Source: Squalus acanthias (Eukaryota). From it: a DNA stretch of 64,000 bases. The position numbers and the translations under genes are program-made. Below the pieces are notes generated by a model. It saw only the letters and a program-made list of their open reading frames with translations. It ran no database searches and was not told the origin of the DNA. The stretch spans positions 122,452,001 to 122,516,000 of the forward strand of contig CM059431.1 of NCBI GenBank assembly GCA_030390025.1, in the 5' to 3' direction. Below are positions 1 to 64,000 of the stretch, in pieces (the first letter of the stretch is position 1; every line of letters begins with the position of its first letter).

Positions 1-551
1 ATAGCCTGCTAATTTGGATTATGCTCCCTGGTGAGCCAGAGTCTTAAATGATGGTTTGCATCCGTGCTATGATCAGAGCACTTAGATGATGATGTTTCTT
101 CTCATTTGCTGATTAGTTCTCTAACTTGACCAATTTCAGAGCAAATCAAGCAAGTATGTATCCACAGAATGTGTAGGAGGGTAATATTCCAGACAGGGTT
201 CAATGTGGATTGCTTTTTCAGACATCTGGGACTTTTGTGGGATTCCCTGCAGGTATCTGCAACATTCTTGTGCTGTTTTATTCAAGAAACCTTCACCAAA
301 TTCTCGATGACCTGTGGAGATGTTTATGCTGAAGGCCAATTAGGGTGGAAGTATTTGACGGCTGCAAAATGGGCTTCCCAATGGAAATCTCACGTTATGC
401 CACGTACATTTTAATGGAAAAGGAACAGCAGCAGGCTGGAAGCTAAACCAGATGAGTCAGCGAGCATCAGAGAAAATTCAGACGTTTCGGTGGTTACCCA
501 TCTCGCAGGACGTACCGACTCAGGTGAACATTTCAAGAGCTTTCTCATGAT

Positions 552-1450
552 TTGCATCTCAGGAGGCTGCACTTCAGCCATGAGGCCCGGGAAAAACTCT
601 TGTTAGTTGCGGCACCAGATCGGCAAACAAAATCAGTAGCACGAACAGCTCTGATGGTGGTAGAGAAAATGACTACAGCTCTGAGCTTCTACATTACAGG
701 CTCATCCAGGAAAACACAAAGGACTTTTGCCAGATTCACGTTTAATGCAAATCATCAATGTCCTTTTTGCCTAAGAAGCTCAGACCATATAATTCAAACG
801 TGGTCCAGGAGGGACAATCATTTTTTTTACAGAATCACTGGATTCACCACGGTTGTGGGCCTTATTGCTCACACCCCTCTGGCATTGCCTGCCCTAAATG
901 CAAATTCCCATATTTACATCGACCACAGATGCTTTCACCCCATAAATGTGCAGGTCATTGATGGCCTGCACTTGAATTCACAATATGATGGAAAGTGTCA
1001 TTAGGTTCTGATACTTTGTCAGTCCAGTGTTTCAACTCTATTTCAACAACAAGGAAAAGGAGCAGGTTGGCTGCTAGGTGACAAGAGATATCAGGTGCTC
1101 CCTTGTCTCATGATGTCACTGTATTGGACCACAAGTGTTGCAGAGAACTGTTGTAATGAAGACAAGAATTGGAATTGAGCAAGTCATCAGGATGTTTAAA
1201 GGAGGACCCCGCTACCTGGAAAGGTCTAGTGGTGGCATGCAGTATATGCCAAGCACTGTTCTTCAAATTGTGGTAGCATGTTGTGTGCTTTATAACTGTG
1301 CTACCCAGAAAGCACTGGTGATAGATGTCCTGGAGATGATGACACTGCCGATGCTGAAGACTGGGCCAATGAAGGACATAAATCAGGTGCAGTGGCTCAT
1401 GCTGCTTTTTATAACTAACAATCACATCCTAATCCTGAGCCTCAAAATCA
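552..1450 (+). pseudogene. Degenerate Harbinger (HARBI1-like) transposase, element H1
   Basis: Motifs across frames: ALSFYITGS, GFTTVVGLIAHT, GWLLGDKRY (~1066-1090), RIGIEQVIRMFK..GGMQY..IVVACCVLYN. Contains stops and frameshifts. Confidence 0.85.
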
Positions 1451-1750
1451 GCTGAGTACTTGCTCCCCATTGTCCTACAAGATAATCAACTCTCAAGCAT
1501 CTGCTGTATCAATAATTCCAGTGATTTATTGCAGCTAGTTACAAAAACATTACGCGCTTTCTTCATGATGCACACGCCTTCTGACCACAACCTTTTCCCT
1601 GGCCTATTCTAACACTTCCTGTAAGTGTCGCCAAATGGTCTGGGGTCTAAGGTGTAAATGGTTGCACAAAGCTATTATGAGTATCTTGGGATGGAAGTGG
1701 CTCTTCTTTCATGCCCCCTGATTCCTAGATAGGCCCAGGACCGCCTGACT

Positions 1751-2378
1751 GGGGCTGATTTTCACTGCCTTTGCATGGCGTTAATGGCCTCAAAGTGCGG
1801 TGGGAAGCCTTATTGTCTCGTTAACATCGGCAAGGCAGCCGGCTCTATTTTGAAAGGGACCTACTGCCAGGTATCCAAAGTACCTGCCTGTTTCAGGTGA
1901 TAGACTTCTTTTAATATAGAAATCAGGGGCCAATGACATAAATAGGACCCCAATTGCTATTTTAGGTTAGAACTGTTGGCAGCCTGTGCAGTGCACACTC
2001 TGACCAGTTCCACGGGTGATGGAACAGAGGAGGCCCACCAAAGGTAAGTGTCAATTTGTTTTCATGGGCTCAGGAGGAGCAGGAGTGCTCCTCTGGGACC
2101 CACAAAAATAATATGGGCCGCTGCCACCCCAGGTATTCCACCCTTCCCTGTGGCCGCGACCCTGCCCCCACACCAGCAACTTATCTTGCTGGTGGCTGCC
2201 GCGGTCTAAAGGCCTCAACCGGTGAGCTGTATTGGGACACTTGCTTGGCGCCCCACAGTTTGCCTGCCAAATTTAAATGAATTCGGGACTTCAAAGTCAC
2301 GGGGGCCTTTTCGCCACCGGGTTGGGAGGCCGACTAGCGTACTCCATCGATTGGTCACTCAAAAGTCAAAATCACCCC
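1751..2378. mobile_element. Harbinger-type MITE (older)
   Basis: Ends GGGGCTGATTTTC ... CAAAATCACCCC; TSD not clean. Confidence 0.5.
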
Positions 2379-2929
2379 TTTGTTTTGGGCCCTGTGTCAG
2401 CCTGGTCCCGCAAAGTTGAAGGCCTCTGCGCGGAGCTGATGGAGTGTTCCTCTATGCTGCTGCCATGAGGGAAAGCAGCTGCATCGGCCCATACACCAAC
2501 TCCTCCACTGGTGTTGGGATCAAGATTTTGGTTACTAGGGATCAGCGGGAAACTGATGTTATGGAAATAGAAAGATTCTTAAATTCCTGAGAGATAGTAA
2601 ACTGAATATCCTCTAGTCACTCCAGGATGCTGCCCTGTATAATTTGCAATTGGTTGACATGAACATCTCCAAATAATACCTCAACTCATGCAGTCCTTCA
2701 TTCAGTGTCTCCACACTGAATTGACTGACTTGCCTAGACCTCTCATGGAGCAAGGGAAGCTATGCAGCTGTTCCATGAGCTGCTAGTTTCTTCAAGATGC
2801 TCTGAAATGATCTGAAACGCTTTTGGGTGTTGATGCACAGGAGTGCAATAGATTCCACTGTTATTAACTATGATCTAACTGCATGGCAGAACAGGCTTGA
2901 TAGGTTAAATGGCCTACTTCTGTTCCTGT

Positions 2930-3743
2930 GGCCGGAATTTTAATTGAGAGGAGGGTTGGGCTGGGGTTGGGGGGTGCCGTTCAGAAGCAGTTGAGAAACC
3001 CGAGAGAATGGGTTTCCCGCATGCCCTACTGAATTTAATGGCAGGGTCTGATTTGCATTTCAAAGCTCTGTTTTTGACCCGCAGCCAGCTAGATAGAGGA
3101 CATCGGGGGGCCGGGGGTGATTGGGGGTGGGGCGAAGGGAGAGAATGACACCAGCCTGGAGAACGATCAGGGGGGCGAGATAGAGAACGATCAGGAGGTG
3201 GGGGGCGGGGGACGGGGTCAGGTGAGAGAGGCAGAGAACGGGGCTGGTCTGGTGAACGATCGGAGTAGGGCAGGGGGGAGACCGGGAAGGTGATCGGAGG
3301 CCTTGGGGGGTGCGGGATCAGAGGCCAGGAGGTGTGGTGATCGGAGGCCCGTGGGGAGGGATCGGAGACCTCATGGGGGTGTCTCCGATCATGGGAGGTG
3401 GGTTAGGCAGGGACGCTGGATCCAGGAGGTAAGTGTAAAGGCACCTTCCATTAGCTGTTGGGCTTTCGGAGGTCTGTGAAACCCGACCAGCCACAGTTTA
3501 ATTTAAAATGCAGGTTAAATCTGAGGCATGCCAGCCTCATTGTAACACTTAAATGGGAGACCTGTCCCCTGTGAGCAGGTTGTCTGCCCACCACCTCCCC
3601 CCCCCCCTCCACCCCCGGCCTGCCTCTGTTTAAACCGGAAGTGGGCGGGTTGGAGGCAGGTTCTGGTTGGGATTCAGATTATTAACATTTTAACTTCCCA
3701 CACGACGCCAACCCACCCGTTTTTTGGGGTTAAAATTCCCCCC
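2930..3743. mobile_element. Harbinger-type MITE with a G-rich interior, inserted in a CR1 3' tail
   Basis: TIRs GGCCGGAATTTTAA / TTAAAATTCCCCCC; flanks TGT/TAT; degenerate GATCGGAGG repeats at ~3150-3400. Confidence 0.75.
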
Positions 3744-5337
3744 TATGTTTCTATCCCAGTCATCTGGCGTACGTCTTGCGAGTGACTGCTCAGAAGCTCC
3801 ATTTGATGTTCCGCTAGCATCCTTTGTTTCATAGCAGGACACCTAAGATCACTATCTGCATACTCTGTAGCCAGAAGCTGACATTTCTTAAGCATCCTCT
3901 GAGGTGTATCAAATTCCATTTCCCACCTGCATTTTCTGGCTTCCTTGTACTCTGTGTCGTACCACATGATAATTCCTCATCAACACTATCTATATGCCCC
4001 CAAGTGATTGTCTCTGAACTGGTGAGTGTGAAGGAAAGTGAAAAACAGACGAGTGGCAAGCGGTTTTGCCTGAGGTAGAGGAGACTGTAATCTCTTGGCC
4101 ATCGTCATCCTTCTCTTCTATTTCCTGGCTTGCAACCTCTGGAGGAAAAAAAATTAGGTCACCAGTCGTATGACACAAGACAATAATGCTCCATATGAAT
4201 TCTAATTTACATTGTGCCGCACTTGCAAATTTTTTCAGAGTATAACCACTTATTCTGTTACAGGATGCTGGGGATTCATGCTAGCATTACAAATGAGTTT
4301 TTCTAACTTTCAATAATGGTTGTTGTAGCTATGGTATTCAGCAGGAATTGATGTCTTCACAATTGCATGACAGCAATCCCTGTGCACTTATTAAGGAAGA
4401 ACCTAAGCTATTCAAGCATATCCCTATTACTATATAACTTCCCATAGCTTATATTTTCTTCTGTGATTCATGAGTACATGTACAAAGCAAAGGGAAATCA
4501 CTATAGAGCACCTGATATATTAAGTTATAAACCAAATCAGAGCTTTCTCGAGGGGAAAGAACCTCCAATTTGACTCAAATGAGATGTAATGGATAGTGGT
4601 ACAAATATTGAAAAGCATGCCAAGATTTTTTATTAACAGTGCAGATCTCTGACAATTAGTTTCAATTGGCAGGAAGAAGCGAACACATTTTAAGTTGTTT
4701 TTATTTTATTTTAAGAGATTTGTTTTAATTTTGACTGCGTCAAAATAAGTTCTTGCAATGTTGATTTTCTATCTGAAGGTATGGTCAGTTGCATTATAAA
4801 TACTATCGGTTCAATTTCTATTATATTTTTATTTAGTTGATACATTTATGGCTCACAATCGACATTTATACATTCCCATATTTTCATGTCTTGGTGAATC
4901 TGTTATCTGTTATGCAATTCAGCATAAAAATCATGTGTGAAAGCTACAAATAAGGTGTTAATGAGAAGAAAATGAACAAGAAAAGCCACAAGGTTCCATG
5001 GAGGGATGGAGTTAGCTCTGCAATCTGCAGAATATGACAATGACACAAAATGGCTGATGAATAAAGCATCTCCACCAGTGACATCAGCTTTTTTTGTGGT
5101 ACAGGTGCTAAAATTAAGATTTATTTTTAGATTAGCAATTAAATGCTCAAAGGGTAAGAACATAAAAGTCAAGAGCATAAAAAAAGGTCAGTGCCCCTAA
5201 GCTCACTCCTCTCATACCCTCATTTTCTCATATAACATGCAGCAATGTTTTGAATAGCTGTAATGTTTGTATTAATTACTATGGTTTTAATTTAACCTGT
5301 GCAATTGAATATTTGGATTCTGTTAGCCAAAGACTAG

Positions 5338-5491
5338 GGGGTTGATATTCCTCTGTACACTGCTGTAAGCACCCTCGTTAACACCTACATATCAAATTCC
5401 CATCTGTGCGATTTAACAACTTCAATAAAACAGCATGCACAGGAATGTGGCAGGTACATGTTAACCAGTGCACAGAAGAATTTTAAATCCC
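5338..5491. mobile_element. Short old Harbinger-type MITE
   Basis: TAG TSD on both sides; imperfect TIRs GGGGTTGATATTC / GAATTTTAAATCCC. Confidence 0.5.
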
Positions 5492-6002
5492 TAGACGTGT
5501 ATTCAGAAGCCTTTAGGACATTCAAAATTCTATTGTGCTTGTGTGAACTGGCCTGAATAAAGGGGTAAGAAAAATGTTGTCTTTATCAAATTAAAAGGAT
5601 AATAGAAATTGCCAGGATCTACAGTCAATAATCCAATTATTCTCAGGTGAAGAACACAGGCTATGTTTTTACGATTACTAGAACAGGCCAAGGGTCTGGA
5701 TAGCCCTGACACTTCTTCTGAGCCTGCTACAGAGGAACCACCAAAACCTACAATTGCCTGTCCATTTTCAAATTAGTCGTAGCAGTCCAGGCAGTACCAG
5801 CATACAAATGAAAGCAATTTATGGTGCTCAAGTTGTCAGAACAAAGGATCACATCTGGAACTATACAATATACCATGTATGTCATATATATTAAATGCCA
5901 TTTTGCAGTTTCTAGTTTGTAGAGGCCCAGTTACAGCTTGCTGCTAGTTAACAAATATTTACATCTTGGAAAATATGGGAAGCCAGGCTACTGATCCCTA
6001 CT

Positions 6003-6214
6003 GAAATAACAGAAAATGCTGGAAACACTCAGTAGGCCAGGCAGCATCCGTGGAGAGAGAAACAGAGTTAACGTTTCAGGTCTGTGACCCTTCGTCAGAA
6101 TTCTGAAACGGTTAACTCTGTTTCTCATTCTCCACGGATGCTGCCTGGCCTGCTGAGTGTTTCCAGCATTTTCGGTTATTTCAGATTTCTAGCATCCGCA
6201 GTATTTTGCTATTG
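6003..6214. mobile_element. Penelope-like inverted terminal-repeat fragment
   Basis: Two inverted arms of ~90 bp; 14-bp TSD TACTGATCCCTACT (5989-6002 and 6215-6228); same repeat caps the GIY-YIG element at ~29660. Confidence 0.85.
6062..6100 (-). ncRNA. Minimal hammerhead ribozyme motif (Penelope type)
   Basis: Minus strand reads CTGACGA-AGGGTC-ACA-GACCT-GAAA-CGTTA, i.e. CUGANGA + helix II + GAAA + palindromic AACGTT. Confidence 0.7.
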
Positions 6215-6879
6215 TACTGATCCCTACTATCTACTGAGCTGCAGTCTTGGGCAATAATATCATTAAACTGGCAAAACCACCAGAGTTCTTTGGATCTCCT
6301 TCGGGAAAAATTCCTCTTGTCAATTTTTAACTTCAAAAGTTGACAGGAGTTTTGATTCCCTTTGAGAAGAAGCATCTGAAAATGAAAATAAAATAGACTA
6401 GCTATTACTGGGGAATTTGGTTGAGATGATGCAAAAGGTAATTAGACAGGTATAGTTAATTAGAAATAATAAGACAGTGGATGTCAGCTAAAATTAATTT
6501 TAATGTGATGAAAGATGCTTCTCTTTCTGCAATTTAAGTTGTCCATACTATAGCACAGTGTTAATTTTTAAACCAGCAATGCAATGAGAAAATAGCAACC
6601 ACTATATACACTAAACAGTGCCAAATGCTATTATCACAACAATAATGCTATTTAATTTAGTGTTTTGGCAAAACATTGCCATCTGAGGATATTTTGTCAC
6701 AATAAAACAAGTGGAAAAAATTACCTCATGCATAGTAAACTGCATTTGCTTAGTTAAATAATACTCAGCTAAACAGATATAAGGGGGCTGAAGGCTTTGC
6801 TACTGCCTTCAAGGAGTCTTAGTCCAGGGGAAATTTTGGTTGTCCAGCTTACCTTTGTAGTAGCTGTAAAAGATATATG

Positions 6880-8118
6880 GGGAGAAATGTGTGTGGCTTG
6901 CACCATACGTTAGCATCAGGAGATGGCGCTAAAATGCTGTTGCCAGCTGTAGCGACAGCTGATGCCGGTTCGAGCGCCACACACCATATCGGTGGTGCTG
7001 GTAGCACTGCTGGTAACCTTGATTGTCAGGGAGCTCAACATGAATGGAGATCATGACGTCAGTGAGTGTGCAATGCTCACTGGACGCCCGATCTCCAACA
7101 TTGGAATTAGCCACTCACCTTAATGGCAGCGCAGAACAAAATCAGGGAGAGCTGGCATCTACAAGCAGAAAGCAGGCTGCAGCAGTGATATTTAAAGGCA
7201 CCATCCCCAATCAGCTGTACCTGACAGGGTTTTGCAGTTTCAGTGCCTGTTTGATACTTCCTGCAACTGAAACAGTTCTCTTTAATTATTTCAAGTTTTT
7301 TTGGTGAAAGGGAGTGTTCATTCAAGTGCAGAAGTCACTCATTATTTGTTAAAGGCTTCTGCTCACACACTTCCTCACAGTCATGGGGGCTGCGGGATTG
7401 CAGATTACCTCAGGAGGAGGACGAGGCAGAGGAGGATGAGAGGAAGAGGACGAGGAGGAGAGGACGAGGAGGAAGAGGATGAGGAGTAGGAGAATGAGGA
7501 GGAAGAGGACAAGGAGGAGGATGAGGAGGAAGAGGACGAGGAAGAGGAGGACAAGGGGGAAGAGGACGAGGAGGAGGAGGACGAGTAGGAGGAGGAACAG
7601 GAGGGAGGGCAGAGGCAGCAAGACAATCGGTCTTCTGGACAGCCGTCCATAACCGGCTCATCAGACTCCGATTTGCATGAATGAAACCCCAGATCCCCGT
7701 AGCTCACTACATCCCCATCATACAATCCCTGTCTCACGCCATATCACAGCGTCCTCCTGGGCATAAAGGTGAAATGAGAGAGACCACAAAATATTCCAAA
7801 CACCATTAATAAATGTATCTATAAACATATCACACATATCACATGAATTCTAATAACTAATGACCCTTGTACCTGCCATAGTTGAATAGCTGTCATTGTG
7901 TGCAAGGTGTGAGATGTGGGTGTGAGTGTTGCTAGGTAGAGATTGTTGGTGGGTGAGTGCTGGGGATGTGGTACATTGAGCAGTGTGTGAAGCTTGTGGT
8001 ACAGGTGGTGGTATGTAGCATTTGTTGAAGCCTTCACTCACCCTGACCACCTGTGTGAGCTCATTAAACTTCTTCCTGCACTGGGTGTGGGACCTGGGGA
8101 CCACAGTGCTGCCCGTGA
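6880..8118. mobile_element. Harbinger deletion derivative H2
   Basis: ATG GGG GCT start joined directly to the acidic transposase tail and ...AVHNRLIRLRFA* end. Minus-strand Myb exon 1 end (VVPRSHTQCRKKFNELTQVVR|gtgagt) at ~8040-8115. Confidence 0.75.
7410..7615 (+). repeat. (GAG/GAC/GAA)n purine tract: expanded acidic tail of the transposase
   Basis: Low-complexity purine run at the position of the EEEE tail seen in other copies. Confidence 0.85.
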
Positions 8119-9687
8119 AGTGAGATATAACCATTTCATTAACATTTTTGATCACAATACAACCTATATTTATAGCATCATTTGCATATTACCATGGCAC
8201 CTAATCTCATACTTATTAATGCTGTTGAGTTGGCTTAAAAAGATGAATAACCATGATATTTCTATTCATTGAGTAAAGTTCATCTTGACTGTGAATTTAT
8301 CCCACCAGAGATGGCTAAGTGACCATAATTGTAACATATTATATCCGTATAGATGGAACAAAGCTTTGAAAATGTGACGGTTGATGTTATTCTCTTTTTC
8401 TGTTTTCTGTTGGAAATGTTTGTGCTGATCAAGGTGTTCTTGTCAGTGCCTATGGATTACAATGGTCTCATTGCAGACACCCAGTGTAAGATGCTGTTCA
8501 CAAGCATCTCGTTAAAACTCATTATCGCATGACTGTAAACAAGACTGTATTTTACATAAATGTATTCCAAAGTATTGATAGAATAACAAAAAAAATCAAG
8601 CACTCCAGGAAATTGAAAAGTAGATGACAGGCCTGGAGCACTTCGCTTTCAAATTCAGAATTATGCTGCATAAACAGTTTCTCTGTATTAATGGTGCTTT
8701 GATAATGTGCTGGAATGAAGCTACATGACACGAGTTTCAAATGCTATGATTTACTTGCTGAACGTGTCGAGTCACTGGGAGGAAATTACTCCATATATAT
8801 TAATAGAACAAAAATAAATCTAATCGGAGTATGAATTTTTGAAAAGGATTGAAGGAAAGAGGCTTTATCATTGAAAAAAAAAGTGTGATTAAAAAAATAA
8901 TCGCATAAGCTGTGAAAAGGGGATCCTGAACTTTGAAGATTTCATTCAACTACTAGCCTGGAAAAAGAGGTCTTAAACCCTTAACAATTCTTTGGATAAC
9001 TGCAGGCAAATGGATTTAATAGTCTTCGCCACATGGAAATGGATAATATGACAGTTTTACACTATATTCATTTAGCATTTGCTGAGATGGGGCATGATGA
9101 ATTCATGCTTAGAGCAGAAATTTGACGCATGCAATTTATTTTACAATTATAGTGCTGACCATGTCAAGATTTGGTTTCTGTGTCTCTGATGAGTTCAAAG
9201 AATGGATTGTGCAGTGTAAACACAAAACCCACTGAATGTACTGGCCCAGGAAATACTTTTCAGCTTATCAGGTTCTTATCATGTAAAAAAAATTAAACTG
9301 GATCAGATATTTAATTATCTTCTTGGCTTCAGTCCCAAATCAAATGATATTTTATCCTTCAAAAGACCTGCTGCACTTTTTGTCAATTCTATGTTGGCCA
9401 ACAAGATTTATCAGAGCAAAAGAATACAAAAGCCTTTTCAACACGATGGTTAAAGAAATTAGATAATCATACATGTTTAATTCCCTGAAAATGATCATTT
9501 TAAGTGATGCAAAACAAAAATAAATGAATTTCATATTCTGGCCCTCTACCCAAACAATGAAACAGTCATTTGAAAACACAACGCTGAATAGTATCGAATA
9601 ACATGAGAACCAAGTATGACAACAGGGGTATTGTGACAGTTAAATTATTTTATAATTAAACCTTTGTTGCTTTCACCAAATAGCATT

Positions 9688-10500
9688 GGGCCATAATTGG
9701 CTGTCAAAATAATGTTGAGGCTAATTGAGCTCGCCATTATTTATTTGCGAATGGTACAGCAACTTCAGTCTATTTCCTCTTTTTTCCAATGAATGTAAGA
9801 GAAACCCTGATTTGAGGCGATATGAACAGAGAGCGAATGAAACCATAAGAATAAATAATTTTATTAGAGATAACGCTCAAACATCGGTCAATCTCGATGC
9901 CTCTGCAGCCATGATGTTTAAATACCTCTCAAGAAGTGGCCATGCTTGCAGAAGCTGCTTCGTGATTAGAGGACAGGGAAGTCTAGAAATGGAAAAGAAC
10001 AGGCCGGCTGGTGAAGAAAATATCGATAGAAGATGTCCACAGTTGAATTTAGGCATACGGCGCCCTGCAGTAATTGATAATATCAAGTACAATACTCACT
10101 ATAATGATGTTCAGCCACCTTTGTTGTACCAGTAATGATCCTCGACTCCTGTAATGTTCACGCTGCCTTATGGTGGAGTATTGTGGGCTGGCAGCCAAAG
10201 TAGAAATCCAATAAATTAATTCTTACCACTGTTTGATTTTTGTGTTTGGGTTTGTGCTGCTTTCTGAACTGCTTTTTCTGTACATTACTGATGTACCAGT
10301 TGACTTCTCTCAAACCTTTGACTATTGAAGTGACCTTCTCAGCAGTTTTTACATGTTAATAGCAGGGCACCAGTAAAATTGGTTTAAAACTACAGTCCTC
10401 ACCCCTGGCACCATCCATGCTTATCACGGGCAGCTGCCTATATCGGGCAAATGGTGCTAACCATTTCTCATTTCCACTAAAGTCAATTACAAAGGCCACA
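9688..10500. mobile_element. Probable old Harbinger-derived non-autonomous element
   Basis: GGGCCATAATTG start and CAATTAC..GGCC end; degraded interior. Confidence 0.35.
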
Positions 10501-10984
10501 TTAGGACACATTAAACACACCAGCTATTTCGGGCAAACTTTGTCGTATCGCTTTCCTTTCTTGTTCTGCCACTTCAGTCCTCTCCCATTCAATTGGATAA
10601 AAGGTCATTTCCACATGCTTGTATGCAGTGAAATAGCTCTATTAATGTAGAACTTTAATGGTACTCTTGATCCTACTGTTGCACGATTGAAGTCAGGAGC
10701 GGGGAAATTTAAGGTGGTAAGGAAGCAGAAGTGCTTACATTTCGAGCTGCTCTCATTCAGCGACACATTTTGAAAAGTATAAATTAACAAATGCTTCACA
10801 AATGAAAAAAATGATCTTTGGTGTTGAAGTCCTCAACGGTCTTACTAAAATTCCTATTCATTTTTATCACAAACTCAGAAGGACTGTGGCATTAATTTGA
10901 ATATAATATAATTAGTACTATTTTCCCAGCTGTTACTGCCAGATGACAGGTGTAGTTACTAGCACAATTGCCTCCTCCCTTCCC

Positions 10985-11648
10985 ACTATTGACCAGAAAC
11001 TTAACTGGACCAGCCACATAAATACTGTGGCAACAAGAGCAGGTCAGAGGCTAGGTATTCTGCGGCGAGTGTCTCAGCTCCTGACTCCCCAAAGCCTTTC
11101 CGCCATCTACAAGACACAAGTCAGGAGTGTGATGGAATACTCTCCACTTGCCTGGATGAGTGCAGCTCCAACAATACTCAAGAAGCTCGACACCATCCAG
11201 CACAAAGCAGCCCGCTTGATTGGCACATCATCCACCACCTTAAACATTCACTCCCTCCACCAGCGGCGTACCGTGGCTCAGTGTGTACCATCTACAAGAT
11301 GCACTGCAGCAACTCGCCAAGGCTTCTTCAGCAGCACCTCCCAAACCCGTGACCTCTTCCATCTAGAAGGACAAGGGCAGCAGGCGCATGGGAACACCAT
11401 CACCTCCAAGTTCTCCTCCAAGTTACACACCATCCTGACTTAGAAGTATATCGCCAATCCTTCATCGTCACTGGGTCAAAATCCCGGAACTCACTACCTA
11501 ACAGCACAGTGGGAGTACCTTCACCACACGGACTGCAGCGGTTACAGAAGGTGGCTCACCACCACCTTCGCAAGGGCCAATTAGGGATGGGCAATAAATG
11601 CTGGCCTTGCCAGCGACGCCCACATCCCATAAATGAATAGAAAAAAAA
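10985..11648 (+). mobile_element. 3' end of a non-LTR retrotransposon (CR1/L2-group RT C-terminus + 3'UTR + A tail)
   Basis: DQKLNWTSHIN...IYKTQVRSVMEYSPLAW...LDTIQHKAARLI; ends with GGGCAATAAATGC...CCCACATCCC and an A-rich tail. Confidence 0.9.
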
Positions 11649-11649
11649 A

Positions 11650-13650
11650 CGCTAGTGCACAGACACAAAAAGTAATCAGAAAGGCTAATGGATTGTTGAC
11701 CTTTACCTCAAGGAGACTGGAATACAAAGGAAGTTAATCTCCAGTTGTACCGAGCCTTGGTCAGACCCTATCTGGAGCACTGCATTCAGTATTAGGCATC
11801 ACATCTCAGGAAGGGTATTGGCCTTGGGGTGCAATGGATTAAGCCATATTCCAAGAAATACATCATCCTATGAACAGATTTTGATAATATTAATACATGA
11901 CATACTGAGTGTCTGGAAAGCCTCGGCGACACAGGCTGCAAACACAATACAGGCTTCCGAGATAAGGTGAAGTGTTAACAAAAACTGTAAAACACCACAA
12001 GCTTTGAAATGGGAGATGGTTGTAAACACAGAAACAATGGCCCTATTGAAGCAAACCATTGGCGCTTCCAGAAGGTCTGGAGTTTGGGAGAAACACAATG
12101 GAATGACCCAAGTAAAGTGTTATAAGCTAACACTCAGGGAAACAGAAACTTAGAACATTAAACAACCATATGCCTTCATAAAGTAACAGGAAACACGATT
12201 AAATATAAAACCAATTGAAGTAGCTAGAAAACAAGCAAACACCATAGTTGAAATGTTTTCAACTTACATATTGTAAAATATACCTACAGAAGACTTTGAA
12301 AATATAATATCAATAGATGACACCAAGCAATCACATTGTTTATGTGTTAAACTTGGAACACCATGGAGACAGGAGTCTGTGGTTGTAACCAGTTAATGTG
12401 GTTTTAGGATTGAATGGAAAACCTTCGATAAGAATGACATCAAATAAATACTACTGTCATATTGTTTTTTATGATGGTTTTTGAAACACCTAAACACAGA
12501 GACAGGATTCTAAAAGCAAACAGCTGAACTAACAGTAAGAATAGAAAGAAGTCAACAGAGTATCACTAAAGATAATTAGCTTACATCAGCAGAAAACTTC
12601 AAAGAGTATACCACTAAAAAAAAGGTATAAAAATAGAGCTTTTCAGATAGAGAGTCAGAAGTCGCTGGGAAGGAGCAGAGTGATTTTCACCTTCAGAACC
12701 ACTCTGTAGGCCTACAACTCTGAGTCTCGGGTAATCAAGGTATTTGATTTTGGTGGATATTCTGGATTAAGAAATAAGTAGAAGTGTGGAAATATAACAA
12801 AGTTTAGATTTGAGAATAAGGATCTCTGATAAGAAATGTAAGCTATTTGTATTTTGAACGGTTAAAGTTGCGATTGCCATACCAGCTGTGAACTAAATGT
12901 TGGTTCTTTAATAAATCTATATATTTTTAAAATTGTCTCACAGAGTAATTTCTGTATCAATCTCACAAACTCAATTTCTGTACACTCCTTTGAGAGGAGT
13001 TGCAGAATTCTGGGGGGTTTTCCGGACCATCATAATTCTGGAAGGTTACAGACTAGCTAAACTTGTTAAAAGTGCTATCCGGAGGACAGTAACATCTTCA
13101 GGCCATTCCTTTCCTTTAGGGAGTGATAGTCTGAACCTTTAGACCCAATTAAGCATCTCTAGGATTGGGCTACCGCTAACTTTAGTTGAAGGTGAACGTC
13201 TGGGGAATATGCCTGATCTGGGGTAGCCCGAAAAGGGCTAGGACTTGTAATTATCCCTTCAGGAGGGGCTGCAGCACAGATTCACCTGAATGATATCAGG
13301 CACTTAAAGGTTAAATTATGACAGTTTGCATGAACCTAGCTTATATTCCCTAGAGTTTAAAAGGTAGAAGGTGATAAAATTGAGGCGGTTAAAATGATAA
13401 AGAGATTTGATAGGGTAGATAAAGTGAAACTATTTCCTCTGGTGGGGAATCCAAAACAAAAGGGCACAATCTTAAAATTAGAGCTAGGGTATTTAGGAAT
13501 GAAATGAGGAAGCATTTTTTCACACAAATGGATAGTAGAAATCTGAAACACTCTCTCTCAAAGGACTGTGGATGCGAGGTCAATTGAAATGTTTAAGACT
13601 AAGATTGATAGATTTTTGTTCGGTAAGGGTATCAAGAGATATGGATCTTG
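11650..13650 (+). mobile_element. CR1 LINE 3' fragment, interrupted by a solo LTR
   Basis: CR1 RT tail sequence (aaggctaatgg..., gccttggtcagacc..ctggagcactgc) resumes at 13262 with ggaggggctgcagcacagattcacc. Confidence 0.85.
11830..13261 (+). mobile_element. Solo LTR, ~1.43 kb (family A, copy 1)
   Basis: TG...CA termini; 4-bp TSD GGGG/GGAG; TATA-like ggtataaaa ~12625; AATAAA ~12910; homologous to 27608-29059. Confidence 0.85.
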
Positions 13651-13689
13651 ACACCTTAAACCAGTGTTCCACATATCTGTACAGATTAG

Positions 13690-14150
13690 GGTATAACCCT
13701 CCCAGAGTCCCTAAAGTCATCATCATCTATAACATGCCTGACAAGCTTCTAAATATAGAGGCATAACTATGGAGGAGAAAGAGGAGAAGGACAAGCTGGA
13801 ATCAAGTCCAGAGCAGGAAGTAGACATGATGATGTAGCTTCTGAAATATCAGTGCAGCCAAGAAGACTAGTGCACCATTAAGCTACTATTAGATAAGCGC
13901 CTGAAATCCCCCTTTACTGAACCCTCCATCCACATGGACACAATTAAGTGGCCCAAAGCACCTTCTGCTACACCATCATTTGCATTTCCTCACTATATTC
14001 AATGCCCATCTTTTATTTACTGCTACCTTACTCTACATCAGCAGAAATAAAGAGGTTTAAACTGGTTTTAGGCATTAGCGCAAAATGGGCGATAGCGCAT
14101 TAGCAGTCCATTTTACATGCCATCCAATTTTCTTTTCCAATTACATCAGG
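13690..14150 (+). mobile_element. Old Harbinger remnant (transposase C-terminus and end)
   Basis: KVIIIYNMP followed by an acidic tract, resembling the CCMLHN..EEEE tail. Confidence 0.45.
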
Positions 14151-14269
14151 TAGGTATAAAACAAGTTGTTTCTTCCCTATCGCTCATTTTACCCTACTGT
14201 CCAAGATCAATTTCATCCTCAAAATCTTTGGACAAAGTCCAACTACAGTCCAACTTATTACCCTACACT

Positions 14270-15026
14270 GGCCTGTATTTTCTGATCCCTACGGGTGCGT
14301 ACGAGGTGTGTACACACCCGTAGGGACCTCGCAAGTGCCGGTTTCAGGCATGCGAAGCGCATGTGCTGAAAACCGGCACTTCCGATCTGACAAGAATCCT
14401 CTTGACAGATCGGACGCCTGCCCTGGAGAAGGGCCTCTGCGGGTGGAGAGTTCCGCTTTCTGCAGAACCTCCGCCGGCTGAAATCCCTTAAAAATCTTAC
14501 ACCTGGTAAAAGCAGGCGTAAGGCCTGCTTTTACCAGCATAAGAGTTTTAAAACATTTTTAATTTTTTTTTTCACTCATTTATAATTTAAAAATACTTTA
14601 AAAAAAAGTAAGTTTATTTTTAGCCCTGTAAAATACTTTAATTATTTTTTCAAAAGTTACATTTTTGATTAAAATATTTAATTTCATGTAATTTTAACTA
14701 ATTTTAAAAACCTGATTTAAAAAAAATGGATTTAATGTTTTGATGTGTTTTTGGGAGTGATCCCCATTCATACTTTTGGCAGGTCTAAGCTGTCAAAAGT
14801 ATGAAGGGAGATTCCCTTCTTTCATTGGTTCCCCATGGCCCACGTGATCCCAGGGACGTTTGTGAACCGCATGCGCCCCTGGGATACCTGGGCCCTGAGC
14901 ATTTCGTAGAGCGGAGGCCCAGGAGCGGAAATGGCCGGACCTCTGGAGCCTTCAGGTAAGGGCGCAGATTTTTTCCAGATTGGAGGCCTCTGCACGCAGG
15001 AAGCCTGCGCTCGGAAAATACGGGCC
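14270..15026. mobile_element. Harbinger-type MITE, ~760 bp
   Basis: TIRs GGCCTGTATTTTC / GAAAATACGGGCC; flanks ACT/ACG; CpG-rich ends and AT-rich core; same layout as the 16968 and 19910 MITEs. Confidence 0.85.
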
Positions 15027-15529
15027 ACGATGTTCTGTATGAGTGAGTACAGTGATTTTTCCCAAAAGCTGCTTCCCCTCAGTGCTGCTGTATTGTACTT
15101 GTCCAGTGCTTCTTTCCCTCATGCTGCAGGTTTTCTCTTCTCCCCAAATATTTTTGTTTGTTTCTGTCACTTGATTACATATGTGCAACTTTCACTTCCT
15201 TACTCTAGTTCTACCTGTGACAATGCCATGGGAGATGGAATATAGGGGGTTATTTTGGGGAAAGGGTGAAACAGGCACTAATGGATGCTGTGCTAATAAG
15301 ACACACCTGCTTAAAAGTATGGCTTTAGCCTGCAATTTTGGAGCTAATTGGTGATTATCATGATTTAAATGTACCTGGAGATGCTAAAACGGAGATCTGC
15401 ACGTTTAGCACTCAAACGCTGATTAGGAGCAATTTTCCTGGAGCGGTATATATAAACTCCACCCACCCACTTCCACTCAATGTGTGGAGTGCGCTGGCTG
15501 ACACACAACGGAACATTTCAGGTGGCTCA

Positions 15530-18170
15530 GGGACTGAGGGAGAGAGCACACAGGTTCTCGGATGCAGCACTGGAGGTCCTGTTGGAGGCGAACTAGAGGA
15601 GGAGGGGTGTCCTTTACCTGCAGGGTAGAAGGAGTCCTCAGAGGTAGATAATGCGGTGGACATGGGAGCAGGTCGCCCAGGAAGTAACAGCCAAGAGCCC
15701 TGCCCCCAGAATATGGCTCCAGTGCCGCAAGAAATTGAATGACTTGACACAAGTGGTCAAGGTAAGATCCCATCTCACAAATACATTGCTCACTAACTGC
15801 ACCACCAACATCACAACCTCAACACACTTCGTCCACCATCTAACTATACACTGACATTCACACACACCACACTATTGCATCCTTCACAGGCACTATTCAC
15901 ACCTCAGATACATCTAACAGCTCTTCAATCAATTGAGGCATCACACACAATACACCTGTCAAGACACTCATTCACAATCACCACTCTTTCTCTTTCAGGA
16001 AAAGGTAGCACAAAACAGGCACCAGCAGGACCTGACCGGGGGAGGGGAAGCATGACTGCATGCTATCACCCCCCTTGAGGAGGCAGTGCCGGCTGTGGTC
16101 GGGAGGGGAGTGGCAGACGCCGTGGCCACAGGCAGAGCAGGAGGCATATCGCCTAGAGGTATGTGGCCACACCAGCTTCCTTACAGATCCACAACTATTT
16201 ATGATCCCTAATCCTCCAAACCTATCCTCACTCCCAAGCTCCAAATGGCCTCATCACGCACATCTTCCTATAGTGGCCACACGCGCTGCACCCTAACCCT
16301 TCTAGCTTTATCATTGCAGGCTCCCAGGAGCAGCATCCATCTCACCACCAGCCCACCCCCCAACCCCCCATGGAGGAACTGGAAGAAGAGGAAGAGCCAC
16401 CTCACCCCCCAGAGAAAGAGGAGCAGGAGGAGGAGAGAGAGGAACATGGCACGGCATCAATCATCCCCACTGTCGCAGGCACCAGCTCAGAGACCGGCAC
16501 CATGCATATGTTAGAGGTTAGAGTAGAAGAGGGATCCTCACAGTGGGACACACTGGACACTAGTGGGCAGTAGCCACAGTGGGTGGAAGGGACACCATAG
16601 GTGCCACCTTGCCAGGGGGCAAGGTCGTATACTAGTTCTGCTGCAGAGCAGTCAGATGAGGACCTCACAGGGCCAAGCTTCAGAAGAAGGCTGATGGGTT
16701 TGAGAAACCAAATGCTTGGTGCAATGGACAGCCTGCCTGAAAGCTTACGGCTCGTGGCTGGGGAGATGGAAGAGTCCGCCTCCAGCTTAGCCCAAGGCTT
16801 AATGCAGAGCCTGGAACCCATCCTCTCCAGCGTGGAGAGGCTGGCCAATTCCATCCGGCAACCTGTGGAGCCCAAAATCATGCAGCGTCTGAAGATTGAG
16901 GTCGCAGTTTCAACTGCAGTCATTGCAGCTTCCATGGAACGGCAAACAGCTTGCAGGGAATGACGATGGCCCAGAAATTGATCTCGCTCTGTTCCCGCGG
17001 GGGTAAGCCTTTCCCGCGATGTCTCACCTCGCTTATGCTTTTTCTGATCCAGCTCGCACGAAATTGATGTTCTGGACAGCTGCTGTGCTGGGCTTGCGTA
17101 TCCCAGCGGCGTAGTTAATTCGTGCGAGCTGTGGGATCACGTGACTCAGTTAGAGCCAATGGCAGCACACCATCTTCCATTCATAAGTCTCACAGCATGG
17201 CTGAGAGACTTATGAATCTTACACCCCCCCAAAATAACAGCTAAACCTCAATTAAATTTAAAAAAAAACCCATCACATTAATAAAATAAGTATAGTTAAT
17301 TAAATTAACCATTTTAAATAAAAAATTAAATTTTTGAAAAAATTTAAAATCTTTTAAAAAGTTATAAAAATAAACTTACCTGTCTTTAAAGTCTATAAAA
17401 AAGATATACCTGTAAAAAAAAATTCAAAAAAATACTTAATTCACTACTTACCTTCTTAAAAGCGGGTCTTACTCCTCCTTTTTACATTTCCAAAATCTTC
17501 AGTACTTACCTGCGCGTCCAAAGCATGAAGTGCACAGCGTGCGCGCAGCCTGTAGCGCGCACGCGATGCACTCCGGCCCCGCCCCCTTTTCGGAAGAGCA
17601 ATTGCCGGTTTTCAGCGCATGCGCAGGGCATGCAGAAAACCGGCAATTGGAGTGGGAATACGCGAGAGTATGCAGTGCGTACTCTCGCGTCCCGGGATCA
17701 ATTTTCGGCCCGATGTGCTGCAATGGAAGCTCAGTTAGCTGCTATGGTGGATCTGGGCTCATCTGTTGAAAAGAGCTTGCCGAGTTTCTCAGCTGCCCAG
17801 AATTCTGTCCTCCAGCAGATCACTGGCCTGGCTGAACAGGCGCCCCGAGGTAGTGGCGTGGGAATCATGGAGCAGCAACCTACTGGCCTCTTTCCGGATG
17901 GCAGCATTGCTGCTCCCTCCCCCGCCACTCCACCATTGCCCTTGCCGTTGCCATTCAGCCAGGTGGCCCAGACTGCTCAAGGCCCATGCTGAGGTAGTGC
18001 AGTCTGAGGCGGGGCCATCACGGCTCATAGCCTCTCAAGGGCGTCGCAGGAGGACATCTGAACTGCCCTCTTCAGATTCTCAGTGGCCATCCATCTCACG
18101 TGCTGCTGTCACTGGGGTTGCACTTCATAGAAGCAAGAGAGTAGGAAGAGCACTTATAGATAGTCACTAA
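15530..18170 (+). pseudogene. Myb/SANT-like partner gene of H5 (3 exons, degenerate)
   Basis: WEQVAQEVTAKSPAPRIWLQCRKKLNDLTQVVK|gtaaga; exon 2 ~15999-16159; exon 3 from ~16320, split by a MITE; ends QSEAGPSR...LHRSKR. Confidence 0.85.
16968..17711. mobile_element. Harbinger-type MITE
   Basis: 16-bp TIRs GGCCCAGAAATTGATC / GATCAATTTTCGGCCC; GAT TSD; interrupts Myb exon 3. Confidence 0.92.
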
Positions 18171-18489
18171 TGATAAGCACCAGGGTGAATAGTTTAATAA
18201 TTGTAAGTGCAGTTGGTTGTTGTAATGATTTTGTTGTCTGTTGTTGCTGTAGATAAAGAGTGATTATGGTAATTGGGTACTGGCGGAATTGGTGGTCCTT
18301 TTTATTGTGTTCTTCATGGGGAAGGGGTTGAAAGGATTGAGTGCAGATGGTGGACTTCTTGATGGATCCTCAGTCCTGGAAGTTAAGGGATGTGGTAACA
18401 GTGCTCTGAAGTCTGATGGCGGAGGATGGATTTCAAAATTGGTCTTTAATTCGATGGCGCCAAGCATCCCTCCCAAGTGCGGGCCATCT

Positions 18490-19580
18490 ACCTGAAACAC
18501 TCTGGTGATTCCCCTGGTCACCCTCATCTCCTCCTCCTCTTCCTCCTCCTCCTCTTGTGGCTCCTGAGCTTGACCCTCTGGCACAATTACTGTAGGTAAA
18601 GACTGGTCTCTCATGATTGCCAGATTGTGGAGCAAGCAACATGTTACCACGAATCGGAGATCTTCTCAGCTGAGTACTGCAGGACACCCCCTGCCTGGTC
18701 AAGGCATCTAAAGCTCTGCTTGAGGACCCCAATGGTCTGCTCAATTATATTCCTAGTGGCAGAATGACTCTCATTGTATGAGTGCTCATGTGGGGCTTTC
18801 TCAGGGGAGTCATGAGCCATGGCATCAGAGGATATCCCTTGTCACCTAGTAGCCAGCCATGCACATTGTATTGGGGCTCAAATATCTGTGGGACGGATGA
18901 CTGTCATTATAAAAGCATCGTGGCAGCTCCCTGGATAGCAGGCATTCACCTGCATGATGCGCTGCCGATGGTCGCACACGAGCTGCAAACTGAGGGCATG
19001 GAATCCCTTCCTGTTCCTGAACACCTCTGAGTTTAAATGAGGGGTTCGCAAGGCCACATGTGCGCAGTCAATGGCTCCCTGGACTATGGGGAATCCCGCA
19101 ATCCTGTCGAATCATAGAGCTCTCTGCCTCTGGTCTTCTCTGGCAATAGGGAATGATATATAGTCATCTGTCAGAGCATATAGAGCCGCAGAGACCTCCC
19201 TTATGCAGAAGTGGACAGAGGATTGTGATGTGTGACTTATATCACCTGTAAGGTTCCAGTAGCATAGATTTGCTACTGTGACCTTGACTGCCACAGGCAT
19301 TGCAGTCCTGGCTGTGCTGTGAGATCTGAGTCTTTGTTCCACGAGGCCACAGATCTCTGTGACAACCTCCTTAGTGAAGTGCAGCCTCCTCATGCACTGA
19401 TCTTGAGTCATGTGAATGTAATGGTGCTCTCTGAAGATCCTGGGTGGATAGGGTTTCCTGCTGAGTACCCTCCTCACCATCTCTCTTCCAGCAGCTGGTG
19501 CTGCTCTGCTTGGCTTCATCTTCTCCTCCCATTCCCCCTTTAGACCAAGGGGGACCCCTAGCAAGATCCCCATGACCAAG
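18490..19580 (-). pseudogene. Harbinger transposase of H5
   Basis: [47 protein letters not shown] and CCLLHNLAI across frameshifted segments. Confidence 0.9.
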
Positions 19581-19909
19581 CATTCCCTTTCTCCTGGTGA
19601 TTCCTATAAGTTCTTCTATAAGGTAGAGTAGCACAGCACTTATTCTCTTTAGGTGAAGGTCTCAGAGAATTTTCAGGAAAAATGTTGATAGATTGTTGGT
19701 GAAGTCTTGAAAAAGTGTTCCAGAAAGTCTCCCGATGTGTCTCAAAAGTCCTCTTCAAATGCAGTGTGGTCAGTTTATCTTCAGGCAATGCAATTGGCAG
19801 TCAGAGCTTTAACGATCCTCGGGGCAGCCATCTCTAGCACGTGCTTCAACTCCTTTACCAAGATGGCGTCTTGCGTTAAAAGTGAGCTAAACGAGCGTTG
19901 CAGCTCATT

Positions 19910-21438
19910 GGCCCAGAAATTCGCCTCTCCGGCTTGCCGCGGGGGTAAGGATCGCGCGCGCACTTACCTACCGCTCCTGCCGTTGTGTTTTGGGCCCACA
20001 GGAACTTCAGCTCCTGGTCCTGCTCCAAGTGCCGGCGCGCAGTGCTTGCATGTCCCAGGGGTGTAGTTAGTGTGATGCGTCCCCTGGGATCACATGGGCC
20101 ATGGAGAGCCAATGGCAGCAGACCATCATTCATTCATAGATTTGACAGGAGACCTGTCAAATCTGTGAATTGAAATCGGCCCCAAAAGAACAGCTAAACT
20201 TAAAATATATTTTTTTTAAAACCCATCACATTTATAAAATAACTATAGTTAAATAAATTAACCACTTTAAACAAAAATTTAAATTTTTGAAAAAATTAAA
20301 ATACTTTTTAAAAGTGATAAAAATAAACTTACCTTTCTTTAAAGTATCTAATAAAGTTAAACCTGTTGAAAATGTTTTTAAATTATACTTAATTAACCAC
20401 TTACCTTGTTGAATACGGGTCCTGCGCCTCCTTTTTAATGGACCAAAAATTTGGCCCTTCCCGGGTGAGTACACAGTCCGTACTCACCCGTAATGCGTCC
20501 CGAAGTGCCGGTTTCCTGCATGCACTGCACATGCGCGGGAAACCAGAACTTCTGGTATGGTGAAGGGGGCGGTTCCGAGGTGAACCGCGTGCGCGGTAGA
20601 GGCTGCGCGCACGCAGCAAACTTAGATTTTTTTTCAGGTTTCTACGCGAGGGTAAGTATTGAAGAAACTACGCTATTAAAAAGGAGGCGCAGGATCCGTT
20701 TTCAACAAGGTAAGTGGTTAATTAAGTATAATTTAAAAACAATTTCAACAGGTTTATCTTTTTTAGATACTTTAAAGAAAGGTAAGCTTATTTTTATCAC
20801 TTTTAAAAAGTATTTAATTTTTCAAAAATTTAAATTTTTGTTTAAAGTGGTTAATTTATTTAACTATAGTTATTTTATAAATGTGATGGTTATTTTTAAT
20901 TTATTTTAAGTTTAGCTGTTCTTTTGGGGCCGATTTCAATTCACAGATTTGACAGGTCTCCTGTCAAATCTATGAATGAAAGATGGTCTGCTGCCATTGG
21001 CTCTCCATGGCCCACGTGATCCCAGGGGACGCATCGCACTAACTACGCCCCTGGGACACGCAAGCACTGCACCCCGGCTCTTGGAGCAGGACCAGGAGCT
21101 GAAGTTCCCGTGGGCCCAAAACACAATGGCAGGCGCGGTAGGTAAGTGCGCGCGCGATCCTTACCCCCTGCGGCAAGCCGGAGAGGCGAATTTCTGGGCC
21201 ATTAGCATAGTTTCTTCACTACTTACCCTCGTGTAGAAACCTGAAAAAAAATCTAAGTTTGCTGCATGTGCGCAGCCTCTACTGCGCACGCGGTTCACCT
21301 AGGAACCGCCCCCTTCACCATACCGGAAGTTCCGGTTTCCCGCGCATGTGCAGTGCATGCAGGAAACCGACACTTCAGGACGCATTACAGGTGAGTACGG
21401 ACTGTGTACACACCCGGGAAGGGCCGAATTTTTGGCCC
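19910..21438 (+). mobile_element. Young MITE family M, outer copy (split by the inner copy)
   Basis: TIRs GGCCCAGAAATTC / GAATTTTTGGCCC; halves 19910-20439 and 21204-21438 rejoin to match the inner copy. Confidence 0.92.
20440..21200 (-). mobile_element. MITE family M, inner copy, inserted in reverse into its own family
   Basis: Reverse complement of the outer copy; flanks AAT/ATT. Confidence 0.92.
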
Positions 21439-21620
21439 AATACCTCAAATGCTCTTTAGCGCAGAAAATATCCAGGGGAAATTACCCCATAGTTTCTTAC
21501 TGGGTTAAGATTTTTAGATTGGTTTTAAACTTTAAATGGTGGCTTCTATTTTACCTTGTGGTCCAGTTTTCATTTTCAAATACTGATTTATGCAATTTTT
21601 AATTGATGTAATGAAATAAT

Positions 21621-21745
21621 GGGAGTAATTTCAACCTACCCAGCCCGGCAGGAAACTGGAGAGTAAAATGGGGCGGGGGTGTCAAAGCGGCGTGCAAACT
21701 GAACTCGTCAGTTTCCCGCTGGGTGGATTAGGTTAAAATTGCCCC
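21621..21745. mobile_element. 125-bp Harbinger-type MITE
   Basis: GGGAGTAATTTCAACC / GGTTAAAATTGCCCC; flanks AAT/AAC. Confidence 0.65.
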
Positions 21746-23402
21746 AACATGTTAAGGCAGGGTTAGAGGAATGTACCATTCCATCTCTTTAGCTCCTCTT
21801 CCTTCTTCTTTCATAACTGATTGTACTAACAGAACTCAAGGGTGAAGAATCAACAATAATTTCCCCTGTGTAGCTTCTAAGTTTGTCATGCATTTCACAT
21901 ACTCCTGGTTACGTCTGCAATGGCTGTAGAGAGCACATTCTGATATGTAAAATTCAACCCCACTTGAAAATTTTAGCCAAAAAAAAGTACCAGTACGTAC
22001 CTCATGTGAAGGGAAGGTTGTGTAACTGCGCTGAATCGAGTTTGTCAAATTCTGCGACTGCAGAACCAGTTTCTTAGACCATGCAAACAGAAAGATTACC
22101 TCTGCAAAAAATGGTTGGCACCGTAATCTGCTTCCTTTCTCACTTCAAAGATAACATGGTTTAATTAGGCTCTTTCAGGCCAACAATTTCATAAACCTGT
22201 CACAAAGAATGATTACCTGTCTGTGAGTCCGTGCTGATCACTATCTGTTGTGAACTCGGTAGAGCGCATCCCGTGAATTTTGCGGCTCAACACGATTGTT
22301 AATTTACCAATACGAATGCAGTGACAGTCGTTGCTTAGATAAGAGTGCCCGAAAACAGGTCCTTGTTTACAGCTTGTAAATCACATTATCCATATCCTGC
22401 CACCATATAAATTGTAAGTTAGAACAATTCTGTGAAGTCACGATCACACATCACTTTGTCACTCTATGACAAAGGCAAAGTGCAGTGGGGATTTTGTATC
22501 ACATTTTGATGACTTGCTTCGACATTTTCCTGAAACAATAACAAGTTCTCCACGATAGAAATCTTTTTAACATTTTCGATTATTTAACTTCATTGTAGCG
22601 CATCTGAATCATGCAAATAAAAATAACTTTGTGCTGCTGTACGGTTAGAGCCAGTATTGTCTCTTTATAGTGCTCACTGCATAAGCTTCAGATTGCATAC
22701 AATCCTTCCGATTGTGGCGGCCCTCCCCGATAAAGATTTTAGAGCATTTCTAATTATTCTTCCGTTTGGTTAATCCTGAAGCCTACTTTTGATTTTGATA
22801 TGTGCACTGCCACTAAATTAGTCAAAGCAGCTTCATAGACAATAGTGGCTGGGGAGCATGCCAGTGATTTCATGCTCCAGTGGGCAATGCTCCATGCTGA
22901 GAAAGGGATTTTGCGATATATATAAATAAATATATGGCATTGCGCTTGGTAAGTCACAGAAAACACTGTCTTGTCTTTGTGTTGCCGTTGGTGTCCTGCT
23001 TGTTTCTGCAGCAGACTCTCTGCCATTTTACTTCCGTTTCTCTTCTTTTTTTTTGTTCTTTCTCTGTAGTGTTCTTTTATCTTTCTTTCCCACTTTTGTG
23101 CACTCACAGGTCTGGAAGAGGCACGTCCCTATGGAGTGGGGAGGTGCCAGCAGAATGCAATGTTAAGGACCGGTGCACTAATTAGCTTTGATCACATGTA
23201 GTCACCCAATTCCACACCTAGGTGTGTGCCTTTGCCCTGTGCTGCATCATGTCTTCTCATGCCCATGTATGGACTCCCCACACCTAATGTTCCCTTTCTC
23301 TGCAGCACCTGAGCACTCACCACATCCACTCAACACTCTGTCCACTGCCCTATTCACCCATTTTGTTCCACCTTGACCCATAGCCTTCCTTCTGTTGACA
23401 TT

Positions 23403-24170
23403 GGCTCAGAAATTTGGCTCCCTGGTTTCCCGCGGGTGCAAGGATCCCGCGCGCACCTACCTACCGCGCCTGCCGTTGACCTCTGGGCCCACGGGGACTT
23501 CAGCTCCTGGGCCTCCCCCAACTGCCGGCGCGCAGTGCTTGCATGTCCCAGGGGCGTAGTTAGTGCGATGCGTCCCCTGGGATCACGTGGGCCATGGAGA
23601 GCCAATGGCAGCAGATCATCTTTCATTCATAGATTTGACAGGAGACCTGTCAAATCTATTAATTGAAATCGGCCCCAAAACAACACCTAAACTTCAAATA
23701 TTTTTTTTTTTTAAAAACCATCACATTTTTAAAATAACTATAAGTTAAATAAATTAACTACTTTAAACAAAAATTTAAATTTTTGAAAAAATTAAAATAC
23801 TTTTTAACAGTGCTAAAAATAAACTTACCTTTCTTTAAAGTATCTAAAAAAGATAAACCTGTTGAAATTTTTTTTAAATTGTAATTAATTAACCACTTAC
23901 CTTGTTGAAAACGGGTCTTGCGCCTCCTTTTTAAAAGCACAGCCTCTTCAATACTTAACCTCCCGGAGAAACTTGAAAAAAAACCTAAGTTCGCTGCGTG
24001 CGCGCAGTCTCCACCGCGCACGCGGTTCACCTCTGAACCGCTCCCTTCACGAGACCGGAAGTTCCGGTTTCCCGCGCACGAGCAGTGCATGCAGAAAACC
24101 GGCACTTCAGGTGGCCTTACGGGTGAGTACACAACGCGTACTCACCTGGCAAGTGCCGAACTTTTGGCCC
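23403..24170 (+). mobile_element. MITE family M, third copy
   Basis: Colinear and highly similar to the 19910 copy; flanks ATT/AAT. Confidence 0.92.
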
Positions 24171-24489
24171 AATATCTTTCCCACTTACTGCAGTCTCCTG
24201 TTGCTGCTCGCCCTCCCTGTTTTTGCTACCCCTCTCTTTCCCCCCCCCCCCACTCTTTCCCCATTCCCACTGTTCCACATCTTTTTCCTATCTCCCTCTT
24301 CCCATCACCTCCCCATTTTCCCTCATATCCCCTTCACCTTCTCGTTCACCCATCCTGGATGTTGTTCCCCCTCTCCCTTTCCCTTCCAACTACCCTTCCA
24401 CTTACTCATCTTCCCTACCCTTTCTCTTCGCACTCCCCTTTTTCACCCACTCCCTCGTCACCCCTTTCAGCTATTCTCCTAAAATTCCA

Positions 24490-24685
24490 AAATAACAACA
24501 GAAAACGCTGGAAAAACTTAGCAGGACAGGCAGCATCCGTGGAGAAAGAAACAGAGCTAATGTTTCAGGTCGAAGACCCTTTGTCAGAACTGGAAAAAAG
24601 CAGGAAATGAAATAGATTTAAGGCAAGTATAATGCTGGGAAAAGGGGGAGGAGATGAAAGACCAAAGGAGAAGGCAGGAGAGACT
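24490..24685 (-). mobile_element. Penelope-like 3' repeat fragment with a degenerate hammerhead (CTGACAA)
   Basis: Matches the 6003 and 29660 repeat; preceded by a pyrimidine-rich tract at 24200-24480. Confidence 0.7.
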
Positions 24686-24689
24686 AACT

Positions 24690-26000
24690 GGACTAAAATT
24701 CCAGTATTTTTCCTGAGTTGGCAAGTATATTGGGGTTAATTCCACAATCATGTGCTCCCAGCACAGAACAGTGCTCACACACAGCACAGCCCATGATTTT
24801 CTATTAGTTAAAATTAATGGACAGCAAACCATAGGCTGCAGGGCAGCAATTTACTGAGCTGCCACTTCCTGCTCATCACTGGGAGTACACCATTCTAGAA
24901 TCAGCCCTTCTGGGCATTGTAAGTCCTTTGAAAACTAAAGTGCCAGTTACCAAGCTCAGTGCAGGAAGACCAGTAAACATTGGGGAGCAGATCCAAAGGC
25001 ATGTTTAGGAAATAAAGCTATGACAGCAAACGACTGGGGGTTGGTGGGGGGAACCCTCATAGCAGCATCAGCAGGAGAGGCAGTATACTTAAAGCCAGGA
25101 GGTAACAGGCTTTGGGTTGGTGGCCTACGCTCACCAGGAGAGTTGAACAGACAGTTGACGCCAGAGCAGCAGAAGAGTCATTAAATGGTGAGGACAAGTA
25201 GGCTGGGAAGAGGGGAGGGGATGGAGGGGGTGAAGAGGAGGCAGTAGGTCTGGGCAGGAGGCAATAGCGGGCTTGGTGGCAGTGGAAACAGGAAGCAGGG
25301 GCAAAGGCTCAGAATTGGGCAGGCGGCAGGAGAAGCCCAACAACTTTAATAAAACTGAAATAAAAGTCAATGAAACTTAAACTATTTTAAAATGAAACTT
25401 TTAAATTGAAGTGGGAAGAAGGCTTAGAGGCAATTGAAAGCAGACAGGCATCAGGAGAGGAGTGGAAGTTAGTAAAATTTAAATAAATTTAAAATAAAAC
25501 TCATAAATTTTAAGTAAAACTTACCTGCAGGGAACATAGCAGCCCAGAGAATTTAAAAGTAAATATAAGGTTTAGATAAAATTTAGCTGCAGAAATGGAC
25601 CTGAGAGGCAGAGCTTGGAGGCTGTAACAGTGCCACTAAGCATTGGGAAGACTGGAAGATAAGTATAACACCAAGGAAACAGAAACAGATCTTACAGTCC
25701 TTTATAGGTTAAAAGGAATAACAGGGATTATGCTCGGCTGTGACAGATCACCTAGCTGAGTCTCTTCTGGCATTGGATCATGTCTGCCACCAGCTTTCCC
25801 TGATAGCTTCGACACTGGGCATTGCATCCCATGATCCCCAGTTAAAATCACATTGGGGTTCGACGATGACATTCGGATCCCGGCATTTCCACATTTGTGA
25901 GGCCCCGCCTGTCTGTGTCGGGTGGCCTCAACACTCCTAAAAACCCAGGAGTTAAAATGGAGGGGGCGGGGGGCACGAACTACAGGTTAAAATTAGGTCT
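24690..26000. mobile_element. Probable older Harbinger-type non-autonomous element(s)
   Basis: GGACTAAAATT start and GGTTAAAATTAGGTC end; G-rich and AT-rich blocks; ends unclear. Confidence 0.4.
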
Positions 26001-26517
26001 GCAGTGACAAAAGGTAAGCCAAACAGTGAAAAAAATAAGCTAAATGAATGGGTAAATGTTAAACAGGCATAAGACAGTTTGAGATTTTGTCATGGTAAAG
26101 TTTTGCTTATTTGATCAACAGTAAGTCTCACCGAACTGTGGTATTTGCAAAACTTCATAAATGATCAAATACATATTGGAGGGTAGATTTGCAGAATCTT
26201 CACTCGTTGTTACATACCTTGTATGGCGTGAGCACACATCGGAAAATTGTGGGTTGTTGCTCACAATTTTCTGATGTGTGCTTGTGGAATGCACGGTGCT
26301 TTGTGGTGTGTGAGGGCTTGGAAATTCTATCCTCGGATGTGTTCCTTCACAAATTACATCTGATAATCAGCACTGGTTTACGGCGCTAGGCATTGATTCA
26401 GAAATGATCTTGGAGAAGAATGTTATTCTGGTTAATGTGCTATTCAGCGATTTCCAGCTATCAATTGAGAATTGTTCATAACTATAAAGAGATTTAAACA
26501 TGATCATTAAACATAAT

Positions 26518-27255
26518 GGTCGAGAGTTTCCACTTTGGGCGCAATCGGTGATCCGGGTGCAAATTGCGCTTAAAATTGCGTTCGTTTAACTAAGTGTTTT
26601 TTTGCTCAAGTTTCTGCTCAAACTCATTTACATAGCTCCAAACGTAAAATCTTCCATGAACCAGCGCAATCAGGCACGTGTTTTAGAACAGAATTTACTT
26701 TTTAAAATTTGCGTTAAAAAATATTTCTCGACAAATTCAAGAGTGGTAACCTGGTGCAGTTTCTTTAATACAGCCGAAAATGGATTTAATACAAAAACTA
26801 AGCAGTTTTAATCAGAGTGCCTCCTCCACCCACTGTGAGTAACCCAATTTTAAATAACTGAAAATGACTTTAAAAACTATACATTGCCTGGTTAGATTGG
26901 TGTACAGTAGTCAGTTTCTTAGTAAATTAAATTTAAAAAATATTTTAAAGCTTTTGAAAGGTCAATGTCCTTGCACCTAAAAAAGCTTAATTTTAGGAGC
27001 CTCCTCGAAGGCCTGCAAACGGCCGCAATTAGCAGAAACTCATCATCGTGATTAATTCGATCGGGGCGTGGCCAGTTTTGTGGGTGGGGCTGGCTTCTAG
27101 CGTGGTGTTTTTTAAACTAGCGCAAAGATCGCGGAAACTCGATTTGCGCTGAACGTAATTTGCGCTTAAAATTCCGCGATCTTTTGTGTTGGTTTTGCTG
27201 ATTTCTGGTGAATTACCCTGAAAACACCAGCGCAACCTAGCGGAAAGTCCAGGCC
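26518..27255. mobile_element. Harbinger-type MITE
   Basis: AAT TSD on both sides; TIRs GGTCGAGAGTTTCC / GGAAAGTCCAGGCC; repeated GCGCAA/TTGCGC subterminal motifs. Confidence 0.85.
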
Positions 27256-27439
27256 AATGATTTAAGTGTGATTACTGACCAAGTTTAGTCTATTTGAAGT
27301 TTTTATGAAAGGTTCCAGTCAATTTGAAACTATTATCAAGAAAGCAAATCATTTATTTTGATGTGTTTTGAGTGCCTAAGAAGAAGAAGCTGAAACAAAT
27401 TATTCTAATCTTGCCTGGAACACTAGTAGGCAGGTCACA

Positions 27440-29330
27440 TTTGGAATATTCTAAGCAGTTTTTCCTAATGTTCAAAAAGATACTGATGCATTGGCAAGAA
27501 TTTAGACAAGTGCAACAATGCTGATTCCAGGATTTAGGGCTTTGAAGAGACAGAGCTTGGCGAAAAGAAACATAGGAGGTATATGATTCAAGTTTTTAAA
27601 GAGCTGATGAAGGGATAATTACTAGTCCTAGCCCTTCTCGGGCTACCCCAGATCAGGTGTATTCCCAAACGTTCACCTTCAATTAAAGTTAGCGGTAGCC
27701 AAATCCTAGAGATGCTTAATTGGGTCTAAAGGTTCAGACTATCTCTCCCTAAAGGAAAGGAACAGCCTGAAGATGTTACCGTCCTCCGGATAGCACTTTT
27801 AACAAGTTTAACTAGACTGTAACCTTCTGGACATTATGAGGGTCCGGAAAACCCTCCAGAATTCTGCAACTCCTCACAGAAGAGTGTACAGAAATTGAGT
27901 TCGCGAGATTGATACAGAAATTACTCTGTGAGACAATTCTAAAAATATATAGTTTTATTAAAGAACTGACATTTAGTTTAACAGCTGTTGATTTCAATCG
28001 CAACTTTAACAGTCCAAAATACAAATAGCTTACATTTCTTATCAGAGATCCTTATTCTCAAATCTTAACTTCATTACATTTCCACACTTCTACTTATTTC
28101 TTAATCCAGAATATCCACCAAAATCAAATACCTCGATCAGCCGAGACTCAAAGAGTTGTAGGCCTACAGAGTGGTTCTGAAGGCGAGAATCGCTTGCCTT
28201 TCCAGCGACTTCTGTTTTCTCATTTGAAAATCCCTATTTTTATACCTTTTTTTAGCGGTTTATCCTTTGAAGTTTTCTGCTGATGTAAGCTAATTATCTC
28301 TAGCCATACCTCTGTTGACTTCTTTCTATTCTTACTATCATTTCAGCTGCCAACTTTTAGAATCCTGTCTGCTGTATAGGTGTTTCAAAAACTTATCATA
28401 AAATATGGTATAACAGATTTATCTATTTGATGCCATTCTTCGGCAGGTTTTCCATTGAATTATTAAATCACTTTAGCTGCTTGTATTACAGACGTCGTGT
28501 CTCCATGTGTTCCAAGTTCAACACATAAACAATGTGATTGCTTGGTTCATCTATTGGTGTAATATTTTCAAAGTGTTCTGTAGGTATCTTTTACAACATG
28601 TAAATTAAAAACACTTCATCTAGGATGTTTGTTTTCCAAGCCATCTTAGTTGGTTATAAATATATATTTTTGTTTCCTGTTTCATTTGATGTTACTTTTA
28701 CAAAGGCACATGGTTTTTTAATGTTCTGTTTTCCTGTTCGATGTGTTAGATTTCAACATTTTACTTGGGCATTGCTATTGTTTTGGTTCCAAACTACAGA
28801 CTCCTTGGAACCAGCTCTTTGCTTCTTCAATAGGCCATTGTGTTAGTATTTACAACCATTTCCCATTTCAAAAGCTTGTGTGGTGTTTACAACTGTTGTG
28901 TTAACACTTCATCTTATCTTAGAAGCCTGTGTTCTGTTTGCAGCCTGTTTTGTTGAGGCTTTTAGATTTTTAACCCCAGTTTGTCATGTTTTAATAAAGC
29001 TAGAATTCTGTTCATAGGATGGTGTATTTTTCTGAATAGGTTTGGCTCATTCCATTACACTGAGAGGCACAGGCAATGTTGAAATCAACAGGTTATTTAG
29101 TTTAGATCATGGGTGCAGCACTAGGATTACAAACAGTAAAATTAACGAGCATCAAGAGATTTTGGAGATTTAATGATTTCCCCCCCCCCACAAAGTATTA
29201 GATTTCTGGAATGGACTCCAAACAAAAAAGGTTAATGTTATGGTAGTTTCCTCATTAAAAAAAAAAATATCTGGATCAAAATCTGTTTAGGAATTGGGTT
29301 GAAGATTACAAGGTATAGGTAGAGTAGATT
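27440..29330 (+). mobile_element. Old CR1 3' fragment interrupted by a solo LTR
   Basis: ...ggaggtatatgattcaagtttttaaagagctga|gaggcacagg... reads as the CR1 'GDMIQVFK' tail once the LTR is removed. Confidence 0.65.
27608..29059 (-). mobile_element. Solo LTR (family A, copy 2)
   Basis: TG...CA termini; perfect CTGA TSD; reverse complement of 11830-13261. Confidence 0.9.
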
Positions 29331-30009
29331 AAATCCTCCACAGGAAACAATGGTTTCTGTGATAATAAGGCCAAAAAAACACAAACTTGAAAGATTTAGA
29401 AAAGTTAACTATAGATGAAATCATTCTGGTATCAATTGATTGATAATCTCCAGAACGATTATGTGGGGAAAAATCCTGTGGGCACAATCTCATAGGAATT
29501 AGAAATCTCACTCTAATGTTTGTCTGTCTATATTTGGTCCATTCATCTCTCTTGTCTTTCATCCTTCTTAACAAAGTTCAAAGTTGCTGTAGCTTTTAGT
29601 CACCCACTGTTCAGGTCTATCTTTCTAGTCGTGGGTCTGCAGCAACTGGGTAACTATAATAACAACAGAAAATGCTGGAAGCACTCAGCAGGTCAAGCAG
29701 CATCCGTGGAGAGAGAAACAGAGTTAATGGGCTGGATTTTGTCAGTGTGGGCGGGCTAGGGCCTTATCAGGTGGAAATCATGTCAGGACCCTGACTCCTA
29801 AGTGATGTGTTGAAAAAGTGAGATTTTCCCCTAATTGGGCAATTGATTTCCTGCGTGTGGGAACCACTGGCCCAATGAGTCTTTTCATACAAAAAGTCGC
29901 TTCCGATGACATCATCAATTCTGTTGGATTTAAGGCCTGCAAGCAGCCTTGCTTCTTCTGGAGACTGGAAATGCTTTGGACATTGTATGAAGGACTTCAT
30001 TTACCAACC

Positions 30010-32072
30010 ATGTCCACCAGCAAGCAAAAGTGTGCACCTCGCTTTGATGAGCCCTCCCTCCAAGCTCTGGTGCAGGGAGCAAGATCTAATAAGGAGGTGC
30101 TCTTCCCTTCCTCAGGGAGAAAAAAGCCACCACAACAGACTAAAGCTGTGTGGCTGCAAGTGGCCCAGGAGGTCAATGCCATCTCTATGTGCCGCAGAAC
30201 CTGGCTGCAGTGCAGGAAGAGGTTTCATGACCTTCTCCGCACAGGAAAAGTGAGTATGACTTTCCCATCACCCTCAATCTGATCCCCATCGCCTCTCCTC
30301 ACCAGCACTCAGCTTTGCCAACCCCTTCCTCCACATCCCACTTGTGATTTCAAATAAAGCTGTTGGGCTATAACCTGGTGTTGTGCGACTTCTCACATTT
30401 GTCCACCCCAGTCCAGTACCGGCATCAACACATCATCCAACTTGACACTGACATCCCTGCACCCTTACCCATTCCCCCTCTCTCTATGGGCACATTCACT
30501 TAACTATTCGAACATGCAGCCCTCACTCTCCCTATCACTGTGATGCAATGACAACAACTTACAACACACAGGAAGGGCCCTTTGTCTCCTTCTAAGCATC
30601 TATGCTATGGATTCTCTACACTCACTCCTTCATTCTCACTGATTCTCCACTTGTGTCCCTCATTGCAGGAAAAGAGAGCCCACAATAAGAGGGAAAGAGT
30701 GAGGACAGGAGGAGGGCCACCCTCAGTAGCCCAGCTCACCACCTCGGAGGAGGCGGCCCTGGAAATTGCCAGGATTGAGGAGGATTCCCAAGTGAGGGAC
30801 GGACAGGCAGGTGCATCAAAGCAAGCTGGTGACAGAATAGTTTGGCATCTCTCTCATTGACATTGCATGAGTGACTGATAATGATTCTGATGCTCTAACA
30901 GATTGACTTATGATCATCTGCACAATCCAATGTGCATGCAACCTTTACCTCACATCTCTAACTCTTTCTTTTACTCCCCCACAGGACCATCGAGAGCCCC
31001 CATCCGCACTGTCCAGCAGGAAGCGCCTGAGCTTCCAGACTCCTCAGAGGAAGCTACAACCTCTGAGGGCGCTCCGTCAGCAGAATTAAGCACACCCTGC
31101 ACCAGCGCAGACACTCACACCTCGGTGGGACCTTCGGGACATAGAGTAGAGTTGTCACCTGGTGTATCACAGCTCACAAGTGAGCATCAGCAGATGGTGG
31201 AGACAGGGACAGCAATGGAGAGTCCTTGTCGCAGTGGAGAGGACGCTCCCAGCTCGGCTCCGCTGCATGTCGACCCTGTGCCTCCGGGTCCATCCAGAAG
31301 GAGAGCGGTGCTGGAACTCCAGGAACAGGTGCAGGAGTCTCTGGCAGGTTTTGTCTCCAGGGTCGCTGCGAGTGTGGAGCAAAAGGAGGAGTCCATCGCT
31401 AACATGAGCAGAGCCTTTGTGGAGGCATTGGCGCATGAACACATCACCACGGATAGGATAGCAACCTCCTAGGAAAGGATGGCTACCTCCATGGTAAGGC
31501 TGGCTACCGTAGAGGAGAGGATGGCTGCGTCCATGGAGGAGCTTAGTCGCCAGGGTATTGAAAACATTGTAATTGTTCGGAATAGACAGACATCTCTTGA
31601 GGAGCGTTGGTCAGCTATTGAGCAAACAAACCAGACCTTCATGCAAGTCCTCTGGAGTAGGACTTCCAGTGCAGAAATGGGTCCTCATGGCCCCCCTGCA
31701 GTGCAGCAAGGTGCTGTCCAGCCACTTGCTAGTTCTGAAGTGGGGCTGACCCATGAGAGGGATGTTGGTGGCATACAACAAGGAAGTGGGGGCTCCTCTC
31801 CAAGCGCTCACACGACCATGCCACTGCAGAGCCCTCGGTCAGAGCCCCACCAGAGTCCCCACCCAACTGAGATCGGCGTCTCATCCCCTGCACAGCCGCA
31901 GGAGCAGCAGACTGTTGCCGATGCCTCACAGGTTCGCAACCCCAGAGGACGCCCGCCAAAGGTGTCGAGACAGGAGCAGCAAGAAAGTGAGCAAGGGGCC
32001 TCCACATCTGCTGAAGCCACAGGGGAAGCACCAAGTAGGAACACGCGTAAGAGGAAGATAATGCACAAGTAG
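30010..32072 (+). pseudogene. Myb/SANT-like gene of H6: exons 30010-30249, 30669-30828, 30985-32072, with one in-frame TAG at 31470-31472
   Basis: APRFDEPSLQALVQG...WLQVAQEVNA..RTWLQCRKRFHDL; GT-AG introns in phases 0 and 1; heptad-like repeats; PRGRPP AT-hook. Confidence 0.88.
30340..30435 (+). repeat. Penelope-like terminal fragment in Myb intron 1
   Basis: Near-identical to 57680-57772. Confidence 0.8.
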
Positions 32073-33209
32073 TCACAAGGGTAGTCACTTGGGTGTAATC
32101 TTGTGTTTAATTTTGAAAAGCCATCAGTTGCTTATTGTCATAAAAATTTCTGATGGCAAACTTGCAGTTGTGGCGTGTGTCATTTCGCTAATGGGACTTC
32201 CACATTGAGGGCTTAGGGCGACTTGCAATTGTCAGTATGGTGGTCGGAGTGATAGGAATCCGTAGGTTCTTGGCCATTGTCGATGCTCTGATAAGAAGGT
32301 GCGAGGCAAAAGTGTTTGATTGTGCAGGCTAAGCAAATCTGGCCAAGATGAGTGCGTCCCTTGCATCCCGGGCAGCAATGTGGTCGCGTGCTGGCACCTT
32401 CTGGCCTGTGCAGCTTCAGGTGGGTGAGCAGCTCCTGTTGTTGCTGTTGCTGTTGGTGGTGCTGTTGTTCATGGTTCTGCAGCTGCCACGGCTGGTCTTC
32501 GTCTGAATCTGATGTCCAGGAGGAAAGGAAATAAATAGTTCCCATGCTTCTGGTATATGCCTCAGTTGAGGAAGCGCTCATTCAAGGTGGCGAGAGGGGT
32601 TTCCCAGGAGGTCACACTGGAGATGGGTGTCAGGCTCCAAACTTCCACAACAATGGGTATGCCTGCTAAAAGTTCCCCCAGACCTGAGACAACAAAGTTC
32701 TGCCACCTGCAAATGATGATTGGTGAAAACTCCTTTTTAATGGTGGAGCTGCAGCTGTTAGTAAGCAGTCCACTTGTGAGGCCGCCAGGATTCACTGGCG
32801 TGTATCAGAGGAGAAGTGCAGGACGTGGGAAAAGTTGTAAAATCAGAAAGGCCTCTCAAAATGGGATTATAGAGGCACTTAACTGGTTGTTAAGGGACTA
32901 TCCCACCTCTTGGAGGCGGGATGGAAACGGGGTCAGAAATCTCGCATTTGGGAAAATTGCTCGGAGGCGGGTTGGAGGCGGTATTGGGCCCGCCCACCAT
33001 ATTTTGCGATTTTACCACCTCACACGCCTCCAATCCCGCCTCCTCGGGCCTGGCAAAATCGAGCCCAATGTTTCAGGTCAGGGACCCTTCATCAGCACTG
33101 GAAAAGGCTAGAGATGTAACAGATTTTAAGCAGGTGCTGAGGAAGGGAAAGGGGGAGGGGAGGGGAGGAAGGAACATTCTGTGCTGGGGTAGGAGGCAGG
33201 AGAGATTAA

Positions 33210-33886
33210 GGGCAGAATTTTCATTGACCCATGGAGGTGGGTTTGGAGGCATGTGGGGGGTTAAAATTGCGAAAACTGGCGGGCGGGCACAAGCCCGTCT
33301 CCATCCCGTCTCCATGCAATTTTCATTAAATCGTGTCTGCTGGTCCCGACTTCGTCCCACCTCTAAGAGGCGGGATAGGCTGTTAAGGCCCTTAACAAGC
33401 ATTAAATTACCTCTGTAATGCCATTTTGATTTTAAGCCTTTTTCTCCGTGAAGCACGCCTGTTTTGAACCACGAATGTGAAACCTGGCGGGAGTACATTT
33501 CGATGATGATGATGGATGATGGAGATGACGACAACGACGACGATGACGACAATGACGATGAGGAGAGGAGGAAAATATCTGGGATGGTGGAACAAAAATA
33601 TCTGGGAGCAGACTTAGGGCTGCTGCTGCTCATTTTGCCTCCAGGTCCTCTCACAGCAAAGGCCAGGCAGTCTTTGCAGACCTTCAATGCAGCAGCAATG
33701 ATGACATCATCAGAGGCGACTTTCAGACTGAAAACACTAATTGGGTCATGGGTTCCCACATGCTGGAACTCAATTGCCCAATTAGGTGAAAATCGTATCA
33801 ATCTCCCACATCCAATTGCAGTCGGGTAGATAACACGAAAAGTGGATGACACGACCCCAACCCGCCCCAGTATCAAAATCCAGCCC
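33210..33886. mobile_element. MITE related to H6, opposite orientation
   Basis: TAA TSD; TIRs GGGCAGAATTTTC / CAAAATCCAGCCC; both arms resemble H6 subtermini; internal (GAY)n tract. Confidence 0.88.
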
Positions 33887-33944
33887 TAAATGTTGCAAAT
33901 GGGGATGGCAAAATCATAAACAGTCTGAAAAATGGGGGCAGGGG

Positions 33945-34802
33945 TTATTGTCTAAAATTGTTGAATTCAATGTTGAGTCCAGAAGGCTGTAAAGTGCCTA
34001 ATCGAAAGATGAGGTGCTGTTCCTTGAGCTTATGTTGAGCTTCATTGGAACAGTGTAAGAGGCCGAGGACGGTGAGGTTAGAGTGGGAGTGGAGCGGAGA
34101 ATTAAAGTGACAGGCGACTGGAAGCTCGGACTCCCCCTTACGGACTGAACGGAGGTGTTCCGCAAAGCGGTCGCCCAATCTGCGTTTGGTCTCCCCAATG
34201 TAGAGGAGACCGCATCGTGAGCAGCAAATACAGTATACTAAATTGCAAGAAGCACAAGTAAATTGTTGTTTCACCTGGAAGGGGTGTTTGGGGCCCTGGA
34301 CAGTGGGAAGGGAGGAGGTAAAAGCGCTGGTGTTGCATCTCCTGCACTTGCACGGGAAGGGGCCGGGCGAAGGGGAAGGGCTGTTGGGGGTGATTGAGGA
34401 GTGGACCAGGGTTTCGCGGAGGGAGCGGTCCCTTTGGAATGCTGAAAGGGGAGGTGAGGGGAAGATGCGTTTGGTGGTGGGATCACGATGGAGGTGGCGG
34501 AAATGGTGGAGGATGATCCGTTGAATGTGGAGGCTGGTGGGGTGAAAGGTGAGGATAAGGGGAACCCTATCGTGGTTCTGGGAGGGAGGGGAAGGGGTGA
34601 GAGCAGAAGTGCGGGAAATGGAACGGACAAAGTCAAGGGCCGTGTCAACCACAGTAGAGGGGAATCCTCGGTTGAGGAAAAAGGAAGATATATCGGAAGC
34701 ACTGGTATGGAAGGTGGCATCGTCAGAACAGATGCGGCGGAGACAGAGAAATTGGGAGAATGGAATAAAGTCTGGAAGCGGGGTGGGAGGAAGTGTAGTC
34801 AA
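33945..34802 (-). pseudogene. Penelope-like RT C-terminus + GIY-YIG endonuclease (5'-truncated)
   Basis: IPFSQFLCLRRICS...NLVYCICCSRCGLLYIGETKRRLGDRFAEH...LGTLQPSGLN. Confidence 0.92.
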
Positions 34803-35724
34803 GGTAGCTGTGGGAGTCAGTGGGCTTCTAGTGGGTAACTATAATCTTGACTCTTCTGTTGTGTGCATACAATAAATGGTACAATACTAAATAGTTATAT
34901 ATTTTTTTTGTGCTTGTCAAAATGGAAAGCAGTATTTGAAAGGTGATGATGTGACAGATGTAGCTATCTTTACCCATGTTCTAAAACAAAGTGAACAAAT
35001 TGCATGTGTGGCCTGATAGGCCTGCTGCCATCGTGATGCCTTATGTCAGCTGTACCGGTTCTTCCCCTCTACCGTCAGCCGAGGTAGGAAAATTTGAGTG
35101 AATAAAAGGTTCAGATGGTACCATGAAGGGCTGTATTGAAGAATGGTAAATTACTGGAGAGGATGGCTCTGAATGTCAAAAGAAACTTTATCAACGTGCA
35201 GCCTGATGCAGAAAGGTTACATGACAACACTACTCTCTGCAGTGTTTTATAGCATGTGAAATATCTGCTTTTCTCTGTGAGTTTAATAAAATGCTATTCA
35301 ACAATTTAAGGGATTAAGGGTCTGTACTGTAACTGGTATTAATCCTATAACCTGTTAATATTCGTCCTATAACTGCACCCAAAATCCCTCTGCACTGAAC
35401 AAGGTGCGGTTAAGCTCCCCAGTTGATGTTACTTTTTACAGGTTCCATCTCTCCCTATCTCCTTTGAATCTGGCTTGAACTCAGGTTCTGTGTGAGGGTG
35501 ATAACTCTGAACTGGGAACCTCAGTCAGAGCCAATCTATATTTTGACTTCAAATGTCAAAACCGGCCGGCACAGGCCAACCTCAACCAAATCGAGAGATC
35601 ACACAAAAGGCAACGGCCTCGGTGTTTAGGGCAGTTCTCGCAGGGCACATCATCCTAAACTCCACTCATCACCAACATTTCTAGACCACACCCTGAGCTC
35701 GAACTCAATAAAGGAGTTTAGATA

Positions 35725-35960
35725 GAGTGATAGAAATACAGCACAGGAAAAGGCCATTCGCCCCCCAGTTCCTGTGTTCTCTCCTGCAACCCAATCCCTC
35801 CCCCCCGACCCTTTTATATTCCTCCTTTTCAAATACTTATTCCATTCTCTTTTAAATGATGTTCTAGTCTCTGTCTTAATAGCATCTAGTAGCCCTCCGT
35901 TCAAAAACCTACCTTCTCCGTTCCCTCTTGGTTCTTCCAATGTTAATCCTTAGCCTCAAC
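35725..35960 (-). mobile_element. CR1 3' tail fragment
   Basis: Reverse-complement tail (cacaggaaaaggccattcg...) and the 'TSFKREWNKYLK' motif. Confidence 0.7.
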
Positions 35961-36954
35961 ACCTTTGTTCCCCATTCGTCCACCAGTGGAAACAATCCTT
36001 CACTGTTTATCCACAGTCCCCAGTTTTTACTCACCCCTTTCCCGGCTCTGTAGGACATGCTGGGCCCCATGTCATTTCCTAGTCTCCCTCTCTCTTCTGA
36101 CCCCTAAACCTCCATCCCGACACCCATTCGGCAGTCTCCCTCGCTCCCCCGAGCCCCAGTCCCCTGACATCCACCCTCACCAGTCCCCGGTCACCCACTC
36201 TTCCAGCCCCACCCCCCACCCGAACCCTAATACCCGACTCCCGGCAATCAGCCGGTTCCATTTCTAGCCAACCTAAAGCAGAGGGGCCAGCTCTCTGCAC
36301 CGGCTGGGCTGACATCACGGAGCAGAAGGGAGTGGGGGTGGGGTGGGGGGGGTGGACAGCAAGAGATTTAAAGCACAAAGTTCTCCCAGGCTGCCAGCAG
36401 CAGTGAAGATCCATGCTCCATTTCGGGAGACTCCCATGCAATCCGGGAAGGTTTGCAACCCTAATGCACACACACACACACACAAACAGACATTATCTTG
36501 TCCATTTTTCACAAAGTGAAAGACTTGCAATTATACAGCACCTGATTATGACTCTCAGAAATACCTCAAAACTCTTCACAGATTTTCCTAGATCTGCGCC
36601 CAGGCACACTAGATCACTTCAGTTCAGTGAATATTGGAATATTGGGCAGGTAGGAGCACCAGCCTGTTAAAGGAATCTGCCTAACTTTCCTCCATTATTG
36701 GAATATTGAGCAGGTTCTTTACAGCCACGCGCTCTGACCTACCTAGTTCTCTCATATTCGCTATGCCCAGAAAATCCAATGTTGCCTGTGTGCCAACGTA
36801 GGAACATATCCGCTAATTGCTTTTGATGTGCAGTCACCGTCGTTACACAAACAAATTTGTGCTCTTCGTTGAAAAGTGTCACAAAATCTTTAACATTCAC
36901 TTGAACAGGCGAATACCTTGTTTTAATGTCTCATCTGAAAGACTGTAAAGTATG

Positions 36955-37348
36955 AAAGATAGAGCTTGCATTTATATAGCGCCTTCCACAACCTCAGGAC
37001 GTCCCAAAGTGCTTTAGAGGTAATGATTACTTTTGAAGTGTAGTCACTGTTGTAATGTAGGGAAACGTGGCAGCGAATTTGCACACAGCAAGATCGCACT
37101 AACAGCACTGAGAAAATGCCCAGATAATCTGTTTTATTGATGTTGGTTGAGTGATAAATATTGGCCAGAACTCCCTTGCTCTTCTTCGAATAGTGCCGTG
37201 GGATCTTTTATGTCTACCTGAGAGGGCAGATGGAGCCTCGGTTTAACGTCTCATCCAAAAGACAGCACCTCTGACAGTGCAGCACTCCCTCTGTATTGGA
37301 CTGGAGTGTCAGCTTGGCTTATGTGCTCAAGTCCCTGGAGTGGGATTA
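36955..37348 (-). mobile_element. Deu-domain tRNA SINE (SacSINE1-like) with an L2-type tail
   Basis: Reverse complement of 56219-56680. Confidence 0.8.
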
Positions 37349-37569
37349 GAAATAGAAGCAATGGGCTAGATTTTCCTTTTGTCACCCATATAGAGTCAGA
37401 GCGAGACTGCCAGCCGCTGTCCAAACCCTGCCATAACACTGGTTCATTTTCTTGGGGAGTGCCATTTGCTATACCTGGGGGCCTTATGGTGCGATTCTCA
37501 CCAGCAAACTGAAGCCCGCCAGTGGCCCTCAGAGAAATGCCGAGGGTGCATTTGCACATGTCACTCAAG

Positions 37570-39340
37570 AGAGAGGGGAACCAGAGAATTATAGACCAGT
37601 TAGCCTAACATCTGTTGTCAGGAAATTACGAGAGTCTATAATTAAAATAGAGTGACTGAACACCTTGAAAATTTTCAGCTGATCAGAGAAAGCCAGCATG
37701 GATTTGTAAAGGGTCGGTCATGCCTGACAAACCTGATTAAATTTTTTGAAGAGGTCACTAAAGAATGTGGGCAGGGGAATGTCTATGGGTATTATTTATA
37801 TGGACTTCCAGAAGGCATTCGATAAAGTCCCTCATAAGAGACTGTTAACTAAAGTTGAAGCTCATGGAATTGAATGCAAATTATTGACCTGGTTAGGAAA
37901 TTGGCTGAGTGACAGGAGACAGGCGATTTTGCCAGCCCTGGGGAGGCGGGTATGGAGGCGGGACTGCCGGGAAAATGGCAGAATTTGGGGGCGGGTGCCC
38001 AACCCGCCTCCATGCCATCTTGCCAGGAGGCGGGTAGCCGTCCCGCGCCGGGTCCCATCTCCTTGGAGGCGGGAAGGGATTAAAGCCAATTAACAGATAG
38101 TTAACAGGCAGAAAATAGGATTATCCCCTTTTTGCCCTCACAAGTGCGGGCTTCCCGAAGGCTCCGAAACCCGCCAAGTCAGCGAGGCGAGTAGGGGGTC
38201 TGTGAGGGTTGGAGGGGTCCAAAAGTTTGCTGTGGAGGTGAGTGATGGGTGCAAGTGTGGAGAGGTGAGTATCTGAGGTAAGTGCAAAGTGTTAGAAAAA
38301 ATTTACTTACCTTTGTTTCTTCCTGCAGGCTTCAGTCGGTTTGTATGCGGAGAGTCTCGCACCTCTGCGGTCGAGATGACAGATGGCCGTTGCATTCTCA
38401 GTTGCAACAACCATCTCATTTCTGCAAAAGAAAGAAGTTTGATGAGGTCTTGAATTCAAGACCTCATCAAACTACAGAGAATGTCAGTGTTTGACAGCTT
38501 CACAGAGCTGTCAAATGATGACAATTCATCTGTCAAAATTTTTGACAGATGAAACGTCATACGTTGACGTTCTCTGCAACTGGCTTTCTCTTAATTGGCC
38601 TGCTAAGCCCGCTGGGCGGGCTTAACAAGGTCAATCAAGGGAAAATAGCATGGGTTGGCCAGAAGCTGATGGAGGCGGGACTGAAACCCAGCAAGTGGGA
38701 GTCCCGCCTCCAAAAGCTCCCCATTGGCAAAATCACCCCCAGAGTGTAGGGATAATGGGCAGATACTCTAATTGGCAGGATGTGACTAGTGGCGTTCCAC
38801 AGGGATCTGTGTTGGGGCCTCAACTATTCACCATATTTATTAATGACTTAGATGATGGGATAGAGAGCCACATATCCAAATTTGCCGATGACATAAAGAT
38901 AGGCGGCATTGTAAGCAGTTTAGATGGAAGCATAAAATTACAAAGTGTGGAGTAAAAACGCTGGCATGAACTGGTTGGGCCGAATAGCCTGTTTCTGTGC
39001 TGTATATTCTATGTAATTCTATGTAAAGTGAATGGGCAAAACTGTGGCAAATGGATTTCAGTATAGGCAAGTGTGAGGTCATCCACTTTGGACCTAAAAA
39101 TAATAGAATAGGGTACTTTCTTAATGGTGAAAATGTAGAAACAGTGGAGGTCCAAAGAGACTTGGGGGTCCATGTATATAGATGATTAAAATGTCATGGA
39201 CAGGTACAGAAAATAATCAAAAAGGCTAATGGAATGCTGGGCTTTATATCTAGAGGACGAGAATACAAGGGGGTAGAAGTTATGCTGCAGCTATACAAAG
39301 CACTGGTTTGAACACACCTGGAGTACTGTGTTCAGATCTG
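37570..39340 (+). mobile_element. CR1 LINE RT fragment
   Basis: NYRPVSLTSVV, YMDFQKAFDKVPH, SGVPQGSVLGPQLF..FADD; split by a MITE and a short CR1 tail at ~38945-39025. Confidence 0.92.
37923..38739. mobile_element. Harbinger-type MITE
   Basis: CAG TSD; GCGATTTTGCC / GGCAAAATCACCCC; GGCGGG subterminal repeats. Confidence 0.8.
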
Positions 39341-40067
39341 TTTAGCTGCATATGACTGCCTATGCTGCATTTCATTTGATGTTGGGCTTTGGTAGAAAGT
39401 AACCTCATTTGTTAAGTTAGTTTCGCCAATTCAGCACTAGGATGACTGGATCAAACCATTCATAAAGTTCAAACAATTATGTACTAGGCTTTGATTGACT
39501 GGAAACACTGTTGGAAACAGGCTGAACATGAGAAGAAGCTTCATAGGTCCGTGCCCCAAGTCAGAGGTGTTCAACCTATAGCCATGGGCCGTATGCATCC
39601 CTCAATCTCTGGGAATTTAGCCTGTGAAGCCCAGGCAATGCAGTCGTATTACTGCTTATAGTTCTTATTTGATGGCTAGCTCTGTTTAAAGTTTGTGGGT
39701 CTGAAGATTTGGAATGAGCTCTTCTAAGTACTGTTGGCTCAGTGGTGGATAAATCCCAAATCAGAACACCAAGATCTGTTAGTGTCAGCAACTTGAGATA
39801 AATGCAATCTAATGGGAACATGGATTTGAATGTCAGGTGGGGAATGTAAACATGGAGAAGTACCCTCATATGTGGCTCACAAGACTTCACGCTATATGCT
39901 ATGCCATCCGGTAATACATTAATAGTGCACACCAAAATGTCTTGGTTCTCATCTATAAATAACAAAGTTGTGCAACACACAGCAGATGCAGTTGATCTTT
40001 TACACTTTTCAGGCCTGTAGAATAGGATTCCTTTTGACCTGTTCAGACGTCTGAAGCAGTGCTTTAA

Positions 40068-40290
40068 CATACAGCATTTATATAGTGCCTTTACCACAGT
40101 AAAGCGTTTCCTTCACAAGAGCCTAAGCAGACAAAACTTTGACACCAAGCCACGTAAAGAGATACTAAGTCAGGTGACCAAAAGTTTGATCAAAGAGGTG
40201 GGTTTTAAGGAACGATTTAAAGGAGGAGAGCGAGGTACAGAGATGGAGAGGTTTAGGGAGGGAATTGCATCAATTAGGGCCTAGGCAGCT
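40068..40290 (-). mobile_element. L2-type LINE 3' end
   Basis: Shares the aaggcactatataaatg tail with the Deu-SINEs, upstream of an RT-tail-like sequence. Confidence 0.65.
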
Positions 40291-40294
40291 AATT

Positions 40295-41035
40295 CTATAT
40301 TTCACAAGAATTCATGTGGAGGCATGAGCTTCATTTTATTTTTGCACAGCAGCAATGTGGGGATTCCTGCTTGGTGTTAATAGCCATTTCAATCCCTCTC
40401 GCCACAGAGAAGCAGGCAGAGCAAGCACGAGGATTTGCAAGGATTGCTGGCTTCCCCATGGTGCAGGGTGCCATTGACTGCATTTACGGGTGCCGCATGT
40501 CAACTCTGCTGAAAGGGATTCTAGTCCCTCAACATGCAGCTGGTGTGTGACCACAGGCTGCACATCATGCAGGTCAATGTCCGGTATCCTGGCAACAGTC
40601 ACAATGCATTCATTCTGCTGCAGTCCTCTGTGCCAGCTCTATTTCAACCCCCACGGGCAACTAAAGGGTGGCTACTGGGTGACAAGGGCTATCCACTGAC
40701 AACATGGCTCATGACTCCCATTCCAACCCATACAGATGTGCGCAGTAGGCATACTACGAGAGCCATGCTGCCACAAGAAATTTGATAGAGCAGACCATTG
40801 CCTGGACCACTCTGCAGCAGCCCTGCAGTACTTGGCTGAGTGGGTCTCAAGATTTGTCGTGTTATGCTGCATGCTGCACAACCTGGCCATCATGAGGGAA
40901 CAGCCCTTGCCACCACCTATCAAGCGAGAAGCTCAGGAGCAGGAGCAGGAGGAAGAGGAAGTGAGGCAGCAACCTCGACAGCCCCTTTCTGATAGGGCCG
41001 TACATGAACAACTAATTCAACAGTGGTACCAGTAA
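40295..41035 (+). pseudogene. Harbinger transposase H8 (5'-truncated, degenerate)
   Basis: [55 protein letters not shown]. Confidence 0.9.
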
Positions 41036-41206
41036 CCTCAAGTCCAATTCCCCATTCACCAACCGTCCCACACTCCTTACCTTCCCTCTGTTACTGATCA
41101 TCATATCATCCTCTTGGCCACAATGCAAAAATAAAAGCCAACACAAAATACACATTCCAATGCAAATTTATACATTAAATCATGCCATATTGCATACAAA
41201 AATAAA

Positions 41207-42726
41207 TTAATCAACCGTGTGCACTCCCTTAGTGCCTGTCTTCCGTGTGCCTTTGCCTGTCCTAGTGCTCCTATGCAGTGCTACCCCAGTGGCTGCAGCA
41301 TGGCTGGTAGAAGAATGCTGACTTTCAGTGGAGGAGACTGCAGATGTCAGTGGAGGGTGACCTCGAGCAGCTCTGAGCCTAGAAGGCCCGGCTTCAGACT
41401 GCACCATCTCAGCACAGGAGGCAGCAGGCTGGGCTGGCTGGCTGACAGGCAACAGCGAGGGGACTGGCGGAATGGAGGTGGGAGCGCGAATGCTGTCATC
41501 CTGAGAGTGTCAGTATCTGAGCTGATGGCTGCGAGTGTGAAATCGAGTGACGGTGTGCCTTCATCATCATTGTCTTTCTGCTCTTCCACCACTGCCTGGG
41601 CAGGTTGCAGTTCTTGGGTAACTGAAATGAAAAAGGGACAAGGGTTCGGTTGTGCTGAGGGGAGAGGATAAAGTAAGAAGTGCGTGCTTACACCATCAGC
41701 AGCTTGCAAGTCAGAAGATAGTGGAATGTGAGAAGGAGGATTAGGTATGAGGATACCGTCATCTTCAATGGCTTCAGCCCCGCTGATGGCCATGGTCTCA
41801 ACAATGGCCCTTCACACAATGACTAGCACCGTCTCCTCCACGGGGGTTAGAACATGCAGGTGCACCTCTCCCCCTCCGGTTATTTCCTGCTGCCTCAGGT
41901 TGTGCGCCACCTTTCCCTGCAAGAGAGACGGAAGTATGTCAGTGAGTGTTTTGCAATCTGCTTGGGTGACGTGGCTGTCATGGTTTAATAGCTGGCAGTG
42001 TGTGCAAGTTGTGAGCTGTGGGTGTGAGGCTTGCAACAGTGCTAAGTTTGTGAGGGTGAGGTGAAGCATATGAATGTTAGGTATGAGTCATGATTGATAG
42101 AGATCGCTGGTAGGTGAGTGATGTGGGTATGGAGCATTGAGCAGTGTGTGAGGTTCGTGGTGCAGTTGGTGGGATTTGAAGATGCATTCACTGACCGTGA
42201 CCACTCATGTGAGGTCACTATACTTCTTCTGGCAGTGCATCCAGGTCCTTGGGGCTGAGGCATTAACCTCCATGGCTATCTGTTCCCACTGCCTTCTCAT
42301 CGTGTGTCTGGAGAACCTCCTGCCCCCCCTACAGATGTCTTTCTCAACCAAGACCACCAGTGCAGCGTCTGAAAACCTGGGGGCCCACTCTCTCCCATGG
42401 TCAGCCATTCTTCTCTCCTTCCAAAGTCTGATTTAGTTGCATAATGACTCCCAGCACCTGCTGCAGCCACAATGCACCTCTCCTTTAAGAGGTGCAGGCT
42501 AGCTTTAAGTAGTGCAGGCTATCTTTAAATAGTGCAAGTTACTAACGATATTGGGGCCCCTGCTGATGCGTGCAGCCAATAAACAGCACAGGAATTGTTG
42601 GCTGCATGCAGACATCATTAGAATTAGCAGACAACATGAAGTTGGCGTGCTGCCTGCATTCCACTCAATGGGCATCGCGCATCACAATCACCGTGCCCAT
42701 TTTCGGGGCTAACCAATTTATTGCCC
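41207..42726 (-). pseudogene. Myb-like gene and terminus of H8
   Basis: GREWAPRFSDAAL..WEQIAMEVNA..CQKKYSDL; exon 2 GKVAHNLRQQEITGGG; C-terminus VQSEAGPSR..LHRSTR; TIR-like end CAATTTATTGCCC. Confidence 0.85.
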
Positions 42727-43078
42727 GGTAAATTTTATTGCCAGGTCAGTGCTGTACTGATATTAGATTGGGTATAAATATCTTTGTCCAGCAGATGCTA
42801 CAGCTCAGTCACAGTCTCCTGGCTTAACTTCTCTCTTATGGGGAAACAGCAGGACAGAGGGATTAGTTTTGGATTGATCAAGCAAAGAGCCAGCATAGAC
42901 ATGATGGGACGAATGGCTTCCTTCTCCATTGTGTGCTTCTTTACTTACTGAGGCACTGCTCCTCAATCATTCCCAGGTAGCTCTAACCAGTACAGTACAC
43001 CCAATGCATAAGGTATCTTTAGGGCCTTACCATCTACTTTCTGTGCCTCTTTACCATGAAGGCTATCCTCTTCTGTTC

Positions 43079-43437
43079 ATCACAGAATCACAGAATCCCC
43101 ACAGTGCAGATAGAGGCCATTTCGGCCCATCGAGCCTGCACCGACACATATCCCACCCTATCCCCGTAACCCCACATATTTAATCCCCCCTAACATATCC
43201 CACCCTATCCCAATAACCCCACATATTTAATCCCCCCTAACACTAAGGGTCAATTTATCATAGCCAAATCAACCTAACCCGCACATCTTTGGACTGTGGG
43301 AGGAAACCGGAGCACCCAGAGGAAACCCACGCAGACAATGTGCAAACTCCACACAGACAGTCACCCGGGCCGGATTCGAACCCGGGTCCCTGGCGCTGTG
43401 AGGTAACAGTGCTAACCACTATGCCACCGTGTTGCCC
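43079..43437 (-). mobile_element. V-SINE (HE1-like): tRNA head, V core, CR1-type tail
   Basis: A/B boxes (ggcatagtgg, ggttcgaatcc) on the minus strand; core gtgggaggaaaccggagcaccc; internal ~47-bp tandem duplication; (ATTCTGTG)n tail. Confidence 0.9.
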
Positions 43438-44730
43438 ATCCTGGTCCTCCTCAGCCAAGTGCAGAATTGGTGCATGAATTGGACACTTTAACACCAACCA
43501 GCCATTTCATGAGTAATTTTTTAGTACATAACAAGCAAAATGTGTACTTTACAGCTTTAATGAATTTTTTGAAGAAGCTACCAAGTTAGTGGTTTAGGGC
43601 AATCTGGTAGACATCATCTACCTGGATTTTCAGAAAGCCTTTGATAAGGTACCTCACAAGCTGCTACTCTACAAAATAGACTCTGTGGAATTAGTGGTAT
43701 TCTGCTATAGTGGGTTAAGAATTGGTTGAATTCTCACAGGCAGAAAGTTGTTGTCAATTGATTCGGATCTACTTAGATACCAGTTACCAGAGGTGTCCAA
43801 CAAGGATTGGTGTTAGGACCTTTGCTCTTTACTATCTTCATTAATGACCTAGTTGTAGGTATTGGGAGAATAATCCACAAGTTTGCAGACAATACAAAGC
43901 AATGTGTGAGTGTTAGGACTGTAGAGGGTGCTAAGCTACTGCAAGCAGATCTCAATGTGTTGGGGGAATAGGCCCATGTTTGGCAAATGTTTAATGAAGA
44001 AAAGTGCAGTATTATACATGTGGGCAGGTGTGATTCTAAATATACATGCACCTTATGTGGAACAGAATTGAATTCAATAGTGAAAGAAAAATATCTGGGT
44101 GTTATAGTGCGTCATTCTCTAAAGGTTCACAACCAATGCTGTGAAGCTATATCTAAAGGAAACAGGGTAGTAGGTTGTATTCAAAAGGCAATTCACTACA
44201 AAACAAAACCTACCATTTTGTCCTTGTACAAGACCTTGGTTATGCCTCATATACAGTGCACCCAATGAATACTGTGTCAAGTTTTGGTCCCTTCATATGG
44301 TGGGGAATATTGAGGCTTTGGAAAAGGTACAGAGGAGAGCTGCAAGATTGATTCTTATTTTAAAACACCTTAGGGTAGAAATTCGTTCGCGCCCCATTTG
44401 GGGCGCAAATATCGTCCGGACGCAAATATTAGCGCCTGGCGCTAATTATCGGCACTGACAGGAAACTTCACTTTTACCGTCCCGGGAGGTGAGTGGAGCG
44501 CTAAAGCAGGCGCTGCACACCTCTCTTAAGGCGCAAAGGCCAAGGAGTGAGGCGCTAACTCAGCGCACGAGCGCAGCGCAGCTGCTGCCAGTTAGCGAGG
44601 GAACACAGACACACTGGCGCCGGCCACTTCTTAAAGCGGGGGGGGGGCCACTTGCTCCCCAGCCACACCCTGCTCATTGCAGCCTTGAATCTCAGCCTGG
44701 AGAGACCTGTAATCCATTTTGCTGCCAAGC

Positions 44731-46608
44731 ATGGAGAGGGTGAGAGAACGCGCTCATCGCTTCACCGAGCGGGCCTTGGATGCTCTGGTTGACGCAGTGG
44801 AGCGCAGACGATGTATGCTGTTCCCTGAGAGTGGCAGGAGGCCTTTGCCACGCGAGTTCAGAAGAGTGTGGAGGGAGGTGGCTCAGAGCGTCTCCTCCAG
44901 GAGCATGGTGCCCAGGACCCATGTTCAATGCCGCAAAAAGTTCAACGACCTCACTCGGGTCGTCAGGGTGAGTGGCTTTTTCTCAATACCTCTCCATCCC
45001 TCCATCTCAACCTCACTCTATGGCCAGAGGGTCTTAAAACCCCAATGCACAACACTCATCCAACACCTATGGCCCTTTCATGAAACACACACACACATTC
45101 TACACTTTGCATACAGTAAGGGCTATTCACCTATGGGAGGCACATCAGGCAAGACCATGGCTGTATATTGTAAGGGCTATTCACCTATGGGAGGCACATC
45201 AGGCAAGACCATGGCTGTATATTGTAAGGGCTATTCACCTATGGGAGGCACATCAGGCAAGACCATGGCTGTATATTTACTCAGATGCTGTCCTTTTTCT
45301 TGCAGGCTAAGCTGGCTCATAATCGGAGACAGCAGCAACGGACGGGTGGAGGGCGGCTTCAGCTGCAACCCCTCAGCGATCTGGAGGAGCGCGTCCACAG
45401 GATTGTGGCAAGCCGGGTGATCGGTCCCGTCGCCACTGGAGACGCCGACCCCGTTGTGGACAGCAATGGTAAGGTCATCACCTTTTTGTCCTCTGTCCTT
45501 CCACTTGTCCCTCACAATACCAGCCTTTGACACTTTCAATCCAACTTGCTATCTCGCTGCACTTATTCCTCCCTTACTGCCACCCTGTCCTCACGCTAAA
45601 GCCACTCTTGTACCTCCCTGCTTTCAGATGGTGATTCACCAGCTGAGAAGACGGGCCCTGAAGCTGCCACTGGGAGTGATGCTGCAGCTGAGGAGGAAGA
45701 GGAAGCCAGAGCATCAGTGCCACCCTCTCCCGAGGAAGCCCATGCCCACACTGGGAACACGCCTTCCCCGGAGGGGAGCAGGGGGGAAGGGGCTGATGAT
45801 GGTGAAGCTCCAGGACCCAGCGGGCTGCAGCAACGCCATGGGGGGGGGTAGGGAAGAACGGGGGCCTTCTCCCCAGAGGGAGAGTATGCCAGACACTCCT
45901 ACTGCAATGGACGCAGAGGAGGAGCGGCTGATTGCAGAAATGAACACCCAGGCGGTGGGCATGCACACTGAGCTCATGGGTGCAGTGGGAAGGGTGCCCG
46001 AATGCATTGAGTCACTGGCAAGGAGTGTGGAGCACTTCGCTGTAGCACAGGCGGATGCCACACTAACGCTTAGTGCTGCAATTCAGTCACTGGCTGCCGT
46101 GATCCCACCTCTGACTGCTCTCATACAGACTCAGATGGAGGCCACGCGAGCACAGACTGCTGCCAACCTCGATGGTTCGTGCACATGTCCCCGGGGCTGT
46201 CACCGCGCCGCAGCAGGCCAGCAATCTGTTCTCCGGCAGATTGCTCCGGATGCTGAAGTGCTGCCCCGTGGGAGTGCCAGTGTGTCGGGCGAGCAGGGAG
46301 TTGCTGGCCTCTCTCACGATGACAGCATTCCTGCTGCCAACACTGTCACTTCTCCACTGCACTTGCCACCGCCTGTAGGACAGACTGCTGCCGCCCATGC
46401 AGAGTTGGTGCAGTCTGCAGCCGGGCCCTCCAGGCCCAGAAGTGGTCGAGGCTGTCCTTCAGGGGCATCTGCAGTGTCAGGGTCTGACGAGCAGCAGCCT
46501 TCCACCAGCCTTGCTGCAGCCACTGAGGTCCCATTACGGAGGAGCAGTAGGGTTAGAAGGGGGGAAGTGCGCAAGGGAAGGAGATCACCCTCGAAGGGCA
46601 AAAAGTAG
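44731..46608 (+). CDS. Myb/SANT-like DNA-binding partner: exons 44731-44967, 45306-45468, 45628-46608; apparent +1 frameshift at G9 (45840-45848)
   Basis: MERVRERAHRFTERALDALVDAV...WREVAQSV..QCRKKFNDL; canonical GT-AG sites in phases 0 and 1; the paralogue has G5 in frame. Confidence 0.85.
45116..45277 (+). repeat. 54-bp tandem repeat x3 in Myb intron 1
   Basis: Unit TAAGGGCTATTCACCTATGGGAGGCACATCAGGCAAGACCATGGCTGTATATTG. Confidence 0.95.
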
Positions 46609-46902
46609 GAGGTGTGCCAAAATGCTGGTCATTTTTTTATTAAAGGCCGAGGTTCATGGTCCAACTTTTGTTTAGTGTTTTGGACATTATCTCCAGGTTG
46701 TGAGAACCAGTTATGTTATTGACTGTTTTTTTGTGTTTATTTCTATGAGTTTGTCATGAGGAATTGACACACACAGAGTTTGTAAAATAAATAAGTTTCT
46801 GTATTCAAAATATACATGGCTGGTGGTTGGAATTATTGGTGCCTTGGCCGGCTTAGGGGTTGCGTGCTGGGTTGATTAGTGTTTGTAGCAATGGCAGGGG
46901 CC

Positions 46903-48063
46903 CTAGAAGCGGCTTGCTATTAGTCGTTGACGGACGGCCCTTGCAGTTTGACCATTGTGGGCCGCCCTCCTGCCTTGGTGCTGCTGATGATCATCGTCCT
47001 CGTCCTCTTCCTCCTCTTCCTCCTCCTCCTCTGGTGGTGCTACAAGACCTGGTGGCATTGGCTGGGTCCTGAGGATTGCCATGTTGTGCAACATGCAGCA
47101 CACGACTACGAAGTTCGAAACTTGCTCAGGCGAGTACTGCAGGGCTCCTCCGGAATGGTCCAGACAGCGGAACCGTTGTTTCAGCACGCCGATTGTGCGC
47201 TCAATAATGTTCCTGGTTGCTTGATGGCTTTCATTGTACCGCAGCTCAGCAGGGGTGTTTGGCGTACGGAGCGGTGTCATCAGCCAGGTGCTCAATTCGT
47301 ACCCCTTGTCCCCCAGAAGCCAACCAACTGGCTGATGCGGTGCCTCGAAAACTTCTGCCACAGTAGTCTGGCGCAGGATGAAAGCATCGTGGCAGCTGCC
47401 CGGATAGTGGGCATTGACAGCGAGTATCACATGTCTGTGGTCACAGACCAACTGCACATTCAAGGAATGGAACCCCTTTCTGTTCCTGAATTCCTCTGCA
47501 TTCTCTCGCGGAGCACGCAAAGCCACATGCGTGCAGTCAATGGCGCCCTGCACCATGGGGAAGCCCGCTACCCTCGCAAAGCCCAGAGCACAGTCACGCT
47601 GCTTGTCTGGGGTCATAGGGAAAGAGATGAAGTCTCGTCTCCTTCTGAAGAGGGCATTGGTGACCTGCCGGATGCAGCGATGCACCGCAAACTGGGAGAT
47701 ATTGGCGAGGTCCCCAACAGCAGCTTGGAATGAGCCAGTGGCGTAGAAGTTCAAAGCCACTGTGACCTTCACTGCCACCGACAGAGACGTCCTGGACCTC
47801 AGCTGAGGCTGCAGATCTGGCTGCAGCAGGTGGCAGAGCTCAGTGACCACCTCCTTGCTGAATCGCAGCCTCCGCAAACACAGGTCCTCGGACATATGGA
47901 TGTAGGAGAGCTGTTCACGATATACCCTGGGAGGGTAAGCTCTCCTGTACATGCGCCTGATGGCCCTCCTCCGTCTGGCCATCATTGCCACTCTCTGTCT
48001 GCGTCTCTGTATCCTCCGATTCAGCTGGAGCAGGACGACGCCCCCAATCATTGCAGCCCCCAT
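46903..48063 (-). CDS. Harbinger DDE transposase (HARBI1-like), 386 aa from MGAAMIGG, uninterrupted
   Basis: GAIDCTH, LLGDKGY and [15 protein letters not shown] catalytic motifs; HTH region; acidic tail. Confidence 0.95.
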   Translation of the reverse strand: MGAAMIGGVVLLQLNRRIQRRRQRVAMMARRRRAIRRMYRRAYPPRVYREQLSYIHMSEDLCLRRLRFSKEVVTELCHLLQPDLQPQLRSRTSLSVAVKVTVALNFYATGSFQAAVGDLANISQFAVHRCIRQVTNALFRRRRDFISFPMTPDKQRDCALGFARVAGFPMVQGAIDCTHVALRAPRENAEEFRNRKGFHSLNVQLVCDHRHVILAVNAHYPGSCHDAFILRQTTVAEVFEAPHQPVGWLLGDKGYELSTWLMTPLRTPNTPAELRYNESHQATRNIIERTIGVLKQRFRCLDHSGGALQYSPEQVSNFVVVCCMLHNMAILRTQPMPPGLVAPPEEEEEEEEEDEDDDHQQHQGRRAAHNGQTARAVRQRLIASRF

Positions 48064-48822
48064 ATTCTCCTTGCTAGAAAAGTAATGAGGTACAGCAACT
48101 AAAGTAGCAACAAAGTTAGGATGAATAGGCAAAACTACCTCACAAAGCGTTGAGTCAATGTAGAAGTCTCTCTCTCTCTCTCTCCGAATCTCTCTCTCTC
48201 TCTCAGAACGAGTGGTGCATAAATGTCGACCACAGAAAAAGACAGGAAGAGGCCCCCTTTAAATAGCGCCCCCCCCAGCCCCACACCGATTGATAACGTT
48301 CCAGTCTTCCGGTCGTTGGAAGCGCCAGGCGGTAAGGCAGGGGGCGCCACTCAATTTCCGCTCCGGGGCGCCCCAAGGGCGTTGCACCATGGAATGACGT
48401 CACAATCTGCGCGCGCAGGTGGTCGCAGCGGTAAGTTTTAGCGCCGCCGCACAATCTCAAGTTAAGTTCTCGAGCGGCGCAAACAGCGCTGCGCCCGGGC
48501 GTTAGCGGCTTAACGCCCCATTAGCGCCCTCTTAAGGCGCTAATGGGAGGCGCAACCAAGTGAATTTTTACCCCCTTAGATACTCAGATAGGCTTAATGA
48601 GCTCTGTCTGTATACTTTAGAGCAACATAGATTCAGGGATGATTTGATGAAGGTTTATAAATTAATGAAGGGCCTTGATTTATGTCGACAAATTATTAGA
48701 TAGGTTAAGGAGAACCAAAGGTTACGCTTATAAGTTATGTAAGGGCAGAACTTGGTTGGATGTTAGACCATTCTTCTTTTCCTAGAGAATAACTGACCTG
48801 TGGAACAGGTTGCCAATTCATG

Positions 48823-49605
48823 TGTTTGATTCTCAAAATTGTAATAAAACCGCTGCTACCGTGTGGCGATTGAAGTTCAGAATGAATTGTGAAATGGTTA
48901 CAGACGGATTCAAAATGTAGGAAATCAGCATGTGAAGACACAAAATGGAGGAAGTCAGCAGGGGGTCCTTTGTCCAGTGGTCAGCATATGGTCCTTTGTT
49001 TGAAAGGCCACATGGACAGGAAGGAGGGACATGACTGACAAGGAAGTCCCGGCCCCCACACACCTCACAGGAACATGAACATGTCATGCGGAAGGAACTC
49101 CAATCAGGGAAGGTTTGGAGTGAAACTGACCTATCAGAGGGAGGCAGACAGTGATATACGAGTGGGGCAGGCAGAAAGGCCCGATAACAGAAGTAACCCA
49201 GGGGTGGGAAATTCAGAACACAGAAGGAACACAGAAGAAAGAAAGAAGACAGAAGTGGAGGAACAGACGAACAGAGAAAGCTGGCCAGTCTATGTTTCGA
49301 CCTGGACCGATTACTCAGGGATAAAGGAGTATGTATGAAAGTCGGACATAGAGCTTAGATATTGTTAAAAGGGATACTTTTATGTACTGTTGACTTGGAA
49401 TACAAATCGCTCAGAGGTAGCGTGTAAATTGCTGGGAAGTATTTTTATGTACGGGTAAATTGGGCGCATATTGATTGCGACAAACACTTGAATTTTGAAC
49501 TGTAGTGTGAATAAAGACCAATTTTATTGATCACATACTTGTTTGTCATTGTTACGCTTATTCGTAATTCTCGAACTCCGAAGCGTAGTAAGAGAAAGGT
49601 TTACA
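48823..49605 (+). mobile_element. Solo LTR, 783 bp (family B)
   Basis: TG...CA termini; CATG TSD; AATAAA ~49510; interrupts the CR1 tail. Confidence 0.85.
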
Positions 49606-50416
49606 CATGCAATGAACACTGATTCGAATACTGATTCATTGTATGTCCTCAAGAGAAAGCTGGACATTGGTTATGTCATACAAGAGTAAGATACCTTGGG
49701 GGAGAAATTCGGTATCGCCCCGTTTGGGGCGCAATTATCGGCTGGGCGCAAAGTTTAGTACCTGGCGCTAATTATCGCCTCCGACTGCAAACTTGGCCTC
49801 TATCGCCCCTGGAGGTGATTGGAGCGCTAAATCAGGCGCTACACACCTCTCTTAAGGCTCTAACGCCAAGCAGCGAAGCGTTACCTCAGAGCGCTGGCGA
49901 AGCTCAGGTGATGTCAGTTAGCAATGGAACACAGACAGATTAGCGCCAGCCAGTTCTTAAAGGCGAGGGTCGATCTTGCTGTCCAGCCACACCCTATTCA
50001 TTGCAGCCTTGCATCTCGGCCTGGAGAGACCTGTACATCAATTCTGCTAGAACCACCAATGGAGAGGCCCAGGGAGCGAGCTCGGCGCTTCAGCGACCGG
50101 GCCTTGGTGGCTCTGGTTGGCGCTGTGGAGGGGCGATGGGCACTGCTCTATCCACAGAGTGGCAGGAGGCCATTGCCCCGTGAATACAGAAGAGTCTGGA
50201 GGGAGGTGGCTCAGCACGTCTCCTCGAGGAGCCTGGTGCCCAGGACACACACCCAATGTGGGAAGAAGTTCAACGACCTCTCTCAATACCTCTACATCCC
50301 TGCATCTCAACTTCACTCTGTGCCCAGAGGGTTTGAAAACCCCAAATGCCCAACACTCATCCAAGACCTATGGCCATCTCATAAAACACACACGCACATT
50401 CCACACCTCGCATGCA

Positions 50417-50525
50417 TTAAGGACTATTCAACTATGGGAGGCACATCAGGCAAGCACAAGGCTGCATACATTAAGGGCTATTCAACTATGGGAGGCACAT
50501 CAGGCAAGCACTTGGCTGTATATTT
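50417..50525 (+). repeat. 54-bp unit x2 in Myb intron 1 of H10
   Basis: Homologous to the x3 array in H9. Confidence 0.9.
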
Positions 50526-51161
50526 ACTCAGACACCGTCCTTTTTCTTGCAGGCCAAGCTATCTCATAATAGGCGCCAGCAGCAATGCACGGGAGGGGGA
50601 CCGGCTGACCTACACACCCTCAGCGATTTGGAGGCGCATGCACAGGATCGTTGCCAGCCAGGTGATAGGTGCCGTGGCCGCTGGAGAGGTCGACCCCCTT
50701 GGGAACAGCAATAGTAAGTTCATCAGCTTTCTCTCCTCTCTCATTCCACTTGCCCCTCACAACACCAGCCTTTTACACTTTCAATCCAACTTACTAAATG
50801 TCTCCAGTCCTTGCTCCCTTACTGCCACCCTGTCCTGATGCTAAAGCCACTCTTGTACCTCCCTGCTTTCAGATAGTGAACCACCAGCTGACCAGCCTGT
50901 CCCTCAACCAACCAGTGGCAGCAATGCCCCAGGCGAGTTGGAAGAGGAAGCCAGAGCCTCAGCGCCTGCATCTCCCGAGGCAGCCCATGCCCACACTGGG
51001 ACCATGCCTTCCCTGGAGGGGAGCAGGGGGCTAGGGTCTGATGAGGACGAAGCTCCGGGACCCAGCGGGCTGCAGCAACGCCATGGGGGTAGGGAAGCTC
51101 GGGGGCCATCTCCCCGGAGGATGAGTAGGCAAGTGAGTCCTGCTGCACTGGACTCAGAGGA

Positions 51162-51592
51162 AACATAGAAACATAGAAACATAGAAACTAGGAGCAGGAG
51201 TAGGCCATTCGGCCCGTCGAGCCTGCTCCACCATTCAATACGATCATGGCTGATCATTCAAATCCAGTACCCTGTCCCTGCTTTAATCCCCACAGTACAC
51301 ATATCCCACCCTAGCCCCGTAACCCCACCTATTTAATTCCCCCTAACATATCCCATCCTATCCCCATAACCCCACATATTTAATCCCCCCCCCCTAACAC
51401 TAAGGGTCAATTTATCATAGCCAAATCAACCTAACCCGCACATTTTTGGACTGTGGGAGGAAACCGGAGCACCCGGAGGAAACCCACGCAGACACGGGGA
51501 GAATGTGCAACTCCACACAGACAGTCACCCGAGGTCAGATTCGAACCCGGGTCTCTGGCGCTGTGAGGCACCAGTGCTAACCACTATGCCAC
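51162..51592 (-). mobile_element. V-SINE joined to a different CR1-type 3' end with a (TTTCTATG)n tail
   Basis: 51285-51592 matches the 43079 SINE; 51162-51284 is a distinct LINE tail. Confidence 0.85.
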
Positions 51593-52519
51593 CGAGCGCG
51601 TCATCGTGGCCATGAATAGCCAGGCCTTGAGCATGCACACTGAGTTCATGGGTGCAATGGCAAGGGTGCCCAAAAGCATTGATGGACTGGCTAGGAGTGT
51701 GGAGCTCTCCGCTGCAGCACAGGCCGATGCAACGCAACGGCTTAGTGCTGTAATTCAGTCACTGGCTGCTGCCATCCAGTCTCAGACTGCTCTCATGCAG
51801 TCTCAGATTGATGTCACGCAAGCACTGACTGCTGCCATCGTCGCTGGGTTGGCCACATTGCCCCGGGACTCTCACGGTGCTGCAGCAGGCCAGCAATCCT
51901 CTCTCAGGATGACAGCATTCCTGCTCCCACCACTGGCACTTCCCCATTGCACTTGCCACCGCCTGCAACACAGAGAGTCCAGACTGCTGCCGCCCATGCA
52001 GAGGTGGTGCAGTCTGCAGCCGGGGCCTCCAGGCCCAGAGCTGGTTGAGGGCGTCCTTCAAGGGCATCTGTAGTCTCAGCATCTGACATTCAGCAGCCTT
52101 CCACCAGCCTTGCTGCAGCCACTTTGGCTCCATTACGGAGGAGCAGTAGGGTGGGAAGGGGGGAAGTGCGCAGGGGATGGAGATCACCCTAGAAGGGCAA
52201 ACAGTAGGAGGTCTAAATAAATGGTGGGAATGTTTGTAGTAAAGTTTGAGGTTTGTGTGATTACATTTTTTTACTGTTTTGCCGTTTACCTCCATCTTGT
52301 GAGAACCAGTTCTGTTAATTCATGATTTGTTGTGTTTGTTTCTAATTGTTTGTCCTGAATAAATGACACACACAGAGTTTGTAAAAGAAAAAAGTTGTTG
52401 TATTCAAAATTTACATTTTTGGCCTTTGGAATCATTCCAGCTTTGGCCGGCAATAGGGGGTGCAGGTTGCTTTCCATAATGTTGTTCTCCATGCCAGAAG
52501 CCATCTTCTGAGTAGGGGC

Positions 52520-53660
52520 CTAGAAGCGGCTTGTTATCAGCCGTTGACGGACGGCCCTTGCAGTGGCAACATTGTGCACCTCCCTCCCGCCTTGGTGCTG
52601 CTGCTGATCATCCTCCTCCTCCTCCTCCTCCTCAGGTGGTGCACCAATCCCTGGTGTCATTGGCTGGGTCCTCAGGATTGCCAGGTTGTGAAGCATGCAG
52701 CACACAACTATGAAGAGGGAGACTTGCTCAGGAGAGTACAGCAGGGCTCCTCCTGAGTGGTCCAGACAGCGGAACCGTTGCTTGAGCACGCCGATCGTCT
52801 GCTCAATTATGTTCCTGGTGGCGATATGGCTCTCATTATACTGCAGCTCGGCAGGAGTGTTTGGATTACGGAGCGGTGTCATCAGCCAGGTGCAGAGTGG
52901 ATAACCCTTGTCCTCGAGGAGCCATCCACTTGGGTGATGCGGTGCCTGGAAAAGGTCTGGCACACCAGTCTGGCGCAGGATGAAAGCATCATGGCTGCTG
53001 CCAGGATAGCGGGCATTGACGGCGAGTATGAGCTGTCTGTGGTCACAGACCAACTGCATATTTAAGGAGTGGTAGCCCTTGCGGTTTCAGAATACCTCTG
53101 CATTTTCATGCGGAGCCCGCAATGCCACATGCATGCTGTCAATGGCGCCCTGCACCATGGGGAAGCCCACTATCCTAGCAAAGCCACATGCGCATTCATG
53201 CTGTTGGCCCGGGTCATGGGGAATGAGATGTACTGGCGTCTCCTTTTATACAGGGCATTTGTGACCTGATGGATACAGCAATGGACCGCAAACTGGGAGA
53301 TATTCGCGATGTCCCCAGTAGATGATTGAAAGGAGCCACTGGCATAAAAATTCAGAGCCACTCTGCCACCGACAGAGACGTCCTGGTCCTCAGTTGAGGC
53401 TGCAGATCTGGTTGCAGCAGGTGGCAAAGCTCAGTGACCACCTCCTTGCTGAAGTGCAGCCTATGCAAACACTGCTCCTCAGACAAATGAATGTAGGAGA
53501 ATTGCTCCCAGAATACCCTGGCAGGGTAAGGTCTCCATTGCAGAGGCATGTTGGCCCTCCTCCCTCTGGCCATGTTTGCTACTCTCTCTCTGCGTCTCTG
53601 ATGCTTTTGATTCTGCAGGTGCAGGACGACGCCCCGAATCAGTGCAGCCCCCAAGTCTCT
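52520..53660 (-). pseudogene. Harbinger transposase of H10
   Basis: Colinear with the H9 transposase but frameshifted; GDKGY>EDKGY. Confidence 0.92.
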
Positions 53661-54650
53661 TCTAAATCGATACAAGGAAGGTCAAATCAAAATGAACCTG
53701 AAAAGTGCTGCTCAGTACCCAAAACTCCTTCACACAGCGTTGAATCTCTGCAGAAGTCTCTCTCTCTCTCTCAGAATGCGTGGTGCAAAAATGTCGCCGA
53801 CAAAAAAAGGCAGGAAGCGGCCGCCTTTAAATAACGCTCCCCGAGCCCCTTCCCGATTGATAAACGTTCCCCTCTACCTGTTGTTGCTAGCGGCAGGCGG
53901 AAATACAGGGGGCACCACTCAATATCCGGTATTGGGCGCTACCGGAGCGTTGCACGCTTGACTGATGTCATGATATGCGGGCGCAGGAGATCGTGGCGGT
54001 ATTGTTTAGCGCCGCCGCAAAATGTCTGGTCAATTTCTTGAGTGGCGCAAACATCGCCGCGCTCGGGCGCTAGTTGCTTTGCACCCTTAGGGCGCTAACG
54101 GGAGGCGCTAATCAACCGAATTTTTCCCCCCTTGTAATATAAATCAGGTTCAATGTGATCTCCTTGACTAGTTTAGATCGCCTAAAAAGGATGAAGAGAA
54201 ATTTTCCAGATGTTTTCCCTTTAATTGGCCTGGGTTTTTATTTGTTTTTTCATCTCTCTTCAATGGCTGCACGTGGGTGCGGAATGTCTGTATCGTGATG
54301 CATAAGGTATCACGACTGTATGGGACAGGCGAGAAGGACTTGCTGGTCTTTTCCTGGCCAACATTTTTGATTATTTGTATGTTCGCATGGAACTATTCAT
54401 GCATAATGAATGAGTAGTGCAGGCATTAGTGGTAAAAGCAACGGTATTAATCAGGCTCAAAAAGATTAACTACTTTCATAAAGACCTTTCATGTTACATG
54501 ATGTTACCACAAACTTAGCTCTCTCATGCTATATCCTGGCTGTCTTATCACCAGAAGCAGAGAGTAGTCCTCCTTCTAGTAAGACTCTCCACCGTTCTTT
54601 CAATGAACCCCAGCATTTAGTTGGTGGCAACTACAAGGAAGAATCATTTT

Positions 54651-55118
54651 GGCCTAGAAATCGCTGCGTCTGAATGATGAAGCCCAAGGCGTACCCATTA
54701 TTGGGCCTCGGGCCTCATTCCCATCGAGCCGGCGAGCTGTGGCTAGTAACTGGCAGCTTGCCAGTGAAATGGGATTGTTGATTGGGCTGCTGCATATCCA
54801 GTGGTTGCTGGGGAGGAAGTATTGACAGCAATTGGGCGGTGGAGGTAGCAATGGTGATCGGGGAGTGGTTAGTTGGAAGTGGCCCACGTTCTTTGAATGT
54901 GGAGTCGGGAGGAGCACTCCCTGCTCCGCATTCAGCTAAGTATACTTTAGAATCTTACCGGCTGCCTCAGGGCAAATCAACCTTGTGGTGGAGTCCTCAA
55001 ACTGGCATTAGCCATCTTATTTGCATATATAAAGGAGCTAACGCCTTTTTCACATTGGAGGCTTAAGAGGCCAATTACCACCTGGAAAACGAGCGCTGCA
55101 CAGCTAAATTTCTAGGCC
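54651..55118. mobile_element. Harbinger-type MITE
   Basis: TIRs GGCCTAGAAAT / ATTTCTAGGCC; TSD not matching. Confidence 0.65.
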
Positions 55119-56218
55119 ATCCTCTGTGCAGTATTTCTATTTAGACACATGATAAATCAGCGGCAGGAGGAGAGAGAAAAATAGTAACAAGTTGAAATCA
55201 GTCTGCATTTTAAATTTTTTCGAATGAATTAATTCACAGCGCTCAAATGCATCTCATTACAATGTCATCCATGGATACATATGCACAGTCCTCCAAAGCA
55301 TTAAAACCTGAATTAGCATATGATACCAATGATTACTATAAAAAATTAAGATGATTAAATTGTTGGATTTGATTCCAGATGGATATACATTTTTTGATAA
55401 TGCCATTGCAATGAGCCAACATTGGAGCCCTGGGATGTAATTCATTCAGAAAAATTTAAATTTGTGTCACTGGTAATGACACACTAATTAGGACAGGTAA
55501 GGCAGGTATTCAGGCATGTAAAATGTACTGAAGACTTGTCTGAAGCTTTAGCCCCGTTTGAATATGTCATCCACCAAGCTGTTGCTGGTATTTATAAAGT
55601 TATCACCTTGACCAAACAGTTCCTTTTGCATCCAATTAACTTGAACATGACTCTCCTTGTCTCAATCAGCATTTATTTATTCTGTCTCATATATAGATGG
55701 AGTGAAGCTTGAATCACGGCTTCTACACTATGGCAACCAATGTGCCTTAGGATCTGATAGCTGCCACTAGACCAGGCATGCCACTGATCATTGGGGCCAC
55801 AGATCTAGGGCCCAGTGGAATGGCAACAGCTGGAGTCCATGTGACTGATACTGCTGTTTCTCAGGACAGCAGCACATGCCAGTCTTCCGGCCTTCCCCCT
55901 CAGAGCTCCACACCAGTGGAACATGAGGGGCAAGACCAGACTGCCTAGAACCACCCAGAGATACATCCACCAGCGGCTCCACGGCAGGAGCCAGCAGCCA
56001 TGAGAAGAGGACCACCTCAGTCCCATGACTCTTCTGTACAGCATGAGGAGCCAATTACTTCCTGTGATCCAGGATCTGAGTTGGCACAAAGAGCACTAGA
56101 ATAGGTGTTCGAAAAATATGTGTAGGTACCCAGGAGAAGCACAGTGTTAGGAAAGAGTAGTCTGCAATTATTGTATTAAAACAGATCATGCACACATGTG
56201 GCACTTTGTCATGTGTGT

Positions 56219-56234
56219 CAGCCGAGGCACAGTT

Positions 56235-56265
<31 letters not shown>

Positions 56266-56680
56266 GTGGGTTCAAGTCCTACTCCAGTGACTTGAGCACA
56301 AAAATCTAGGCTGACACTTCAGTGCAGTACTGAGGGAATGCTGTCAGAGATGTCGTCTTTCGGATGAGACGTTAAACCGAGGCCCCGTCAGCTCTCTCAG
56401 GTGGACGTAAAATATACCATGGCACTATTTCGAAGAAGAGCAGGGGAGTTATCCCCGGTGTCCTGGCCAATATTTATCCCTTAATCAACATCACTAAAAA
56501 CAGAGTATCTGGTTATCATTGCTGTTTGTGGGAGCTTGCTGTGCGCAAATTGGCTGCCGCGTTTCCTACATTATCACAGTGACTACACCTCAAAAGTACT
56601 TCATTGGCTGTAAAGCACTTTGGGATGTCCGGTGTTCGTGCAAGGCGCTATATAAATGCAAGTCTTCTTTCTTCTTTCTT
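56219..56680 (+). mobile_element. Deu-domain tRNA SINE (SacSINE1-like)
   Basis: tRNA head with B box ggttcaagtcc; core gatgagacgttaaaccgaggcccc; tail aggcgctatataaatgcaagtc(ttc)n. Confidence 0.85.
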
Positions 56681-57571
56681 TTTATTCATGGAGATTACAG
56701 TCATGCAGGAGAGGTGCACCATTTGATTGATGGAATGTCTCTTTATTTACAAGTCGAGCAGAAGGTCAGGCTGTGGTGCGTAAGCTAGACTGAATTAGAC
56801 AGAAGAGAAGACTTCCGAGAGGATCTGTCCTCTGAGGCACTTTGCAACAGTCAGTGAGGACTCCTTGAGTGCACATCATTCTGATGGTCTGCCCCATGTG
56901 GTTGTGAATCCACCGAAGCCATGTAAAATTGCAGCCCTTCCTGAATGGCAATGTTGTGAAGGGCACAGCAAATTTCATTATACTGGACATCTGTACCGGA
57001 GCATATTGCTGATCCGATCCCCTCCCAACCCGTCCAGGCAGCACAAGTGCATTTTCAACACCATCTATGGATCTGATTGTCTTCCCTGAGGGGGTCAGGT
57101 GTGGCAAAGGCCAAAGGCATCATGGTAACTTCCTGTCTATTGGGCATTGATATGGAGGATCTTCTCATTGTTGTCACACACTATCTGGACTTTGAGGGAA
57201 TGGAATCCCTTGTGGTTGTGGTAACTGAGTGGGTGTTCTGTGGGCACTATCAATGCAATTTGGGTGCCAACAATTGGATCCTGGACCCTGGGTAAACCAG
57301 AAATCCCATTAAGCTGTATGGCCCTATCTCTGTGCTACCTTTCCGTGATACTAAAACTTATAAATTGGGCAGGTCTGTTGAAAAGGACGTCAGTGACCTG
57401 ATGTACTTCTCCCTGGCTGATCTTGCAGAAATACCCCGTGGGTCCCTGAAATGACCCTGTGCTGTAGAAGTTGAGGGCAGTGGTCACCTTCAGAGCCACT
57501 GAGAGAACAGTGCAGGCAGATGAGAGCAGATAAGGTTAAGGGGAGATTTAATGGAGGTGTTCAAAATTTAA

Positions 57572-57772
57572 TGTGAGAAGTCGCACAACACCAGGTTATA
57601 GTCCAACAGCTTTATTTGAAATCACAAGCTTTCGGAGCGCTGCTCCTTCACCTGACGAAGGAGCAGCGCTCCAAAAGCTTCTGATTTCAAATAAAGCTGT
57701 TGGACTATAACCTGGTGTTGTGCGACTTCTCACATTTGTCCACCCCAGTCCAACACCGGCATCTCCACATCA
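57572..57772. mobile_element. Penelope-like inverted repeat with a degenerate hammerhead
   Basis: ~80-bp inverted arms; TSD TGTTCAAAATTTAA; CTGACGA-A-GGAGC-agc-GCTCC-(G>A)AAA. Confidence 0.85.
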
Positions 57773-57897
57773 TGTTCAAAATTTAAAGGTTTTTGATGGA
57801 ATAAATAAGGAGAAACTGTTTTCAATGGCAGGATGGTCTATAACCAGAGGACAAAGATTTACGGTAATTGCCAAAAAGGATCAGAGTAGGTGATGAG

Positions 57898-58039
57898 CAA
57901 CGTTCCCTACAAGCTGCGCTCTGCTGGTCCTGCGCAGCCCGAGACCGGCTTTTCATACGCTAAAGCTTGTGCACCTGTGAATGGGCCGCGCAGCCCCTTA
58001 AAGGGACCATGCACCCAAAAAAAATTACAGGGAACATTG
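57898..58039. mobile_element. hAT MITE, 142 bp
   Basis: Perfect 8-bp TSD GTGATGAG; TIRs CAACGTTCCC / GGGAACATTG. Confidence 0.9.
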
Positions 58040-59228
58040 GTGATGAGGAGACATTTTTTTAAGCAGAGAGTTGTTATGATCTGGAATGCACTATCTGAAA
58101 GGGTGGTGGAAGCAGATTCAATAGTAACTTTTAAAAAGGAACTGGATAAATACTTGATAAAGGAAAAATTTGCAGGGCTATGAGGAAGAGCAGGGGAGCG
58201 GGACTAACAAAATAACTCTTTCAAACAGTCAGCACAGACACGATGCACTGAATACCCTCCATCTCTGCTGTATGATTCGATGATTCTAACAGCCAGTGTG
58301 TCCTCAAATCCCAAGATGCTTGTGAGTAGCATGGCACTCAATGTAAGTATATGTTATGACTCAAAGCGCTCTAGTGTAAAGTTCCCTCCAGATTCACCAT
58401 ACAGACCATTGCTTTCTCCACCATCTGTGAAAAGAGTTGATGGTGCATTTATGAGCGCATAAACACAATTGCACAAACCCCCAAAACTTCTGAAAATACA
58501 AAGCTATAAAACTTGTACACAGTGTTTGGAGCAAAACTGTTACCTATCTGCAAATCAGGAAAATATAAGTTTTATATGTATCAGCTGATTTGCATTCCTA
58601 ACATCTCAAGTTCCCTGCCTTCTTATGTCTCCATTGCCAAGACAGGGCAACGTCCTCAAGCTTTTATGTACAGAGGAACTTCTCCAGTGACAGCCTTGCC
58701 CCTCAGGTTGTAAGTCAGTTTTTTTCCTGGAAAAATGACATGAGTCGGCATTAGCACAGCATTAGTTCTGCAACACCTAAGTAACACTGCGTTAGTTTCT
58801 CTGCACTATCATGGCACGTTCATTGCAAATACCATGGGATACCTCTGTTTGAAACCTTTACCTTCCATAGGGCATCTTTGCTCAATCACTTATGTATAAA
58901 AACAACAGTATCATTTCTATTCTCTAACTTTTAAATGCCTTAAGCTGTCATATTCAGCAGGCAGCATTTGCAATTCCATCTTTACACTGTCTTTATAGAT
59001 TGCCTCAAGTCGTGAAACATTTTTTTAAATTTCCTTTCGAGGCCTTGCCATTTCTAAGCTGCAAATGACATACTGCAATCCATAGTCAAACTAATGCTGC
59101 TTGGTTAGTGGATCACTCCTTCTCCCAAAAAGGTCATCCTGTTCATCAGCTTTGTTGTTAATAAGGATACTCAGGTCGTGGTCTGAAAAGAGAGGGCCTA
59201 TGACCAATGTGCTTAACCATTCATAACA

Positions 59229-59585
59229 TAAAGAAAGACTTGCATTTACATAGCACCTTTCATGACCTTAGGACATCCCAATGTGATTTACAGTCAATGA
59301 AGCCCTTTTAGTGTAGTCACTGCTTTAATGTAGGAAACGCGGCAGCCAATTATCACATAGCAAGCTCCCACAAACAGCAATGAAATAAATGACCAGATTA
59401 TCTCTTTTAGTTGTTGGTTGAGATTGAGGCACTCCCTATCTAACAGCATTGTGGGAGCACCTTCACCACAAGGACTACAGCAGTTCAAGAAGAAGGTCCA
59501 GCATCAGGTTCTCTGAACAACTAGGGATGGGCAATAAATGTTCGCTTTTCCAGTGATGCCCACATCCCGAGAATAAATAAAATAA
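59229..59585. mobile_element. Deu-SINE 3' part (-, to ~59425) abutting a short LINE tail (+) of the 10985 family
   Basis: Similar to 56480-56670 and 11490-11640. Confidence 0.75.
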
Positions 59586-59589
59586 ACTC

Positions 59590-61080
59590 ATATATTCACA
59601 AAATTCCCCTGCCCTGCTTTCCTTCACTCTCCTACAATCACTGCAACACAGTTCACCACACCACCTTCTCATACTCACACACTCACCACTATTACACACT
59701 CATTTACCCACAACTCACACCTCACACACTGACGATCAGCTATTCGACCATGAAAAGCACATTCTCCAAACACCTCAGAAGACTCTCACTAAATCACTCT
59801 TTTTTTTCCTGCAGGCGAAGGTTGAACTCAACTCCAGACAGCAGGCTGGCACCAGAGGAGAAAGAACCCACCTGCACACCCTCTTCCCCTCAGACCCTGA
59901 CGAAAGCGTGCTTGCTATCGTGGGTAGCGTCAAGGCTGTGGCAACTGGCATCACTGGAGGTGACATCACACAGAGTTTCTTCATATTTGATCCTCTTTGT
60001 CTCTTCTGACTTCTAGCTCACCCCACACACTCTGCATGACAAGCTGCAGATGCTTTCACCACCTACTTCTCTCTCTCTACGCTCCCTTTATTCCAAAAGC
60101 TAACTCTTGTCTCTTTCTTTAACTTAAGATGTTGAGAATGTGGAAGTCCCTGTGCCAGTGTAGGAAGAGGAGGCAAGCCTTCAGGAAGATACATGGTCAT
60201 TCGATCTGACTCTCACAAACACCAGCTCAGATACTGGCACCACGGGTAATTTAGAGGTTAGATGTATCTACGTGTGATGACTCACCAGGCACAAGTTTGC
60301 AGGAGCTAGGGCAGGGCGATAGGACTTCACAGATGCCAGCTCACTGGAGGGCGAGGTCCCATATTAATTCTGCTAAAATGGACTCAGCTACTGACATCGA
60401 GGGCCCAGGTGACCGAAGAAGGCTAATGGGCATCTACCAGAAAATGCAAGATGCACAAGGCAGCCTGTCAAAGAACTTGCACACAATGTTGCAGTGCATG
60501 GAGGAGTCCAGCTCCAACTTGTCTCAAGGCTTCATGCAGGGCATGGAGACCATATGTCCAACATGGACCAACATGGTCAGCTCCATCAGCCAACACAGTG
60601 CCACCCACCATGATGGAGCCTCTACTGACATCTCTGACAGCTGCCAAGGAAGCCCAGATGGGTGCTATGGCAGCTCACACTCCTGCCATGCAATCTCAAA
60701 TGGCTGCCATCATGGCTCTGGAGGTCAATGCCTTCAAAGCATCACAGTAGTCCTGCACTCTACTCTTGCACAAAGCTGCAGGAGTGTTGAGGCACTGTCC
60801 CAGGAGAGGGGCCTTGGCTCCATGGGACAGAATCTGCCATCATATATCAGCATGCTTGCTCTCCCACCAGCCACTCTACCAGTGCCCTTGTTAGTGCCAC
60901 ACAGCCAGCTGCACCAGACTGCTCCAGCCCTGTGCCGAGAGCATCTCATGAACCCTTGATTGGGCCATAGCAACCATTCACCTCCAATGCTGAAGCCACA
61001 AGGGGAAGCATCTTGTGAGACCACTAGAGGAGGTAAGAGAACACTTAAGACAGGGCTCTCACAAGTATGATAATTAGTGT
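59590..61080 (+). pseudogene. Harbinger Myb-like gene remnant H12 (intron 1, exons 2-3)
   Basis: Acceptor ttttcctgcag ~59814; TSSDTGT; RRRLMGIYQKM..MEESSSNLSQGF. Confidence 0.75.
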
Positions 61081-61274
61081 GTAGGCATTTGTGTAAGCCA
61101 GTAAAATTATAAACCTTCGCCTGGTTAACACCTCGTAAACAGCCTGCATATTTAATTTGTCTAACTAACTCTGTAATTTCAGAACTACTTACTTAGATTT
61201 GATTACCATTCCTCCCAACCCCCCTACATTTTGGTATCATCAGCAAATTTGACCAATAACATTGGAGTTTCTGA

Positions 61275-62390
61275 GGTCAATTTTAATCTCGCTAATGCCG
61301 CATTTACACCTAAAATTGGAGCAGTAGTGGGACTAAAATCTTGTGGAGAACTGAACTGACAACTTACTGTTGGTTGCTGGCCCATTTCGAATTTTGACCA
61401 GACCTCGATTTAGGCAGACGGCATTCCTGCCGAAAATAGGTAGAGGCCTAATGAATATAAGCAAATTAGAGTCAGATGATATTGTCAAGACCTCAGACGG
61501 TTGTTTTCACCTCTGCCTGCATTGCTATCACTAATTCCTCAATCTGCCTACAAACCATGGATCGGGAAGTGGCCACTTACCACTTGTATTTAAAGGGACC
61601 CTCAGCTGCTCTCAGCTAAAATGCTGGAAAGTTTTCAGACATTTTGCTTCTATTACATGATGTTGTTTTTGTTGCTTGGACTACTTCAAAGGGCTTGTAG
61701 TGGTTGTACAGCAGTCTGAACATTAGGGGCTTCCGGCAATGTACTTTTATCTTTATGGGGGTCCATCTGGTAATTCTACTCTTGCAAGAGGAAAAGGGGG
61801 GATGAGCAACAGCAGATGGAAAGAGTGAACAGAATTGCAGCTGCAGGGAGATGAGCTCACAACAAATTGTATCGACCAAGGACAACATACCCGTTGCAGT
61901 CAGGGTCACTGCAGCCCTGAAGTTCTTTGCCTCCAGCTCTTTCCATGCTGGCAGATGGGGATACCAGTCACATTAATCATTCAACAGTTCATGATTGCAT
62001 TAAGCAGGTGGTTGATGCTGTGTTTGCTAGAGCAAACACTTTTATCACTTTTCCCATGGATAGCCAGAAATAGCAGGATAGAGCTCTGGGGAATGACATA
62101 GATTGTAGGTTTCTCCCAAGTCCGGGGCCTCTTTGACAGCACCCATAAAGCCCTGTGTGTTTCTTCAGATCACCCCACTTGCCATCATTATTTGTAAAGG
62201 CTTCCACTCCATTAATGTGCAATGTGTGTGATCAACAGCAGCGCATCATGCTTTCCTGGCAACTGCCATGATGCTTTTATATTACACCAAGGCTCCATCT
62301 CCCCCACTCCTTGTCCACGCACAGCAAGTGAGAGGTTGGCTGCTTGGGAACAAGGGCTTTCCTCTGCATACTTGGCTCATAACTTCCCCC
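61275..62390 (+). pseudogene. Old Harbinger H13 terminus and degenerate transposase
   Basis: VAVRVTAALKFFA; FPGNCHDAFIL; GWLLG..KG. Confidence 0.75.
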
Positions 62391-62800
62391 ATCTTAGAAA
62401 GGACATTTTCATTCTGGAGAAGGTGCATAAAGTGGCAACAAGGATGATCCACAGTGTGAGATCATTGAGCTATGAACATTAAGTGGATACCTTGAGTTTT
62501 TATTCGCTGAAAGATAATAGCAGAGCATCTCTGATCCAGCATTTAAGGTGATTAAAGACATGGACAGCAGGCAAGTAGATAATGTTTGAGGTGAGAGGAT
62601 CAGGTGGAACTTGAAGCCCCATATTTAAATTGAGGAAGCCAGGAGTGAGATTGGATGCCTAGAAGTTTTAGTTTTACCAAAGGGCAGTCAATCTATGGAA
62701 AAGGATACTAGAGAAGGAAATGAATTCTGATTCTTTACAGTCCTTCAAGATATCATTAGGTGTATTTCTGTAAAACAAGATGATCATGGCATACAGATTT
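62390..62800 (+). mobile_element. Old CR1 3' fragment
   Basis: PHLRKDIFILEKVHKVATRMI..LSYE. Confidence 0.75.
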
Positions 62801-63445
62801 TAGGAATAAATTATTTTGGAAAATAATTTAACAAATTTATGTATTTTGCAAATAGCAGAAAGGAAGTTGCTTACTGGAAGGATTGATTATGTCTCTCATC
62901 CAGGAAATTGGAAATCATCAGAGATGGAACTATTGAAAGTCTAAATGTTGAATGCACACTATCATATGGGTCACAAAATACAGCAACAATCCCTTTAAAC
63001 TGTAAATAATGTCCTCTGAATTACTAATGAACCTTGCTAAAAAATGTAATATTGCTGAATGAAAGCACATTGACGTCATTAGTCAAAAGTTCTGCCAGCA
63101 ATGAGAATGTAAAAGATGTGTCATTAAATAATATCTAATTTCCACACTCTATGTAGTCTTGTCAACAGTTTCTGATTTAATGCAGGCTCTGAGTATTTTA
63201 TAATACCGTCTTAAACACAACATTTTCTGGAACTGCCTCTCATTATGGTAATGACAACTTGATATGCAGATTTAGAAGCATGATGAGCTGACATATTAAG
63301 GCATATAGAACATTGTAAAAGTGACTGGCCTTAAGGAATATTATTGCACTGTCAATACCGAATTTCTTGAGGAAAAAGATTATTTTTAGTGCCCAAATGG
63401 GTAGACTAGTTGGTTAACCACTGGACTGGAGTTTGAGTGGACCTT

Positions 63446-64000
63446 GGGTTGAAATCTTGGGCCAAGTTACAGGAGTGAGGCATCTCACAGCGTGATCTGT
63501 TAGTTAGACATTTTCGTACAAGTTTAGGATTTTAAAATTTTCGCACACAAAGTTACTTACTGCAAGTGTGAGTGAGGGCAACAGGGCATCTGGGATCTTG
63601 GTGAACAATGGGACAAACAGTGTATTTCCTTAACCAATGAGATTTAAGGATTGAGAAGTAAACAGAGGAAGGACTGAGAGTAGGGTGAATTAGAATGGGC
63701 GAATTCAATGTTAAAGCTGGTCCGAAAGAGAAATAAAGAGAGGGAAAGAAAGATTGGATTAAGAGAGAGAAAAAAAAGAGACAGAAAGGAAAAGTAAGAA
63801 AAATTTTAAAAATTAAAATTTGACAATTTAAAATCTCCAACACTTCACTACCTGAAGGAATGAGACTCCACATTTATAATTGCTCACTTTCTGGGCAAGA
63901 GAGATTGATTAGCAATCATTAACAATTAGCACAGTGTTAAAAGTATACTTACGTTAATAATTACTAGACTTAACTTTCTGTCACGAGTTTAATGGGCAAT
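63446..64000. mobile_element. Probable MITE running off the window end
   Basis: GGGTTGAAATC start, CCAAT motif, AT-rich core like the other MITEs; second end not visible. Confidence 0.4.

What the first reader, a model, noticed from the sequence alone, without database searches (positions are those of the whole stretch)
19907..24173. All three copies of a young MITE family have TSDs that differ at the central base (ATT vs AAT)
Seen: outer copy ATT-[element]-AAT, inner copy AAT-[element]-ATT, third copy ATT-[element]-AAT. The inner copy's empty site can be read from its own family (cctttttAATagc), so one flank does not match the target. The MITE at 2930 also differs centrally (TGT/TAT), while other families here have perfect TSDs. 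Established: piggyBac carries donor TTAA overhangs and gives mismatched TSDs at non-canonical targets; PIF/Harbinger elements excise precisely. Inference: this family may carry 3-nt donor overhangs into the new site, with heteroduplex repair of the middle base. An alternative is fold-back conversion that extends the TIR.
Basis: partly seen in the sequence, partly recalled or inferred. Interest (0 to 1): 0.7.

Follow-up and report, generated by a model that had tools for sequence, protein, structure and literature searches.

The report
Harbinger MITE with centre-swapped target duplications
Three neighbouring copies of an abundant cut-and-paste jumping gene in a shark-like genome are flanked by three-letter duplications that disagree at the middle letter, most likely a trace of bases carried over from the previous landing site, but three copies are too few to show that this is a habit of the family.

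Summary
In detail: ATT/AAT (outer), AAT/ATT (inner, nested in the outer) and ATT/AAT (third), with AAT as the inner copy's empty site. They are ~760-bp non-autonomous PIF/Harbinger-type MITEs of a very abundant family. Neutral decay gives 3-of-3 central A/T swaps with P about 3e-5 (upper 3e-4). ATT..AAT is not part of the TIR, and fold-back is unlikely. That an excised element carries 3-nt donor overhangs is already published for rice mPing (PMC11254759, PMC4561436). What would be new is their fixation during normal insertion. Rice mJing tables show a central excess (10 of 15 single mismatches; 7 of 91 TWA pairs swapped), but two apparent orthologue pairs disagree. Against: the closest relative in the window has a perfect GAT/GAT, the other 8 well-bounded elements show no central excess (1 of 8 against 1 of 16), and published TCA-donor mPing insertions read TTA/TAA in 45 of 46. 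No genome was held, so the family-wide test was not run and no empty allele was seen. Best reading: partial overhang retention, 0.45.

The parts
19907..19909 (+). Left flank 3-mer of the outer copy, ATT
19910..21438 (+). Outer MITE copy (about 765 bp without the insert), TIRs GGCCCAGAAATTCG / GGGCCAAAAATTCG read inward, 12 of 14 complementary; split by the inner copy; sits in the subterminal region of an older decayed Harbinger element
20437..20439 (+). Left flank of the inner copy, AAT, equal to the family's empty site
20440..21200 (-). Inner MITE copy, 761 bp, 94.9% identical to the outer copy, inserted in opposite orientation
21201..21203 (+). Right flank of the inner copy, ATT; the central base differs from the target (derived flank)
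21439..21441 (+). Right flank 3-mer of the outer copy, AAT
23400..23402 (+). Left flank 3-mer of the third copy, ATT
   Evidence: junction spanned by one contig each in runs X1 and X3, the base itself not resolved there
23403..24170 (+). Third MITE copy, 768 bp, 88.8% identical to the outer and inner copies
24171..24173 (+). Right flank 3-mer of the third copy, AAT
16968..17711 (+). Older related MITE (70-73% identical, left TIR identical over 12 bases) with a perfect GAT/GAT duplication: counter-example
14270..15026 (-). More distant relative (60-62% identical), flanks ACT/ACG (mismatch at an outer position)
2930..3743 (+). Unrelated Harbinger-type MITE, TGT/TAT (central transition; not an inverted pair)
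44372..48574 (.). Autonomous-type Harbinger element of another family (Myb/SANT ORF on +, DDE_Tnp_4 ORF on -), perfect CTT/CTT; shows the superfamily active here, not shown to be this MITE's partner

Best explanation
The three elements are ordinary non-autonomous PIF/Harbinger-type MITEs with a 3-bp duplication and an AWT-leaning target inside a Y-NNN-R context. The central swaps most likely come from partial retention of the donor overhang. The two-protein transposase cuts the donor TSDs staggered, so each element end carries a 3-nt 5' overhang (shown for mPing, inferred here). The 3' ends are joined to a target cut with a 3-nt stagger (established DDE chemistry). Usually the overhang is trimmed and the gap filled, giving a perfect TSD. 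When donor and target are AAT and ATT, the overhang can pair across the gap with one central A:A or T:T mismatch and be ligated (inferred). Replication or one-sided repair then fixes one target-type and one donor-type flank (inferred; matches the inner copy). How often this family does it is unknown.
For: 3 of 3 close copies carry a central A/T swap; neutral P 2.9e-5, upper 2.7e-4, from 6, 7 and 6 private A/T swaps per 413 A/T sites. The inner copy has one flank equal to its empty site and no deletion beside it. mPing is cut staggered at its TSDs, tolerates either base in the middle, and central T:T pairs are joined at donor sites (PMC4561436). Donor TTA/TAA arrives with mPing at new sites (PMC11254759). 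piggyBac ends carry a TTAA overhang (PMC7351741). In the rice mJing tables, 5 of 7 and 5 of 8 single-base TSD mismatches are central (p 0.045 and 0.088; pooled 10 of 15, p 0.009, partly orthologous rows), and 4 of 44 plus 3 of 47 TWA/TWA pairs are swapped. A simple model gives 50%, 25%, 10% and 5% mismatched copies at 100%, 50%, 20% and 10% retention.
Against: n = 3, chosen after the fact. Without them, 8 well-bounded elements give 1 of 8 central against 1 of 16 outer mismatches; with 4 uncertain elements, 2 of 12 against 5 of 24 (both p = 1). Two other families with AAT targets are perfect (26518-27255, 29729-33066), and so is the GAT/GAT relative. In yeast, 45 of 46 insertions from a TCA/TCA donor read TTA or TAA (PMC4561436; transposon display), so retention is rare for mPing there. 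The mPing carry-over in PMC11254759 is at Cas9 breaks joined by NHEJ, and that paper says free transposition leaves intact TSDs. At the mJing-like rate (about 8%), 3 of 3 has P = 5e-4. Two apparent orthologue pairs in the rice tables disagree at the centre (Nip 6.1 TAA/TTA against 93-11 6.2 TAA/TAA; Nip 9.1 TTA/TTA against 93-11 9.1 TAA/TTA; matched by eye from sequence and position), which points to later change or curation slips. No empty allele was seen for the outer or third copy.
Confidence: 0.45

Rival explanations
1. Chance. Each TSD was perfect at insertion and three independent point mutations hit the central base; the pattern was noticed because a very large scan offers many families.
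For: The copies have decayed (2.5-8.7% private changes). No central excess among the other elements of the window. Any shared position has P 1.4e-3 per three-copy family, and this genome alone has 185 windows with notes.
Against: All three changes are the A/T swap at the one position free in the target consensus; P 2.9e-5 to 2.7e-4. The outer and inner copies are only about 2.5% decayed. The rice tables also lean to the centre.
Confidence: 0.2
2. Change after insertion, driven by the transposase or by the huge copy number: re-cutting and re-ligation (including flipping in place), one-ended insertion into a nearby AWT site (adjacent deletion), or ectopic conversion or recombination from another copy that runs through the TIR into the AWT. 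With positions 1 and 3 fixed by target preference, any flank exchange looks like a central swap half the time.
For: The family is very abundant: 14,981 and 19,247 contigs laid from runs X1 and X3. Two apparent rice orthologue pairs differ at the centre. No empty allele shows that the flanks of the outer and third copies were once contiguous.
Against: The inner copy's flanks are contiguous family sequence with no deletion, which excludes adjacent deletion there. Exchange between the nested partners is excluded: the equivalent ends read ATT in the outer and AAT in the inner copy.
Confidence: 0.2
3. Assembly or polishing error: reads from thousands of other copies overwrite the one variable base beside the TIR.
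For: Very high copy number. The contigs of X1 and X3 that span the third copy's left junction carry 4 differences each, of which 2 and 3 are listed outside the TSD; 2 and 1 are not shown, so the TSD base is not resolved.
Against: Other high-copy Harbinger-type elements in the same window have perfect TSDs (6 of 11). No TSD position is among the 40 differences listed (174 not shown).
Confidence: 0.08
4. Fold-back (quasi-palindrome) conversion between an element's own ends extends the TIR by three bases, or ATT..AAT is part of the TIR.
For: In each copy the two flanks are reverse complements; this is automatic for any AWT central swap.
Against: The inner copy has the opposite arrangement (AAT..ATT) and the relative has GAT..GAT. 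TIR position 3 stays asymmetric (GGC / GGG, GGA in the inner copy) in all three, although it lies four bases from the changed base. A contig of run X11 continues ATA beyond the right end. TGT/TAT at 2930 is not an inverted pair.
Confidence: 0.04
5. Wrong register: the element ends are TGG..CCA and the duplication is a 2-bp AT (the ISL2EU-type target, recalled, not read in a call).
For: The outer and third copies can be read AT-[TGG..CCA]-AT.
Against: The inner copy then has AA/TT; with GG..CC ends and an AT duplication it leaves one base too many against the empty site. The GAT/GAT relative needs 3 bp. All 11 well-bounded elements fit Y-NNN-R in the 3-bp register.
Confidence: 0.03

Closest known systems
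mPing / Ping-Pong (rice Tourist MITE, PIF/Harbinger); PMC4561436 (parts 1-3 of 5 read), PMC11254759 and PMC2836001 (passages)
   Same: Short non-coding element, TIRs starting GG, 3-bp TSD with a free central base, extended target preference, two-protein mobilisation in relatives; staggered cut in the TSD and donor TTA/TAA carried with the element.
   Different: Target here AWT/GAT in a Y..R context instead of TWA. For mPing, free insertions are described as having intact TSDs; carry-over was shown at Cas9 breaks. Here mismatched flanks stand in natural germline insertions.
mJing (rice PIF/Harbinger MITE); PMC6850418 (passages; Tables S2, S3, S4 read whole)
   Same: Its tables list left and right TSDs unfiltered and hold central TAA/TTA swaps in 7 of 91 TWA/TWA pairs.
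   Different: About 8% there against 3 of 3 here. The passages read do not remark on the swaps. The tables show signs of curation slips.
piggyBac; PMC7351741 (passages). Li et al. 2013 on mutations at noncanonical sites: title seen in reference lists only, paper not held, content recalled
   Same: Seamless excision, and an overhang of the old target on each element end.
   Different: 4-nt TTAA made through a hairpin, single transposase, unrelated superfamily. A hairpin step is not shown for Harbinger. This is a 'works like', not a membership.
PHIS groups Pangu (ANT), NuwaI (CWG), NuwaII (C|TNA|G); PMC4482050 (passages)
   Same: GG-starting TIRs, 3-bp TSD with a variable centre. ANT matches Pangu's target; the Y..R flanks recall NuwaII's C..G.
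   Different: Pangu's second ORF has no known motif, whereas the autonomous elements of this window carry Myb/SANT. The partner of this MITE was not found, so the subgroup is open.

Membership tests
PIF/Harbinger (PHIS) non-autonomous element / Tourist-like MITE | Short TIRs beginning with G or GG | tested here: met
   9-12 of 14 complementary, starting GG
PIF/Harbinger (PHIS) non-autonomous element / Tourist-like MITE | 3-bp target duplication shown by an empty site | tested here: met
   Inner copy: three bases gained against the family's empty site, central base mismatched; relative GAT/GAT
PIF/Harbinger (PHIS) non-autonomous element / Tourist-like MITE | Short, no transposase, high copy number | tested here: met
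   761-768 bp; the stop-to-stop frames over the copies were not scanned; summed contig depth 1e5-1e6 against 7-17 in the flank, which is not a copy number
PIF/Harbinger (PHIS) non-autonomous element / Tourist-like MITE | Autonomous partner with DDE transposase and Myb/SANT protein sharing the ends | tested here: inconclusive
   Autonomous-type elements with DDE_Tnp_4 (E 3e-39) and Myb_DNA-bind_5 (E 1e-8) and similar TIRs lie in the window, but none shares internal sequence with the MITE
PIF/Harbinger group in the strict sense (TWA) | TWA target | tested here: not met
   Flanks are ATT, AAT, GAT; TWA definition as cited in the C. inopinata preprint
Pangu group | ANT TSD | tested here: inconclusive
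   3 of 3 close copies are A-W-T; the GAT relative is not
Pangu or Nuwa group | Transposase clade | not tested
   Partner unknown; no tree built
piggyBac | TTAA target and 4-bp duplication | tested here: not met
   3-bp AWT flanks
piggyBac-like mechanism | Donor overhang ligated into the new site | not testable with these tools
   Needs a genome-wide census or a transposition assay

The most novel reading that the evidence does not exclude
This vertebrate Harbinger family routinely ligates the donor overhang at insertion, as piggyBac does, so that a quarter to a half of its very many copies carry centre-swapped TSDs. Each such copy would record one base of its donor site, and standard TSD filters would miss a large part of the family.
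Probability: 0.3. Interest if true: 0.7.

Novelty: new variant of a known kind. Interest (0 to 1): 0.42.

Why it matters
If the family-wide census confirms it, a genomic fossil record would answer how PIF/Harbinger insertion junctions are finished: overhang trimmed and gap filled, or overhang ligated. This bears on mPing/Pong tools, where flank integrity decides whether an insertion can excise again. It would also mean that surveys which require identical TSDs (C. inopinata preprint; Medicago survey) discard a biased part of such families, and that TSD mismatch is not a clean age marker for them. If the census is negative, this is an ordinary nested MITE with three coincidental or secondary changes.

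Tried and rejected
No genome was held, so the decisive census could not be run. Searches for more copies gave nothing: viral contigs, metagenome contigs twice, genome contigs. The window's transposase found no relative in plasmids or viral contigs, so a test on prokaryotic relatives was dropped. Contigs of four runs laid on 22700-24238 showed no joint across the element among the 15 listed (5 not shown), and the loose-end table (24 of 896 rows shown) did not pair left and right flanks; this is no evidence that empty alleles are absent. Runs with a small share are not used for any claim on habitat or species. No homologous empty site for the outer or third copy exists in the window. Four elements with weak TIRs or doubtful ends (1751-1931, 15426-21488, 21621-21745, 54651-55118) were kept out of the main count and reported separately; 37363 and 9688 had no clear second end and about 37920-38740 an eroded one, so they were not counted. 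Rejected: ATT..AAT as TIR, a 2-bp AT duplication, exchange between the nested partners. Literature searches (open-licence PMC and bioRxiv only) listed no paper whose title or abstract start reports central TSD swaps in natural Harbinger insertions. PMC8505701, PMC9179366 and PMC4786924 (passages) added nothing on mismatches. The four supplements of PMC4561436 were listed, not read; they may bear on the single TCA insertion.
Full report
What is there. The window is vertebrate-type DNA dense in Harbinger-type elements; earlier notes of this scan call the genome shark-like (not checked by me). The finding covers three copies of one ~760-bp non-coding element. The outer copy (19910-21438) is split by an inner copy in opposite orientation (20440-21200), and a third copy lies at 23403-24170. 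Outer and inner are 94.9% identical; each is 88.8% identical to the third. The TIRs read GGCCCAGAAATTCG and GGGCCAAAAATTCG inward. Contigs of two deep runs pile on the element (14,981 and 19,247 laid; summed depth 1e5-1e6 against 7-17 on the unique flank), and two other coded organisms hold it too. The family is very abundant, although depth is not a copy number.

The observation. The inner insertion's empty site is AAT in the inner copy's own sequence and AAA in the third, so the central A is ancestral and the right flank ATT is the changed one; nothing is deleted beside it. Private A/T swaps run at 6, 7 and 6 per 413 A/T sites, which gives P = 2.9e-5 (upper 2.7e-4) for three central swaps by decay, and 1.4e-3 for any shared position. 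The pattern was chosen after the fact, so these numbers overstate the case.

The window as a control. Eleven Harbinger-type elements have clear ends. Mismatches: 0 at position 1, 4 at position 2, 1 at position 3 (Fisher p = 0.03). Without the three index copies the count is 1 of 8 central against 1 of 16 outer; adding four uncertain elements, 2 of 12 against 5 of 24 (both p = 1). The nearest relative (16968-17711) has a perfect GAT/GAT, and two other families with AAT targets are perfect. The TGT/TAT at 2930 is a transition in an unrelated element and adds little. All 11 sit in a Y-NNN-R context, which fixes the 3-bp register.

Rivals removed. ATT..AAT is not part of the TIR: the inner copy has the reverse, the relative has GAT, and one X11 contig continues ATA. 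Fold-back between an element's own ends would be expected to even out TIR position 3, which stays asymmetric in all three copies. Exchange between the nested partners is excluded because their equivalent ends differ. A 2-bp AT duplication with TGG..CCA ends fits two copies but not the inner one.

What is known. Gilbert et al. 2015 (PMC4561436; parts 1-3 of 5 read) propose that mPing's TSDs are cut staggered, leaving 3-nt 5' overhangs. They show that the middle base is free for excision and that a central T:T pair is rejoined better than A:A. They also report that 45 of 46 insertions from a TCA/TCA donor read TTA or TAA. Liu et al. 2024 (PMC11254759; passages) state that the donor TTA/TAA comes with mPing to Cas9-cut targets, and that free transposition leaves intact TSDs. 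piggyBac ends carry a TTAA overhang (PMC7351741; passages); the paper on mismatches at non-TTAA sites was not held and is recalled. So the overhang is known for this superfamily; its fixation during ordinary insertion is the open step.

An outside test. The supplement of the rice mJing paper (PMC6850418) lists both TSDs for 72 and 79 copies without an identity filter; I read both tables whole. Nipponbare: 52 matched, 7 single and 13 multiple mismatches; 5 of the 7 are central, and 4 of 44 TWA/TWA pairs are swapped. 93-11: 59 matched, 8 single and 12 multiple; 5 of the 8 are central, and 3 of 47 are swapped. Pooled, 10 of 15 are central (p = 0.009 against one third; the two genomes share some loci). 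This suggests a real but minor central excess of about 8%. Two cautions: two apparent orthologue pairs disagree at the centre, and the tables show slips (for example TIR columns out of step with the sequences on chromosome 7 of the 93-11 table). The signal may therefore be later change or curation error.

Mechanism. Shown here: three central swaps, and target identity for one. Established for mPing: staggered cut and overhang on the element. Inferred: an AAT overhang meeting an ATT gap, or the reverse, pairs at both outer bases and can be ligated, while overhangs that differ more are trimmed; this would explain perfect GAT, CTT and TAA duplications next door. Replication then gives one donor-type and one target-type flank. 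A toy model gives 50% mismatched copies at full retention and 10% at 20% retention. Three of three needs a rate of 25-50% to be comfortable (P 0.016-0.125); at 8% it is 5e-4, only about 2 to 16 times the neutral figure. I give retention 0.45, chance 0.20, later flank exchange or re-cutting 0.20, assembly error 0.08, and the rest 0.07.

Limits. No genome was held, no further copies came from the public collections, and the one read-laying run did not resolve the TSD bases or show an empty allele. The MITE's transposase partner was not identified; the autonomous elements of the window carry DDE_Tnp_4 and Myb/SANT domains but share no internal sequence with it. By its target the family is not strict TWA PIF/Harbinger; ANT matches Pangu and the Y..R context recalls NuwaII (PMC4482050; passages), and the subgroup is untested. 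Nine literature searches and six look-ups in this scan's notes showed no report of this pattern; most subscription papers are not covered.

Verdict. A real observation on an ordinary kind of element, with a plausible, partly published mechanism and a cheap decisive test. New variant of a known kind; interest 0.42.

Noticed in passing
window 19910-21438, 23403-24170, 16968-17711: The family carries several GGTAAG splice-donor-like motifs, mostly on the strand opposite to the element's orientation as drawn here (10 hits over the nested pair, 2 in the third copy, 4 in the 16968 relative; window average 0.69 per kb).
   Followed up: partly
window 20132-20170, 20939-20977, 23625-23663: Each copy holds an 18-bp-arm hairpin with a 3-nt loop; relatives keep a hairpin at the same place with different sequence (17179-17217, 14760-14812).
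   Followed up: no
window 19910-21438: The nested pair forms long inverted repeats (about 530 bp at 94% and 240 bp at 93%) that have persisted; the two copies have equal private divergence (2.6% and 2.5%), so the inner copy landed soon after the outer.
   Followed up: partly
11 well-bounded elements, 2930-54130: All 11 have a pyrimidine before and a purine after the TSD; A four bases upstream in 5 of 11 and T four bases downstream in 8 of 11 (read).
   Followed up: partly
window 44372-48574 and 49698-54130: Two related autonomous-type Harbinger elements about 1.1 kb apart, both with CTT/CTT duplications; the first has an open 451-aa stop-to-stop DDE_Tnp_4 frame.
   Followed up: partly
window about 15330-21490: An older decayed Harbinger element hosts both the 16968 relative and the nested pair: three insertions of one MITE lineage into one element.
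   Followed up: no
PMC6850418 Table S2: 7 of 13 multi-base TSD mismatches have exactly one canonical TWA side, as donor carry-over onto a non-canonical target or one-sided deletion would give.
   Followed up: no
window 6001-6184 and 57570-57736: Palindromic repeats of other families (88% and 95% self-complementary).
   Followed up: no
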